From the IMG/VR virus record IMGVR_UViG_3300022822_000008: a stretch of DNA of 64,000 bases. One strand, given 5' to 3'. The notes beneath the pieces were generated by a model. It ran no database searches. It was not told the origin of the DNA and saw only the letters and a program-made list of their open reading frames with translations. This DNA is from a virus (taxonomy: Duplodnaviria > Heunggongvirae > Uroviricota > Caudoviricetes). Of this stretch, positions 1 through 64,000 are shown in pieces (position 1 is the stretch's first letter; the number at the start of each line of letters is the position of its first letter). A program made the translations under genes and the position numbers.

Positions 1-1425
1 GATTCACAAAACAACCCAGTAACCTTGGCGACGAGTAAATATGGTGCCGATGTTTTTTACGACTCATTAAAAGCGTTCAATTTAACAATTAGCGAAAGAA
101 CAGTACCTGATATATATCCGTCAGTAAAGGCACGATTAAATTCTGGGAATATATCAGCTGCTGAATTTGCAGATTTCATGCAACAATACGGACAAAACCC
201 GACTGGAGTCGTAACCAAGACGAATAGAGATTATGCTCGTTCTTTATTTGACCTTGAAGATTATTATTCTAAGACTATACGCACAGGCGCCTTGGCAGCA
301 TTATGCACAAGATTCGAAAGTATATTTGGCGCGCTGGGCGGTTTCTTTGATTTTCTTTCAGAAATTGGAAATCTAATATTCGACGTTGTTGATAAGATCA
401 AGGCATTCAGAGAAGAATATAAAGATCTTACCATTGCTGCTACCGTACAAGCTCTCGCTGTTGAATTGAGAGATAGAATTGAAAAAGAAGTTAAAAGAAT
501 TGTTGACGCGGTTGTTTCCGTGCTAGAAAATTTGTTTAATAGCATTAATACTTTATTCGATAACACAAGCACTTTCGTAGATGAATTAACAATCCGTGGC
601 ATAATGAAAGAAAAAGATAATGCTTGCCTTATGTTTTCCGAAAAAAATAAATCATTAATAGCAAAAACGATTGTAGGTGCCTTTGATTATGCACTTAGTT
701 TATTCGAAAATCCAAGCATTGCGCAGATTGAATTTCTTGTTGTGAGAATATGTGCTTACTTAACAAATATCGAAGCATTGTTTAATGATGTTACTACTCC
801 TATGAAACAATTCGAATTTAAATACACAAGAATTGCAAACAGATTAAAGACGATATCAAACATAACCACATCTAGTGCACTACGCGCGGGTGCGATACGC
901 ATGCCACCAGAGCTGCGTAAAAAGAATATAAATAGCATTGAATCGTTATGGGAAGGTACTGGAGGTGAAGTGATAACTCCAACTGGAGGAACCCCGATTA
1001 ATCCCAAAAAGCCCGATGTGCAAGAATATTTAGCTTTGCCAAGTTGCAATTCAATAAAATCTGGATCGAATAAAAAAATAGCTGTTGATGGACCTTGGGT
1101 TGATGACGAATTATTAGGGATGAAAGGTTGGACTGGACTCGACCCAACATTGAGAGTATTTTTAATCCGTATGTGGGATATAGAGAGTTCTAATTTTGTT
1201 TCTGGGTCTCCAAAGATTACGGTAAAACTTGGTTGGGTTAGTGATGAATATAATAAGATAAACGGTGCGCCAGAAAATGCCCACCTAAGCGGGTTGTGCG
1301 TCGATGTTTCAACAGAAGGTTGGGATGTGGAAACATTAGAACAATCAGCATTAAAAGCAGGGTTTCGTTTTGTCAAATCATACGACGGATACCTTCATTT
1401 AGATTTAAGACCATTAAGAGCGTAA
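1..1425 (+). CDS. 5'-truncated baseplate-region protein with a long helical region and a C-terminal peptidase M15 (Hedgehog/DD-peptidase fold)-like domain
   Basis: The frame is open to the window edge (the ORF track start at 25 is a TTG). The C-terminal motifs AHLSGLCVD and YLHLDLR match the M15 SxHxxGxAxD and HxDxR zinc motifs. It lies directly upstream of gp25. Confidence 0.65.
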   Translation, partial: DSQNNPVTLATSKYGADVFYDSLKAFNLTISERTVPDIYPSVKARLNSGNISAAEFADFMQQYGQNPTGVVTKTNRDYARSLFDLEDYYSKTIRTGALAALCTRFESIFGALGGFFDFLSEIGNLIFDVVDKIKAFREEYKDLTIAATVQALAVELRDRIEKEVKRIVDAVVSVLENLFNSINTLFDNTSTFVDELTIRGIMKEKDNACLMFSEKNKSLIAKTIVGAFDYALSLFENPSIAQIEFLVVRICAYLTNIEALFNDVTTPMKQFEFKYTRIANRLKTISNITTSSALRAGAIRMPPELRKKNINSIESLWEGTGGEVITPTGGTPINPKKPDVQEYLALPSCNSIKSGSNKKIAVDGPWVDDELLGMKGWTGLDPTLRVFLIRMWDIESSNFVSGSPKITVKLGWVSDEYNKINGAPENAHLSGLCVDVSTEGWDVETLEQSALKAGFRFVKSYDGYLHLDLRPLRA

Positions 1426-1426
1426 T

Positions 1427-1843
1427 ATGACTATACCAGTTTTTACACCAAGAACTAAAAAACCAGAAATATATTCTGATATAAGGAAAGACTTACTTGT
1501 CAGTCCTGTGTCGGGTGATATTGCGGTGTTTAAAAATGAAGAATCAGTAAAGGAATCAATAAAGAACTTGATACTGACTGATCGTGGTGAAAGATTAATG
1601 CGACCAAACATCGGTAGCGGTGTTAGGGAAATGCTGTTTGAGAACATGACTCCAGCTGTTATAAGATTAATAGAAGATAAAGTAAGATCAACTATAGAAA
1701 TATACGAACCTCGTGCTGAGATACTTGCCATTAAGGTAAAGGCCGATTACGATGAAAGTTCAGTACAAATAACTATAAATTTTTATGTCTCGAATATAGA
1801 CAGACCTGTAACGCTTGACGTTATTTTAGAAAGGATAAGATAA
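1427..1843 (+). CDS. gp25: baseplate wedge subunit gp25
   Basis: Motifs SIKNLILTDRGERLMRPNIGS and YEPR, 138 aa, adjacent to gp6. Confidence 0.93.
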   Translation: MTIPVFTPRTKKPEIYSDIRKDLLVSPVSGDIAVFKNEESVKESIKNLILTDRGERLMRPNIGSGVREMLFENMTPAVIRLIEDKVRSTIEIYEPRAEILAIKVKADYDESSVQITINFYVSNIDRPVTLDVILERIR

Positions 1844-1844
1844 A

Positions 1845-3689
1845 ATGGCACAACCAACAACTCCAATTACAGAACTAGATTTTGAAGGCATCAAGGCACA
1901 ACTGAAAAGTTATATGCAAACACAATCACAGTTTAAAGATTATGACTTCGACGGTTCTAATATGAATACAATACTTGATGTATTGGCCTACAACAGTTTT
2001 CAAAATAACTTCTATACGAATATGGCTATAGGCGAAATGTTTTTGGATTCTGCTCGTCTTAAGAATTCACTTGCTTCACATGCGAAAGAATTGAATTATT
2101 TACCGCGTTCTCGTAAATCAGCAAAGGCCGTTGTCAAATTGACTATTAATACAGTAGCTGGTGATACAAATCAAACTATCGTAATACCTCAGTATTCCGA
2201 ATTTACAACTTCATTTTCAGGTACAAGTTTTAACTTCGTTACTAATGAAACTTATGTAGCACGAAAAATTGCGAATGGTGTCTACACTACAGACAACATA
2301 ACAATTTATGAAGGCACGATGTTAGATACGTTTGAAAGAGAAGGTTTTATTGTCGATGAAGATGGTGTTTTGAGAGTAGCATTATCAAATGAGACCGTAG
2401 ATACGGATTCTCTTGTGGTGTATGTTGATGCCGAAGAAACAGAAGATCAAAATATCTACACCTACACAAGTACTATATTCGGTATAAGTCCTAAAGATAA
2501 AGTGTTTTATGTCGAACCATATTTTGATGATCGTTACTCAATCTATTTCGGTCGTAATGTTTTTGGCCTTCAACCTCAAGAGTTTGAAGACGTTCGCGTA
2601 AAATACAGAATAACAAGTGGCGAAGAAGCAAATGGCGCGACTGGTTTCAATGCAAGCTTCCTCGATGGTGCTAGTATAAATGTCGAAACAATTACAAGAG
2701 CGATTGGTGGTGCTGAAAGGGAATCAATTGAAAGTATTCGTTTCTTCGCTCCGAAATCTACACAAATACAAGAACGTGCAATTACGACAAGCGATTATGA
2801 AATTTTACTTAAACAAAACTTTCCAGAAATATCAGCAGTTTCTGCTTATGGAGGCGACGAACTGCAACCTCCACAATTTGGTAAAGTTGCAATTTCTGTC
2901 TACTTAAAAGACGATGCACAACTTGTTGCTACAACATTAGCAAACTCATACTTGCGATATTTAGATTCACGTGGTCCTCTAGGTATCGAACCTATATTTA
3001 TTTCAACAAAGTTTTTATATGCAGATCTAGATGTAAAGGTTTCCACTACCTCTAAACTCGCAACAAAATCAATAGATGAAATTGAAACTTTGGTTCGTAA
3101 TGCTATACAGAGTTATTCTGATAATTCATTAGAAGATTTTAATCGGACTTTACGACTGTCAAAACTTTCAAGAGATATTGACAATGTAGATACTGCAATT
3201 CAAAGTTCTTTTGTTACAGCAAAACCTATTATTGAGTTTTCTCCTGTAGTGAAAATTGCAACAAATCCTACGTTTAAATTCTCCACAGAGTTAATTAAAC
3301 CATATGCTTATAAAGATACGAATGGATTTGTAAACTTCAAACCTGCAATAAAAAGTAGTTTGTTTGATGTCGGGAACACCTGTATGTTCCTTCAGGATGA
3401 CGGTGCCGGAAATATACAATTGATTACTGATGATCTTACTAATCCAACTGTTATAAATCCAACTGCAGGAACGGTTGATTATACAAACGGCGAAGTTAAT
3501 TTGGTTAATTTCATTGCTGATTCATTTGTGGGTTCTGCAATAAAAATAGTTGCAACAACTGCAGTAAATGATATTAAAGCTCCGAAAGGAAGAGTATTCA
3601 TTATACGAGATGATGATGTAAAAGTTAAAGTAACGGTTGAAGAAGGATCTATTGTGGGTTCAACTTCGTCAACTAACAATTTTCAATAA
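1845..3689 (+). CDS. gp6: baseplate wedge subunit gp6
   Basis: Motifs ELDFEGIK, FKDYDFDGS, LDVLAYN, EMFLDSA, QERAITTSDY and PPQFGKV; T4-like size. Confidence 0.95.
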   Translation: MAQPTTPITELDFEGIKAQLKSYMQTQSQFKDYDFDGSNMNTILDVLAYNSFQNNFYTNMAIGEMFLDSARLKNSLASHAKELNYLPRSRKSAKAVVKLTINTVAGDTNQTIVIPQYSEFTTSFSGTSFNFVTNETYVARKIANGVYTTDNITIYEGTMLDTFEREGFIVDEDGVLRVALSNETVDTDSLVVYVDAEETEDQNIYTYTSTIFGISPKDKVFYVEPYFDDRYSIYFGRNVFGLQPQEFEDVRVKYRITSGEEANGATGFNASFLDGASINVETITRAIGGAERESIESIRFFAPKSTQIQERAITTSDYEILLKQNFPEISAVSAYGGDELQPPQFGKVAISVYLKDDAQLVATTLANSYLRYLDSRGPLGIEPIFISTKFLYADLDVKVSTTSKLATKSIDEIETLVRNAIQSYSDNSLEDFNRTLRLSKLSRDIDNVDTAIQSSFVTAKPIIEFSPVVKIATNPTFKFSTELIKPYAYKDTNGFVNFKPAIKSSLFDVGNTCMFLQDDGAGNIQLITDDLTNPTVINPTAGTVDYTNGEVNLVNFIADSFVGSAIKIVATTAVNDIKAPKGRVFIIRDDDVKVKVTVEEGSIVGSTSSTNNFQ

Positions 3690-3698
3690 GGTATTCTA

Positions 3699-5879
3699 AT
3701 GCAACAAATAGAAAAGAATATTGCGTTTCTGATTAGTCAACAGTTTCCGGCTATATTTCGAGAAAGCGGCCCAGAATTAGTAGCACTCATACAAGAGTAT
3801 TATGTATTTGTAGAAACGCAAGAGAATCAAAGTCATTATGTTGCGCGTAGACTATTTGAATATAGAGATATATCGACAACACTTGAAAGTATGCTTATAT
3901 TTTTTCAAAAGAAATATATGGCAGATTTGCCTTTCAAGCAAGAAAATATAAGAATTGCCGTAAAAAATATAGTTGACCTTTACAGACGCAAAGGAACCAA
4001 AGCTGGTATTCAAATGTTCTTCAGTGCTTTTTATCAAGAAGAAGTTGAAATATATTACCCGTCAAAACAGATGTTTAAACCATCAAACTCACAATGGAGA
4101 ACTGGTACTTATTTACAAATGTTTCCTAATGACAGGTCGTTTAGTTCCTTGTCTGGTATAAAATATACTTATAACGATCTTATAGGACGCAACATTACAG
4201 GTTCTGCATCAAAAGCTAAAGCTGCTGTAAACAAAGTAAATTTCATCCAATTAAATGGTATCAGTACTGCCATTATTTATCTTGACAGCGTTCAAGGTAC
4301 TTTCACCAAATATGATGATGTTGAATCTAACATTAAAGGTGAAGTGGTATTATTCGGTAGAATGAATGGTTCCTTAAGTGAAATCGAAATAGACGAAACC
4401 TTGGGAAGCACTACAGGAAATAACATAGGAGACACTTATGATGTAGTCTCTCAATACGGAATAAACGGCACTGCTATAATAACTGATGTATCAGAAGAGT
4501 TTACGGGTGAAGTTTTATATACAGTTGCAGATGGCGGTTATGGTTACAGTGTTGAAAATACTAGGTTACTTGTATCAGACCAAGTTATCATATTGAACAA
4601 CCCAGATCTTGTCGTGAAGATAGGCGAAAGAATTGGAAATACAAGTGGTGATGCCGTTGTTATAGGTCAAAATACTTCTTCGATTGGAGTAAGAACTCAA
4701 GGCGGTACTGCATTCAGCACAGCAAACTTAAACGATGTAATAAATACACTCGAAAGGGGCTCAAGCAATATAGCACTACCTGCGACGATTAGCATTACTT
4801 CTTCTAACAATTCGTCTCCAGGTTTATTGTCTCCAGACACAGGAAATCAATCCGATGTCAGGATTAATGAGCTAGAAAATACCTCAGTGATATCCGTAAT
4901 AACAGACGTCATAGGAGATTTTGCTTCAGTCACATTAAATTCAGCAGATTATGGCATGTCTGGCGCAGGCGCTGAAGATGTAAACACGACTATAGGTGAT
5001 GCATTTAATTTGACAGTCGTTACAATAGGAAGCATAAAATCATTTGCAAACTTAAATCCAGGTTCTGACTACATAAATGATGTATTTGTAATAGCGGAAG
5101 ATGATTTAATAAACACTTTTGATTTGAAGGATCAAACAATAACCGTTCTTGCTATACCTGCTCAGTTGAGCGTTGGTGATATAATCGAAGAAATATCTTC
5201 AAACATAAAGGGAATTGTAAGATCAATAGATGCGGTTAGTTTCGAAATAACGGTAACTGCGTATGATTATAACGGTTTCAGTGATATAAGTGTAGATAAT
5301 AATGATATAGTAATTAACCGTATAACAGGTTCTGGCGGTCCGTTAATTGTAACTGGAATAAGAGTTGATTTTAATTCTAAAGTGTTTGGTGAAAATGCAA
5401 CCATAAAAGCGAGAACCCAATTTGCAATAGGAAAAATAACCGCGGCAGCTGTAGTTAATTCTGGATTTGGTTACACATCAGGAGATACAATATCTCTTGT
5501 TGAAGATGGTGAGGTACAAGCTGAAGGTTTTGCTGTAGCTTCGATACAAGGAAAGACCGCCGGTTTTTGGGGTTCCTTATCTTCACACATTAATGGATTC
5601 ATTGCAGATCCTACAGATCCGACAGATTCAAATAAACAAATATACTACGACAGTAATATGAGAATACAAGATAGCGATTTCTTTCAAGAATACTCATATC
5701 AAATAAAATCGATGTTGGGAACTGCTCAATATGAAGAACTGTTGAAACAGAATGTTCACTTAGCAGGAACAAAGTTATTTGGTGAATTTTCATTCAAAGC
5801 AAAAGCAAATGGAAACACAAAACAAAGATTCGCTCGAGTATTTAATGACGATGGCATCAGTCAATCGCCACTTGAATAA
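3699..5879 (+). CDS. gp7: baseplate wedge initiator gp7-like
   Basis: Located between gp6 and gp8. N-terminal DLYRRKGT and C-terminal RIQDSDFFQEYSYQIKS...VHLAGTKLFG motifs are typical of gp7-like proteins. Confidence 0.75.
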   Translation: MQQIEKNIAFLISQQFPAIFRESGPELVALIQEYYVFVETQENQSHYVARRLFEYRDISTTLESMLIFFQKKYMADLPFKQENIRIAVKNIVDLYRRKGTKAGIQMFFSAFYQEEVEIYYPSKQMFKPSNSQWRTGTYLQMFPNDRSFSSLSGIKYTYNDLIGRNITGSASKAKAAVNKVNFIQLNGISTAIIYLDSVQGTFTKYDDVESNIKGEVVLFGRMNGSLSEIEIDETLGSTTGNNIGDTYDVVSQYGINGTAIITDVSEEFTGEVLYTVADGGYGYSVENTRLLVSDQVIILNNPDLVVKIGERIGNTSGDAVVIGQNTSSIGVRTQGGTAFSTANLNDVINTLERGSSNIALPATISITSSNNSSPGLLSPDTGNQSDVRINELENTSVISVITDVIGDFASVTLNSADYGMSGAGAEDVNTTIGDAFNLTVVTIGSIKSFANLNPGSDYINDVFVIAEDDLINTFDLKDQTITVLAIPAQLSVGDIIEEISSNIKGIVRSIDAVSFEITVTAYDYNGFSDISVDNNDIVINRITGSGGPLIVTGIRVDFNSKVFGENATIKARTQFAIGKITAAAVVNSGFGYTSGDTISLVEDGEVQAEGFAVASIQGKTAGFWGSLSSHINGFIADPTDPTDSNKQIYYDSNMRIQDSDFFQEYSYQIKSMLGTAQYEELLKQNVHLAGTKLFGEFSFKAKANGNTKQRFARVFNDDGISQSPLE

Positions 5880-5919
5880 ATAAACAAATAAAGAAATAAT
5901 AGATTGGACAAATGAAATC

Positions 5920-7557
5920 ATGCCAGAAATATTGACCACAAATTTTAAAACAGACACGACCAGATTATTCGTCAATGATATACTAGCAAGCGATTATTAT
6001 ATATTCGCTTCTGGTATAGAACGCTTGGTGTCTGCAAACTCAGTTAAATCCAAGAATGAGTTCCTTGGTAAATGTCTGTTCGGTAAAGAAGTTGATAAGT
6101 CAACTGATGTTAAATTTATGATAAAATATTATCCTTGGCAGAGTGGTACCGCCTATGTTCAATATGACGATGCAGCAGATCTGGAAGACAAGAAGTATTA
6201 TGCAGTCGTTGGTCCTAATGAAAATACGACAAGTGATTATAGAGTATATAAATGTTTAAATAATAACGGTGATAGTGTTGTTAGCAGTGCACCGAACTAT
6301 ATTTTCGGAACCCCAAATCAGACTTACGAGACCGCTGATGGGTATGTCTGGAAATATATGTATGCTTTATCTCAATTACAATTTGATGCTTATAATGCGC
6401 TCGGTTATATACCTGTAATTCCAGTCAGTGGTCTAACAAGTGATCTCACAAGTGATTTCGTTACACAAAAAGGGTCGCAGGTATCAGAGATAATTGTAGA
6501 AAACTCAGAAACTAATTTTGGTTATGAATCTGAAGATGGGGCTTTACAGGGTAATCCTTTCCCTGCAGGCGGATCACCCAATACGGTCGATGCAATAAGC
6601 ACCGCAGGTTCTTGGAATCCTATATTAAATTATTACTCTGGACAGTCTATATATTTTACCAATCCTAGTGGAGTTTCATTTTTACATACAATATCTTCAT
6701 ATGAATTTTTCACAAGTGGTAACTTTGCTAGAATAAGTGTAGAAGGGAATTTAACAGGAGTTGAATCAAATGCAATAGTAAAAATATTACCACGCGTTCA
6801 AATTCTTGGTGATGGTATTGGCGCACAGGCGATAGCAAATGTTAACGACGGAAAGATAACGTCGATTACTATAATTAATGGCGGATTTATTGCAGATACA
6901 GGTATAACCGCAGGTGATGGTTACAGTGATATATCTGTGAGTATTGTCGATCCGTCTTTTGATTTTAATCCTGAAGACCCCAATTCCATAGATTCTAGAG
7001 CTGTTGTTAGAGGTGTGTTATCACCCAAAGGCGGGCATGGTAGTAGTTTACTTGATGAATTAAAATGCAAACATTTTCTGGTGTATGCTTACATAAGATT
7101 AGTTGATAATAATGCAATCGGAGCTACTAATGATTATTCATCTCTAGGTTTGGTAAAGAATCCGTCTTTCGATTCTAGTACCCCAGCTGTTTTTGATAAT
7201 CGAATTGCTGTTAATACTGATGATATATCCGCAGTAGTTGTTAATACCATTGTAAATCAATTTGATATAAATAATAACATAACCTTTGCTGGTAAAATAC
7301 ATGAAGTTGATATAAATAGCAACACATTTTACATTGCAGAATATAATGGTCCATATCCTAAAGTTTCAGGTACTGATATTTCACTAGATGAAAATGAATC
7401 ACTTAGAAATGAGACAGGTCAAATAATTGGTATAAATAGTATCATAACATCACCGTACATACAAAGAACTGGCGAAGTGTATTTCTTAGAAGATTTTATA
7501 CCACTCCCGCGTACTGATCAATCAAGAGAAGAGTTCAAGTTTGTTCTTGAATTTTAA
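5920..7557 (+). CDS. gp8: baseplate wedge subunit gp8
   Basis: Motifs YRVYKCLNN, TADGYVWKYMY, SPKGGHG and the C-terminal REEFKFVLEF. Confidence 0.88.
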   Translation: MPEILTTNFKTDTTRLFVNDILASDYYIFASGIERLVSANSVKSKNEFLGKCLFGKEVDKSTDVKFMIKYYPWQSGTAYVQYDDAADLEDKKYYAVVGPNENTTSDYRVYKCLNNNGDSVVSSAPNYIFGTPNQTYETADGYVWKYMYALSQLQFDAYNALGYIPVIPVSGLTSDLTSDFVTQKGSQVSEIIVENSETNFGYESEDGALQGNPFPAGGSPNTVDAISTAGSWNPILNYYSGQSIYFTNPSGVSFLHTISSYEFFTSGNFARISVEGNLTGVESNAIVKILPRVQILGDGIGAQAIANVNDGKITSITIINGGFIADTGITAGDGYSDISVSIVDPSFDFNPEDPNSIDSRAVVRGVLSPKGGHGSSLLDELKCKHFLVYAYIRLVDNNAIGATNDYSSLGLVKNPSFDSSTPAVFDNRIAVNTDDISAVVVNTIVNQFDINNNITFAGKIHEVDINSNTFYIAEYNGPYPKVSGTDISLDENESLRNETGQIIGINSIITSPYIQRTGEVYFLEDFIPLPRTDQSREEFKFVLEF

Positions 7558-7572
7558 GGAAGAGAATTAAAA

Positions 7573-10500
7573 ATGCCTATTAATACAGATCTTAACACAG
7601 CACCATATTTCGACGACTATGACGTTGAAAAGCAATATTACAAGATATTGTTCAAGCCTGGATTCGCTGTGCAAGCAAGAGAAATGACACAGCTACAAAC
7701 GATGCTACAAAATCAAGTCGAGCAATTTGGCGATAATATCTTTAAAGAAGGTAGTATAGTTAAAGGTTGCAACTTTTCTACTCTTGATGGGCTTTCGTTT
7801 GTTAAAGTTGGTGACTTGCTTGGTTTTGATCCAACTTCATATATAAGTCGTAGAGTTACGGAAGAATTCCCAGTGGATTCAGGTATCTTTATTGAAGTGG
7901 ACTATTTGTATGAATTGGAAGGTGATGCAAGTAAAATTAAGGCAAATATCATATCTGCTACCAGAGGTTTTGAAACAAGACCACCTGATCTCAATACGTT
8001 CTTCGTGCATTATATCAACAGTGCTGGTAATTCAGATAAAGTTTTCGCGCCAGGTGAGCAGTTAAATGTCAATCTTTATAAGTTTAAAGTTGGTGATGAA
8101 GCTATAGCAATTTCTCAAGAATTGAACATTGCTCAAATAAATGTGACTACAATTACATCCACACCTGAGCCTCACACAGGTCCTGCATATGGCATTCAAT
8201 CTGCACCTGGTGTTATATTCCAAAAAGGTCATTTTCTCTTTGCTGATGAACAGACTCTTATTGTATCAAAATACACAAACATTCCGAATGATTTATCAGT
8301 TGGTTATAGTGTAAAAGAAACTCTCAAGACATCTTTACAAGACAATAGCTTGTATGATAATGCAAACTCAGCACCAAATCAAAACGCACCTGGTGCAGAT
8401 CGTCTAGAATTAATTCCTATATTAACAGTATTCGAAACTCCGGTTGGTGATGTTGATCCTACATTCTTCGCGCTTATCAGATATCAAAACGGAAACGAAG
8501 TTACCTTACGTGATGTATCACAGTACAATGTTCTTGGCGAAGAAATGGCAAGACGTACTTATGAAGAATCGGGTAATTATATATTAAAAGACTTCAAAGT
8601 AAAAACAGATCGTAGAGATGGTGACGTCCAAGTTCTTGTCGGTACTGGCGCGGCATATGTTAAAGGTTACCGAGTTGAAAATAGTGCCGAACGCGCTTTC
8701 GTAATAGATCAAATCGACCCAACAACAGGTACTGACATACAATCTAGCCAACCAACTACATTTAATTACGGACAATACGTAGATGTAATTAACTTCCAAG
8801 GTATATTAGGATTAAATTCAGAAAGGTTAGACATATTAGCCCCAGACGGTTCAAGCGTTTTAGGAACTTGTTTTGCATCTAATTTAACAGGCGCCGTAGG
8901 AACAGGTATCGGCAAACTATACTTATATGGCGTCAGAATGACAGGTACGAACAGATTCTCTAGTGCTTGGTATATCGACTCGCCAGCAAACGTAGGTAAC
9001 GGCAGAATACAAATTGGTGATGCAAATGTAAATCCAGTATTAAGACAGACAAATAAAGGTCCCCTTGTTTTTGACACAGGAATGTTTAGCCTTAAAGAGA
9101 TTACAGGTACAGTATTGCCTGTAAGAACAGTATCGCAAGCAACTCCAGCTAATGATAACGGAACAGATGTTATTACTATTGCTGATGGAAATGATGAAGA
9201 CTTTGCTCTTGACAATTCTGATATTGTCGTAATTGATGCAACAAGCACTTTCATGGCAGTTTCATCAGTAACAGTTAATTCAGGAACTGGTGATTTAGAA
9301 ATCTCATTAGCGGGTTCTCCAGGCGCTTCCGCAAATCCTGTTACCGTTTATTATAACAAAAACATATTAGGTTCATCTGGTGCTGGTCAAGAACCTTACA
9401 TTAAAGAATCAAGAGATACGTTTGTTAAATTCAGCTACGCTACATCAGAAACTAAATATTCTTTAGGATTTCCTGATGTTTATGAAATAATTAGCATTCT
9501 TGATGTTGACGATAACGAATATTCTAGCAGTTTCAGATTGGTATCAAACCAAAAAGATTTCTACTATGATAGATCTTATGTTGAACATATTCAAGGTCGT
9601 CCTATCCCTCCAGTTGGTGAGTTAAGAGTTGCGTTGAAAGTATACCAACCAAATCCTTCAACAGGGGGTTATTTCTTTAACATTACAAGTTACGATAATG
9701 CTTTGCCAGAAAGTAGCATACCTGTATACACCGCAACAAACGGTGAACAATACAACTTGAGAGAATGTTTCGATTTCAGACCTTATGTAGATAAAGACTC
9801 AGCTGCATCTTATACAGCTGTTGATATAGCTTCAGCACCCAACATATCACAAAGTTTAGGTGTTAATGTAAGTCCCACATTTGCTGATTTAGGCGTAGCG
9901 CTTACTCCTTCTGTTAATCAATCTGCAAGATCTGATTTGGAATACTATCGTACAAGAGTTGATTTAATCATAGCTAATTCATATGGCGAAATTAATTTAA
10001 TCAAAGGTACTGAAGCACAATTTGCGTTGCCGCCTAAAATCGATTCTGACAGCATTGTAATTTCTGAAGTGAAAGTACCTGGCTATCCTGCGTTGTCAAG
10101 TCAAGAAGCTAGTGATCAACAGCGCAGAGAATATGCTGTAAAGGCTCGTCCTGTAGGAACAAAAAATTATACAATGAAAGACATAGGAAGCCTTGAATCA
10201 AAAATTGAGAGATTAGAATATTATGTTTCATTGAGTCAACTGGAATCTGAAACTGCAAACTTAACTGTGCTAGATCAAGATGGACTATCTCGATTCAAAA
10301 ATGGATTCTTAGCAGATCCGTTCAACGATTTGACGCTTGCTAATATTCGCGATCCGCAATTTAATTCTGCTGTTTCATCTAGTAGTAAAAAGTTAACACC
10401 ATCAATAAAAACCTTTCCTATTGATTTAATATATAAAGCGGGTTCAGGCATTTCTGTATTTCCTGCCGCAGACATAAAAGGTAATGTTGCTACTCTATTA

Positions 10501-13080
10501 CGTGATTCTGATGTGAATATAATTAGTCAACCTTTCGCTTCTGAGTTCAGAAACTGCGTTAGTAATTTCTACAAATATAACGGTGAAGGCACTGTGTCGC
10601 CGCCTTATGATGCGTCTTACGATACGACAACTAATCCAGTAACCTTGGATATCGACCTGACCTCAGCGTTTGATGATCTTGTTGATAATTTACAACAGTT
10701 TGTTCCGTTGACTGACATATCAAGAACCACTATAGTGGCAAACGAAACGTGGGATCCCGAAACGTTTCGCGCACGTGGGCGTCCTATCAATGTTGGCGGT
10801 TGGCAACAAACTAGACAAGAACAGACTACTACTCGTAATTTAACAGTCACACCTTCAACTACAGAGAATATGGTAGGCGATTTTGTTACTGATTTTAGAT
10901 TCCAACCTTATATGGCTTCGCGTGACATAAAGGTCTATATGACTGGTCTGCGTCCTAATACAAGACATTATTTCTTCTTTGATGGTGTTGATGTTAATGC
11001 CAACATATACCCAGGCTCGATGGTTAATGATACAAATTTAATTAGCAGATTTGGATTGAAAGGTGCTGAAGTAAAATCTGATTTCAACGGTACCTTAAGA
11101 GTAGTATTTAACATCCCGGCTGAGACATTCTTCGTTGGTGACCGAGTTCTTGATGTAGTTGATGTAGATCAATTTGCTTCAATTGAATCAGCTTCAACTT
11201 CACGTGGTTTTATTACTTATCGTGCATATAGTTTTTCTGTTGAAAAGGCGTCACTGACTACTTCTACACGAGCGCCTGATTTTGATATTGCGGCAACTAC
11301 GACGACTCGTAATTTACCAAGAAGAGCAACTGGAGGACGTGATCCTCTTGCACAGACATTCTTCATTAAGCAAGGTATGGGCGCAGGATCTAATTCTGTG
11401 TTCCTATCAAAAGTTGATGTGTTCTTTAAACGTAAAGCGGAATCTGTAACTTTCCAAGTTCCTGATGGCACTGGCGGATTTGATCCGGTCGTTAACGAAG
11501 GTAATGGCGTTACCGTTATGATTCGCGAAGTGATAAATGGTTATCCATCTAATCAGATTGTTCCTTTTTCTAAAGTGCATTATACTCCCACTCAAGTAAG
11601 TGTGTCTGATAATGCAAGTGTTGCTACAACTTTCACATTCCCTGCTCCTGTTCGCTTAGACGTAGAAAAGGAATACGCAGTAGTCATACAACCTGACGCA
11701 AGTGATCCTAATTATTTAGTGTTTACATCTAAAGTTGGAGGTGTTGATTTGACACCTGGACCTACGAACGGAACCTCTATTGTACAAGATTGGGGTGACG
11801 GTGTTTTATTCACATCAACTAACAATCGTGCATGGAAATCATATCAAGATGAAGATGTCAAATTTAATCTTTATCGCCATGATTTCAATGTCGCTGGCGG
11901 TATTGGTAATGTAACTTTAACTAATAACAGAAATGAATTCTTTACAGTTAATGACATTACTGGTAGATTCCAAGCTGGCGAATTGATTTATCAATTGAAA
12001 GGTGCAGCTGCAAGTGCTGCAATACCATTAAATTCTAACGTCTTATCATTGAACAATGTTTCTACTCTATATAATATAGGCGACGAAATACTAATAAGAG
12101 ATGCTGGACAAACAAGAAAAGATATTTTTAAAATATTAACTTTAAGCACAAATACTGCAATACTAGACAGAACATCTTCATATGATGTTGTTGGTGGTAC
12201 TGGTACGCCTATTGTAACAGGTTCATTATGTTATTACGATAAAAATAACCCAACAGAAATGCACTTGGAATCAAGTACAGCTAAAAGTTCAAGAATATTC
12301 ACAAGCGGGACTATTATAATCGGGCTTGATAGCGGATTCCAAGCTAATTTGATTTCTATTGATAATATACAATTGAGTTATATACAACCTATGATCATGA
12401 AGGCAAATGATTCTGTTTCTGAAACTGCAATGATAGGTTCATTCTTGAATCCTGCTAATAATTCTTATGAACTTGCTATGAAATTTGGCGATAACAATCA
12501 TTTCAATAAAGACGGCGTTTTGTTATACAGCAGATCAAATGATGCATCTGGTACTAGAGATTTTGATATAAATATAAATATGAGTAATGGTTCTAATCGT
12601 ACTTCAACTCCATTTATTGACATTGAATCATCCAAGTTAATTGCTTATCAATATAAAGTAACAAACGATTCCGCAACTACTGGCAAATTCATATCAAAAA
12701 CTATTGAATTGGCAGAAGATTTAGACGCTGAAGATATGAATGTAATTGTAACTGGTTATAGACCTATCAATACTGACATTAAAGTTTATATTAAACCACA
12801 AAATGTTTTCGATAGTGATGATTTTGCTTCTTTGGAATGGATTGAACTTGAGTTATTTGAAGGTACTGGAACATTCTCATCTACTATTAACGTAAATGAT
12901 TATAAAGAATTCAAATATAGAGTTGCTGATGTTGATAAAGTTGATGATGCGGTAACTTACACAAGTACGGCTGGTACCTTTGAAGGATTTAGAAGATTTG
13001 CAATTCGAATTGATATGCTTTCTACAAACATATATAACGTACCTACACTTAAAGATTATCGCGCTATTGCGTTAACATAA
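7573..13080 (+). CDS. large virion structural protein, VrlC/DUF4815-like
   Basis: N-terminal LNTAPYFDDYD...LFKPGFAVQAREMTQLQ, plus APGADRL, ARRTYEESGNY, RFKNGFLADPF, DPLAQTFF and C-terminal DYRAIAL; follows gp8 as in aquatic T4-like phages. Confidence 0.85.
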   Translation: MPINTDLNTAPYFDDYDVEKQYYKILFKPGFAVQAREMTQLQTMLQNQVEQFGDNIFKEGSIVKGCNFSTLDGLSFVKVGDLLGFDPTSYISRRVTEEFPVDSGIFIEVDYLYELEGDASKIKANIISATRGFETRPPDLNTFFVHYINSAGNSDKVFAPGEQLNVNLYKFKVGDEAIAISQELNIAQINVTTITSTPEPHTGPAYGIQSAPGVIFQKGHFLFADEQTLIVSKYTNIPNDLSVGYSVKETLKTSLQDNSLYDNANSAPNQNAPGADRLELIPILTVFETPVGDVDPTFFALIRYQNGNEVTLRDVSQYNVLGEEMARRTYEESGNYILKDFKVKTDRRDGDVQVLVGTGAAYVKGYRVENSAERAFVIDQIDPTTGTDIQSSQPTTFNYGQYVDVINFQGILGLNSERLDILAPDGSSVLGTCFASNLTGAVGTGIGKLYLYGVRMTGTNRFSSAWYIDSPANVGNGRIQIGDANVNPVLRQTNKGPLVFDTGMFSLKEITGTVLPVRTVSQATPANDNGTDVITIADGNDEDFALDNSDIVVIDATSTFMAVSSVTVNSGTGDLEISLAGSPGASANPVTVYYNKNILGSSGAGQEPYIKESRDTFVKFSYATSETKYSLGFPDVYEIISILDVDDNEYSSSFRLVSNQKDFYYDRSYVEHIQGRPIPPVGELRVALKVYQPNPSTGGYFFNITSYDNALPESSIPVYTATNGEQYNLRECFDFRPYVDKDSAASYTAVDIASAPNISQSLGVNVSPTFADLGVALTPSVNQSARSDLEYYRTRVDLIIANSYGEINLIKGTEAQFALPPKIDSDSIVISEVKVPGYPALSSQEASDQQRREYAVKARPVGTKNYTMKDIGSLESKIERLEYYVSLSQLESETANLTVLDQDGLSRFKNGFLADPFNDLTLANIRDPQFNSAVSSSSKKLTPSIKTFPIDLIYKAGSGISVFPAADIKGNVATLLRDSDVNIISQPFASEFRNCVSNFYKYNGEGTVSPPYDASYDTTTNPVTLDIDLTSAFDDLVDNLQQFVPLTDISRTTIVANETWDPETFRARGRPINVGGWQQTRQEQTTTRNLTVTPSTTENMVGDFVTDFRFQPYMASRDIKVYMTGLRPNTRHYFFFDGVDVNANIYPGSMVNDTNLISRFGLKGAEVKSDFNGTLRVVFNIPAETFFVGDRVLDVVDVDQFASIESASTSRGFITYRAYSFSVEKASLTTSTRAPDFDIAATTTTRNLPRRATGGRDPLAQTFFIKQGMGAGSNSVFLSKVDVFFKRKAESVTFQVPDGTGGFDPVVNEGNGVTVMIREVINGYPSNQIVPFSKVHYTPTQVSVSDNASVATTFTFPAPVRLDVEKEYAVVIQPDASDPNYLVFTSKVGGVDLTPGPTNGTSIVQDWGDGVLFTSTNNRAWKSYQDEDVKFNLYRHDFNVAGGIGNVTLTNNRNEFFTVNDITGRFQAGELIYQLKGAAASAAIPLNSNVLSLNNVSTLYNIGDEILIRDAGQTRKDIFKILTLSTNTAILDRTSSYDVVGGTGTPIVTGSLCYYDKNNPTEMHLESSTAKSSRIFTSGTIIIGLDSGFQANLISIDNIQLSYIQPMIMKANDSVSETAMIGSFLNPANNSYELAMKFGDNNHFNKDGVLLYSRSNDASGTRDFDININMSNGSNRTSTPFIDIESSKLIAYQYKVTNDSATTGKFISKTIELAEDLDAEDMNVIVTGYRPINTDIKVYIKPQNVFDSDDFASLEWIELELFEGTGTFSSTINVNDYKEFKYRVADVDKVDDAVTYTSTAGTFEGFRRFAIRIDMLSTNIYNVPTLKDYRAIALT

Positions 13081-13090
13081 AGGCAATATA

Positions 13091-13267
13091 ATGAAAAAAG
13101 ATAATAAATCAGGTGGTGTTCTAAATACTGATAAAGACGCGTTGCTGAGATACAAACGCGAAAAATTAGTAGAAAAGAAAATAACACAACTTCAGAATCA
13201 TATTGCTGAACTTAAAAATTCATTAATTGGTATGGATAAACGACTAGACAAATTAGAGCAGAGATAA
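13091..13267 (+). CDS. 58-aa coiled-coil protein (not in the ORF track)
   Basis: Manually translated as MKKDNKSGGVLNTDKDALLRYKREKLVEKKITQLQNHIAELKNSLIGMDKRLDKLEQR; AAGG RBS; fills the gap between its neighbours. Confidence 0.8.
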   Translation: MKKDNKSGGVLNTDKDALLRYKREKLVEKKITQLQNHIAELKNSLIGMDKRLDKLEQR

Positions 13268-13270
13268 TAT

Positions 13271-14293
13271 ATGGCAAAGCCAAGTATAACTATTATAAAC
13301 AACACAGATACTTTTCAAAATTGGATAAACAAAACCAATGAGATGGTTAACATATTTAAAGACGAAGCGTTAACTGCGTCGGGTGGTGTTGGTGATACTA
13401 CAACCGGTAATGCTACTCTCATAGGTGATTTTACAGTAAATAATCTTACTGCCGTCGAAGTAGTTAACGCTAATACATTATCATCAGCTGGAAATGCGCA
13501 GATTAGTGTTGACACTCCTCTTTTAATTGAAACCTCTGGTCAAGTTGGTGCAATCTTCAACAACGCAGCTGGAGGAAGAAATCAATTCGTATCAAATACC
13601 TTAACATGGGATGTTGGTATCCATAATGACACCAACAATAACTTTGTTTTGAATACAGGATCTGGAGATTTTAAATTTATATTATCACCGTCAGGTGAGT
13701 TAACGATTCCAAGTCTTGTTGTATCGGGTTCGGTAACAGCGGATCTTGGTTTAACAACTGCTGATGTAGAAGAAGATGCAGCTGCATTATATTTTACAGA
13801 CGCATTAGCGCAAGACGCTTTCATAGCAGGTGACGATGTAACATTTAGTGCACCAGATGCAAATGGGAAAAGAACAATAAGCGCTTCGTCAAGTGATGCT
13901 GACACCGTAGGTGGAATATCACCAGACTCATTTTTAAGGTCTGATCAAAGCGATACAATGACAGGCAATCTTACCGTAACAGGAGACATCACTTCAAACG
14001 GATCTGCATCTGATATTTCATTAAAAGAAAATATACAAGTTATAGAGGACGCTGGATATAAAGTTTCACAACTAAATGGATACACGTTTAATTATAAAGA
14101 TTCTCCAGACGAAGCTATGACGGGTGTTTTGGCTCATGAATTGGAAGCCGTATTACCAGAGGCTGTTTATGTTTATGATGTAGATTATTATGGGCGGGAA
14201 ATTAAAGCTGTTCGTTACGGAAACGTAGTAGGTCTGTTAATCGAAGCAATAAAAGACCTTCAAGAAAGATTAGATGAATTAGAAAAGTCATAA
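13271..14293 (+). CDS. short tail fibre/spike protein with C-terminal peptidase S74 intramolecular chaperone
   Basis: N-terminal DTFQNWINKTN attachment-type motif; DADTVGG..FLRSD fibre motif; SDISLKENI...GVLAHELE...LLIEAIKDL S74 signature. Confidence 0.8.
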   Translation: MAKPSITIINNTDTFQNWINKTNEMVNIFKDEALTASGGVGDTTTGNATLIGDFTVNNLTAVEVVNANTLSSAGNAQISVDTPLLIETSGQVGAIFNNAAGGRNQFVSNTLTWDVGIHNDTNNNFVLNTGSGDFKFILSPSGELTIPSLVVSGSVTADLGLTTADVEEDAAALYFTDALAQDAFIAGDDVTFSAPDANGKRTISASSSDADTVGGISPDSFLRSDQSDTMTGNLTVTGDITSNGSASDISLKENIQVIEDAGYKVSQLNGYTFNYKDSPDEAMTGVLAHELEAVLPEAVYVYDVDYYGREIKAVRYGNVVGLLIEAIKDLQERLDELEKS

Positions 14294-14357
14294 ATAGATG
14301 TAAATGATTGAAGGACATTTAGTCTCGATCTAATAATTATAAGGAAAGGTAAACCGA

Positions 14358-17300
14358 ATGTCTAAGATTACAGAATTAGGCCCAATTACCGGTTCAAACA
14401 CGAGACCAGAAGATCTATTTGTCGTCGTAAACCTAGTACAAGGTGACGATGGAACAAAGAATATTACTCGTAGAGAACTTGTACAAGCAATACAATTTGA
14501 AGATTTCAACAGAATAAGTATAACTGGCGGAAGCATTGAAAATGTTGAAATATCTTCATCTGATTTCAACGATGGTACTATATTAAATACATCTGCTACA
14601 AACCTTGAGATGACTGAATCAGTATTCGATCTTGGTGATATTACAAATTCAGATTTTAGTTCTGGTCAGCTTGATGATGTTGATGGCGACGATGTTAGAC
14701 TAGTAAATTCTACAGTTGATGATTCAACACTTGACAATGTTATCGTGACAAATGCTTCGGTTGCTGATTCGGCAATTAGCACATCAGCAATTGAATTATC
14801 TGAATTTAATAACGGCATCGGAATACTTAACGAATTTACAGACACAATTCTTGACTCTGGTACAATTGAAAACTTTGATATAGCTAACACAAGTTTCTCA
14901 GAAGGTACCATATCAAACTCCTCAGCAAATGACATAATCTTAACTAACTCAAAAGCGTCTAATACTGAAATAACAGATTCTACTTTCTCTGAAGGTATTA
15001 TAAAATCTTCAGAACTTGTTGATTTTGATATGAACCTTGAAAATTCATTCGAGCCGAACCTTGATGAAAACTCATATTTTGCTTTAAAGAATGCAAAGAC
15101 GGGTGAAACCGAACAAATTACATATAAGCAGTTCTTTGATGAAATTTCAAAAACAACAGAATCAGCATTAACAGTTTATGTATCTACATCTGGTGATGAT
15201 ACTTATCCAGGTACAATATTACAACCAGTCAGAACTCTAAAGCGTGCTGGAGAAATAGCACTAGAAAAGGCTGGAGGTAGTTATGATCGTAATGATATTA
15301 ACAATGCTATTCATATATCAGTTGGGCCCGGTACTTATTACTTAAGGGAATCTGTTCCTATCCCAGATGATTGTGCTATAACTTCGTCATCTGGCCAATA
15401 CGCAACTGTTATTGAAATGGAAAAAGGTTATGAAAAAACAAACGGAATCTTAGTAGGTTCTGGTTGTTATGTTCAAGGTTTTGGATTTCAAAACTTCGAA
15501 ATTGATAACTTTGACTATCCTGAAAGAGGATTTGCTGTTGCATATAGACCTGGGGCGCTTCTTAGAAGATCCCCATATATGCGTGATTCGTCGCAATTAT
15601 CAAACTTTAAAAGAGCTGACGTTGAGCCGCCGTTACAACCTTTCAATAGTAAGGGTACAGTGGCTGACTTAGGAAATATGTTAACTCTTGATGGTGCGTA
15701 TAGTGGGTCGTTTGAGGTTGATGATGAGGTAACATTCTCTTCCGGTGCATTTGGCTATATTAGTCGAATAGACGAACTTATTGCAGATAATGTCATTTAT
15801 ATAAGAAATCTTAGGGGTAATGTAAACGCAGGTGACTTAATACTTACTAATTTCGGGGCCAGCGGAGTCGTGTTAGAACTCGGCGAAGAAGACTTCCCTA
15901 ATAAACTTGTAGGACGCGGCGGCGGTGTTGTTCTTGCGGATAGAAGACAACTTGATCCTGACAGCTTATATTCTTACTTCTTGTGTTTTGGTGCGACTCC
16001 TCGTACGCAGAACGGCATGGGTTATGTCGCAAGAGACGGTGCTGGTGTTAACGGTATTGGTTCTTTATCAATTTTTGTTCGTTGTGCGTTTTATGCTCTA
16101 AACGGCGGACAGATGACATTGAACAACTCAGGTACTCAATTCGGTGATATCTCAATGCGAGCGAAAGGTTCGACTGAAGTATACCAACCTAAAACTACTA
16201 ATGTTGAAGTGGTACAAAATACTACTTTTGCAGATAATATTGAAGCGAACAAAGACGATATTATAGATGACTTGATAGAATATTTAGATAAAGACCTAGG
16301 TTATACTGGATACAGCGCTGAGAAATGTGAAAGAGACACCGGTATAATAGTTAATAATCTAGGTTATGATATTGCATTGGATACTAACTACTGGGGACGA
16401 TTAAACGGTATCTCATATCGTAGTCCTATTTCATATACAGTTGTTAACGAACAATTAACAGAAACGACTGCGGCGATAAATCATCTCGAAACACAGATAA
16501 CTAACATATTTCAAAATGCAGATGCAGAAATAAATTCTCGCTCTAGCAGATCATTTACAGAAATGCTAAACGTATTAAATAACGGAGAAGGTTCTGCCAG
16601 TCCAATAATATTTACAGACACAGGCGATATAGCTAAAACTGCAGCGCGTACATTGATACAGGATAATAAAGCTCTTATTGCAGGTGAGTTAATAGATTGG
16701 ATTGAGAATAATGAAAACTTTTTTGCTTACAACAGCATAAAGTGTCGTCGAGATACTACTGATTACATCTTACCTGCTGTTAAATATGATGTATTGCTAG
16801 AAACAAACTACAATTCAATCACAGCTGGTAATGCTTATTATATGGCAACTGCTTCTAAAGTTATAGGTTCACAGAAAAATGAGACTGTAGGTGCTTATAA
16901 AAGACTTAAGGATCAAACTAACGAAGTACTCGATGCAACTGGTTCTTTCATTGCTGCGGATCGTGCTGATGATGCCTTTGATAATATCATTAATGCATTG
17001 GAAGTAGGCCCAACTAATGAAATAACCTTTAGCGATAATGTTGGCATTAACGTAGATCAACTAAACGCTCGTCGTCAGATACAAACGAATAAGATACACA
17101 TTCAAGATACTGTTATTGACTATATTAATTCTACTTATTTCATATATGACTCGAAAACGTGTGCTAGAGATGTTGGTGATTATATATTGCCTGCAGTACA
17201 GCGCGATCTTTTATTGGGAACAAATTTTAACGCTATTCAATCAGGTGTTGCTTATTATGCGGCAACTGCAAATCAAGTTATAACTGAAGAATTGCCACAA

Positions 17301-20300
17301 ACCATAGCGGCAGTTACCGAATTGAAAAGCTTGGTAGGAACTATCGTTGCTGCAGACACTCCTTCGTTAAATAGAACTGATGCTTCATTTGATGAGTTAA
17401 TTGATATAATGACAAACGGAACTACGGCCGCTGATGCGATAACTTGGTCTGATCCTGCTCTTATAAGCGTCACTGTAAACGGTCAGTTTGCTCGTGAAAG
17501 ACTACAAACAAACAGATTGTTTATTCAACAAGAAAACATTGCATGGCTTGAGGATAATTATCCAGAATTGGTTTATGATTCTGCACTATGTCAGCGTGAT
17601 GTTGGATATGTTATTGATGCTATATCTAAAGACCTTGAATACAGCGGAAATGCCAACACAGTAAAAGCTATTGAATATTACTTTACTAATGCAATAAACA
17701 TATTACCTGCTGACCAAAGAGATCCTACAAAAGAATCGTTCAGACATTTAGCTACTGTGGTACAAGACGTTATAGTCAATACCACTGTTGTTCCTGTTTC
17801 TGCAATATCTGAATCTCAAGACTTAGGTGGAACTCCATCAGCTGGTGCTGTTTCAATTGATGCAAGTAACCTTGTTTTATTAATTGCAAACACAGTTGAC
17901 GATACTGATCTGGTACTTCCTACTCTTGTGAATAATATTGCAGACTCAAACAGGACTTTCGCTCGTAAAATATTACAAAACAATAAATCATTTTTACAAG
18001 AAGAAGTAATAAAATATCTTGAAGATAGGTTTTTCACCTTCAACGGAGAGAAATGTAGTAGAGATATCGGACATATTCTTGATGCTGTTAAGCGCGATAT
18101 GCTGACTGGTTCTAATTTCAATTCTATATTTGCAGGTTTAGCATATCGCTCAGGTACTGTAGGTTCCAACCTTGTAATTGATGAGCAATTGACTGAAACA
18201 GCAAATGCTATTGAGTTTGTAAGAGACAATGTAACAAGTACAATCACAGATTTATCTGCGAGAACAAGAGCGACAAATGCTTTTAATGAGTTAATACAAA
18301 TAATGACTCTAGGTAGTAGCAATGCTGACTTGATTCAATATGGTACATCATCTGTGAGTGGAAATTCTTTAAACGGCCAAACACAACTACAAAGAAATAA
18401 AGAATTCTTACAGGCAGAAGCGATTGCATTTATAACTCAGACTTATCCTTCGCTGTCGTATGATTCTGCAAAGTGTTCAAGAGATGTGGGTTATTTAATT
18501 GATTCAGTTTCATTTGATATTCAACATGGTAGCAATACTGCGTCTATCAAAAATGCAATTATCTATTTCGAAAATGCAGTAAGTGTTCTACCTTTAGATC
18601 AAAGAGCACCAACAGCTGCTACTTTTGCTCATATAGCATCTGTTGCTAATTTAGTAGTACAAGAAACGATAGTAAGTCCTACATCAGGAAATTCTGTAGT
18701 GCAAGACACTGCTGCAGGTTCAGCAGGTGCTGTAATCGGTACCCAAGTAGAATTATTGGTGAATATAGTTTCTGATGCAGTAACGGCTGGTGATTTAAAT
18801 TCACTACCTTCTGTTATTGAACCTTCTGCGGTTTATGATGCTAATTATGTTAATGCTGTGTCTGAAATAAATGCAATAACTGAATCTCAAAAAACAGATG
18901 TTATAACATATATCAGTAATAATTTCAACGGCCTTGCGTATGATGAAGCCAAATGCAGACGTGATGTTGGATTTATTGTCGATGCTTTGTCTCACGATGT
19001 TCAGTATAACGGAAATGCAACTATCTTAAATTCAGCGCGAATTTATTTTAAAAACGGATTAAATGTTCTTCCATTAACACAGCGTGAACCTACGAAGCTT
19101 GCATTAACAAGACTAGCTAAAGTTGCTTCAGAAGTTGTATTCAATGTTACTGTTGATGTATCAAAAGGCAATGAAGTCGCTCAGGACATATCAGAAATTG
19201 CTACTAATCCAGATATCGCAAAAATAACAAAAGATCTTGCATTAATAGTCGCTAACATAACTGATGACGCTACTGATATCAACTTGCCTATAAGAATAGA
19301 CCCTGCTGTAACGTGGGTATCTCCTAACTATATAGAAAATAAAGAACTCATTGAAGACGATGTTAGTTCCTTGATTCAATCAGTTATTGATTATATTGCA
19401 ACTTCACAAAATGGACTATCATATCCAGAGAATAGATGTAGACGCGATTTAGGATTTATCATTGATGCAGTATCTCATGATGTTCAGTATGACGGAAATA
19501 CAGCTACTAAAATTGTTTCTCAGATATATTTTGAAAATGGGATAAGCGTTTTACCTCAAGCTACGATAACTCAAACAGCTGATATATATGCTTATTTAGG
19601 TGGAGTATTATCTGACGTAATTGTAGAAGATAATGTCGGTCAAGACGTATCTGGAACTCCAGGTACTGCAACGGAAAGTTCTACTGTTATAAGTTTAGTG
19701 CAAATAATCGAAAATGTGATAAGAGCTAATTCTTTGGCAGCAATACCAGCGACAGTAGAACCAACTACTGCTTGGATTGATGCTGATCTTGTTACAGCTA
19801 CGAATGCTATCGACACGAATACAACTGAACTTGCAGACGATATGATCGAATGGATTAATACAGAATATAAAGTTCTTGACTATGATAAAGATAAATGTGC
19901 TAGAGATTCGATATATTTAATCGACGCCTTTAGTTTTGATTTAAATTATGGCGGTAATACAGCATCTAGATGGAATGCTGATTTTTACTTCTGGAATAAT
20001 ATATTGAGAATACCTGAAGGCCAACGTGAAGCAACTGCGTTATCATATAGACAACTCGGTAAAATATGTGCTGATGTCGTTATAGGCAAAAATGCAAATC
20101 AAACTACGAATAGTGAACTTGCAACATTGGTTGAATCTGTAAAAGTTCAAGACCTTGCTAATATATTTTATGAGACTTTAATAAATAGTGATGTTAAAAA
20201 ATTATCATTACTTGAGGAACCTGATTACACTTGGCAAGAAAATCAATTTATAGGCCCTAAAACTATACTTGATGCTAGAAAATCTGCATTGGCAGAAGAA

Positions 20301-21182
20301 GTTGTAAGATTCGTGAATGCTGAATTTAGGTTTTACGATGTTGCATTAACGAGACGTGATGCTGGTAATTTGATTACGACACTTGCAAACGACTTTAGAG
20401 TAGATAATCCAGTCTTTAATACATTTGGTTCACAGAAGGCCACAAGAACGTTTGCTGCTGGTTTTTTTGGCTATGATGGTACTCATGTTTTCCCAGTGTT
20501 CAATCCTGAAAAATCAGGCCTTAAATTTATGGGAAGCGTAGAAGGTACTGGTGGTCTGCCAACGTCGGATCGAAAAGCAAATCACGCTTATATTGTAGTT
20601 GATGTTAATGGATTAAATACCAACTTCTATGATGGTTTAATATATTATTGGGATCAAGATCCTGCTGGCGATGGTTCGCAACCTGCAAACTGGGTCTTGG
20701 ATGGGCCAAACAACACCGAACTTCTTGAAGCGTTTTACCTATCATGGAAAAGAATGCAACAATTTATGGAAGAAAATTATCTTGGTAGTTTAACTGGGTC
20801 TCCTGACTCTGCAAGTATAAATATGTTATCGGGGTTAGTTGATGATGTTTTAGTTGCTGGATTATTGACTCCATCGCTATTGACATTCGGAAGTCTTGTT
20901 GAATCTATTGCTCACCAGTTTAACGGAGCATCTGCGGGTGTAAACAGAACTGCATTGCCTTTAAACTTTAGAAACATAGGTCAACCAATATCTGCATCAG
21001 CTTCAGTATTATCGGAAGATGGAGGACGGGTAAGATGGTCGGGTTCAGATGAATTAAACAACCAATACTTTGCTCGTGGGTTGAAAATAAACGGACGAAC
21101 AGGCCGAATTGAAGGTAGACCATTTACATCATCTGTACGAAAACTTGCAAGACGTGCTGCAAATAGCAGAGCAAATATATAA
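14358..21182 (+). CDS. giant virion structural protein (2274 aa): Ser/Asp/Thr-rich solenoid, pectin-lyase-like beta-helix region, and ten tandem helical C-x-R-D repeats
   Basis: YVSTSGDD.YPG....PVRTLKRA beta-helix cap motif; ten repeats of the form Y-x3-4-C-x-R-D-x-G-x3-D-A; located in the fibre module. Confidence 0.8.
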   Translation: MSKITELGPITGSNTRPEDLFVVVNLVQGDDGTKNITRRELVQAIQFEDFNRISITGGSIENVEISSSDFNDGTILNTSATNLEMTESVFDLGDITNSDFSSGQLDDVDGDDVRLVNSTVDDSTLDNVIVTNASVADSAISTSAIELSEFNNGIGILNEFTDTILDSGTIENFDIANTSFSEGTISNSSANDIILTNSKASNTEITDSTFSEGIIKSSELVDFDMNLENSFEPNLDENSYFALKNAKTGETEQITYKQFFDEISKTTESALTVYVSTSGDDTYPGTILQPVRTLKRAGEIALEKAGGSYDRNDINNAIHISVGPGTYYLRESVPIPDDCAITSSSGQYATVIEMEKGYEKTNGILVGSGCYVQGFGFQNFEIDNFDYPERGFAVAYRPGALLRRSPYMRDSSQLSNFKRADVEPPLQPFNSKGTVADLGNMLTLDGAYSGSFEVDDEVTFSSGAFGYISRIDELIADNVIYIRNLRGNVNAGDLILTNFGASGVVLELGEEDFPNKLVGRGGGVVLADRRQLDPDSLYSYFLCFGATPRTQNGMGYVARDGAGVNGIGSLSIFVRCAFYALNGGQMTLNNSGTQFGDISMRAKGSTEVYQPKTTNVEVVQNTTFADNIEANKDDIIDDLIEYLDKDLGYTGYSAEKCERDTGIIVNNLGYDIALDTNYWGRLNGISYRSPISYTVVNEQLTETTAAINHLETQITNIFQNADAEINSRSSRSFTEMLNVLNNGEGSASPIIFTDTGDIAKTAARTLIQDNKALIAGELIDWIENNENFFAYNSIKCRRDTTDYILPAVKYDVLLETNYNSITAGNAYYMATASKVIGSQKNETVGAYKRLKDQTNEVLDATGSFIAADRADDAFDNIINALEVGPTNEITFSDNVGINVDQLNARRQIQTNKIHIQDTVIDYINSTYFIYDSKTCARDVGDYILPAVQRDLLLGTNFNAIQSGVAYYAATANQVITEELPQTIAAVTELKSLVGTIVAADTPSLNRTDASFDELIDIMTNGTTAADAITWSDPALISVTVNGQFARERLQTNRLFIQQENIAWLEDNYPELVYDSALCQRDVGYVIDAISKDLEYSGNANTVKAIEYYFTNAINILPADQRDPTKESFRHLATVVQDVIVNTTVVPVSAISESQDLGGTPSAGAVSIDASNLVLLIANTVDDTDLVLPTLVNNIADSNRTFARKILQNNKSFLQEEVIKYLEDRFFTFNGEKCSRDIGHILDAVKRDMLTGSNFNSIFAGLAYRSGTVGSNLVIDEQLTETANAIEFVRDNVTSTITDLSARTRATNAFNELIQIMTLGSSNADLIQYGTSSVSGNSLNGQTQLQRNKEFLQAEAIAFITQTYPSLSYDSAKCSRDVGYLIDSVSFDIQHGSNTASIKNAIIYFENAVSVLPLDQRAPTAATFAHIASVANLVVQETIVSPTSGNSVVQDTAAGSAGAVIGTQVELLVNIVSDAVTAGDLNSLPSVIEPSAVYDANYVNAVSEINAITESQKTDVITYISNNFNGLAYDEAKCRRDVGFIVDALSHDVQYNGNATILNSARIYFKNGLNVLPLTQREPTKLALTRLAKVASEVVFNVTVDVSKGNEVAQDISEIATNPDIAKITKDLALIVANITDDATDINLPIRIDPAVTWVSPNYIENKELIEDDVSSLIQSVIDYIATSQNGLSYPENRCRRDLGFIIDAVSHDVQYDGNTATKIVSQIYFENGISVLPQATITQTADIYAYLGGVLSDVIVEDNVGQDVSGTPGTATESSTVISLVQIIENVIRANSLAAIPATVEPTTAWIDADLVTATNAIDTNTTELADDMIEWINTEYKVLDYDKDKCARDSIYLIDAFSFDLNYGGNTASRWNADFYFWNNILRIPEGQREATALSYRQLGKICADVVIGKNANQTTNSELATLVESVKVQDLANIFYETLINSDVKKLSLLEEPDYTWQENQFIGPKTILDARKSALAEEVVRFVNAEFRFYDVALTRRDAGNLITTLANDFRVDNPVFNTFGSQKATRTFAAGFFGYDGTHVFPVFNPEKSGLKFMGSVEGTGGLPTSDRKANHAYIVVDVNGLNTNFYDGLIYYWDQDPAGDGSQPANWVLDGPNNTELLEAFYLSWKRMQQFMEENYLGSLTGSPDSASINMLSGLVDDVLVAGLLTPSLLTFGSLVESIAHQFNGASAGVNRTALPLNFRNIGQPISASASVLSEDGGRVRWSGSDELNNQYFARGLKINGRTGRIEGRPFTSSVRKLARRAANSRANI
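16220..20860 (+). repeat. ten tandem 139-161 aa helical protein repeats with a C-x-R-D motif (phycobiliprotein-like)
   Basis: Cys codons at 16326, 16743, 17160, 17589, 18054, 18474, 18954, 19437 and 19896; the tenth copy has Thr at 20349. Confidence 0.9.
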
Positions 21183-21199
21183 CACAAGGTTAAAATAAA

Positions 21200-21637
21200 A
21201 TGCCACAACCAATTATAATTACTACTTCACAGGCGCCTGACGCGAAACCAGTCGTCGCAAATGTGATGGTGACTACAACAGAAAAAGTATTAATATCAGT
21301 CCCACAATATGAAGTACCAGAATTAGTCTTTGGCGGTTCTACAGTGATTGAAGATGGCGTCGGTGAAGTTATAAGCCCACTTATATTATGCAATGTTACC
21401 GCAGCAACAGCAACTGTTGATGTTCGAGCAGAAAGATGGATTTCAAACGGATTCGGCAATACTAGTTTCTACTTCGTAAGACAACTTAAAATACCAGCAT
21501 ATGAAACATTAGCATTACCGCTAAACGGTCAATTTTTCAAATCAGGAGATGAGTTGAGGATAAGTTGCAATACAGATTTTGCAATTAATGCTACAATTTC
21601 ATTCACGTTAGGTCAGTCGGAGGAAAATGATGTTTAA
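21200..21637 (+). CDS. 145-aa beta-rich structural/adaptor protein
   Basis: Lies between two giant fibre genes and its stop overlaps the next start; paralogous to the C-terminal domain of 54301..56655. Confidence 0.75.
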
Positions 21638-24600
21638 AACCTTAAGTGGTAAAAGCACAACCTTAGGACACGGTATACCTCAGGTATTTCCCATTCAATT
21701 GGATCCATCGCCATATGAAGGTGCTTTGGTCTATGCCGACGACGGGACACTAAAATATTCGAATGGTACTTCTTGGGTTGATATAAGTGGAAATGGCTCA
21801 GGAGGCGGTGCTGGAGTACAAGGAATACAAGGTGTTGAAGGTGTGCAAGGTGGTTATGGAGCTGGATTTACTATAATTGGTTCTTTATCTGATGTGAATG
21901 CAGGTGGTACTGCTCAATCAAACCTGAATAGTGCTTTTCCTAGTGCTGAATTAGGTGAAGGCGTCATCGATGATCTACTAGATGAATTGTGGATTTATGA
22001 CGGTTCTGTTTGGGTTAATATTGGTAGCTTTCGTGGCGTTCAAGGTGTTCAAGGTGTTCAAGGTCTGCAGGGGGTTCAAGGTGTAACTGGTTTCACAGGT
22101 ATTCAAGGTGAACGTGGTGTTATAGGATTCCAAGGCATCCAAGGCGTTCGAGGTTCTCAAGGCATTCAAGGTGATTTAGGATTTCAAGGTACTCAAGGAA
22201 CTAAAGGAACTCAAGGAGTACAAGGATTCATAGGACTTCAAGGTGATTTTGGTTTGCAAGGCTTTATAGGAGTCAATGCTGGAATTTCAGTATCTTATAA
22301 TTTCAACACTTCATCGATTGCAGACACAGATCCAGGCGACGGATCGTTCCACTTCAATAGATCATTTTCCGAAGCTACAAACGGTAATGATGGTGCTTGG
22401 ACTATTCATATAGACGATCTTGATAATGCAAATAATGATATGCAAAAGTTATTTAGAGCATTAAATGCATCGACTAGTCTTAATAAAGGTTATGTCAAAT
22501 TTACATCAACCCAAAATCCAACAATATTTGCAATTTTCTCGTTTCAAGGTATCACTGAAGAACTTGGCTATTTTACTTTCAATGCTGAATATATCGAACA
22601 TAATACAACAGAACCATATTTTACAAACAATCCTAATAACTGGGTAGTCTCATTTGTTGAAAGTGGAGACCAAGGAATTCAAGGCGTCCAAGGTGTTCAA
22701 GGAACTACAGGTGTACAGGGAACTCAAGGCGTCCAAGGAACTCAAGGAGTTCAAGGCGTTCAAGGCATTCAAGGACCTCAAGGTGTACAGGGTAATCAAG
22801 GAGTTCAAGGTGTTCAGGGATCTCAAGGTGTACAGGGTAATCAAGGCGTTCAAGGCGATTTTGGTGTTCAGGGCGTTCAAGGTGTTCAGGGAGTTCAGGG
22901 TGTCCAAGGTGAGATTGGAGTTCAAGGTGATTTTGGAATTCAGGGCGTTCAAGGTGTTCAGGGTGTCCAAGGTGTTCAAGGTGAGATTGGCATTCAAGGA
23001 GATTTCGGTGTTCAAGGAATTCAAGGTGTTCAAGGAATACAGGGTGCTCAAGGTGTGCAAGGTATCCAAGGAGATTTCGGCGTTCAAGGCGTTCAAGGTG
23101 TTCAAGGAAATCAAGGTACCCAAGGAATTCAAGGCGTTCAAGGCCAAAGAGGTACAGACGGCGGCGCGCGTAACTACGAAGTAACTAACGATCTTTCGGA
23201 TTCATATATCATCGACGGCGTTTCTAATAATCCAAATGTAAGATTATTAAGAGGTTTTGCTTATCAGTTTACTGTAAATGCAATAGGACATCCATTCTTT
23301 ATAAAAACTAACACATCATCTGGAACAAACAATCAATATAATGATGGCGTTACTAATAACGGTGAAGATTCAGGTGTAATATTATTTGAAGTTCCTATTG
23401 ATGCACCAGACTTTTTATATTATAATTGTTCTAATCACTCATCAATGAACGGTATTATTGAAATTTATGATTTGGGTCCTCAAGGTGTTCAAGGAATTCA
23501 AGGCACCCAAGGAGTTCAAGGTGATTTAGGATTGACAGGCTCCTTTGGTGGTGTTTCATTTAATTATATATACAGTTCATCTACTGTAGCTAGTGATCCA
23601 GGCGTAGGTAATTTTAGATTAAATAACATAAACTTTTCAAGTGCTACTACGATGTTTATAGATGATCGTGATGTTGGATTTGTAGACCTCCAATCATTTT
23701 TCAGAACATTGGATGATTCGTCAAGTACAGTAAAAGGTCATGTAAAAATAACCGAAAACGGAAATCCTGCTAATTTTTCATTATTTGAAATGACAGGTTC
23801 TTTAGAATCTAGCGGTTTCTTTATATTCGACATATCATATTTGAGCGGTGATACTTCCTTAAGTAATGGATTAGACACTATAATAACATTTTCCAGAACT
23901 GGGGATATCGGATTACAGGGTATTCAAGGAGTTCAAGGCGTACAAGGTGTCCAAGGCATTCAAGGCGATTTTGGATTGCAAGGTTCAACTGGTGCTGGAT
24001 TACAAGGTGTTCAAGGTGTTCAAGGTATTGAAGGTAACGGAATACAAGGTCCAAACGGCCCACAAGGAATACAAGGCGTTCAAGGAGAAATAGGAGTACA
24101 AGGAGATGAGGGCTTTGGTGTTCAAGGTCCTGCAGGTGCTGGATTTCAAGGCGTTCAGGGTGTTCAAGGTGATTTAGGCGGTGCTGGATTACAAGGTGAT
24201 GTAGGTGGTGCCGGAATTCAAGGCGTTCAAGGCGTTCAAGGTGATTTTGGTATTCAAGGTGATATTGGTATTCAAGGTGTCGATGGAGCAGAAGGTTTTG
24301 GACAACCTGGCATACAAGGAACTCAAGGGACTCAAGGTGTGCAGGGTGATGAAGGACTTCAAGGAGAAATTGGTACCGGACTGCAAGGCGTAGAAGGCAT
24401 TCAAGGTGATTTAGGATTTCAAGGTGTTCAAGGAGCGCAGGGTTTCGGAGGTGATGCTGGCGGCCAAGGTATTCAAGGCGATTTCGGTGTCCAAGGTATT
24501 CAAGGTATTCAAGGTCAAATTGGAGCTGTTTCCGCTCAAGGTATTCAAGGCGTTCAAGGTGGATTTGGTTTACAAGGTTCTGATGGTGTTGGTGAACAAG

Positions 24601-25829
24601 GCATACAAGGAAGTATAGGTACCCAAGGCATTCAAGGAAATGTCGGCGCTGGCGAAAACGGTATTCAAGGTGTGCAAGGTGTACAAGGTGATATTGGTGT
24701 ACAAGGTGATATTGGTATCGGTGAAGGTGGAATTCAAGGAGCTCAGGGGGTTCAGGGAACTTTCGGAATACAAGGAGATACTGGAGAAGGAAATCAAGGT
24801 GTGCAAGGTGTGCAAGGTGAGATTGGAATACAAGGTCAAGAAGGATTTCAAGGCATACAAGGAATTTCAGGTCCTGATGGATTCCAAGGTACATCAGGCG
24901 CAGATGCATTTCAAGGTGTGCAAGGTACAATAGGATTTCAAGGTGTTCAGGGTACAATCGGAGAATCAATACAAGGTAATACAGGCGCAGGCATTCAAGG
25001 TGTGCAAGGCGTTCAAGGTGTTCAAGGAGATTTAGGATTTCAAGGTACAGCTGGTGATGCAGGTACTGCTGAGGGTGTTGAGTGGATTAACTTATATGAG
25101 ACTGGAATACAAGCTACTGAGTTACTAGTTCCTATAATCGACGGCAATCAAACAATTTCTCCTATATATGGAACAGGAGGACCTAACCCATTTGGTTCTG
25201 GATTTAAAAACTTAACGTTTGAACCTAGTCTTAGTAGAATGACTATGGAAAATCTTACCTTGGGCGGAAATTTAGTAGTTGAACCTGGAGGTACCATAAC
25301 AGGAACGCTGGTGAATGAATTTATTAATGCAACAAACACATCTATTAAGACTGCAGGCACAATAAGACTTAATGATGGCGTTTCATTATATTTCGGTAAC
25401 GGACAGGATGGACAAATACGAAGTGATGGTGTAAATTTACTTGTGAATAATCCGGTCGGAAGTGATACTTTGTTTACCGAAAATGGTTCTGTTAAATACA
25501 CGTTTGAAATGAGTAATGGTGATTTCACAGCTGCGGGTGATGTAACTTCAAATTCTGATTTAAGATTAAAAACAAATATTATTGATATAGATAAGGCACT
25601 GGAACAAGTACTGAAAATGCGCGGCGTTTATTATACTATGAAATCAAATCCGTCGAACAGAAAAATAGGATTGATTGCTCAAGAAGTAGAAAATATTGTA
25701 CCAGAACTTGTCATTGAAGATAATTCTGATGAAAAAATTAAGAGTGTTGCATATGGAAACATAACTGCATTATTAATTGAAGCGATAAAAGAACTTCAAG
25801 GACAAATAGATGATTTGAAAGGAGGTTAA
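21627..25829 (+). CDS. collagen-like (Gly-X-Gln) fibre protein with cupredoxin-like domain and S74 chaperone
   Basis: Long (G-X-Q)n tracts; GHPF...[13 protein letters not shown] domain; SDLRLKTNI...GLIAQEVE...[10 protein letters not shown]74 signature; GGAGG RBS. Confidence 0.88.
22034..25070 (+). repeat. coding 9-bp periodic repeats (CAAGGN-NNN) of collagen triplets, in four blocks
   Basis: Blocks at about 22034-22270, 22668-23160, 23474-23545 and 23900-25070, separated by globular domains. Confidence 0.92.
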
Positions 25830-25852
25830 AGAATTACTATATGTCCATGTAT

Positions 25853-25860
25853 TATAAATA
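25853..25860 (+). promoter_or_regulatory. T4-type late promoter TATAAATA
   Basis: Exact consensus in the intergenic gap 23 nt before the next start codon. Confidence 0.8.
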
Positions 25861-25883
25861 GTTAAAAAATAGAGAGACAAATA

Positions 25884-26213
25884 ATGTCATCAAGAGCAAA
25901 TATATACATGGACAGAGGTACGGATTTCAGAGTTAGTCTCGATCTATTCGATTCTATGGATGAAAATTTGGGCATAACAACTTACAATTTCTTTGCAAGT
26001 TTACGCAAAGTGTATTCATCAAGTAACCTAGCTGATTTCTCAGTAGAAAAGGCCGTTTCAACTATAACAATAGTATTGAGTGATCAACAAACTTTAGCTT
26101 TAAAACCTGGAAAATATCAGTATGATGTTATCATGCAAAAGCAAACAGGTGAGCTAGTAAAAATAGTCGAAGGATTGGCAATTGTAGTAGATACAATGAC
26201 AGTGGTAACGTAA
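25884..26213 (+). CDS. 109-aa Ig-like fibre adaptor/structural protein
   Basis: ANIYMDRGTDF...LKPGKYQYDV...KIVEG motif typical of small BppU-like proteins that precede fibre genes. Confidence 0.7.
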   Translation: MSSRANIYMDRGTDFRVSLDLFDSMDENLGITTYNFFASLRKVYSSSNLADFSVEKAVSTITIVLSDQQTLALKPGKYQYDVIMQKQTGELVKIVEGLAIVVDTMTVVT

Positions 26214-29200
26214 ATGTCTGATGATATAATCATTAGAGATCCTAATGTCATCCATGTTGACGTACCAACTATACGCGGTATAAAAGTTAATGTTGGCTCG
26301 TCAACTCAAATAAGATCGGTTCCTCTTCAAGAGACGAATCGCTCTATTGTAGCACCTGGAGAACAGAAACCGACTATAGTACCTGATTCTGTTGTCTTGG
26401 GAATAGACACAATTGGTCATTATGTTGAGACTTTAAATGTAGGTGATGGTTTAATCCTTTCAGGAAATAACGCTACAGAATCTGCAAACCTTACAATTTC
26501 ACATGCAAATACAAGTACAGAGATTAGTACTAGTAATGATATATTTGGTGTATTGGGAAATGTATCAATAGATAAATTCGGACATGTTACTGAATTTGAA
26601 AATAGACAATTCGATACAGACAACTTCACAGCAAACTCCACTATAATTTCTACCCAAGATTTTACATTCGGAACAACAAGTCTTACACTAGGTGAGTCAT
26701 CAGCAAATATCGAAGGCCTTGTTTTCGTAGAGACTAATATTCTTAATGCCGATTATATTAACTTATCAAATGGTATCTCATCAGCAAATAATAACCTCAT
26801 TATAACATCTGATATAGTAACAATGAATGGTTCTGGTGCTTTAATTGTGCCGAGTGGAGACGTGACAGAAAGGCCTTCTTTATTGATTGAAGGTATGATT
26901 CGATTTAATACAACAGATCAACGTTTTGAAGGTTATAATGCAATTGATTGGACTGGTTTGGGTGGAGTTTCAGATGTCAATCAAGATACGTTTATTAGGG
27001 CAGAGAATCCAAGTGGATCAAACAATGACGAATTGGAGTTCTTCACAAACGGTGTTAGAAGGTTATTAATTGGATCAAATGGCGATATGTCATTTGGATC
27101 ATTATCATCGAATTTATATCTCTATTATAACACAGGCCAAGTAAATGTCAATGGTTTTCTTACAGTAAATGAAATTAAATTACAAGATGATCAAATAAGT
27201 GCAAACAATAATTTACAATTAAATGCCGTAAATGACTTTAGTATTACTTCAAACGGGTTTAGTTCAATTGCATCTGATGGAGATTTTACTCTTCTCGCAG
27301 ATGGTGAAATACTAATATATTCAGATGTCATCAATATTGAGTCTGGCGGCCCGTTAACATTTACAGCAAATGGTTCAATAATATTAGATGGCGATGGAAT
27401 AAGTGCCAGTTCTTCAACAATCTCAGATGTCTTAAATCCGGTTTTGCCTCAAGATGCAGTCACTCTAGATTATTTGGAAAATATATTCACTTTTGAGATT
27501 GATGTTGAATATGGCGCGAATACCAAACCGTTAACTTTATCTTCAGCTTCAAATCCTAAGATATTCGCTGGAACTGGTATTAATGCTGATGTAGCAAACA
27601 ACACATTAAACCTATCAATAAACGATACTGGCGTAACTCCAGATATCTATGGTAACGACGGATTTGTGCCTAGAATTAGGATCGGGTCAGACGGCAGAGT
27701 TACTTTTGCAACTGAAGTTCCAATTGAATTGCAGGCAAATGCAATTGTTGATTTCACAGAGACTCTATATGATCTAGTCGGAGAAATGTTTGTAGGTAAT
27801 ATCGAAGAAGGCATCCACGTCTTTGAAAGTGACGCTTTAAATACTATAAATCTTCGCGTAGATAATTTTTCGGTCGACCTTACTGGTGATATTGAAGGTA
27901 GTGCCACTGTAGTAAGAGCATCAAATACTACTATCGAGACTGCGATAACTGTCGATTATTTGGAAAGCATTAGTGCTGGTCTTGGTGTCAATGTTGATTT
28001 CACCTCTGGTATCGCATCTACTGCTGAAATTAGTCATGCGAATACTTCTGACGTTGCTAATACTTCAAATTCAAGTGGTGAGGTTGTTTCGAATCTCACG
28101 TTTGATGAGTTCGGGCATGTAATAAACACCACCACTGAAGACCTCAATAGTTTATTCTTGGGTCTGGGTGGCGGTACCTTAACCGGCGACTTATTAGCAC
28201 CTAGATTTGTCGACTCAAACAACACTGCATATTATATGGATCCTGCAGGTGCATCAAGAATTAACAGTCTGGTCTTAGGTTTCAATAATGACTTTGCAAG
28301 ACTTGAAATGCGAGACGGTATTGCTACAACATCTGTTATGTTCTCTCAGAACGGCAGAATTGGATTCTTAGGTTCTGATTTTAATTTTGCATCATATTCT
28401 GAAAGAGCTACCAACAATTGGGTCGTAAGGAATGACGTAAAGGCTTCAAGATTTGTTGATAGAAATGATGAAAACTATTTTATCAATCCTGCAGGTACTG
28501 ATTCGATATTATCAGGATTGAATGTAGAAAATTTCATTACAGTTGGTAATGATCTTAGTTTTGCCAATAATACTATATCTGCATCAACTATAATTTTTGA
28601 TTCTAATAATGATATTATAGATGCTGGTGGATCTAGAATATTAAATGTATTGACTCCTACACAAAATACTAATGCAGCAAATAAACTCTATGTTGATGAT
28701 GCCATAACCTCAACAGTGAATAATTTTACTGGCGGAAATGGCTTATCTTACGATGCAAATACAACAACCTTTGACGTTAACGTAGATGGAACTTCTATTG
28801 AGATTGTCAATGATATATTAAGCGTAATTGACGGCCCAGGCTCAAATCTCAATGCAGATTTACTTGACAGTCAACATGGTATCTATTATCTTAATTATGA
28901 TAATTTTGCGAATACTCCCAATATATTGGATGCAAATAATGTCACTGATATAATTACCAGTACCTCTATTGATGCGGATTTATTAAACGGCGAAAATGGT
29001 AGTTTTTATCTTGACTTTAATAATTTAACAAATGTACCAGCTGTCGATTCAACTGAAATAAATGCAACCTTAACAGGAAAGGTAACTGGTTCAGGCGTAT
29101 CAGCTAATAATGTTTTAACAATAACAACGGAACTAGAAAATACAGGCGTTACTTCAGGAATTTATGGTTCTGCATCTCAAGTACCTATAATTACTATTGA

Positions 29201-30866
29201 TGAAGATGGTAGAATCACGAATGCAGAAAGTGTGTCAGTCGCTGGCGTATCAGATGCCACGTGGGATAGCGCAACTACAAACTTTACAATCGAGACTGCG
29301 GACGGCGGATCGTTTGCAACAGATATAAGTGAGTTCGGAGCAAATACTTCATTCACAAATATATCTGCATCAGGATTAATAAACGGCCGTGATGTTGCTG
29401 ATGATGGTAACAAACTTGATAATATAGAACCTAACGCAACAGAAGACCAAACTGCAGCAGAGATTCTTATCGCAATTAGAGGTGTTGACGGACCTGGTTC
29501 TGATTTAAATGCTGATTTGCTTGATAGCCAACATGGTGTCTATTATCTTGATTACGATAACTTTGCTAATACACCAAACATATTAGATGCAAATAATGTA
29601 ACTGATATAATTAACAACACTAATATTGACGCAGATTTATTAGATGGTAATGATTCTCCGTTTTATCTTGATTATAATAATTTTACAAATACGCCCTCAA
29701 GTCAAGATCAACTAACTGCGAATGAAATACTTGACTTATTAGTGACTGTCGATGGTTCTGGTTCCACACTAGATTCTGATTTGCTTGATGGATATGAAGG
29801 TGATTATTATCTTGATTATAATAATTTTACGAATGCACCGCCTGCAAATACAAGTTCTGATACACCAACTGATATTCTTAATAAGATAAAACAAGTTGAT
29901 GGTATTGGTTCAGGTCTTGATACCGATTTATTCGACGGTAATGATTCTCCATTTTACCTTGACTATGATAATTTCACCAATACGCCTGATATTCTAGATG
30001 TAAATGATGTCACAGCAATTATTGCTAATACAAGCATCGATGCAGATTTATTTGACGGAAATGATTCTCCATTTTACCTTGACTATGATAATTTCACCAA
30101 TACGCCTGATATTCTAGATGTAAATGATGTCACAGCAATTATTGCTAATACAAGCATCGATGCTGATTTACTTGATGGTTTCGAAGGTAGTTATTACACT
30201 GATTATGCTGACGATGCTGCAGAAGAAGTTGCAAATAGCATAAGTGATTCGACCGTAACAATATCTAGCGGTTCTGGAATTTCAGGTGGTGGATCATTCA
30301 CTTTAAATCAAAGTGCGAATTCAACAATAACTTTTGCTCATGCAGACACTTCTTCCGTAACGGACGTTAATACCTCAGGCAAAAGTATAATAAGCGAGAT
30401 AACTTTTGATCAATTCGGTCACACTTTATCTACATCAACACGAGTACTTGATTTCTTAACTACTGCCGAAGCGGACGCTGCTTTTGTTAATGTCACTGGC
30501 GATACAATAACTGGAGACTTAGAAGTTCAAGGTTTAATAAGTCAAAGTGAATCTGCATTTAGTTCTGACTTATCAACTTCAGCTACTGTACTTGATGTTG
30601 ATTTGTTTAGTTTTCCTTCTGCAATTTATAGTTCAGCAGAAATTATTATCACCGCACAGCAAGGTATAAATAAACACATAACAAAGTTGCTTATTGTTCA
30701 TGATGAAACAACTGCTTATGCAACTGAATTTGGAACCGTCTATACAAATATAAATTTGGCGGATTATGATGTTAGATTAGATACTGGTAATGTTATCGTT
30801 TTTGCTACACCCGCAAACGGCTCAACAATTAATTATAAGATTATCTCTACCTTAATTTCTAACTAA
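26214..30866 (+). CDS. long tail fibre-like protein (1550 aa)
   Basis: Fibre motifs PSG...RP....GMIRFNT...FEGY, G.YGS...P.ITIDEDGRIT, HANTS...D.FGHV (three copies) and DADLLDG repeats; C-terminal LLIVHD..TAYATEFG domain. Confidence 0.8.
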   Translation: MSDDIIIRDPNVIHVDVPTIRGIKVNVGSSTQIRSVPLQETNRSIVAPGEQKPTIVPDSVVLGIDTIGHYVETLNVGDGLILSGNNATESANLTISHANTSTEISTSNDIFGVLGNVSIDKFGHVTEFENRQFDTDNFTANSTIISTQDFTFGTTSLTLGESSANIEGLVFVETNILNADYINLSNGISSANNNLIITSDIVTMNGSGALIVPSGDVTERPSLLIEGMIRFNTTDQRFEGYNAIDWTGLGGVSDVNQDTFIRAENPSGSNNDELEFFTNGVRRLLIGSNGDMSFGSLSSNLYLYYNTGQVNVNGFLTVNEIKLQDDQISANNNLQLNAVNDFSITSNGFSSIASDGDFTLLADGEILIYSDVINIESGGPLTFTANGSIILDGDGISASSSTISDVLNPVLPQDAVTLDYLENIFTFEIDVEYGANTKPLTLSSASNPKIFAGTGINADVANNTLNLSINDTGVTPDIYGNDGFVPRIRIGSDGRVTFATEVPIELQANAIVDFTETLYDLVGEMFVGNIEEGIHVFESDALNTINLRVDNFSVDLTGDIEGSATVVRASNTTIETAITVDYLESISAGLGVNVDFTSGIASTAEISHANTSDVANTSNSSGEVVSNLTFDEFGHVINTTTEDLNSLFLGLGGGTLTGDLLAPRFVDSNNTAYYMDPAGASRINSLVLGFNNDFARLEMRDGIATTSVMFSQNGRIGFLGSDFNFASYSERATNNWVVRNDVKASRFVDRNDENYFINPAGTDSILSGLNVENFITVGNDLSFANNTISASTIIFDSNNDIIDAGGSRILNVLTPTQNTNAANKLYVDDAITSTVNNFTGGNGLSYDANTTTFDVNVDGTSIEIVNDILSVIDGPGSNLNADLLDSQHGIYYLNYDNFANTPNILDANNVTDIITSTSIDADLLNGENGSFYLDFNNLTNVPAVDSTEINATLTGKVTGSGVSANNVLTITTELENTGVTSGIYGSASQVPIITIDEDGRITNAESVSVAGVSDATWDSATTNFTIETADGGSFATDISEFGANTSFTNISASGLINGRDVADDGNKLDNIEPNATEDQTAAEILIAIRGVDGPGSDLNADLLDSQHGVYYLDYDNFANTPNILDANNVTDIINNTNIDADLLDGNDSPFYLDYNNFTNTPSSQDQLTANEILDLLVTVDGSGSTLDSDLLDGYEGDYYLDYNNFTNAPPANTSSDTPTDILNKIKQVDGIGSGLDTDLFDGNDSPFYLDYDNFTNTPDILDVNDVTAIIANTSIDADLFDGNDSPFYLDYDNFTNTPDILDVNDVTAIIANTSIDADLLDGFEGSYYTDYADDAAEEVANSISDSTVTISSGSGISGGGSFTLNQSANSTITFAHADTSSVTDVNTSGKSIISEITFDQFGHTLSTSTRVLDFLTTAEADAAFVNVTGDTITGDLEVQGLISQSESAFSSDLSTSATVLDVDLFSFPSAIYSSAEIIITAQQGINKHITKLLIVHDETTAYATEFGTVYTNINLADYDVRLDTGNVIVFATPANGSTINYKIISTLISN
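28850..30205 (+). repeat. eight copies of the (D/N)ADLLDGxxxxxYLDYxNFxNxP protein repeat, including an exact 104-bp duplication with a 120-bp period
   Basis: 29940-30043 is identical to 30060-30163. Confidence 0.9.
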
Positions 30867-30904
30867 GAATTTTAAAATATGCCTGACTGGGGAGAGTGAA
30901 CCGA

Positions 30905-33900
30905 ATGGCGAATAATAAAAAATTCATTGTTAAGAATGGCCTGATTACACCAGAGAGTGTGATAGCTGGTACAGAACTTGACAACGGAACTGATACATTA
31001 CAAATATCAGGAAGCTCAACACTTCTTGGTGAAGTCAATATAGCAAGCATTATACCAGGTATACCTACGCTTGATGTAGTAAACACTGGTGCTACCGATG
31101 CTATAGTTGCTCGCTTTAGAGGTGAAAGTGCTTCATTAGAAATAAAAAACCTAAGCGAAGGTGATTATTCACTTTTAAATACCGGACAAGACAACGGGAT
31201 TGTGTTTTATGATGACACAACAGGCCTTGAACTGGTATACGGCAATTCAGCTAGATTATCAATAAATTCCACCGGCAATAATTTCACAGGCAATTCAACC
31301 ATTGACGGCAATAGAATCCTCACAACTGCTGACGAAGGATCTGGTAACGGTCTTGATGCAGACACTATTGACGGGATTGATAGCAGTCAATTTTTACGTA
31401 ATGACCAAGACGGGACTCTAGACGGCAATTTTGTCGTTACAGGTGATTTTACCGTAAATGGTACTACAACAACCGTTAACACAGAAACTGTTCTCATTGC
31501 TGATAATATAATCACACTCAATAGCGATGAAACAGGAACGCCTAGTCAAAATTCAGGTATAGAAATAGAACGTGGAACCTCTGCCAATGTATCTCTCATA
31601 TGGAATGAGACTTCAGATCATTGGGAGATCTCAGGTACTGGTCGTATAATCACAACAGCTGATGAAGGTTCTGGAAATGGATTTGATGCAGATACAGTTG
31701 ACGGTATTGAAGCTTCACAATTCTTAAGATCAGATCAAAATGATACCACGACAGGAAGCTTGACAGTCGAAGGTGATTTGATTGTAGGTGACGATGTTGG
31801 CAGCGCAAATATAAACTTCAATAACGCAGGTCAAAATAGACAAATATCTTCGCAAAATTCTGATATAGGATTTTTAATGCCCAATTTCAACTTTGGTGCT
31901 TTTTCAACAGCGTCTGGAGATTGGGTAGTTGCTCGTGACAATATAAGTACCGCAAATACAGTATCGCAAGCTGACATTATAGCATGGAATGATATTTCTG
32001 CTAATAATAACATATCATCAGGCAATGACATTTCAGCAACAAATAATATATCTGCTGGTCAAGATATACAAGCTACAAATAACGTTACAGCTGGAAATGA
32101 TGTAATTGCTACAGGTGACGTTACAGGAGAAAACTTATCTTCTACTAATGACATTAACGCTGGAAATGATATAACAGCAACTGGTGATGTTACAGGAGAA
32201 AATTTATTTGCAGTAAATGATGCCACGGTAGGCGGGACACTTTTTGCTAACGATATAGTAACCGAAGAAGATATTACTGCAAACAACATATTCGCCAGCA
32301 GATTTGTTGATTCGGATGACATTTCATTCTATGGTGATTTCGCAGGCATCTCACAATTCAATGGTGTTGATATTCAAGGAAGAATTAGAAGTATAGATGA
32401 CTTGAATACGTATCTTGAATTTCCTTCTGCGGACACATTTGAAGTTACTACAAATGGCATAACAAGATTAACAGTTAATAATATAAGTATAGAATCTGAT
32501 GTCAATATGGTCGCACCAAGATTTGTCGATGGAAACAACTCGACTTATTATGGAGACTTTGCTGGTACTTCAATAGTCAATGATATTAACCTTGATGGCC
32601 AAATTAGCTCTGTAGGCGATCCTAATACTTACATAGAATTCAATTCGTCTGATACATTCAGAATAGTCACTGGTGCTAGCGCAAGACTTACAGTCAATAA
32701 TGTAAGTGTAGTTTCTAGTGTAGATGTTTTTGCTCCTATCTATTATGACAATAATGATACTTCATTTTATGGTAATTTCGCTGAAACATCAGTAATGAAT
32801 ATCATTAATGCTAATACTTTAAACGTAGATGATATTAATCTTGGTAATAGAATTACAAGTGAAGGTGATGCTAACACTTATCTCGAATTTGACAGTGAGG
32901 ATTCATTCAGAATAGTCACTGGTGCTAGTGCAAGGCTGACTGTTGATAATAATTCAGTACGTTCATCTGTCGATATATTCGCTCCAAGATTTTTAGATTC
33001 TGAAGATAACTCATACTTGGTAGATCCTTCTGGATTATCAATTATGGACAGCTTAAATATTGATGATAAAATATATCATAACGGTGATGTAACTACTTAT
33101 CTTGATTTTGCAACTACTGAATCTTTCGATTTTGTTACTGCGGGAGTTTCAAAATTAACAATAAACAATTCAAACGTGACTTCTACCGTTGATGTAATTG
33201 CTCCTAGATTTGTTGACTCAGCTGACAGCACTTATTTCTTAGACCCATTCAGCACTTCAGTGTTGAACAGAATAAATTTAGTAGGCGCGATTAGAAATAG
33301 CGGTGATGCAGATACTCTAATACAATTCCCAACTACAGGTCAAATAGGATTTAATACGAATGGAACCAACAGATTATTAATTGAAGATTCTATAATATCT
33401 TCATCAGTTGATTTACACTCAACAAGATTTGTTGATTTAAACAACACAGCATACTATGCAGATTTTGGAAATGCAACTACTTCAATATCAGCACTAGGTA
33501 AAGTAGTAATTGGTGCTGGTGATGAAATAAGAAGAGATGATAACACTGGAAATGGAGGCGTGACGATAGCAAGCTTTGCTAGTGAAAATGCCACGAACAA
33601 TCCTTTCTTGTCTGTCAGTGGCGGCAACGGCTCACGTTCGCTAGCATACCTTAATAGAATAGACATAGGAACAAATCCTTCTCTCGCAAGCAATCGTTAT
33701 ATGGAATTTATTAATGATGGCATTAACTCTGTAAGTTTCTCTGGTGATCAATTTAACAACTTCTACACAGTAATGGATTCTGGTGATTATGGAATCTACA
33801 ACTCTGGATTTGACGCATTACTTGTGGTCCAGAATGATGGAACTATTGTTGTAGGTGATTCAAGCGCGCTTTATTCGATAAGTGATGCTACTCCTATAGT

Positions 33901-36900
33901 AGGCACAAACACAAATAATATACTTAATGTGAATGGCAGCATTCAGCTGAATGATAATAATGATGCTATTGTATTTGGACGAGGCACCTCTTCTTTCCTT
34001 AAACACAACGAGCTTAGTTTTGGATTAGGTGGCGGTCTGCATATGACCGAATCTGGTACCTTAAGAATAAGCAATGATGTTAAGTTACGCACCACTGTCG
34101 ATATTGAGGCAGCTAGATTTGTTGATGTAAACGACGGGTCTTTTCTTATTGACCCAGCTGGAACTTCAAGAGTAAATCTAATTGACCTGGCAGGAAGAAT
34201 TCGCCACGATGGAGATACTGATACTGATATACGTTTTGGTGCTGATAGATTTTCTGTAGTAACAGGCGGTTCTGAAAGGTTAATAGTTGAAAATTCTCTA
34301 GTTACGTCTACCGTAGAATTAAGAGCACCACAACTTGTCGATAGAGATGATACTGCATTTTTCGTAAATCCTAGTGGCGCATCTAACTTTAGAAACTTGA
34401 ATGTTCTTAGCGGAGATGCGACTGCACAGCTGAGCGTAGGAAGAGACTCAGGTCAAAAAATACAACTTCTGGTTGAGGATGGCCCAGGTTATCTTAGATA
34501 TATTCAAGATGAAGGTGGCAACTTTAACCATTCATTCAACTTCGAAATCGTATCACCAGCTAACCAAGAAAGTTCTTCATTCAACTTTAACAGAACAATT
34601 AACGTTGTTGGCGATTTCAATACGGACGGTGATGTTTCTACTGAAGGTTCTATAACCGCAGATGAATTTATAGACGGCAATGTTGCTGGTTACTCTATTA
34701 TTCCTTCTGATGTTTCTAGATTCAATATTATAAATCTCGATGATCAAATCAGACATCAAGGTGATGAAGATACTTATCTGCAATTCAATACAGCAAATAG
34801 CTGGAGAGTCGTCACAGGTGGTTCGCAAAGATTAGTAATAACGAATACTTCTGCTACATTCGCAAATGATATAATTGGCCCGATATTTAGAGATTCTTCA
34901 GATCCTAATAACAGATATGTAAATCCAGGTAACGATACTCAGATAAATCAATTGATTGCATTTGGCAGTTCTAGTTTCAGAAGTGTAGGTACACCTTTAA
35001 GAGTATACAGCACTGGAACTGGAAATACAAATTCAAACACAGGCATAGGTCTTGAGGCGTATGCACCTGACTTAGGAACTTCTACTACAGGCGCGGGTAT
35101 ATCATTCCATAGAGCAGGTTCTTATGCTATTAATATGGGACTTGATTCTGATAATGTATTCAGAATCGGAGGATGGAGCGCTCCTGATAATTTACTAGTA
35201 ATAAACACAAGCGGTGCTGTTACTGCGTTGGATTCTTTAAATGCTCCAGTGTTTCAGGACAGTCAAGATACTTCATATTTTGTAGATCCCAACGGTTCGT
35301 CTTTATTGGCAACATTAAGAGTTGTCAATCAAATAGGTGTAGGTTCTGAAACTACTACATTCATTGCACCTCCTACTGGAAGTTACGGTTCGATTAAAGT
35401 TGAAGGTGAGAGTAATGGATGGGCTGGATATGCTATTAGAGACAATTGGATCTTTATGGCAAATGGTGCGGAAAGAGCAGGCATCTATAATGACACTGAC
35501 AACGAATGGTCATTACAGATATACAGAAATGGTGGAGTTGACCTTTATCATAATGGCACAGTTGAATTTCAAACTGCAGGCGGATACGCTCAAGCATCAA
35601 CAGCACTTCGCGCTCCAATTTTCCAAGATACAAGCAGCACCTCAAGATTCCTAAGTCCAAATGCTGGAAACGGTAATGTGGCACTTAGCATAACTGGCGA
35701 AATAGAAAGAGTTGGATTTGCAACAGGTGCTGGTTCTGATAATTATATATTGAAATCCGAAGACAGAAATCAATGGATATGGGCTTCAGGAGGATCTTAT
35801 AATTGGGGAATATTCTGGGCGTCTGAAAATAATCCTGCATATAGTCATTTTGGCGGTACAAATCCGGATGAATTGGTTTTCGTCGGAGGTGGCACTACAA
35901 GATCCTCAATTGATCTTAGTAATGGTGATGCTTGGTTCGATGGAAATCTTACTGCATCATCGGTTTCTTTGGACGCTGGTGATGGTGAAGCAATATTATT
36001 TAATCCAGCATATGGTTCAGGTGGTGCTGATCTTGTGTTATTCGATGCAACAACTTATTTCGAATCAAGAACTACACAAGCCAATGCACCAAATGAAAAC
36101 AATCTTACGAATGATAAATCCGAGTATTCAAAGACTACTGAAGGACCTTTCGCTGGTGCGTTTGTATTAAGAACAAATCAATACAGAAATTTTTACTCTG
36201 ACTTTATACCAGTAGCGCCTGGTGAAGAATTATACGGCGAAATTTCCATAAAATACATTTCCGGTTCTGGCGGAATTACATATTATGGCGTTGAAAGGTA
36301 TGATAGCGAAAGGAGAGCAATTACATCTAATGCGGGAATGACATATTTTGTTACCAGCGGGAGTAACGACACAAATCCGAATTGGGTAACACGACGAGGA
36401 AGTACAATATTACCTACGACACACACACCATATCAAGGATCTGACGGTGGCGGTGTTTATTATGTAAGAATTCGAGTACTTCTAAACTACAGTTCTGAAG
36501 GTGCGTTGCGCGAATTCGGCGGTATTATGCTGAAACGCCGAAATGCAGAATCAAGTTTAACAGTTGACGACTTGTTAGTAATGGATGACTTAAACGTTGA
36601 CGGAGACCTTACAACCTCTGGCACCATTATATCTAATTCAGGTATTAACGCTCCGATATTTAGAGACACTGCTGACACTAACTTTTATGTAGATCCAGCG
36701 AATACATCGCGTTCTGGTAGATTAAGAGGCGATATATTAATAGGATCTAATTCATCGGGCTACAGCCTGCAAGTTGGCGGTGACGGCCGCGAATTTCAAA
36801 ATAACACGACTACTGGTTCTATTGCAATGACAAGCAATCTCCATATGGACTCAGCTTCTGGAAGAAATACATACATTAACTATTATGATGGTGATAGCCT

Positions 36901-39900
36901 ATACATAGGTACAGGTAATGGTAGTTCTCATTCAAGATGGAGAAATGACGGAGCTTTAAACATAGGCAGTGATGCAGTTTCTTCGTATTTCTTGAATGTT
37001 GAAGGTACGGTAAGATCTTCTGGAGATATGAGAGCTCCAAGATACATAGATGATAATGATCCCACTTACTATGTCAACCCAGCAGGCACGTCTGAACTCA
37101 ATGAAATATTGGTTGGTGGGCGTTCAATAAGACTTAGTAGAATGTCTGGCGGTAGAGGCTCGCTAAACATCAATGGTGGCCAAGTTGGCAGTTATGAAGG
37201 TTATGTCATTAATAACAGAGTAAGCTTTTTACACAATAATGGGACTGTTGCAGGTCTTTATAATGATGTTAATAATCAATGGTTATTATATGCTGATTTT
37301 AATTCTAGATTGCGCTTGTTTTATGCTGGCGTTCAACAGGCTAGTACTGAATCAGGTTATTTTCTTGCACAAAATCAAATGAGAGCTCCAATTTATTATG
37401 ACAGTGATGATACTCAGTATCAGGTGAACCCTAATTCAACTTCACAATTAAATGACGTTAGAGCTAATATATTTAGAGATAGAGCTGATGCTAACTTTTA
37501 CCTTAACGCAACATCTAGTCAATGGCAGGTAAACACACCTAGCGGATATGTTCGAATTGGACCTGCAAACAGTGGTTTTACTCATTACAATACAGATAGA
37601 CCACTTCATTATTTTGGTCAACCTGTACAAGTTAATGGTGATATAAAAATATACCAGTCGTTAGCTAGAATGTCCGGCGACCAGATGTACGCAACAAGAT
37701 TCAATGATGCAAATAACACTTCATATTATATAGACCCAGACTCAACTTCAGTATTGAACACTCTAGATCTTAGAGGTAGATTGCTTGTTGCTGACGTGGA
37801 AAATTACGATGCTACTACAGTAAATGCGTTAACAGATGCTCCTATATCTACAAGAAATATTGATTATCGAATAGGTACTACAGATACCTTCTTGCCACTT
37901 ACTTATCAGACTGCTAGGAATCAAAGTGGTTATAGGACTCATCTAAGCACTGGTTTACTTAAAAATGCAGGAAATAGTTGGAACGAAAATGGTTGGTTTA
38001 TGGCAATCGGAGGTAGTGATTCATCCCCAACTGAATATATGACGCTTGAATATGGTGGATTCATCAACAGCTCACTAGGACAGGTAAGAACAAGTAGTTC
38101 ATTCGACGCAAATCAATTTAGGGATTTGAACAATACTTTATTTTATCTAGACCCGGCTTCGTCTTCTAACTTATTTGAGGTTAATGTTGGTCGTCTTGAG
38201 GTTAACAATTCAGGTGGCGATTCTGTGCTTAAGTTCGGACCTGGTTTGCCAGCGAATGATGACGCTCATATTGAGTGGAAAGGTTCTTCTAATGCTGGTT
38301 ATTTAAGATTCTCTACTTCTGATGATAACGGTTCAGAATACATGCAGTTTGGTGATTATGATAATACAAACAGAGGCGGAACATTCACAGAATGGGCTAA
38401 AATGGACAGAAATCTATTTTATCACACATCTGATATTCGCGCACCTGTTTTCTATGATCTTGATAATACTGGGTTTTACACAAATGCAGCATCTACTTCT
38501 AATATGAACATAGTTAATGCTAATGAATTCTATGCCAATAATTGGTTTAGGAACATAAACAACGGCGAAGGTATGTTGAACGAGCAAAATAATACTAGAT
38601 TCTATTCAGATGGTACGAGTAGATATACTATGTGGTCGGCCACAAACAGCTCTCAAATATTATTTAGATCAAACAGCGGAACACCGCGCGGTTGGGTTAA
38701 CGCAACAAGTAATAATGATGTTGGATTTTTAAATGATTCTGGCGCTTGGCGCGCCAGAATTGTAGGTGGCGATTACATGCAATTCGATGGTTCAAGTATT
38801 CGGGCCCGACGCCTTTATGATCTTGATAATACTACCTATTATGTAGATCCAGCAAGCGTTTCAACAATGAATACTATTGACCTCGAAGGAACAATAAGAC
38901 ATGATGGAGATGCTAATACATATATTCAGTTTCATGAACAAGATCAATTTAGAGTGGTCACTGGCGGGGTTCAACAATTAGAAGTAAATAATAATAGAGT
39001 GACGGCAAATAATATAATGGTTGCAGGAAGTTTTGAAACATCAGGTGCATTGACTGTAGGAATCGGTGCAACAAGTTCAAATATTTACATGAGAGATACA
39101 GATAATACTGACCGAAGAATACACTGCAATTCTAGTCGTATTGGCTTCCTGAGTTCTTCGGACAATTGGGGTTCGTATTCAACTAATGGGGGTGATTGGT
39201 TTTCAGATCAATCAGTTCGTTCTCCTATATTTTACGATAGTAATAATACAGGATTTAGAGTTGACCCAACTGGCACTACTGTTCTCAGTGCTGCAACCTT
39301 TTCAGGAAATACTACATTCAGTGGTGGTGCTCCACTACGTGTTAATAGTACTGGTACAGGTAACGTAAGCACAAACGGCCAAATAGGCCTTGAAATATAT
39401 GGAGCTTCTGGTGGTGGCGGCGCGGGTATGTCATTCCATAGAGGCGGTTCATTCGCAATTAACATGGGACTTGATTCTAATAACGTCTTCAAACTTGGAG
39501 GTTGGTCTGCTAACGATAATTTAATGACTATTAATACGAGTGGTAGTATGTCTGTAATTGGAGACTTCAGAGCTCCAATATTTTATGACAGCAATAACAC
39601 TGGTTTCAGACTTGATCCAAATGGAACTTCTAACTTAGAAACTGTAGATGTAACTACTTTAAATACGTCTGGTCTGATAACAATGGAAAGAGCTACCTCC
39701 ACTGTCCTGCGACTTAGAAATACTGTAAATGCTGGTAAAGTTACAATCCAAATGACTGATAACCAATTCGGCGGACAATCAGGTAATTTTTCATATGTAC
39801 ACTCCGACAGTGCTAGTTTCGGCGGGAGTGCTGCATTCTTATTTGAAGGAAATCAACCTACTACTAACTTGGTTTGTAACGGCGGAAATATTATTGCTAC

Positions 39901-40279
39901 TGGAGATGTCACTGCATTCTATTCAGATGAAAGGCTTAAAAACTTTGAAGGTAAAATAGATAATGCATTAGATAAAATATCCAAAATGAACGGTTATTAT
40001 TATAAGGGAAATGATGTTGCTAAATCTTTAGGTTATAACAACGAAGAACGCCAAGTAGGTGTTAATGCTCAAGAAGTTCAAAAAGTGATGCCTGAAGTTG
40101 TCGTTAAAGCTCCTGTGAGTTATAGAGATGATGTTGATGAAGATTACTTAACAGTTCATTATGATAAATTAGTACCTGTTTTAATTGAGGGTATTAAAGA
40201 ACAACAAACACAGATAGAAGATCAACAGAAACAAATTGACGAATTAAAAGAAATGGTCAAGTTGTTAATGAATAAATAG
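30905..40279 (+). CDS. giant long tail fibre (about 3124 aa) with C-terminal S74 chaperone
   Basis: Probable ATG start at 30905 (MANNKKFIVKNGL; the track uses GTG at 30896). Many APxFxDxxxxxYYxxP repeats; SDERLKNF...GVNAQEVQ...LIEGIKEQ S74 signature. Confidence 0.88.
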   Translation: MANNKKFIVKNGLITPESVIAGTELDNGTDTLQISGSSTLLGEVNIASIIPGIPTLDVVNTGATDAIVARFRGESASLEIKNLSEGDYSLLNTGQDNGIVFYDDTTGLELVYGNSARLSINSTGNNFTGNSTIDGNRILTTADEGSGNGLDADTIDGIDSSQFLRNDQDGTLDGNFVVTGDFTVNGTTTTVNTETVLIADNIITLNSDETGTPSQNSGIEIERGTSANVSLIWNETSDHWEISGTGRIITTADEGSGNGFDADTVDGIEASQFLRSDQNDTTTGSLTVEGDLIVGDDVGSANINFNNAGQNRQISSQNSDIGFLMPNFNFGAFSTASGDWVVARDNISTANTVSQADIIAWNDISANNNISSGNDISATNNISAGQDIQATNNVTAGNDVIATGDVTGENLSSTNDINAGNDITATGDVTGENLFAVNDATVGGTLFANDIVTEEDITANNIFASRFVDSDDISFYGDFAGISQFNGVDIQGRIRSIDDLNTYLEFPSADTFEVTTNGITRLTVNNISIESDVNMVAPRFVDGNNSTYYGDFAGTSIVNDINLDGQISSVGDPNTYIEFNSSDTFRIVTGASARLTVNNVSVVSSVDVFAPIYYDNNDTSFYGNFAETSVMNIINANTLNVDDINLGNRITSEGDANTYLEFDSEDSFRIVTGASARLTVDNNSVRSSVDIFAPRFLDSEDNSYLVDPSGLSIMDSLNIDDKIYHNGDVTTYLDFATTESFDFVTAGVSKLTINNSNVTSTVDVIAPRFVDSADSTYFLDPFSTSVLNRINLVGAIRNSGDADTLIQFPTTGQIGFNTNGTNRLLIEDSIISSSVDLHSTRFVDLNNTAYYADFGNATTSISALGKVVIGAGDEIRRDDNTGNGGVTIASFASENATNNPFLSVSGGNGSRSLAYLNRIDIGTNPSLASNRYMEFINDGINSVSFSGDQFNNFYTVMDSGDYGIYNSGFDALLVVQNDGTIVVGDSSALYSISDATPIVGTNTNNILNVNGSIQLNDNNDAIVFGRGTSSFLKHNELSFGLGGGLHMTESGTLRISNDVKLRTTVDIEAARFVDVNDGSFLIDPAGTSRVNLIDLAGRIRHDGDTDTDIRFGADRFSVVTGGSERLIVENSLVTSTVELRAPQLVDRDDTAFFVNPSGASNFRNLNVLSGDATAQLSVGRDSGQKIQLLVEDGPGYLRYIQDEGGNFNHSFNFEIVSPANQESSSFNFNRTINVVGDFNTDGDVSTEGSITADEFIDGNVAGYSIIPSDVSRFNIINLDDQIRHQGDEDTYLQFNTANSWRVVTGGSQRLVITNTSATFANDIIGPIFRDSSDPNNRYVNPGNDTQINQLIAFGSSSFRSVGTPLRVYSTGTGNTNSNTGIGLEAYAPDLGTSTTGAGISFHRAGSYAINMGLDSDNVFRIGGWSAPDNLLVINTSGAVTALDSLNAPVFQDSQDTSYFVDPNGSSLLATLRVVNQIGVGSETTTFIAPPTGSYGSIKVEGESNGWAGYAIRDNWIFMANGAERAGIYNDTDNEWSLQIYRNGGVDLYHNGTVEFQTAGGYAQASTALRAPIFQDTSSTSRFLSPNAGNGNVALSITGEIERVGFATGAGSDNYILKSEDRNQWIWASGGSYNWGIFWASENNPAYSHFGGTNPDELVFVGGGTTRSSIDLSNGDAWFDGNLTASSVSLDAGDGEAILFNPAYGSGGADLVLFDATTYFESRTTQANAPNENNLTNDKSEYSKTTEGPFAGAFVLRTNQYRNFYSDFIPVAPGEELYGEISIKYISGSGGITYYGVERYDSERRAITSNAGMTYFVTSGSNDTNPNWVTRRGSTILPTTHTPYQGSDGGGVYYVRIRVLLNYSSEGALREFGGIMLKRRNAESSLTVDDLLVMDDLNVDGDLTTSGTIISNSGINAPIFRDTADTNFYVDPANTSRSGRLRGDILIGSNSSGYSLQVGGDGREFQNNTTTGSIAMTSNLHMDSASGRNTYINYYDGDSLYIGTGNGSSHSRWRNDGALNIGSDAVSSYFLNVEGTVRSSGDMRAPRYIDDNDPTYYVNPAGTSELNEILVGGRSIRLSRMSGGRGSLNINGGQVGSYEGYVINNRVSFLHNNGTVAGLYNDVNNQWLLYADFNSRLRLFYAGVQQASTESGYFLAQNQMRAPIYYDSDDTQYQVNPNSTSQLNDVRANIFRDRADANFYLNATSSQWQVNTPSGYVRIGPANSGFTHYNTDRPLHYFGQPVQVNGDIKIYQSLARMSGDQMYATRFNDANNTSYYIDPDSTSVLNTLDLRGRLLVADVENYDATTVNALTDAPISTRNIDYRIGTTDTFLPLTYQTARNQSGYRTHLSTGLLKNAGNSWNENGWFMAIGGSDSSPTEYMTLEYGGFINSSLGQVRTSSSFDANQFRDLNNTLFYLDPASSSNLFEVNVGRLEVNNSGGDSVLKFGPGLPANDDAHIEWKGSSNAGYLRFSTSDDNGSEYMQFGDYDNTNRGGTFTEWAKMDRNLFYHTSDIRAPVFYDLDNTGFYTNAASTSNMNIVNANEFYANNWFRNINNGEGMLNEQNNTRFYSDGTSRYTMWSATNSSQILFRSNSGTPRGWVNATSNNDVGFLNDSGAWRARIVGGDYMQFDGSSIRARRLYDLDNTTYYVDPASVSTMNTIDLEGTIRHDGDANTYIQFHEQDQFRVVTGGVQQLEVNNNRVTANNIMVAGSFETSGALTVGIGATSSNIYMRDTDNTDRRIHCNSSRIGFLSSSDNWGSYSTNGGDWFSDQSVRSPIFYDSNNTGFRVDPTGTTVLSAATFSGNTTFSGGAPLRVNSTGTGNVSTNGQIGLEIYGASGGGGAGMSFHRGGSFAINMGLDSNNVFKLGGWSANDNLMTINTSGSMSVIGDFRAPIFYDSNNTGFRLDPNGTSNLETVDVTTLNTSGLITMERATSTVLRLRNTVNAGKVTIQMTDNQFGGQSGNFSYVHSDSASFGGSAAFLFEGNQPTTNLVCNGGNIIATGDVTAFYSDERLKNFEGKIDNALDKISKMNGYYYKGNDVAKSLGYNNEERQVGVNAQEVQKVMPEVVVKAPVSYRDDVDEDYLTVHYDKLVPVLIEGIKEQQTQIEDQQKQIDELKEMVKLLMNK

Positions 40280-40281
40280 CA

Positions 40282-40289
40282 TATAAATA
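40282..40289 (+). promoter_or_regulatory. T4-type late promoter TATAAATA
   Basis: Exact consensus, intergenic, upstream of a GAGG RBS. Confidence 0.8.
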
Positions 40290-40312
40290 AACAAAACAAA
40301 GAGGAAATAATA

Positions 40313-40681
40313 ATGAAATTTGAATATAAGTGGGAAGTAACAGGAATAAAATGTATTGATAAAGAGAACCATGAAGGTATTACCTTACTAAATTCTGTCT
40401 GTCAAACATACTGGAAACTAACAGGAATAGATTCTGAAGGTAATGAAGGTAGCTTTTCTGGTGCGACTCCATTTTGTGCTAGTAAATGTAAATCTGAAAA
40501 ATATTGCGAGTTCAGTGAATTAACTGAGGCTGTGGTTCTTAGTTGGATTCAAGATGTAGTAGCTAATGATGCTTCCTATAAAGAACATATCGATGCACAA
40601 ATACAAAAAACAATCGACGCAACCAAAATCACCGAACCTTCTTTGCCTTGGGCTCCCGTCGATGAAGAACCTGCTGAATAA
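40313..40681 (+). CDS. small fibre-associated protein (possible assembly chaperone)
   Basis: Y.W...G...F.ELTE..V..WI...I..QI...PW pattern; directly follows the fibre gene. Confidence 0.65.
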   Translation: MKFEYKWEVTGIKCIDKENHEGITLLNSVCQTYWKLTGIDSEGNEGSFSGATPFCASKCKSEKYCEFSELTEAVVLSWIQDVVANDASYKEHIDAQIQKTIDATKITEPSLPWAPVDEEPAE

Positions 40682-40692
40682 GGATAAATGCT

Positions 40693-41022
40693 ATGTTTTA
40701 TCAATGGAAAATTATAGGCCTAAATACTGAAACCGGTATCGTTGGGAAAGTAGTAAAAAATTCCATAGTTAATCGTATCGATTGGGTAAAAAATTCTGAA
40801 GATGAATACGGAATAAAAGGTTCTTATCTTGGACATACTGTCTTATCAGAACCAAAATCCAATACTGAGTTTATCGCATTTTCTGCTTTGTCAGAAGAAG
40901 TGATAATTTCTTGGATTGAGAATACAATATCTGATAGTGAAAATGGAATAATAAATAGTGCGCTAGATGAACAATGTAAAAGACAGCGTATTACTAAACG
41001 TCAACCACCTTGGTCTGTATAA
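40693..41022 (+). CDS. paralogue of the preceding fibre-associated protein
   Basis: Shares YQWKI.G, FSALSEEVIISWI and a terminal PW with 40313..40681. Confidence 0.65.
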   Translation: MFYQWKIIGLNTETGIVGKVVKNSIVNRIDWVKNSEDEYGIKGSYLGHTVLSEPKSNTEFIAFSALSEEVIISWIENTISDSENGIINSALDEQCKRQRITKRQPPWSV

Positions 41023-41025
41023 ATA
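41018..41025 (+). promoter_or_regulatory. T4-type late promoter TATAAATA overlapping the upstream stop codon
   Basis: Exact consensus 32 nt before the start at 41058. Confidence 0.7.
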
Positions 41026-41057
41026 ATAATACAACCTGACTATATTATGGAGTTAAT

Positions 41058-42092
41058 ATGCATGACATTAAATTGCATGGTCTCGCGACTTATGCACTGA
41101 AAAATGGTGGAAGTATCCACCCTATAACCCTCCCGCCAGAATTGACAGGCGAAACTGGAATAATGAATCCGTCTATTTTTGTTAGAGACGGGCAAGTTCT
41201 TATGAATATTCGCCATGTTAATTATGCCATGTATCATAGTGAAGCTAGGAAATTCGTCCACCAATTCGGTCCTCTCCATTACATACATCCTGAAAATGAC
41301 GTAACTTTGACTACTCATAATATTATGTGTACTCTCGACGATAACTTAAACGTCACTCATTCCGGTAAACTAAATATGAAACTAGATACAGGAAACCCGA
41401 CTTGGAATTTTGTCGGTCTTGAGGATGGGCGTCTGTTTGACTGGGAAGGTCGTTTGTTTTTATGCGGAGTGAGACGTGATTGTTATGATGACAAAGGCAC
41501 TGGTCGTATGGAAATGTGTGAAATAGAATTTAAAGATGGAGAATGGATTGAAATCGGAAGATTCCCAATACCTGTTCCTGATGGTGCTGAGTCATATTGC
41601 GAAAAGAATTGGATGCCAGTACTTGATATGCCATGGCATTTTGTGAAATGGACTAATCCTACACAAGTAGTTCGCTTTGATATTGAAACTGGAGCTTGCA
41701 CATCTGTAGTTCTTGACCCCAATAGATTATATTCTTTCCCGCGTGACATCCGTGGAGGCTCACAAGTCGTCAGAATAAATGATACCCAAAGAATGGCATT
41801 GACGCATGAAGTTGATCTTCATAAAGACACCTTCGGCAGAAAGAACGGTAATTATATGCACCGATTTATTGTATGGGATAATGATTGGAATATTGTACAT
41901 AAGACAGATGATTTCTTTTTTATGGGCGCTCAAAGAGATCGAACAAGCGGTCTGCAATACACGATTGAATTCGGAACTGGCATAGCATTCCATAATGACG
42001 ATGTTCTAATATCGTATGGATTGCAAGACAATGCATGCTTTATATTAAAAATGCCAAGTAAGTTATTTTATGAATTTTTGATGAAAGGATAG
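41058..42092 (+). CDS. five-bladed beta-propeller glycoside hydrolase/phosphorylase-like protein (GH130/GH43/DUF377-like)
   Basis: Motifs NPSIF, GLEDGRLF, EKNWMP, RGGSQ, EFGTG and ISYGLQD. Confidence 0.75.
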   Translation: MHDIKLHGLATYALKNGGSIHPITLPPELTGETGIMNPSIFVRDGQVLMNIRHVNYAMYHSEARKFVHQFGPLHYIHPENDVTLTTHNIMCTLDDNLNVTHSGKLNMKLDTGNPTWNFVGLEDGRLFDWEGRLFLCGVRRDCYDDKGTGRMEMCEIEFKDGEWIEIGRFPIPVPDGAESYCEKNWMPVLDMPWHFVKWTNPTQVVRFDIETGACTSVVLDPNRLYSFPRDIRGGSQVVRINDTQRMALTHEVDLHKDTFGRKNGNYMHRFIVWDNDWNIVHKTDDFFFMGAQRDRTSGLQYTIEFGTGIAFHNDDVLISYGLQDNACFILKMPSKLFYEFLMKG

Positions 42093-43310
42093 ATGATTAT
42101 GTTACAACAATTATTAAACGAACATGTATTAGATTCTAAAAATACAACCAAACTATTTAATCTTGCTCGAGAATATGACAAACAAGGTCAAGGTTCTGGC
42201 GCGATCACTTTGTATATGCGAGCTGCAGATCTAGAAGAAGAAGATACTTTTTTGCAATATAAGTGTATGATTTTATCAGCACGTATTTGCGAACGCCAGA
42301 CAAATAGACAATATACAATGCTAGGTTTCTTGCAACATGCCGTAGGTTTATTACCTAGCAGACCTGAAGCTCACTATCATTTATCAAAATACTATGAAAT
42401 CAAAACAGACTGGAGACAGTCTTTGATACATGCTCAACTCGGACTTGTTAATCATGAAATGAATTGTCCTGAATTGGGTTATCCAAGTGCTTATGTTTTA
42501 GAATATCAGAAGGCGCTTGCTGCGTGGTGTATCTCAGGTACCGACGTCTGCCGTAAAGCCTTTTTTAATCTTAGATATAAAACTGAAATGGATGAGGCTC
42601 ATGAAAATAAAGTAGCGGGTGTCATAGGAACAATTGGTTACCCCCATGCTATCGAATACACAAGAAGTGATTTGAAGCAACTGAAGAATAAATTTCATGG
42701 CGTCGAAAGGATAGACAAAAATTATTCTCAGCATATGCAAGATATGTTTGTTCTTACTATGTTGAACGGCAAGGAAAATGGAACTTACTTAGAATTTGGA
42801 TCAGGCGAACCTTTCCTGCATAACAATACTGCATTACTTGAAACTAAATTTGGTTGGAAAGGTATATCTCTTGACAACCGAGACATACCATGTTATAATT
42901 TTAATGTCGAAAGAAAAAATACTATATTGAACGTAGATGCAACCCAAATCGACTATGAGCGTTTCTTTAAAGAACACAATATCGCACAGGTTACCGACTA
43001 TCTTCAATTAGACATCGATGAGCCGACGCTATCAATACTTAAAAAATTACCTCTTGACAATTACAAATTTCGCGTGATTACTTTCGAACACGATCTCTAT
43101 GATCAAGGACCCGAAGTAAGAGACGAAGCGCGCAAATATCTAAAATCTCACGGATACACACTATACGTGAACGACCTCGCACTAAAACCCAATACCTCAT
43201 ATGAAGATTGGTGGATTCACCCAGACTTAGTTGATATCAATAATGCCACGCCAGGTAAAAATGAGATCAACTTTGTGTGGGATTATATGATGAAATCCAA
43301 AAATGAATAA
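42093..43310 (+). CDS. TPR-repeat plus FkbM-like SAM-dependent methyltransferase
   Basis: N-terminal TPR-like helices (RPEAHYHLSKYY); C-terminal YSQHMQD.FVL, GTYLEFGSG.P...NNT.LLE..GWKG, DYLQLDID, VITFEHD and EDWW. Confidence 0.78.
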   Translation: MIMLQQLLNEHVLDSKNTTKLFNLAREYDKQGQGSGAITLYMRAADLEEEDTFLQYKCMILSARICERQTNRQYTMLGFLQHAVGLLPSRPEAHYHLSKYYEIKTDWRQSLIHAQLGLVNHEMNCPELGYPSAYVLEYQKALAAWCISGTDVCRKAFFNLRYKTEMDEAHENKVAGVIGTIGYPHAIEYTRSDLKQLKNKFHGVERIDKNYSQHMQDMFVLTMLNGKENGTYLEFGSGEPFLHNNTALLETKFGWKGISLDNRDIPCYNFNVERKNTILNVDATQIDYERFFKEHNIAQVTDYLQLDIDEPTLSILKKLPLDNYKFRVITFEHDLYDQGPEVRDEARKYLKSHGYTLYVNDLALKPNTSYEDWWIHPDLVDINNATPGKNEINFVWDYMMKSKNE

Positions 43311-43354
43311 ATAAGTGTAATAATTGCTAATAGTTCAGATTAAGGAGAACGACG

Positions 43355-43732
43355 ATGGCTATAAAAATAGGTGGCACAACTGTTATTGACAATTCAGGTC
43401 ACTCAATTGTAAACCAAATAAGTGGAATTTACAACGACCTGATACCTTCTGTAGTATCAGCTGCAGGTACTATCATTAATATGATTAATCCATCAATCAC
43501 AAGGTCGATGCCAGCAAACGAAACTTATTCATTTACTAGCCGACAACGTGGAAGAATGACTGTATTATTTCTTGATACAACATCTTCAAGTTTCACTCCT
43601 ACTTTCCCATCTGAACAAATTTTCTGGGCCGGTGATGTGGTACCAAATTGGTCAAGTACTAGATATTGGCTCATAACTTTTATTGCATGGGATTCTTCTA
43701 ACGTCCAAGCAGCTGCTACGGGATACAATTAA
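43355..43732 (+). CDS. small fibre-tip-like protein, MAIKI family copy 1
   Basis: MAIKIGGTTVID N-terminus; W.G...P.W...RYWL motif; AAGGAG RBS. Confidence 0.7.
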   Translation: MAIKIGGTTVIDNSGHSIVNQISGIYNDLIPSVVSAAGTIINMINPSITRSMPANETYSFTSRQRGRMTVLFLDTTSSSFTPTFPSEQIFWAGDVVPNWSSTRYWLITFIAWDSSNVQAAATGYN

Positions 43733-43734
43733 TC

Positions 43735-44103
43735 ATGGCCATTAAAATTAGCAATGACACTATCATTGATGATAATCGCGCTTTGGTAACGCCAAGAATT
43801 GACGGTACTTATATAAATTATCATCCTAATGTAGTAAACTCAGGTGATATAGATTTGACTAACCCAGCTCATGTCAGAGTAATGCAAGGAAATACTACTT
43901 ATAATCTATCAAACGCAACAGTCCCAAGGAGTGCTTTCATATTGCTTGATACTACTTCATCAGATCTTACGCCTACATTCAACACAGTTGTTTGGGCAGG
44001 TGATGGAACTCCTCCTAATTGGTTTTTGCATAGATATTGGCTTGTTTCAATTACGGTAACCTCAGCAGGAAACTTTGCTGCAGCCTCTGGTTATGATTTC
44101 TAA
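43735..44103 (+). CDS. small fibre-tip-like protein, MAIKI family copy 2
   Basis: Paralogue of copy 1 (LDTTSS..TPTF, WAGD, RYWL, AA.GY). Confidence 0.7.
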   Translation: MAIKISNDTIIDDNRALVTPRIDGTYINYHPNVVNSGDIDLTNPAHVRVMQGNTTYNLSNATVPRSAFILLDTTSSDLTPTFNTVVWAGDGTPPNWFLHRYWLVSITVTSAGNFAAASGYDF

Positions 44104-44114
44104 GGAGATAATTT

Positions 44115-44927
44115 ATGGCAATTAAAATTGCTGGTACTACAGTTATAGATGATTCGCGCAACTTTTTAAATATAACTAGCACTACAGGACAATACTATAC
44201 ATTCAATCCAGTTGTTGATACAGCAGGGTCTGCGCTAGATTTTAATAATCCCGTTTACTATAGACAACTCAATGCTAATCTCACATTGACTTCATATACA
44301 AATACTGATGTAGGCAAATCAAAGATACTACTGCTTAATCTAAATGGCTTTACTTTAGGTTTTGGCTCTGGTATAACTTGGCAAGGCGGTCTGATACCAG
44401 ATTTCACAACCTTTCAATATTGGGTTATATCATTTACCTGCTATACAGGCGGCAGATTGTTAGGTGTTGCTATGGGTAGTAATCACGGCGAAGGTCCAGC
44501 TAGTTATTTAATACCACTTACACACCCAACAGGATTGTATGCAGTAAATATTTCACCTGGCGAGGATGCGTTCGCAAGTCTGACAATAAAGACTGATGGA
44601 ACCATCGACACACTAATAAATGATGAACAAGGACCAAGAACTACAAATACTGATTGGCTTGACGTTGCTGGAGGCGGTGTTGCTAGCGAATATGAAGTAG
44701 TAACTATACTAGACAGTGGAGTTGCTCCTAACATAGGAACTATAGGTACTTTCACACTATCAAATAATTATATAATAGGCAACAGCGTTATAGCTGCAAA
44801 CGTGGAGAATAGAGAATCTAATATAATTCTGCGCATACAAGAAATTGCAAACCCAAGCAACTTCGTTGAAATTACACCAGGTACGTTTGGTAATCTACAA
44901 ATAGTAGCAGACAACACAGGAAATTAA
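44115..44927 (+). CDS. MAIKI family copy 3 fused to a second beta-rich domain
   Basis: MAIKIAGTTVIDDSRN N-terminus; WQGG..P.F...YWVISF; the C-terminal half resembles the next ORF. Confidence 0.7.
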   Translation: MAIKIAGTTVIDDSRNFLNITSTTGQYYTFNPVVDTAGSALDFNNPVYYRQLNANLTLTSYTNTDVGKSKILLLNLNGFTLGFGSGITWQGGLIPDFTTFQYWVISFTCYTGGRLLGVAMGSNHGEGPASYLIPLTHPTGLYAVNISPGEDAFASLTIKTDGTIDTLINDEQGPRTTNTDWLDVAGGGVASEYEVVTILDSGVAPNIGTIGTFTLSNNYIIGNSVIAANVENRESNIILRIQEIANPSNFVEITPGTFGNLQIVADNTGN

Positions 44928-44930
44928 TAC

Positions 44931-45389
44931 ATGAGCTTAACACACAACTTTGCAGTTTTTGCTAACAACAATATTGGGCAGAATATAGCCGCAATTTTCG
45001 TTTCCTTAACCTTTGACACAAACGGTGATGCATTTGCAATATCGCCTCAAGACGCAATTGCGGCTATAAATTTTAACCCTCAAGGTGTTGTTTCAGTAGA
45101 GAAAAACGATGTAGCTGATTCAACTTCAAATTGGTTAAGCAATGTAACTGGTATAGAAGCTTCGGATTATAGGATAAATGTAACTTCGACTGGGGATACA
45201 TTAAGTCCTTCGAGTTCACCTTTAAATACTAATCTAAGCCTTGGCGTTTTCAGACAGTGGATATTAGAGGCTGACGATGGCGGATTTGAAAGCAGAACTG
45301 CAGATGTAACTATAACAGTTACAGAGATTGCAAACACTTCAAATACAGCAACAAGAACAATAACGCTTACAGCTGAAACTGAATCATAA
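44931..45389 (+). CDS. 152-aa beta-rich structural protein, paralogue of the C-terminal half of 44115..44927
   Basis: Shared SLT..T.G, WL....G..AS(D/E)Y and EIAN.SN motifs. Confidence 0.65.
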   Translation: MSLTHNFAVFANNNIGQNIAAIFVSLTFDTNGDAFAISPQDAIAAINFNPQGVVSVEKNDVADSTSNWLSNVTGIEASDYRINVTSTGDTLSPSSSPLNTNLSLGVFRQWILEADDGGFESRTADVTITVTEIANTSNTATRTITLTAETES

Positions 45390-45407
45390 CATATAGAGGT
45401 CAATTAA

Positions 45408-46151
45408 ATGGCACAACCAGTAACTAGAGAACAATTTAAAGATCATATACTCCGTAAAATTGGAGCTCCTGTTTTGCAGATCAACGTATCAGAAGAACAG
45501 GTTGAAGATCGAGTAGATGAAGCATTATCATTTTGGAATGACTATCACTATAATGGCAGTCAATCAGTATATCTCAAACATCAAATAACAGAAACTGATA
45601 AAGATAATGGTTATATATTATTACCTGAAAATTTATTAGGTATATCTAAGGTTTTTCCTCTTCAGACTGGTGGAAGTGCTGGTACAGGTTTTTTCAATGT
45701 TCAGTATCAGTTCGTTTTGAATAACATCAGTGATATAGTAGGCTATGATATACAGAATTATTATATGACCATGCAGCACCTTGAATTCATGAATGAAATT
45801 TTAGTAGGTAAACCACTTGTAAGATACAACAAACACGTTAACAAACTTTTCATTGATGTAAACCAAAACAAACTTGTTTTAGGTGATTATGTAATAGTAG
45901 AAGCTTACGATGTTATAGATACAGGAGAATATCCTGCTGTGTGGAGTGATCGTTGGCTTCAGAATTATGCAACAGTTCTTGTGCGTGAACAGTGGGGTTC
46001 TAATCTAATAAAATTTACTGGAGTTCAACTTTTAGGCGGTGTTCAGTTTAACGGCGAATTGATATTTCAAGACGCTAGAGCAGATCGTGAAAGAATGGAA
46101 GATGATGCAATTAGCAATCTTCAACCTCTTGCGTATAATTTCATAGGATAA
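45408..46151 (+). CDS. gp13: neck protein gp13
   Basis: Motifs LRKIGAPVLQINV..EQVEDRVDEAL and QWGSNLIKF.GVQL.GGV.FNG. Confidence 0.93.
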   Translation: MAQPVTREQFKDHILRKIGAPVLQINVSEEQVEDRVDEALSFWNDYHYNGSQSVYLKHQITETDKDNGYILLPENLLGISKVFPLQTGGSAGTGFFNVQYQFVLNNISDIVGYDIQNYYMTMQHLEFMNEILVGKPLVRYNKHVNKLFIDVNQNKLVLGDYVIVEAYDVIDTGEYPAVWSDRWLQNYATVLVREQWGSNLIKFTGVQLLGGVQFNGELIFQDARADRERMEDDAISNLQPLAYNFIG

Positions 46152-46154
46152 GTA

Positions 46155-46838
46155 ATGGCTACTAATGTATATTTTCAAAATTATGATTATTTTAACGAAC
46201 AGCAATTAATAGACGATCTTGTTATTGAGACAATACAAATTCATGGTGTTGATATAATTTATATCACGAACTCAATACAAGAAGTTGATGCTATATTTCG
46301 TGAAGATGATATACCTATCTATGATGAAACTTTTGACTTTGAAGTTTACGTTAAAAATGTTGATGGATTTGAAGGAGAAGGTGACTTCTTAAGTAAATTT
46401 GGCCTTGAAATTAGAGATCAAGTTACTTTCACTCTTGCAGTTCGCACATTTGAAAAATATGTAAACAGAATTAGACCTGACAGAAAAAGACCTCTTGAAG
46501 GCGATATTATATTCTTCCCTCTGAATAGTAAAATGTATAAAATAATGAGTGTAGAACATGAGAGTATTTTCTATCAAGCAGGTTCTTTACAACTGTTTGA
46601 TATGCGTTGTGAGTTGATTGAATATTCTGGACAAAGATTCCAGACAGGTAGAGATAATATTGATACTTACTTTAATGATATCGATACTACACAAGCAACT
46701 ACTCTAGAATCACTTGAAACTTATGATGACAATGCTATGAATTTAGATTTTGAAAAAATTGGAGATGATATCATAGATTTTTCTGAGAGAGATCCATTCA
46801 GTGAAGACATAGACATATTAGATGAGGATGCACCATAA
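46155..46838 (+). CDS. gp14: neck protein gp14
   Basis: Motifs EQQLIDDLVIE.I, GFEGEGDFLSKFGLEIRD and RPLEGDIIFFPL. Confidence 0.93.
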   Translation: MATNVYFQNYDYFNEQQLIDDLVIETIQIHGVDIIYITNSIQEVDAIFREDDIPIYDETFDFEVYVKNVDGFEGEGDFLSKFGLEIRDQVTFTLAVRTFEKYVNRIRPDRKRPLEGDIIFFPLNSKMYKIMSVEHESIFYQAGSLQLFDMRCELIEYSGQRFQTGRDNIDTYFNDIDTTQATTLESLETYDDNAMNLDFEKIGDDIIDFSERDPFSEDIDILDEDAP

Positions 46839-47647
46839 TGGCAATTGCAAATTATTTTTACAATAAAACAACCAGAAAGTATGTTGCATTATTTGGAACT
46901 TATTTTAATCAGTTAACTATTGAACGAACAGGCACAGCTGGTGAAGATATACAATCCATGATTGTGCCCATAACCTACGCGCCTGTGCAAAAGATGCTTG
47001 CTCGAATTAAACAAGATCCTGAATTCGCTAAAAAGTCTGCACTTCAAATGCCTAGGATGTCTTTCGAGATGACAGGATTATCTTACGACCCAGAGAGGAA
47101 AACACCTCCTGTTGGAAGAATAAGAAAATCAACAGTGGCAGATGATATTTCAGACCAAAATTTTATGTATGCTGGTACTCCTTATATTATTGAATTTTCA
47201 TTATATATTATGAGTAAATATACTGAAGATTCTGCTAAAATATTAGAACAAATATTGCCGTTTTTCAATCCTGATTTTACTAGTTCAGTTCGTCTTATTG
47301 ACGGTATAGATCCTTTTGATGTTCCGTTGATATTGAACGGCGTTTCAATTGAAGATGTTTATGAAGGTACTTTCGAAGAGAGACAGACGCACTTATCAAC
47401 ATTAAATTTCACAATGAAAGGTTGGTTCTTTGGACCAGAACGAAACAAGAAAGTTATAAAATTCGTCGAAGTTGCTATGACTACTGGAGATGACAATGGA
47501 GCTAACACTGCATTTGAATTAACCCAAACAACACAGCCTGGTATGACGGCTAATAATGAACCAACAACTGACATAAATGAGACCATTGATTATACATTAA
47601 TAGATTTTGATGATAATTGGGACTTCATAAAAGTCATAACAGAATAA
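46838..47647 (+). CDS. gp15: tail sheath stabiliser/terminator gp15
   Basis: Motifs YFYNKTTRKYVALFG..FN, MPRMSFEM...YDPERK and ILEQILPFFNP. Confidence 0.92.
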   Translation: MAIANYFYNKTTRKYVALFGTYFNQLTIERTGTAGEDIQSMIVPITYAPVQKMLARIKQDPEFAKKSALQMPRMSFEMTGLSYDPERKTPPVGRIRKSTVADDISDQNFMYAGTPYIIEFSLYIMSKYTEDSAKILEQILPFFNPDFTSSVRLIDGIDPFDVPLILNGVSIEDVYEGTFEERQTHLSTLNFTMKGWFFGPERNKKVIKFVEVAMTTGDDNGANTAFELTQTTQPGMTANNEPTTDINETIDYTLIDFDDNWDFIKVITE

Positions 47648-47660
47648 GGTAGATATCATT

Positions 47661-48137
47661 ATGGGAAAGCGAGAAGATAATAAAGAATCAAAAAGAAATA
47701 TGATGGCAGATACACTAGGAATAAGACGTCCTGATGAATTAATAGAGAAAAAAGAAAAAGAGTTACCTATGACAATAGATCAAGAACCTGAAAAATCCAC
47801 AGATATAGCAATTACTAATTCTTCGGATGAGATGATAGAAGATATCGATAAAGCAAAAGGTAATGTTCAGAACATAATTACCTATGGCGACAGTGCGTTG
47901 GCGGATATGATGGAACTAGCAAAGCAATCAGAATCGCCTCGTGCATATGAAGTTGCTGCATCTTTAATGAAAACGTTATTGGATGCCAACAAAGATTTCG
48001 TTTTAATGTCGAACAGAAAACATACTGCAATAGATGAAGCTAAAGGTGGCGGCAATCAAGAAGGACCCAACGTAGTTAACAATAATTTAGTGGTATCAAC
48101 TACAGACTTATTGAAAATGTTAAAAGGCGATAAATAG
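47661..48137 (+). CDS. gp16: terminase small subunit gp16
   Basis: Motifs ELAKQSESPRAYEV and NNNLVVSTTDLLKML; directly upstream of gp17. Confidence 0.9.
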   Translation: MGKREDNKESKRNMMADTLGIRRPDELIEKKEKELPMTIDQEPEKSTDIAITNSSDEMIEDIDKAKGNVQNIITYGDSALADMMELAKQSESPRAYEVAASLMKTLLDANKDFVLMSNRKHTAIDEAKGGGNQEGPNVVNNNLVVSTTDLLKMLKGDK

Positions 48138-49759
48138 TGGCCGCTATTAAGTCGGAAGGTTATCTAGGTAATACGCATCTTAAGGGTGCGGGAAGTACCA
48201 CAGAGTGGACTCCTGAAATGATAAAGGAATATGTGAAATGTTCCAAGGACCCAGTATACTTTGCTAAAACCTACATTAAAATAGTCCATGTTGATCACGG
48301 TCTCATACCATTCGAGATGTATGATTATCAAGAAGAAATTACAGAGAAAATATTTAGAGCAAGACGAGTCGCAGTATTGACTGCTCGGCAGGCAGGTAAG
48401 ACCACAACTGCAGCAGCCGTAATACTTCATTATATTTTATTCGACGAACAAAAGACAGTAGCAATATTAGCAAACAAAGGTGATGCAGCAAGAGAAGTAT
48501 TAGGAAGAATACAACTTGCGTATGAAGCATTACCTAAATGGATGCAACAGGGTGTTAAAGAATGGAATAAAGGTAGTCTTGCACTAGAAAACGGTTGCAA
48601 AATATATGCAGGCACAACATCTTCATCTGCAATTCGTGGTAAATCAATATCATTCCTATATTTGGACGAAGTTGCATTCATTGAAGGTTATGATGAGTTC
48701 TTCGCATCTGTTTATCCTACAATTTCTTCAGGTGAAACAACAAAACTATTAATGACTTCTACGCCAAACGGACTGAATCATTTTTGGAAAACTTGCAAGG
48801 GCGCTGAAGAAGGAACAAACGGGTATGAGTTTGTTAAGGTTATGTGGAGTGATGTACCTGGAAGAGGAGATGCTTGGAAACAAGAAACTCTTGAAGCGCT
48901 AGATTTTGACTTAGAAAAATTCGCGCAAGAATATGAAGGTAGTTTCCTTGGAAGTTCTGGTACTTTAATCGATGGTGCAAAATTAAAACAGATGTTGCAT
49001 TCAAGACCTATACAAGAAAGAGAAAAGGTGTATCAATATTTTGCGCCGGTTCCTGAATCTACATATGCTTTAATAGTAGATGTATCCAGAGGTAAGGGTT
49101 TAGATTATTCTACATTTAACGTTATAGATATTACAAAAATGCCTTATCAGCAAGTTTGCGTTTTTAGAGACAATATGATAGGACCTGTGGATTTTGCATC
49201 AGTAATTTTCAGAGTTGGGATGATGTATAATGAAGCTGCAGTTTTGATTGAAATAAATGATATCGGAGAACAAGTTTCTGACGTTCTTCAAATGGATTAT
49301 GGTTATGAAAACTTACTATTCACAGAGAACGCGGGTCGAGCAGGAAAAAGAATATCAAGCGGATTTGGTAAAAGATCAGATAATGGTATAAGAACAACCA
49401 AATCTGTAAAAGCAGTAGGTTGTTCCATAATCAAAATGTTAATAGAACAAAATCAACTTGTGATATGTGACTACAATACAATACAAGAATTATCTAGATT
49501 TTCCAAAAAGGGTAATTCATACGAAGCGGAAAGTGGTTCCCATGATGACTTAGTTATGAATTTAGTTCTATTCGCGTGGTTATCAGATCAAGCATATTTT
49601 AAAGAAATGACTGATATAAATACATTAATGAAATTACGTGAAAAAACAGATGAGCAAATAGAACAAGATTTACTGCCTTTTGGGTTCATAGATATGGGTG
49701 ATGATGACATAGATGATTCAGGTTTTGCTCCAATACCGCGAGAAGAAGCTTGGTTTTAA
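48137..49759 (+). CDS. gp17: terminase large subunit gp17
   Basis: Walker A RQAGKTT, Walker B LYLDEVAF, STPNGLNHF, nuclease motifs DVSRGKG.DYS and HDDLVM; GTG start. Confidence 0.97.
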   Translation: MAAIKSEGYLGNTHLKGAGSTTEWTPEMIKEYVKCSKDPVYFAKTYIKIVHVDHGLIPFEMYDYQEEITEKIFRARRVAVLTARQAGKTTTAAAVILHYILFDEQKTVAILANKGDAAREVLGRIQLAYEALPKWMQQGVKEWNKGSLALENGCKIYAGTTSSSAIRGKSISFLYLDEVAFIEGYDEFFASVYPTISSGETTKLLMTSTPNGLNHFWKTCKGAEEGTNGYEFVKVMWSDVPGRGDAWKQETLEALDFDLEKFAQEYEGSFLGSSGTLIDGAKLKQMLHSRPIQEREKVYQYFAPVPESTYALIVDVSRGKGLDYSTFNVIDITKMPYQQVCVFRDNMIGPVDFASVIFRVGMMYNEAAVLIEINDIGEQVSDVLQMDYGYENLLFTENAGRAGKRISSGFGKRSDNGIRTTKSVKAVGCSIIKMLIEQNQLVICDYNTIQELSRFSKKGNSYEAESGSHDDLVMNLVLFAWLSDQAYFKEMTDINTLMKLREKTDEQIEQDLLPFGFIDMGDDDIDDSGFAPIPREEAWF

Positions 49760-49774
49760 ACAAATTGTGGATGT

Positions 49775-49782
49775 TATAAATA
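49775..49782 (+). promoter_or_regulatory. T4-type late promoter TATAAATA for gp18
   Basis: Exact consensus in the intergenic region. Confidence 0.82.
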
Positions 49783-49840
49783 CAATTAGAAATAATAGAA
49801 ACTGATTAACATTTAACATATAATAATAAAGGAGAAGAAT

Positions 49841-51709
49841 ATGGCTTTTTCCGTAAGCCCTTCAGTAATCATCCGTGAAATAGACCAGTCGGCTTCAGTG
49901 CCGTCAATAGCTACTTCACCGGCCGCGATTGCAGGCGTTTTTAATTGGGGTCCCGTAAACGAACCCATCTTAATAACATCAGAAGACAATTTGGTTGCAC
50001 GTTTTGGCGCACCAACAGACACAACTTATGAGACATTTTTTGCAGCTGCAGACTTTCTTTCATATTCAAATGCATTATACGTAGCGCGTGCTGAATTAGC
50101 TGGCGCAGAACAAGCAAGTGGTACTTTCTTCAAAGGCAAGTACTTAGGAACCAAAGCCAACGATCTTGACGTATCTTTTACCGATACAGCAGATTACGAA
50201 CAGACAATAGCTTCTGTTGGTGATTTAAACCAAGGTGGAGATGGCACAAGTGATAATATTATAACTTTTAATACTAATTCACTTGTATGGGATCAATCTA
50301 GTTCTTTTCCTGTTGGAACCTTTGCTGTCGGTGATGTCATAAGATTAGGTAACGATTCTGTGGGATATCAAGAACTTACAATTTCTGCTATTGAAACTGA
50401 AATTGCTGTTGCTTCTTATTACGTAAATGAATTGACTTTTGCTAGTAATTATAGATTAGCAGAAAGCGATTTATCACTTCTTTCAATTACAAAGAAATGG
50501 GGTTATGCTTCATCTTTCGCAAAAGCGCCTGATGCAGGACACAGACATATTGTAGTTATTGATAGAGCTGGTAATATAACAGGTAATGCAGGAACAATCT
50601 TAGAATTGTATAATAACGTTTCTGAAACTCCAGGTGCTACTAAATCAGATGGTAGAGATAACTTTATATATGATGTTATCTTAAACAGTTCATCATGGAT
50701 AACTCCTACTGATACGACAGCTGATGACTTAATTACTTCTTTATCTGGTACTGGAAGAAATTATTCTTCATTAACTTCTGGAAATGATGGTGTAGCTTCT
50801 GGTGTTCCTACGACTGAAGCAAATGTTACTTTGGGTCCTCTTGCTCTTGCGTATGATACATTTATCAATGCTAATGATATTGATATATCCTTTATTCTTC
50901 AAGGAAAAGGTGATGCAGGCGCAAATCTTGCTAATTATATTGTTGGTAACATTGCAGAAACTAGAAAGGATTGTGTTGTTTATCTGTCTCCTTCTAAAGA
51001 AGCGGTTGTTGATGAATTGAAAAGTAACTCTAAAATGACTAATGCTATTGCATATCGTAATTTAGTACAGAGTTCATCTTACTGGTTCATGGACAGCGGT
51101 TATAAATATCGCTACGACAAATACAATGACAAATATCGTTGGGTTCCTTTGAATGGTGATGTCGCAGGTCTTGCTTCAAGAGTAGAACCTTACGAATCAC
51201 CAGCTGGTTTCCGTAAAGGAATAATTAAGAATGTTGTAAAATTGGCATTCAATCCAAGCAAACCTCAGCGTGATCAATTATATAGCTCTGATATCAATCC
51301 TGTAATGTCTCAGGTTGGTCAAGGTGTCGTATTATTTGGTGACAGAACAGGCAATCCTATTGAAAGTGCATTTAGTTTCTTGAACGTCCGTAGATTATTC
51401 ATTGCGGTTGAAAAGGCTATTGCCAGTGCTTCACAAGGTTTCCTATTCGAACTTAATGATACTTATACACAAACACAGTTTAAAAATATCGTTGACCCGT
51501 TTTTGAGAGATATTCAAGGCCGTCGTGGTATTATCGACTTTACTGTTATATGTGATTCTAGAGTAAACACACCAACTGTTGTCGACCAAGGTCTATTTAA
51601 AGCGCAAATCTTTATAAAACCGGCACGTTCCATTCAAGTAATTGAACTTACCTTTGTTGCTACACGCAGCGGAATCGAGTTTGAAGAAATTGTCGGTTCA
51701 GTAAATTAA
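49841..51709 (+). CDS. gp18: tail sheath protein gp18
   Basis: Motifs SP.V..REID, F.WGP, YDKYND.YRWVPLNGD.AG, NVRRLF and IFIKPARSI. Confidence 0.97.
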   Translation: MAFSVSPSVIIREIDQSASVPSIATSPAAIAGVFNWGPVNEPILITSEDNLVARFGAPTDTTYETFFAAADFLSYSNALYVARAELAGAEQASGTFFKGKYLGTKANDLDVSFTDTADYEQTIASVGDLNQGGDGTSDNIITFNTNSLVWDQSSSFPVGTFAVGDVIRLGNDSVGYQELTISAIETEIAVASYYVNELTFASNYRLAESDLSLLSITKKWGYASSFAKAPDAGHRHIVVIDRAGNITGNAGTILELYNNVSETPGATKSDGRDNFIYDVILNSSSWITPTDTTADDLITSLSGTGRNYSSLTSGNDGVASGVPTTEANVTLGPLALAYDTFINANDIDISFILQGKGDAGANLANYIVGNIAETRKDCVVYLSPSKEAVVDELKSNSKMTNAIAYRNLVQSSSYWFMDSGYKYRYDKYNDKYRWVPLNGDVAGLASRVEPYESPAGFRKGIIKNVVKLAFNPSKPQRDQLYSSDINPVMSQVGQGVVLFGDRTGNPIESAFSFLNVRRLFIAVEKAIASASQGFLFELNDTYTQTQFKNIVDPFLRDIQGRRGIIDFTVICDSRVNTPTVVDQGLFKAQIFIKPARSIQVIELTFVATRSGIEFEEIVGSVN

Positions 51710-51787
51710 GTTGATCCGGATTATGTTTATATAACTAAATGATAAATAATAAATAACAACAAATAAAAATAATAAGGAGAATGTGGC

Positions 51788-52324
51788 ATGGCCGGATTCA
51801 ACATAAATGAGTTTAAATCACAGTTAGTTGGTGGTGGCGCTCGTCCAACTCTATTCCAAGTTCAAATAATAAATCCTGTAAATCCAGGCGCAGACTTTAA
51901 AGTACCATTTATGGTCAAGGCTGCAGGTATTCCTGCTTCAACTGTTGGAGTTTATACAGTTCCGTATTTTGGTCGTCAGATTAAATACGCAGGAGATAGA
52001 ACATTTGAAGATTGGGAAATAACAGTAATAAACGATGAAGATTTTGCAGTTCGTAATGCAATGGAAGCATGGATGGATGCAATAAATTCACACGATGCTA
52101 ATACTAGAGCTTTGCCGCAAGATTACAAGTCAAATGCAATCATTACTCAGTTTAGTAAAGATGGTTCTCCAATACGCTCATATGTATTCGAAGGTATTCA
52201 TCCAGTAAACATTGCTGGTATTGAAATGTCTTGGGAAACAGTTGATACTATTGAAGAATTCGGTGTTACTTTCCAGTATGATACATGGCGCGTTGAAGGT
52301 ACTACAGGAATTCCAACAACTTAA
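51788..52324 (+). CDS. gp19: tail tube protein gp19
   Basis: Motifs GGGARPTLF.V, AGDRTFEDW.ITVIND and IEEF.VTFQYD.W. Confidence 0.96.
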   Translation: MAGFNINEFKSQLVGGGARPTLFQVQIINPVNPGADFKVPFMVKAAGIPASTVGVYTVPYFGRQIKYAGDRTFEDWEITVINDEDFAVRNAMEAWMDAINSHDANTRALPQDYKSNAIITQFSKDGSPIRSYVFEGIHPVNIAGIEMSWETVDTIEEFGVTFQYDTWRVEGTTGIPTT

Positions 52325-52355
52325 TTTATGATCGATTTTTGAAAGGAAGTATTAT

Positions 52356-53876
52356 ATGAAGATTCTTGGTTTTACGATAAACAGAGAAGGTGATGGTGAT
52401 GTAAAAACTCCATCTTCCTTCACAGAACCACAAAATAATGACGGTGCAATTACGGTAGGAAATGCAGTTGGCGGATCCTACAATACTTCTCTTGATATGG
52501 AAAGTACTGCTAAGACAGAATCGGAACTTGTCACGAAATATCGTACAATGGCAATGCAGCCAGAACTTACAAACGCAATTGATGAAATTGTGAACGAAGC
52601 GATCAGTGTTGATTCTAATGAGAATGTCGTTGAAATAGTCCTCGAAAAAACAAATTTGCCTGATAAAGTTAAAGAAGCAATAACTCAAGAATTTAAAAAC
52701 GTACTAAAGTTATTCGACTTCACTAATAAAGGTTATGATATATTTACCAAATTTTATATTGACGGCCGATTAAATTACCACATAATAATTGACGAAAATA
52801 AATTATCAGAAGGTATAGTAGAACTACGCTACATTGATCCTAGAAAGATAAAATTAATCCGAGAAATGGATATTAAAGGAAAAGATGCAGCAACTGGAAT
52901 ACCTTTGAAAGTTGTGAAAAACGAATTTTACATGTATTCAGAAACTGGTTATCAGGCTACTGGTATGACAGGCGGCAGTGCCACAGGTTTCAGAATTGCA
53001 AAAGATTCAATCGCCAGAGTCACATCTGGAATAATGAACGAAAATAATGCTTTGGTTCTTGGCCACTTACACCCCTCAATAAAACCTCTTAACCAATTAC
53101 GTATGCTTGAGGATGCCACAGTTATATACACTTTAACTCGCGCACCAGAACGTAGAATCTTTTATATTGATGTTGGTAATTTACCCAAAGCAAAGGCCGA
53201 ACAATATCTTCGCGACATGATGACAAGGCACAAAAACAAATTACAATATAACTCGACCACTGGTGAAATGACCGATGCTCGTAAAATGATGACAATGACT
53301 GAAGATTTTTGGTTCCCGAGGCGTGGCGGTGAAAGATCAACTGAAGTAGATACATTACAAGGTGGTTCGTCACAGGCCTTAAGTTCAGACGAAAATATGC
53401 AATATTTTCAACGTAAATTGTATAAGTCATTAAAAGTTCCACTTTCAAGATTAGAACCTGAATCAAGTTACTCTTTTGGTCGTGTATCGGAAATCACTAG
53501 AGACGAAGTTAAATTCAGTAAATTCATAAGAAGAACAAGATCTAGGTTCTCTGAAATCTTTAATATAGTACTCGAAAAACAATTAGTTTTAAAAGGTGTA
53601 TTAGATCCTAACGAATTTGCAGATTTAAAAAATGACATAGGTTATGACTTCATTAAAGAATCATATTTTGAAGAACTCAAGGAAGCAGAAATTATTCGGG
53701 AACGTTTGAATACCATGAGAGAAATGGATGAATATGTCGGCCGTTATTATTCTGAAGCTTGGGTTCGTAAAAATATTCTTATGCAATCAGAAGAAGATAT
53801 TAAAGAAATTGACGAGGAAATTGCAAGCGAAGTAGAAAAAGGCGATAACTTGGATGACTTCGGTGTAGACATTTAA
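52356..53876 (+). CDS. gp20: portal protein gp20
   Basis: Motifs NQLRMLEDA.VIY...RAPERRIFYIDVGNLPK.KAEQY, EDFWFPRR and EITRDEVKF.KF. Confidence 0.97.
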   Translation: MKILGFTINREGDGDVKTPSSFTEPQNNDGAITVGNAVGGSYNTSLDMESTAKTESELVTKYRTMAMQPELTNAIDEIVNEAISVDSNENVVEIVLEKTNLPDKVKEAITQEFKNVLKLFDFTNKGYDIFTKFYIDGRLNYHIIIDENKLSEGIVELRYIDPRKIKLIREMDIKGKDAATGIPLKVVKNEFYMYSETGYQATGMTGGSATGFRIAKDSIARVTSGIMNENNALVLGHLHPSIKPLNQLRMLEDATVIYTLTRAPERRIFYIDVGNLPKAKAEQYLRDMMTRHKNKLQYNSTTGEMTDARKMMTMTEDFWFPRRGGERSTEVDTLQGGSSQALSSDENMQYFQRKLYKSLKVPLSRLEPESSYSFGRVSEITRDEVKFSKFIRRTRSRFSEIFNIVLEKQLVLKGVLDPNEFADLKNDIGYDFIKESYFEELKEAEIIRERLNTMREMDEYVGRYYSEAWVRKNILMQSEEDIKEIDEEIASEVEKGDNLDDFGVDI

Positions 53877-53914
53877 AATGCACAGAAATTTAATATATTT
53901 AGGAGTTTAAAAAA

Positions 53915-54298
53915 ATGAGAATTACAGTAGCATGTCCAGAACAATTACAAGCAGATTCTAATCAACTGGCAATGGCGTTGGCCTTGAGTGTCGCCGATGT
54001 AGATACATATAAAGATCTTTCATGGCAAGACGCGGAAGGTAACCTGTACGCTGTCGCTAGTTTCCCGACAACTGACGCATGGATTCACTTTGCCCAGAAC
54101 ACGCTTAATAGACCCGCTTGGGATATTGACAGCGTTATCGATATGGACGCAGTTGTAAGAGCGCAAAACGACTTGGTGTTTAGTGATACAGCAATCGAAG
54201 CTGTGCCTAATAAACTAACCGCTTGTTTAGGCGATAATGGTTTGGATGTCCTTTTAAATATGGGCTTGTTTGCGATACCTAGCGAAGAAGGGATTTAA
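53915..54298 (+). CDS. 127-aa hypothetical protein of the inserted cassette
   Basis: AGGAG RBS; codon usage looks more GC-rich than flanking genes; tightly coupled to the next ORF. Confidence 0.75.
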   Translation: MRITVACPEQLQADSNQLAMALALSVADVDTYKDLSWQDAEGNLYAVASFPTTDAWIHFAQNTLNRPAWDIDSVIDMDAVVRAQNDLVFSDTAIEAVPNKLTACLGDNGLDVLLNMGLFAIPSEEGI

Positions 54299-54300
54299 TA

Positions 54301-56655
54301 GTGGCCTATGATCCGTTAGCTTTATTTGCCAATGGTGAGTCGGGCGCATGGTACGATCCTAGTGACTTATCAACACTATTCCAAGACTCAGCGGGAACCA
54401 TTCCTGTAACAGAGGACGGACAGCCTGTCGGTAGGATGCTTGATAAATCCGGTAACGATAACCACGCTACGCAATCAGTATCCAGCAAGAGGCCGACATA
54501 TAAGAGTGTTGATGGTGTCCAGTGGTTAGACTTTGATGGTATTGACGATATTCTTGAAACGGGTAATATTAACTTTTCTCAAACTGATAAGATGAGTGTT
54601 TTTTGCCAGCTACAATCACTTATTAATCGCTCATCAGTCCTTGTAGAACTTACAAACTCCTCTCAACCACCTGGCGCGTTTAGTGTTTTTGTGGGAAACG
54701 GTGACGAGGGAAGAAATTATGGTTGGTCTACCTGTTCGGGGAATGGAACACAAGCTTATGCAGCGTCTAGTGATTTACCTATTCCTTTTACACTAACTAA
54801 CACAGTTTTAATTGACCGAAGCGGTTCATCTTTAGAAACCCTTTTCAAACCAAGATTGAACGGGGAACCTGCGCAAATAGATTTTCCGTTCCCTCATGAT
54901 CAAAATGGAAACTTTGCCAATGATAATTTATACATCGGTGCTAGAGGATTAGGTGGTAAATATTTAGAAGGAAAAATATACGGGCTGATAGTTCGCGGAG
55001 TAACGAGCACCACACAAGAAGTCACAGACACGGAAAAATACCTCACTTCTTTGACTGTAAGAGACTTTAAACCAAATCATTTATTTGAGAACAACGAAGT
55101 CGGTGCTTGGTATGATCCTAGCGATTTGTCTACGTTGTTTCAAGACCCAGAAGGCACTATACCTGTAACACAAGATGGTCAACCTGTTGGTTTGATGCTG
55201 GATAAGTCAAAAGAGATTGAGCTTCTGTCTGAACTGATTAGCAACGGAGAGTTCACTACCGACACAACTGATTGGAGTGCCCATAATGCTGTGTTGTCAA
55301 TTGAGAACGGCACAATAAAAGTAGATGACTCTGCAAATGCCGGAGATAATAGTTCGGCACAGCAACAACTTACGGGTTTAGTAATAGGAAAATCATACAT
55401 TCTGTCAGGGCAAATTGTATCGTCTAATAATTCAGGTAATATAGTTTTGTGGCAAGAAGGTGAAAATACTTCAGTAACTAATAACGCTAGTTTTATACTG
55501 GCGTACGTCGTACAAGAGTTTAACGGCAGTGGTGTTTTTACCGCGACAGGCACTACCGCAACTATTGGATTAGTATCAAACAGCGTTGGAATTACTTATT
55601 TCGACAATATTTCCGTTAAATCTCAGCTCATTAATTGTGCTACACAATCAGTTGCCAGCAAACGACCAACTTATAGAGATGTGGGTGGGGTGCAATGGTT
55701 AGAGTTTGATGGTGTTGATGACTCTATGGATTTGGGCGGTGGATTTTTAACCCCAAATAGCGTAATAGCATTTGCATTTGAGGCAATAGGTGAGATAGCT
55801 TTAGCTGGAGATACTGGGGGTGGGCGTTTTGTTGGTATTGGTCAAGATAGAGGTAACGAAGGGTTTCCCTCAACCCTTAACGTGGGCAACCCAACTGTAC
55901 TCTTAGATGGGGCATCTTTTACAAATAAAACACAAACGGAACTTTTCTTTGCCGCGAGTGGAAACGGGAAGCACATATACTCTGTTGGGGGGGACTACAC
56001 GCAGTGGAGTAATAGTTCATTTATAGGACGTAGTAATGATATCCAGGTTCACCATAAGGGCGCTATTTACGGAATTATTCTTTACGAGGGTGAAACTGCA
56101 CAAAAGACACAAGACACAGAAGAATACCTAACCGCGTTAACTGTGCCAGCGGGTATTCAACAGCAATTAAGCTTGATTGCTGCAACACAATATAGTGTTA
56201 CTGGAACCACTAGAGTCGAAAGACCATTAAATACAGACATCATCACAATAGTAACATCCCAAGCACCAGATGCAAAACCAGTAGCAAGAAGTGTTGTTGT
56301 AACAACTTTCTATCAGGATCTTATAAGAGTTCCAAATTATAATGTGCCAGAACTTGTATTTGGCGGATCTAATACTATCAAGAGTGGCGTAGGAGAAGTA
56401 ATGAGCCCGTTGATCCTATGTAACACTACTAATACTACAGCGATTATTGACGTTGAATCATATCGGTATCTCGAAAATATTAAATATTATTTCATTAAAA
56501 ATTTACCAATACCTCCATACGAGACAATATCAATACCACTAAACGGCGAATTCTTTAAAACCGGTGATATGTTACAAATAAAAGGCGACTTGGAATCTGG
56601 TGTGCATGCTATTATTTCATTCACGCTGGGGCAATCGGAAGAAAATGATGTCTAG
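54301..56655 (+). CDS. chimeric protein: two LamG/ConA-like (WYDPSDLSTLFQD) domains, a CBM-like insert and a C-terminal paralogue of the 145-aa protein
   Basis: Internal duplication of GAWYDPSDLSTLFQD..GTIPVT.DGQPVG.MLDKS and of ATQSV.SKRPTY...QWL.FDG.DD; ELISNGEF...YFDNISVK insert; ends in [13 protein letters not shown]. Confidence 0.8.
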   Translation: MAYDPLALFANGESGAWYDPSDLSTLFQDSAGTIPVTEDGQPVGRMLDKSGNDNHATQSVSSKRPTYKSVDGVQWLDFDGIDDILETGNINFSQTDKMSVFCQLQSLINRSSVLVELTNSSQPPGAFSVFVGNGDEGRNYGWSTCSGNGTQAYAASSDLPIPFTLTNTVLIDRSGSSLETLFKPRLNGEPAQIDFPFPHDQNGNFANDNLYIGARGLGGKYLEGKIYGLIVRGVTSTTQEVTDTEKYLTSLTVRDFKPNHLFENNEVGAWYDPSDLSTLFQDPEGTIPVTQDGQPVGLMLDKSKEIELLSELISNGEFTTDTTDWSAHNAVLSIENGTIKVDDSANAGDNSSAQQQLTGLVIGKSYILSGQIVSSNNSGNIVLWQEGENTSVTNNASFILAYVVQEFNGSGVFTATGTTATIGLVSNSVGITYFDNISVKSQLINCATQSVASKRPTYRDVGGVQWLEFDGVDDSMDLGGGFLTPNSVIAFAFEAIGEIALAGDTGGGRFVGIGQDRGNEGFPSTLNVGNPTVLLDGASFTNKTQTELFFAASGNGKHIYSVGGDYTQWSNSSFIGRSNDIQVHHKGAIYGIILYEGETAQKTQDTEEYLTALTVPAGIQQQLSLIAATQYSVTGTTRVERPLNTDIITIVTSQAPDAKPVARSVVVTTFYQDLIRVPNYNVPELVFGGSNTIKSGVGEVMSPLILCNTTNTTAIIDVESYRYLENIKYYFIKNLPIPPYETISIPLNGEFFKTGDMLQIKGDLESGVHAIISFTLGQSEENDV

Positions 56656-56660
56656 CATAA

Positions 56661-56694
56661 ATATACGTGCATATAAAATATACGTGCATATAAA
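56661..56694. repeat. 17-bp perfect tandem duplication ATATACGTGCATATAAA (two copies)
   Basis: Read directly from the sequence; intergenic. Confidence 0.9.
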
Positions 56695-56769
56695 ATATAG
56701 TTGGAATAATTAGACGCTGGTGCGTGATAGATTAAATCTTATTGAAATAACTTAATAAAGGAGACTGAA

Positions 56770-57153
56770 ATGACTCAATTCGCATCAAATGCAGTACTTA
56801 TAAATGGACCACAATATTTAAAAGATAACGTAACCATCATGCACATATGTAAAGCACCCCTAAAGTCTGATACGTTAACACAAATAGAAGGTAAATCATT
56901 CGCATCTGTCGAGTTCAATAGTTCAGATATATCTATTGAATCTTCTGGAGATAACATTAGTATAATCACTGCTCAGAAAGTTGGTTTAATAGCTAATAAT
57001 GAAGCTGCCGAGACCGATGATATTGCTGTTGTATTTTGCTCAGGTACTGAAAATTTAGCATGTCTCGACGCAACAGATCGAGTATTATCAGACGCCAGCG
57101 GAGATACCCTTGAAGTTACGGCTGGTTTAATTAATATTAACAACTGGTCTTAA
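56770..57153 (+). CDS. 127-aa hypothetical structural protein
   Basis: AAGGAG RBS; beta-rich composition resembling small tail-associated proteins. Confidence 0.7.
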   Translation: MTQFASNAVLINGPQYLKDNVTIMHICKAPLKSDTLTQIEGKSFASVEFNSSDISIESSGDNISIITAQKVGLIANNEAAETDDIAVVFCSGTENLACLDATDRVLSDASGDTLEVTAGLININNWS

Positions 57154-57209
57154 TTTAGCAAAGATCAAGCGTAAATATATTTTATGTTCGTAAGTCAAAT
57201 TTGAAGTTG

Positions 57210-57237
57210 TATAAATAAACTAAATATTGTATAAATA
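57210..57237 (+). promoter_or_regulatory. tandem late promoters TATAAATA (57210-57217 and 57230-57237)
   Basis: Two exact consensus copies, each preceded by TTG. Confidence 0.8.
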
Positions 57238-57253
57238 TGCAAAAAGGATCGAA

Positions 57254-57694
57254 ATGAAAACATTAAAACAGATGTTGGACGAAGTTGCACAACCAAGTTC
57301 TGGTGATGAAAAGGCGTTTAAAGCCCAACACGCCATTAAAGTAATACCACACCCAGTAGCTCTAGAAACTCAGTTCAAAGGTACTATACCTAAACAGAGG
57401 CGCCTTGCTGATTATTTGAAAGGTGAAGATGAGTATGCTTATGATGCAGCCACCAATATCAGTAAACGTATGAAGGATCAATACGGCGAATCAGTAAACT
57501 TAGAAGAAGCATTTTCCGCTGGGGAAATGGACTTGGATACAGGTTCAGTTAATATTTCAAAAAAAGATGCTGACTTATTGAATTCTATGTTTAAAGATTT
57601 AAACCCCAAAAACAAGAAAGAATTCACTAGCGTTATGATGAAAGATAAATCTGGCTTTGACGAGATTCTTGGTTTTGCTAGAGAAGCATCATAA
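57254..57694 (+). CDS. putative prohead core/internal head protein
   Basis: Located between gp20 and gp21; contains L-x-E type processing sites (MLDE, NLEE). The likely ATG is at 57254 after AAGGA rather than the track start at 57227. Confidence 0.55.
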   Translation: MKTLKQMLDEVAQPSSGDEKAFKAQHAIKVIPHPVALETQFKGTIPKQRRLADYLKGEDEYAYDAATNISKRMKDQYGESVNLEEAFSAGEMDLDTGSVNISKKDADLLNSMFKDLNPKNKKEFTSVMMKDKSGFDEILGFAREAS

Positions 57695-57717
57695 CAAATA
57701 ATAAGAAGGGCATTTAA

Positions 57718-58398
57718 ATGAAACTAATAACTGAAGTATCCTCACAAGATTGTGAAGTTATTACCGAAGCAAACGAAGAAACTGGAAAGAAGTCATACTT
57801 CATTGAAGGTATTTTTATGCAAGGTGATATAAAAAATCGCAACGGCCGTGTCTATCCAAGTACAATACTCGAAAAAGAAATGGGTCGCTATCAAACAGAA
57901 TATATTCAACCTAAAAGAGCACTAGGAGAACTTGGACATCCAGACGGACCTGGCATTAACGGAGATCGCGTATCACATTTGATTGTAGAAATGCATAGAG
58001 AAGGAAATGACTTTTACGGAAAGGCTAAAATACTTGGCACCCCAATGGGCGAAATAGTAAAAACGTTTATTGATGAAGGAGTTAAGATAGGAGTTTCTAC
58101 TAGAGGCCTAGGTTCTGTTAAAACGAATAAAGAAGGTATAATGGAAGTACAAGAAGATTTTCAACTCGCAACAGTCGATATTGTAACTGATCCATCTGCG
58201 CCCAATGCTTTCGTAAATGGCATAATGGAAAATGTTGAGTATTACTATGATATTGCTGGAGGTAATTGGAAAGCAAGAGAAATGGTTGAACACATAGAAA
58301 AGGTTGCAAAGAAAGAATACAATAGAGTAGTTAAACACATGGATGAAGCAAAAGCCGCACAGATGTTAAATGCTTTTATTCGTACTTTGAAAAATTAA
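57718..58398 (+). CDS. gp21: prohead protease gp21
   Basis: Motifs MKLITE, IEGIFMQ...KNRNGRVY, ALGELGHP, GVSTRGLGS and DIV.DPSAP.AFV. Confidence 0.96.
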   Translation: MKLITEVSSQDCEVITEANEETGKKSYFIEGIFMQGDIKNRNGRVYPSTILEKEMGRYQTEYIQPKRALGELGHPDGPGINGDRVSHLIVEMHREGNDFYGKAKILGTPMGEIVKTFIDEGVKIGVSTRGLGSVKTNKEGIMEVQEDFQLATVDIVTDPSAPNAFVNGIMENVEYYYDIAGGNWKAREMVEHIEKVAKKEYNRVVKHMDEAKAAQMLNAFIRTLKN

Positions 58399-58403
58399 TT
58401 TTT

Positions 58404-58411
58404 TATAAATA
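58404..58411 (+). promoter_or_regulatory. T4-type late promoter TATAAATA for gp22
   Basis: Exact consensus, intergenic. Confidence 0.8.
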
Positions 58412-58452
58412 AATGATACAAACAAATTAAACATGAATATAGGAGAGCTATA

Positions 58453-59373
58453 ATGGCCGAAGGTAAAAAACCCATTTCTGATGATGGTTATTCAACTGCG
58501 AATGCTACTGTTACACCAGCTGGCGTAGATGATAAAAATAGAAAGAACAGTGAAGCTAAAAAGAAGCTTGATCTGAAGACACCAGGTAATGGCGTTAAAG
58601 AAGATAACGAACTCGAAGATGAGATTGTAATCGAAGTTGCCGAAGGTATGGAAACGATTTTCGAAGGTATGGACCTTTCAGAAGATTTTAAAAACAAGAT
58701 TAGCGTTGTTTTTGAAGCTGCAGTAAGCGAAAATGTTTCTCATAAAGTCAAGGCGATTGAAGAGTCTCTTGTTATTGAATTAGACGAACACCTGCAAGAA
58801 TGCATTACTGAAAAAATGGCTTCTATTGTTGAAAATGTAGATTCATATTTGGACTATGTCGTTAATGAATGGATGAACGATAACGAAATAGCTATCGAAT
58901 CAGGCGTTAAAGTTTCAATGGCTGAATCACTAATGTCAGGTTTAACTGAATTGTTTGCAGAACATAATATTGAAGTTTCGGAAGAAACAGTTGATGTTGT
59001 TTCTAGTCTCGAAACAGAATTGTCTAATTTAGAAGTTTCTTCAAATAAAGTTGTAAATGAAAATATTAGATTAAATCAAGCTATTGCAGTTATGAATGCT
59101 GAAAAGACATTCAATGAAGTAACTGAAGGTTTAACTTTATCACAGCGCGAACGTATGAAAACTTTATCAGAAAATCTTGATATTAACAATTCAGAAAAAT
59201 ATGCTGGTAGTTTAAACACAATAAAAGAATCATTCTTTGGTGAAAATAAATCAAAGGTAACTGAAGTAGAAGAAACTGAAATCATTACGGAAAATGAAGA
59301 AATGCCAAAGGCAAGCTCGGATTACGGATCGATCAATGCTCTAGTAGAGTCATTCAACAAAAAGAATAAATAA
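58453..59373 (+). CDS. gp22: prohead scaffolding protein gp22
   Basis: Motifs LSEDFK.K...VFEAAV, VDSYLDYVV.EW..DNE.AIE.G and IKESFF; acidic coiled coil. Confidence 0.93.
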   Translation: MAEGKKPISDDGYSTANATVTPAGVDDKNRKNSEAKKKLDLKTPGNGVKEDNELEDEIVIEVAEGMETIFEGMDLSEDFKNKISVVFEAAVSENVSHKVKAIEESLVIELDEHLQECITEKMASIVENVDSYLDYVVNEWMNDNEIAIESGVKVSMAESLMSGLTELFAEHNIEVSEETVDVVSSLETELSNLEVSSNKVVNENIRLNQAIAVMNAEKTFNEVTEGLTLSQRERMKTLSENLDINNSEKYAGSLNTIKESFFGENKSKVTEVEETEIITENEEMPKASSDYGSINALVESFNKKNK

Positions 59374-59391
59374 CTTAGAGATTTTAAGTTT

Positions 59392-59399
59392 TATAAATA
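59392..59399 (+). promoter_or_regulatory. T4-type late promoter TATAAATA for gp23
   Basis: Exact consensus, intergenic. Confidence 0.82.
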
Positions 59400-59451
59400 A
59401 TATTAATAAAAAAACAATATTTAATCAATACTAATAAGGAGATAGAGCATT

Positions 59452-60780
59452 ATGTCTCAGTCAAACTATAAAAACCTTGTTGAAAAATGGGCTCCAATTC
59501 TAGAGCATGCATCATTCAACCCGATCAAAGACGCTCACAAGCGTTCTGTTACTGCTACTATTCTTGAAAATACTGAGCGTGCTTTACAAGAATCAGGCGA
59601 TACTTCTGCTAACATGAGTTCTTTGTTAAACGAAACCCACGCAAACGATGCAGGTACTGGCGGATTTAGTTCTGCATCAGCTGCTGGTGGACCAACTGCA
59701 GGTTATGACCCTGTATTGATTTCACTTGTTCGTCGTGCAATGCCTAACCTTATCGCTTATGATATTTGCGGCGTTCAGCCTATGACTGGTCCTACTGGAC
59801 TAATCTTCGCTATGCGTTCAAAATATTCAAACCAAGCGGGTGAAGAAACTTTCTTCGATGAATCAAATACTGCTTTCTCTGGAACTGGCACTCAAACAGG
59901 TGTTCCATTAAATCCTGCTGATGTTGCTAATCCTGCATTATTCGATTATGGAACTGGTATGGACACAGGTGTTGCTGAAGCACTTGGTGACGGAAACGGA
60001 ACCAACTACGCAGAAATGGCTTTCTCAATCGAAAAAGTTACTGTTGCTGCTAAGTCTCGTGCATTGAAAGCTGAATACACAACTGAACTTGCACAAGACC
60101 TTAAGGCTGTACACGGACTTGATGCTGAAACTGAACTTGCTAACATCCTTCAAAGTGAAATCCTTGCGGAAATTAACCGTGAAGTTGTTCGTACAATTTA
60201 TAAGACGTCTGTAATCGGTGCTGCTAATACAGCTACTGCTGGTGTATTCGACCTTGATGTTGATGCGAATGGTCGTTGGTCTGTTGAGAAATTCAAGGGT
60301 TTGATGTTCCAAATCGAGCAAGAAGCTAACGCAATTGCTAAAGCGACTCGTCGTGGTAAAGGTAATATGGTAATCTGTTCATCTGATGTTGCATCTGCAC
60401 TTCAAATGGCTGGTGTACTTGATTATACTCCTGCATTAAACAGTAACAGTCTTGATGTTGACGATACAGGCAATACATTTGCTGGTGTTCTTAACGGCCG
60501 TTACAAAGTTTATATCGACCCGTTCGCAGGTACTAACTACCTAGTTGTTGGCTATAAAGGTTCAAGTGCATTCGATGCTGGTATCTTCTATTGCCCATAC
60601 GTTCCGTTACAAATGGTTCGTGCTGTTGGTGAAAATAGTTTCCAACCTAAAATCGGTTTCAAAACCCGTTATGGTATGGTTGCTAACCCTTATGCTGAAG
60701 GTAAAACTGCAGGCCTTGGTGCAATCACTGTTAACACTAACGTATATTACCGCAAGGTAAGAATATCGAATCTCTTCTAA
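59452..60780 (+). CDS. gp23: major capsid protein gp23
   Basis: Motifs LVRRAMPNLIAYDICGVQPMTGPTGLIFAMR, AKSRALKAEY..ELAQDLKAVHGLDAE.EL and FQPKIGFKTRYG. Confidence 0.98.
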   Translation: MSQSNYKNLVEKWAPILEHASFNPIKDAHKRSVTATILENTERALQESGDTSANMSSLLNETHANDAGTGGFSSASAAGGPTAGYDPVLISLVRRAMPNLIAYDICGVQPMTGPTGLIFAMRSKYSNQAGEETFFDESNTAFSGTGTQTGVPLNPADVANPALFDYGTGMDTGVAEALGDGNGTNYAEMAFSIEKVTVAAKSRALKAEYTTELAQDLKAVHGLDAETELANILQSEILAEINREVVRTIYKTSVIGAANTATAGVFDLDVDANGRWSVEKFKGLMFQIEQEANAIAKATRRGKGNMVICSSDVASALQMAGVLDYTPALNSNSLDVDDTGNTFAGVLNGRYKVYIDPFAGTNYLVVGYKGSSAFDAGIFYCPYVPLQMVRAVGENSFQPKIGFKTRYGMVANPYAEGKTAGLGAITVNTNVYYRKVRISNLF

Positions 60781-60831
60781 GAGATTCTATTTTCTGAAAT
60801 ACTAATAAGAATCATTCAATTGATCATTTAC

Positions 60832-60857
60832 AAAGACACCTTCGGGTGTCTTTTTTT
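60832..60857 (+). terminator. rho-independent terminator with C-UUCG-G tetraloop
   Basis: GACACC-TTCG-GGTGTC followed by T7; T4-typical hairpin after gp23. Confidence 0.92.
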
Positions 60858-60869
60858 GTCTGCAAAAAG

Positions 60870-60877
60870 TATAAATA
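60870..60877 (+). promoter_or_regulatory. T4-type late promoter TATAAATA
   Basis: Exact consensus just downstream of the gp23 terminator. Confidence 0.75.
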
Positions 60878-60901
60878 ATATTTTAACGATAGGATAATAA
60901 A

Positions 60902-61075
60902 ATGAAAGAACAGTTAATGGAAGTAAAAGGTATGTCATACGAGGCTTGTATGAGTAAAGCAAGACATTGTGTATCGGAAGGTTACATACCACAAGACGAG
61001 ATGGTCTCATATGCTAGACATTTATATGAAACACATAATAATGCTCAGTATAATGGTGGAGTTCAGTTACTATAA
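60902..61075 (+). CDS. 57-aa hypothetical late protein (not in the ORF track)
   Basis: Manually translated as MKEQLMEVKGMSYEACMSKARHCVSEGYIPQDEMVSYARHLYETHNNAQYNGGVQLL; AGGA RBS and a late promoter upstream. Confidence 0.7.
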   Translation: MKEQLMEVKGMSYEACMSKARHCVSEGYIPQDEMVSYARHLYETHNNAQYNGGVQLL

Positions 61076-61079
61076 ACAT

Positions 61080-61112
61080 AAAAAATCCGTATTAAGACAT
61101 TCCTAATACGGA
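61080..61112 (-). terminator. rho-independent terminator for the minus-strand early genes
   Basis: The minus strand reads TCCGTATTAGGA-ATG-TCTTAATACGGA-TTTTTT: a 12-bp stem with one G-U pair followed by a U tract. Confidence 0.8.
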
Positions 61113-61129
61113 CAAAACGAGATTTTTAC

Positions 61130-61378
61130 TTAACCGCCAAATATTTCTTCGTACAAACCTTGCAAGTCTTCAGATTCAGTTTTAACGTCATTATAATTTT
61201 GTCGATGATAAATTGCTGCCAACCGTTTGATATGTTTCTTGTCGATTTCTACTTCGTCAGTAACTTTTTCAACGATTTCTTTAATAAGTTCAGCTTCAGA
61301 TTCTCTACGTAGCATTGAGTTAGAGATTTCTTTACAAGCATTTTCAACGATCTTACGATCTGCTGGGTTTGATATCAT
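61130..61378 (-). CDS. dsbA: T4 DsbA-like double-stranded DNA-binding protein
   Basis: 82 aa with ELIKEI....DE..ID.K...RL.A.YH..N......E.E....LY..IF, matching the T4 DsbA pattern. Confidence 0.8.
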   Translation of the reverse strand: MISNPADRKIVENACKEISNSMLRRESEAELIKEIVEKVTDEVEIDKKHIKRLAAIYHRQNYNDVKTESEDLQGLYEEIFGG

Positions 61379-61503
61379 TCTGTATTTCCTTCATCAATTG
61401 ATTAATAGTTTTATTTTGGGTAAAGGGGTTGAGGACATTACATCCTCAGTTTACATAATTTATCCTCTTGTTGTTTAATAGCATCTATTCTGTTTGGACG
61501 TTC

Positions 61504-61532
61504 ATTATATCAAACTTTTTTGATTATGTCAA
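61504..61532 (-). promoter_or_regulatory. sigma70-type early promoter
   Basis: TTGACA-N17-TATAAT, perfect consensus with an extended TG. Confidence 0.88.
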
Positions 61533-61535
61533 CCA

Positions 61536-61712
61536 TTAATATGAACAACAACCGTTTATTCGAGAATAATATTCTTCTTCTGATATTTCAGTAACCGTCA
61601 CATTTTTATGACCGGCAAAATAATGTTCTTTTGTTTCCGCCAAGTCAGATTCATGCACCCAAATACCACGGTTATTTTTACGAGATTGTATAATAAAATA
61701 TTTGTCTTCCAT
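61536..61712 (-). CDS. 58-aa hypothetical early protein (not in the ORF track)
   Basis: Manually translated as MEDKYFIIQSRKNNRGIWVHESDLAETKEHYFAGHKNVTVTEISEEEYYSRINGCCSY; AGAG RBS; lies directly downstream of a promoter. Confidence 0.65.
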   Translation of the reverse strand: MEDKYFIIQSRKNNRGIWVHESDLAETKEHYFAGHKNVTVTEISEEEYYSRINGCCSY

Positions 61713-61747
61713 AATTTTTCTCTTTTTTGTATTGTTTCAATACATAT

Positions 61748-61776
61748 ACTATAACAAATGGTGCAGTATGTGTCAA
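61748..61776 (-). promoter_or_regulatory. sigma70-type early promoter
   Basis: TTGACA-N17-TATAGT with an extended TG. Confidence 0.8.
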
Positions 61777-61798
61777 CCATTTTAGCATAATATTTTTT

Positions 61799-61806
61799 TA
61801 TAAATA
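61799..61806 (+). promoter_or_regulatory. T4-type late promoter TATAAATA for the membrane protein/receiver operon
   Basis: Exact consensus 36 nt before the start at 61843; divergent from the early promoter. Confidence 0.75.
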
Positions 61807-61842
61807 AATACACCACAAACAATAATAGGATACTAAGCTATA

Positions 61843-62088
61843 ATGGATGCATTCAATTATTTGACTATAGGTTTAGGATTAGTTAACTTATTTTTAGTCC
61901 TAGTCATCTTACCTATGCGTTCTCAAATAAGGGACGCTGAACAAGATTTAAAAGACCTTCGAAGCACAGTACAAACTCGTTACATGAGCAAAACCGATTT
62001 CAAAGATCACCTTGAAAGAATTGAAAAGGCCTTAGATGAAGTTAAATCTATGTTGTTGATGAATACTCCTTTGGGTAAAGGTAAATAA
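61843..62088 (+). CDS. 81-aa single-pass membrane protein with a coiled-coil tail
   Basis: Hydrophobic segment LTIGLGLVNLFLVLVILPM followed by heptads and YMSKTDF...LERIEKALD; AGGA RBS. Confidence 0.75.
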   Translation: MDAFNYLTIGLGLVNLFLVLVILPMRSQIRDAEQDLKDLRSTVQTRYMSKTDFKDHLERIEKALDEVKSMLLMNTPLGKGK

Positions 62089-62090
62089 TA

Positions 62091-62546
62091 ATGAAAGTAA
62101 TATTAATTGTAGACGATAAAAATGAATTAACTTCTATGTTTGATAGACAAGAAGATAAGATTGTCTGCATTGATAATACTTGCAATATAGTAGATCTAGC
62201 AACGGATCTTAAACCCGACCTTATATTACTTGACTTGAGCTCAACAGAAAAAAGTGAGATCGTTACATACGGAGAATTAAAAGATAGCGATATTACTAAA
62301 AATATCCCAGTCATAATCATAACCGCAAGCACGAATCACTTTGACTCTATGAAAATAGGCCTTGATATGGTAATCGAAAAGCCTTTTATTCGAGAATATC
62401 TACATGAAGTCATAAGGACTCGATTTTCTAATGAACAAATTTCACGAGCGCTTGACACCGCATCCTTGGCAATTTCTAAACTTAAAATATGTCAGTGTGA
62501 AGGCTTATGTTCAGATGATTTGATACAATCTAAACTAAATCTTTAA
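62091..62546 (+). CDS. CheY-like single-domain response regulator (receiver domain)
   Basis: ILIVDD, KPDLILLD, TKNIPVIIITA and EKPF: all canonical REC residues in the expected order and spacing. Confidence 0.82.
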   Translation: MKVILIVDDKNELTSMFDRQEDKIVCIDNTCNIVDLATDLKPDLILLDLSSTEKSEIVTYGELKDSDITKNIPVIIITASTNHFDSMKIGLDMVIEKPFIREYLHEVIRTRFSNEQISRALDTASLAISKLKICQCEGLCSDDLIQSKLNL

Positions 62547-62730
62547 TTTTAACAATATCTAAACTACCATCCGCCAACTCTACCTGCTTCACATACCCAT
62601 TTTCAATCAATATGTCCATTGTGGTTTCTGCCACTAATTTCGAATGTTCAGTAAGTGATTGACTCCTTCCAATTCTCCAACCGACAAAAGTAAAACATAG
62701 TGCTGAAACTAAGAATAATAACATTTCCAT
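62530..62730 (-). CDS. 66-aa membrane-anchored hypothetical early protein
   Basis: N-terminal hydrophobic helix, GAGG RBS and a promoter upstream. Confidence 0.7.
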   Translation of the reverse strand: MEMLLFLVSALCFTFVGWRIGRSQSLTEHSKLVAETTMDILIENGYVKQVELADGSLDIVKIKDLV

Positions 62731-62770
62731 TTTAATATACCTCTTTATTGTATTTGTTTGCGATAGATCT

Positions 62771-62799
62771 ATTATAACATAGACTCACTGTTCTGTCAA
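62771..62799 (-). promoter_or_regulatory. sigma70-type early promoter
   Basis: TTGACA-N17-TATAAT, perfect consensus with an extended TG; overlaps the end of the upstream gene. Confidence 0.85.
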
Positions 62800-63357
62800 A
62801 CTATTTTTCATTTTATTTAAAAACCATTCTGGAATTTCTCTCTTGTGCCAAACCATCTTTACGTAACTTAATTTCGTTACATAGTAGTTTCTGTATGATT
62901 CTACTGGGTCATCTTCAACTATACATTCAGGAAATAGTGACATAGCAATGCGAAATTTAGTTGGTCCAACATCTGGTATATTCTTGGGAGGCTTTGACAA
63001 TAACACTCTCATTTTTTCATCAGACATGTGAGTCTTTCCATATCTAAATGTGTATTCATTACATAAAGCAATAAAGTGTCTGTAATGCCAATCGTAGTTC
63101 GATTTTGATTCTCTTGTCCAGACAACACAAGGATGTTTTTGGTGCACAGCTTTGTAATACAGTTCGTTATCGTCTGTGAGTGTGTACCTACTAACCTTCC
63201 TTCCGCTCTTTGATACATCATAATAATGGACGCCATCACACAGCCTATGCACTGTGGATAACATCTGAGCAGATTCTAGTATCATCTTTACAACATGTTT
63301 ATTGCATTGTTCTTGTGCCGATATTATGGGACATTCGTTGAGTAAAAATATATTCAT
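62785..63357 (-). CDS. pyrimidine-dimer DNA glycosylase/endonuclease V (DenV)-like family protein
   Basis: Motifs MNIF.L, HVVKMILESAQMLST, H..HPC..W, LC.EYT.RYGK.H and YR.YY. Confidence 0.75.
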   Translation of the reverse strand: MNIFLLNECPIISAQEQCNKHVVKMILESAQMLSTVHRLCDGVHYYDVSKSGRKVSRYTLTDDNELYYKAVHQKHPCVVWTRESKSNYDWHYRHFIALCNEYTFRYGKTHMSDEKMRVLLSKPPKNIPDVGPTKFRIAMSLFPECIVEDDPVESYRNYYVTKLSYVKMVWHKREIPEWFLNKMKNSLTEQ

Positions 63358-63386
63358 AATTTTTCTTTTTCATATTCAATACAAAC

Positions 63387-63415
63387 ATTTTATAACAAAG
63401 CTGCGTTGATGTCAA
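63387..63415 (-). promoter_or_regulatory. sigma70-type early promoter
   Basis: TTGACA-N17-TAAAAT. Confidence 0.78.
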
Positions 63416-63419
63416 CACA

Positions 63420-63536
63420 TTAAGCTTCTAAGTTGTAACATTCTTCACACGTAAATTGGTCAGGACTTTCTTCTTCAACGGGAGTTAAACACTTGCATAC
63501 TTCACATATAAATTTAGTTTCTTCGTCGTCGTACAT
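63420..63536 (-). CDS. 38-aa acidic zinc-ribbon microprotein (not in the ORF track)
   Basis: Manually translated as MYDDEETKFICEVCKCLTPVEEESPDQFTCEECYNLEA, with two CxxC motifs; fills the gap between its neighbours. Confidence 0.65.
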   Translation of the reverse strand: MYDDEETKFICEVCKCLTPVEEESPDQFTCEECYNLEA

Positions 63537-63551
63537 AATTTATTACTCATT

Positions 63552-63818
63552 TTATAATTTTGAAAGATTAATGATGTTTAGTTGCTTCATCATATTTGAA
63601 TTTAGATAAGCAGTTGATTTGAATGGTGCCCGCGTAAATCTGCGCGAAATATATTCGATAGTATAATAATCGCAGTTAACAAATGCATCAGCTGTGGGTA
63701 AATTGCGGCAGATTTTAACAACTTCGCCTATATTTACGCCGTCTGCTGAGGACCATTTAACTTCTTCGCCGACTTCTGCGTAATCTGATTCTTCGTATTT
63801 TACTAATTTGGTTTCCAT
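63552..63818 (-). CDS. 88-aa hypothetical early protein
   Basis: The likely ATG is at 63818 after AAGGA (the track start is 63851); promoter upstream. Confidence 0.7.
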   Translation of the reverse strand: METKLVKYEESDYAEVGEEVKWSSADGVNIGEVVKICRNLPTADAFVNCDYYTIEYISRRFTRAPFKSTAYLNSNMMKQLNIINLSKL

Positions 63819-63858
63819 AATAGTTTCCTTTATTGTTGTGTTTCGATTCAATATAACT

Positions 63859-63886
63859 ATTATATCAAAACTAAAGTTGAAGTCAA
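63859..63886 (-). promoter_or_regulatory. sigma70-type early promoter
   Basis: TTGACT-N16-TATAAT with an extended TG. Confidence 0.72.
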
Positions 63887-63893
63887 CTATTAT

Positions 63894-63998
63894 TTAAAGG
63901 TAGGGAAATTTTGAGATGTTGTAAACGTTGGCGTGTAGGTGGGTTTCTTGATTTAACTTATCTATCTCAGCGATCCCATTAAAGAAATCGCTGAGTAA
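63894..63998 (-). CDS. 3' end of a hypothetical gene running off the window
   Basis: Open frame LLSDFFNGIAEIDKLNQETHLHANVYNISKFPYL followed by a stop. Confidence 0.45.
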   Translation of the reverse strand, partial: LLSDFFNGIAEIDKLNQETHLHANVYNISKFPYL

Positions 63999-64000
63999 TT

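Follow-up and report, generated by a model that had tools for sequence, protein, structure and literature searches.

Phycobiliproteins (Pfam PF00502; CpcA/B, CpeA/B and ApcA/B) are free alpha and beta subunits with a globin-like core of helices A-H and a CXRD motif at the start of helix E. The core-membrane linker ApcE (bilin domain, PDB 4xxi) has one phycobiliprotein-type domain followed by REP linker domains inside a large multidomain protein, works in the phycobilisome, and attaches its bilin without a lyase. CXRD is a recognised bilin-attachment motif in phycobiliproteins and in BBAG-1 and BBAG-3 (PMC10151467). BBAG-1 and BBAG-3 are phycobiliprotein paralogues outside light harvesting, some having CXRD, that self-assemble with several bilins without the help of lyases and are found in non-photosynthetic bacteria (Rockwell et al., 2023; PMC10151467). 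Photoglobins and photocobilins (PDB 8j2w) have a bilin-binding globin domain with CXQD or other motifs, are fused to domains that bind B12, and function in signalling (PMC10151467).

The phage protein P0001 has ten phycobiliprotein-like domains in one virion-fibre polypeptide, unlike the free subunits of phycobiliproteins. As in ApcE, the domains are part of a large multidomain protein, but they form a tandem array in a phage appendage. According to their published description, BBAGs are single-domain proteins encoded in clusters with HO, FDBR, Fe-S and V4R genes, whereas the window, i.e., the whole 64,000-nt stretch of DNA analysed here, has no such neighbours. The phage repeats have CXRD, in contrast to the motifs of photoglobins and photocobilins. 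We found no publication on this phage phycobiliprotein-like repeat domain.

The P0001 gene and its ten repeats

P0001 (2274 aa) is encoded by a single ORF at 14358-21182 on the plus strand, as are all features below, and matches the PHROG tail-fibre families phrog_4527 and phrog_5342. Baseplate-wedge/VrlC-like genes flank it on one side and further fibre genes on the other. Judged from its sequence, it is a giant fibre-like virion protein of an uncultured T4-like aquatic phage. The N-terminal ~65 aa (14358-14552), a probable attachment module, share 74% identity with the start of the 763-aa G002 orthologue, G002 being a complete relative with 80% identity in MCP. A pentapeptide-repeat-like region follows (aa ~66-260; 14553-15137), matching PF13599 weakly, under the Pfam cut-off, and phrog_15350 over aa 67-262. 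The next region (aa 262-625; 15141-16232) is a predicted DUF1565-like right-handed beta-helix, with DUF1565 as its closest ESM Atlas cluster (score 0.93), and has 52% identity to the G002 orthologue. The C-terminal domain (aa ~2090-2274; 20625-21182) has nothing matching it in Atlas or Pfam; it is found in the G002 orthologue and has a 40% match to a segment inside p091 of the cyanomyovirus S-PM2. Together with repeat 10 (aa 1997-2272) it shares 57.6% identity with its G002 counterpart.

The repeats lie between the beta-helix and C-terminal domains, and nine of them contain C-x-R-D. These are repeat 1 (16167-16619; Cys657, codon 16326; KCERD; family HMM E 2e-30), repeat 2 (16557-17024; Cys796, codon 16743; KCRRD; E 4e-40), repeat 3 (17022-17456; Cys935, codon 17160; TCARD; E 1e-38), repeat 4 (17454-17930; Cys1078, codon 17589; LCQRD; E 1e-37), repeat 5 (17871-18341; Cys1233, codon 18054; KCSRD; E 6e-38), repeat 6 (18282-18791; Cys1373, codon 18474; E 2e-43), repeat 7 (18756-19274; Cys1533, codon 18954; E 8e-41), repeat 8 (19236-19736; Cys1694, codon 19437; RCRRD; E 2e-39) and repeat 9 (19692-20195; Cys1847, codon 19896; KCARD; E 6e-44), giving a range of 1e-30 to 1e-44. 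Repeat 10 (20175-20396) is degenerate and truncated, with Thr1998 in place of Cys (LTRRD), and its match (E 5e-9) covers profile positions 9-85, corresponding to helices A-E only. The motifs are spaced by 139-161 aa. Arg, Asp and a second Asp 11 residues downstream are invariant in the ten-repeat alignment, and Cys, Tyr, Asn, Tyr and Thr are nearly so. The array is confirmed to be far above chance, and a six-frame search of the window with the family HMM gives no further copies.

The original prediction, made by reading the sequence, had described ten tandem repeats with these spacings, Cys in nine and R-D in all ten, and each peptide it quoted was located in P0001. Its limits for the array (16220-20860) are near the HMM span of 16167-20396, which extends to ~20620 if the poorly matching remainder of repeat 10 is included.

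Fold and relationship to phycobiliproteins

Repeat 6 was modelled with AlphaFold2 using phage repeats only as input and no templates (pLDDT 94.7, pTM 0.83). The model is globin-like and not the non-globin fold that had been named beforehand as the refuting outcome. In Foldseek against PDB, the best 50 rows are all phycobiliproteins (E 6e-3 to 8e-2, TM 0.5-0.67). In the VIA-align all-against-all comparison phycobiliproteins and bilin domains of ApcE fill the first eight places (Z 11.5-14.8; for 4xxi_A, Z 13.5 and rmsd 2.1 A across 117 residues). Photocobilin (Z 11) comes next, then globin-coupled sensors (Z ~10), with haemoglobins (Z ~6) lower still. These rankings bear out the predicted globin fold closest to phycobiliproteins.

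Sequence comparisons lead to the same family. Phycocyanin alpha chains make up 20 of the 22 PDB matches of the 141-sequence repeat profile (best E 0.007), and the repeat K-C-x-R-D-x-G-Y falls on K83-C84-x-R86-D87-x-G-Y, placing the proposed bilin-attachment motif residue for residue on Cys84, Arg86 and Asp87; the GG turn falls on G102-G103. A probability of 88% is given by hhalign for the repeat family against a real CpcA. PF00502 is under threshold on P0001 itself; it is above cut-off on the S-PM2 repeat ORFs once same-frame hits are summed, and is found in 55% of the members of a viral cluster of the ESM Atlas whose N-terminal region is similar. The phage repeats differ from phycobiliproteins in lacking a clear X-Y hairpin with which alpha and beta subunits pair, in family-specific invariants (second Asp, Tyr and Thr), in a 20-25-residue non-helical insert ahead of helix H in the long repeats, and in a shorter B-E loop, where phycocyanin alpha has an insertion of 8-14 residues in the HMM alignments; this fits the earlier remark that the SPGGNAY loop is missing.

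Convergence or chance, i.e., a common helical bundle with a short motif, would fit the modest Foldseek E-values (at least 6e-3), the marginal sequence E-value (0.007) and the raised background Z of helical folds. However, two different aligners place phycobiliproteins alone at the top, nearly all profile matches fall on phycocyanin alpha and keep the motifs aligned, with support from hhalign, and PF00502 matches the relatives reciprocally. Such an origin is very improbable because three independent lines agree on both family and register. The repeats are almost certainly true distant homologues of the bilin-binding globins, i.e., of phycobiliproteins and the related BBAGs, so the fallback of the original prediction, a structural relative of phycobiliproteins, stands whether or not pigment binds.

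Conservation of the site and distribution among phages

Among 1604 repeats of 150 representative proteins, the motif residues are conserved at 93% (C), 95% (R) and 98% (D), whereas columns of alignment A2 (141 sequences) average ~18% identity. In the Cys-bearing repeats (n=1498) Arg, Asp, Tyr and Thr are conserved at 97.8, 100, 99.3 and 88.9%, and in the Cys-less ones (n=86) they fall to 59, 77, 58 and 43%. The drop is confined to the site, because the second Asp (96.5%) and Asn (74%) hold up in the Cys-less repeats. Cys, Arg, Asp, Tyr and Thr are therefore lost jointly, in the pattern expected for one functional site. As read from the alignment, this coupling shows function and leaves the identity of the ligand unspecified.

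The repeats had been suggested to occur, unannotated, in aquatic T4-like phages, and are indeed located there in "tail fiber" and "structural" proteins. They are common to P0001 and the giant fibres of cyanomyoviruses, including S-PM2 p091, a 3779-aa S-PM2 ORF (165928-177267), the 4450-aa ORFs of P-HM1 and P-HM2, and "tail fiber" proteins of S-H9-1, S-WAM2 and ACG-2014e; members may have up to ~36 repeats. The cyanomyovirus genes occupy the same neighbourhood as P0001, after a VrlC-like gene, and one S-PM2 protein has a DUF1565-like beta-helix ahead of the repeats, judged by reading its N-terminal sequence. Outside the repeats, however, they are not orthologous to P0001, and the S-PM2 proteins have 3-5 CxRD copies versus nine in P0001. 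The phage of the window belongs to a lineage separate from S-PM2 and P-HM1/P-HM2. Since its clade has neither psbA nor hli, it is probably not a cyanophage, and a cyanobacterial bilin supply is not to be assumed. The occurrence of BBAGs in non-photosynthetic bacteria fits such a clade.

Genomic evidence for bilin supply is mixed, and repeats and bilin genes co-occur inconsistently. As the original prediction stated, no bilin synthesis or lyase genes (hemO, FDBR, lyase) are present among the scanned ORFs of the window. G028 (328 kb, 92% complete, without psbA or hli) has both repeats and a hemO-FDBR cassette. G002 has the cassette, and its orthologue of P0001 lacks the pentapeptide-repeat-like region and all nine Cys repeats while repeat 10 is conserved; both protein ends are thus kept while the array goes from nine Cys repeats to none. 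The complete psbA-bearing G030 has repeats, and hemO, FDBR and cpeT were not found in it. Bilin genes were found in none of the psbA-less, repeat-bearing contigs G003, G027 and G039 (estimated 51-56% complete) and G035 (34% complete). Repeats are present in 0/5 FDBR-bearing fragments, and are absent from P-SSM2, which has hemO and FDBR.

Possible ligands and function of the array

Binding of a linear tetrapyrrole is the most likely role of the P0001 repeats, with chances that are about even. The repeats may instead, with lower probability, be a pigment-free structural module, i.e., rigid helical spacers setting fibre length without any ligand; Cys, Arg, Asp, Tyr and Thr would then make up a polar network inside the domain, or a contact between domains or between chains. 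The loss of the array in G002 at 80% MCP identity and the arrays of up to ~36 repeats are length-module behaviour, and the inconsistent co-occurrence with bilin genes, the window ORFs without such genes and the clade without cyanophage signature genes agree with it, as does a two-repeat model including repeat 7 (pTM 0.61), in which a linker of lower confidence connects well-folded domains. Against this, conservation of one free Cys at 93-95% and of a charged Arg-Asp pair at 95-100%, with overall identity of ~20-25%, is rare in structural repeats, the five residues vanish jointly while other conserved positions persist, and these residues are exactly the chromophore holders of phycobiliproteins (PMC10151467) and are unneeded for the globin fold. 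A functional site for a non-bilin ligand (haem or another cyclic tetrapyrrole, a metal, a host-surface molecule), or with a redox or cross-linking Cys, is unlikely. The fold is one of the globin superfamily, haem-binding globin-coupled sensors do rank next structurally after the bilin-binding members, the site coupling names no ligand, and in a probably non-cyanobacterial host haem or biliverdin would be easier to get than PCB or PEB. The conserved columns, however, have no proximal-His-like invariant residue, Arg-Asp beside Cys is a motif for bilin rather than for haem or metal (PMC10151467), and one Cys per repeat, nine in P0001, speaks against regular disulphide pairing.

P0001 is a baseplate-cluster fibre with ten globin-fold domains chained together as its shaft, nine with a complete site composed of the CXRD Cys, Arg and Asp and the co-conserved Tyr and Thr. 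If the ligand is a bilin, each such domain would pick up a linear tetrapyrrole inside the infected cell, with ring A linked to Cys by a thioether and the propionates and pyrrole nitrogens gripped by Arg and Asp. The domains might catalyse this attachment themselves, as BBAG-1/3 and ApcE do, or be aided by a lyase, e.g., phage CpeT where present. Because nine domains keep the attachment site, the virus particle may carry bilin pigment; the released virion would bear a pigmented appendage. Array length varies freely between relatives. To our knowledge, a pigmented cyanophage preparation has not been reported.

The most plausible use of such pigment is light sensing that gates adsorption; stabilisation and photoprotection are weaker alternatives. 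Light-dependent adsorption of S-PM2 and P-HM1/2 is independent of host photosynthesis and has been attributed to tail fibres, host receptors or both (PMC6628666). The light-only adsorbers S-PM2, P-HM1 and P-HM2 each have repeats and cpeT, and both are missing from the dark-adsorbing P-SSM2; the correlation comprises three independent lineages. Two repeats of P-HM2 have CxRD, and in S-PM2 cpeT is located 1.4 kb upstream of the giant gene with the repeats.

Domain layout and predicted fold of the repeats

P0001 is encoded by a single ORF of 2274 aa (window 14358–21182, + strand), in which C-x-R-D occurs at aa 657, 796, 935, 1078, 1233, 1373, 1533, 1694, and 1847, and T-R-R-D, with Thr in the place of Cys, at aa 1998 in repeat 10. 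Successive motifs are 139–161 aa apart. Across the ten aligned segments Arg and Asp are invariant, as is, 11 residues further on, a second Asp; Cys, Tyr, Asn, another Tyr, and Thr are nearly so. The HMM of the repeat family matches repeats 1–9 with E-values of 1e-30 to 1e-44 and repeat 10 over helices A–E only (E 5e-9); a six-frame search of the window with it found no copies besides those of P0001. The array is real, far beyond chance, and ORF, motif positions, alignment, and family HMM bear out the original prediction of ten tandem repeats, nine with Cys and all with R-D. Ahead of the repeats lie an N-terminus of ~65 aa, a pentapeptide-like stretch (a weak pentapeptide match, the only one to Pfam in P0001), and a DUF1565-like beta-helix region (ESM Atlas score 0.93), and after them a C-terminal domain of 185 aa. 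An ESM Atlas feature search with the C-terminal 215 aa matched nothing.

From 150 representative relatives 1604 repeats were collected, giving an alignment of 141 sequences with repeat 6 at its head, from which this repeat (Cys1373) was folded without templates. The model is all-alpha (pLDDT 94.7, pTM 0.83), with the six helices of a globin-like core (A, B, E, F', F/G, and H) and the Cys at the fourth turn-start of the long central helix. Where phycobiliproteins have the N-terminal X–Y helical hairpin of alpha–beta dimerisation, the model shows just one helix (model residues 2–14) ahead of the core, and most structural alignments begin at model residue ~28, corresponding to phycobiliprotein residue ~32. 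The top 50 rows of a Foldseek search against the PDB are phycobiliproteins only, including phycoerythrin, phycocyanin, allophycocyanin, and cryptophyte beta chains (E 6e-3 to 8e-2, probability 1.0, TM 0.5–0.67). VIA-align, which is independent of Foldseek, has phycobiliproteins and the bilin domain of ApcE at ranks 1–8 (Z 11.5–14.8; for 4xxi_A, Z 13.5 and rmsd 2.1 Å over 117 residues), followed at lower ranks by photocobilins (Z 11), globin-coupled sensors (Z ~10), and haemoglobins (Z ~6). An ESM Atlas structure search returned weak, unrelated rows only. With phycobiliproteins as the top matches of both Foldseek and VIA-align, a fold outside the globins, which would have counted against the prediction, falls away; the model has a globin-like fold that comes nearest to the bilin-binding branch. 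A model of two repeats (pLDDT 90.4) has a pTM of only 0.61 and a 17-residue linker of lower confidence, and therefore suggests beads on a semi-flexible string.

Homology with bilin-binding globins and conservation of the site

Searched against all PDB sequences, the 141-sequence profile gave 22 matches at E ≤ 10, 20 of them phycocyanin alpha chains (best E 0.007). The profile consensus "...Y-D...q-a-K-C-e-R-D-v-G-y-I-i-d-A-v-a-y-D-l-l-y-G-G" aligns with "...Y-D..-K-A-K-C84-x-R86-D87-x-G-Y-Y-L-R...G102-G103", and in nine of the ten repeats HMM and hhalign alignments place CXRD where helix E begins and set its Cys, Arg, and Asp on Cys84, Arg86, and Asp87. In the B–E loop phycocyanin has an insertion of 8–14 residues relative to the phage repeats. 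Compared by hhalign with a real CpcA, from a Pseudanabaena plasmid gene, the profile reached 88% probability over helix E, and with a single CpcB just 12.7%. The sequence signal is mostly within helix E, where hhalign covers 22–26 columns; HMMER alignments reach back over helices A–B. The phycobilisome family PF00502 gave no match to P0001 at E ≤ 1 and did not attain the curated Pfam cut-off. On the repeat ORFs of cyanophage S-PM2 it scores 30 bits, summed over one frame, against a cut-off of 22.2, and 55% of the members of one viral ESM Atlas cluster carry it. With the sequence evidence (profile, hhalign, and reciprocal PF00502) and the fold taken together, the repeats are very probably homologous to bilin-binding globins. 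In phycobiliproteins and in the bilin biosynthesis-associated globins BBAG-1/3, CXRD is the motif that binds the chromophore; BBAGs were found in heterotrophic bacteria and attach bilin without lyases (Rockwell et al., PMC10151467). Unlike BBAG genes, which cluster with genes for heme oxygenase (HO) and ferredoxin-dependent bilin reductase (FDBR), and for Fe-S or V4R proteins, P0001 has no such neighbors among the ORFs of the window.

Conservation in the 1604 repeats is 93% for Cys, 95% for Arg, 98% for Asp, 98% for the second Asp, 96% for a Tyr 30 residues past Cys, and 86% for a Thr 46 residues past Cys, with a mean column identity of ~18% in the 141-sequence alignment. Cys-bearing repeats (n = 1498) were compared with Cys-less ones (n = 86), in counts that ignore phylogeny. 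Arg falls from 97.8 to 59%, Asp from 100 to 77%, Tyr from 99.3 to 58%, and Thr from 88.9 to 43%, whereas the second Asp (99.7 vs. 96.5%) and Asn (80 vs. 74%) change much less. Cys, Arg, Asp, Tyr, and Thr thus behave as one unit, kept or lost jointly and apart from general structural constraints.

The fibre gene, its relatives, and the repeat family

The genes of the window form a structural module of T4-like type, with gp25, gp6/7/8-like wedge proteins, a VrlC-like 1835-aa protein, several fibre genes, neck proteins, gp15, terminase, sheath, tube, portal, and major capsid protein (MCP). P0001 lies in the baseplate–fibre cluster, with gp25, gp6, gp7, gp8-like, and VrlC-like genes upstream and other fibres downstream, and it matches the PHROG tail-fibre families phrog_4527 (E 5e-63) and phrog_5342 (E 4e-52). 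Gene position and fibre-family similarity agree in placing it among T4-like tail-fibre/baseplate proteins; the label "virion structural protein" on its relatives is a database annotation only. P0001 is a predicted virion-fibre gene, and its shaft consists of ten globin domains of phycobiliprotein type; the CXRD site is complete in nine.

Several other genes of the window deserve mention. Directly downstream of P0001, after a 145-aa ORF, is a gene for a 1400-aa collagen-like fibre (window 21627–25829) with many PHROG collagen and tail-fibre matches, and the GC skew there is unusually strong (0.32 at 24–26 kb). An ORF of 3127 aa that starts with GTG (window 30896–40279) matches tail-fibre families in its C-terminal ~120–220 aa only, the rest having neither a family match nor a phycobiliprotein-like repeat. 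Two neighboring small paralogous genes (window 40313–41022) each match DUF7936. Adjoining the head genes is a stand-alone response-regulator receiver domain (window 62091–62546; PF00072, 31.6 bits), followed on the opposite strand by a denV-like pyrimidine-dimer glycosylase (window 62785–63357).

When MCP, portal, VrlC, and fibre tip were compared, the MCP, portal, and VrlC of the window were slightly nearer to Sinorhizobium phiM12-type phages (best at 69, 52, and 31%) than to cyanophages, which were only slightly lower, and the comparison singles out no host. The relative G002 (MCP identity 80%; 194.6 kb with terminal repeats, complete) has no psbA/psbD, hli, or cpeT, carries heme oxygenase (hemO) and FDBR as an adjacent cassette, and of the repeats has the Cys-less tenth only. 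The relative G003 (MCP identity 78%; 119 kb, 56% complete) likewise has no psbA/psbD, hli, or cpeT and within the fragment no hemO–FDBR; it has 13 repeats in a 3765-aa ORF. S-PM2 and G030, a complete psbA-bearing repeat phage, served as positive controls for the hli search. As these relatives have neither psbA/psbD nor hli, the clade of the window probably does not infect cyanobacteria. In G002 (locus L272, 11767–14856) a gene for a phosphate-binding protein (pstS-like), a porin-like ORF, and the genes for heme oxygenase and FDBR stand in a row directly upstream of gp59 and gp32. The row looks like the hemO–pcyX cassettes of uncultured marine phages (PMC11480375).

The G002 orthologue of P0001 is a 763-aa ORF in syntenic position (127624–129912, − strand), just downstream of a giant 1805-aa ORF (131224–136638) that is taken, from size and position, to be the VrlC homologue. 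P0001 aa 1–65, 224–650, and 1997–2272 align with the orthologue at 74, 52, and 57.6% identity, respectively, and the degenerate tenth repeat of G002 also has T-R-R-D. By these segments, N-terminus, beta-helix, degenerate tenth repeat, and C-terminal domain make up the frame that is conserved; the nine repeats with Cys, like the pentapeptide stretch, are an insertion or expansion in P0001, or a deletion in G002. The two repeat proteins of S-PM2 share with P0001 the repeats alone, plus one short C-terminal motif. Such alignments mark the repeat as a mobile module of the shaft that varies freely in copy number.

The repeat is present in at least 1,349 clusters (50% identity), and a single protein can hold up to 36 copies. 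In a tblastn search of 50,697 deposited phage genomes, the only records with the repeat were 72 of cyanomyoviruses, and BFVD entries with it are cyanophage "tail" or "structural" proteins and proteins of uncultured Caudovirales. Cellular genomes and IMG/VR were scanned with a degenerate DNA motif of the repeat. In 185,579 cellular genomes there were 61 matches, 45 due to chance and 16 true; the true copies are all on MAG contigs of mixed phyla, with none in isolates; these contigs are probably mis-binned phage DNA and indicate no host. One 335-kb contig binned as a Neomarinimicrobiota MAG (PBPT01000016.1) has a 2536-aa open frame with five repeats; the contig may come from a jumbo phage or a prophage, or be mis-binned. 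In IMG/VR all 80 of the matches listed were true repeats, and CheckV completeness values imply that many of the carriers are jumbo phages of ~350 kb. The repeats are a very large phage-specific family in which the site residues co-vary as a unit.

Bilin supply, light-dependent adsorption, and the role of the site

The chances that the repeat site binds a linear tetrapyrrole, as a pigment serving light sensing, appear evenly balanced. The main rival is that the repeats are a pigment-free spacer module. The joint retention or loss of the five residues, a pattern in the repeat sequences, would be predicted of a ligand site and not of an inert spacer. In a survey where most contigs are fragments, co-occurrence goes both ways: bilin genes are not needed as companions of the repeats, nor does their presence suffice for repeats to be there. 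No HO or FDBR gene is among the ORFs of the window. Repeats occur with cpeT, the phage T-type lyase gene, in S-PM2, P-HM2, and P-HM1, of which P-HM1/2 additionally have hemO and FDBR, and with hemO–FDBR in G028 (328 kb, 92% complete), a repeat phage without psbA or hli. G030 has repeats but no hemO, FDBR, or cpeT, and its host makes bilins; no bilin genes were seen in the fragments of psbA-less repeat phages. Conversely, hemO–FDBR occurs without repeats in P-SSM2 and without Cys repeats in G002, where the cassette is >110 kb from the P0001 orthologue, and none of five FDBR fragments has repeats.

In the dark P-SSM2 adsorbs, and P-HM1 and P-HM2 fail to; adsorption of S-PM2 is light-dependent and independent of host photosynthesis, and was ascribed to host receptors and/or tail fibres (PMC6628666). 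Repeat matches number nine in S-PM2 and four each in P-HM2 and P-HM1, and a repeat search of P-SSM2 found none; two of the P-HM2 copies have C-x-R-D. The pattern, which covers three independent lineages only, fits a fibre-borne light sensor.

A wider and rather unlikely proposal is that in many aquatic phages of the T4-like and jumbo kinds, whether cyanophages or others, the virions bear bilin-studded fibres that gate adsorption by light, and that phage hemO, pebS/pcyX/pcyA, and cpeT serve at least partly to pigment the virion and not host photosynthesis. Tens to hundreds of bilins per particle would then be covalently bound, making the fibres a virus-borne photoreceptor. Light harvesting was the known setting of phycobiliproteins and of their CXRD bilin site, joined lately by the BBAG proteins of heterotrophs (PMC10151467); in the literature searched, of which coverage was incomplete, no description of tandem phycobiliprotein-domain arrays in phage tail appendages was found. 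If pigmented, the repeats would make up a photoreceptor-like cofactor site, the first on any virus particle. It would become testable how S-PM2 and P-HM1/2 adsorb only in light, independently of host photosynthesis (PMC6628666), and why phages of non-phototrophs have the hemO–pcyX cassette (PMC11480375), on the purpose of which its authors "can only speculate" (PMC11480375); the role of CpeT would be directly testable. If unpigmented, a light-harvesting fold has still been turned into a fibre building block, and either way the repeats are a widespread new domain family.

Cys-bearing and Cys-less versions of the repeat are found within one phage, P-HM2 (L333, 82700–84200), as its 4458-aa ORF retains C-x-R-D in two copies and its second giant ORF, of 3682 aa, has phycobiliprotein-like repeats without the motif. 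In S-PM2 (NC_006820, L150 3953–17268) cpeT lies 1.4 kb upstream of a repeat gene on the same strand, with a 2OG-Fe(II) oxygenase in between; this repeat gene encodes a 3779-aa "short tail fiber," and the RefSeq record has a block of tRNA features inside this ORF that looks like an annotation shift.
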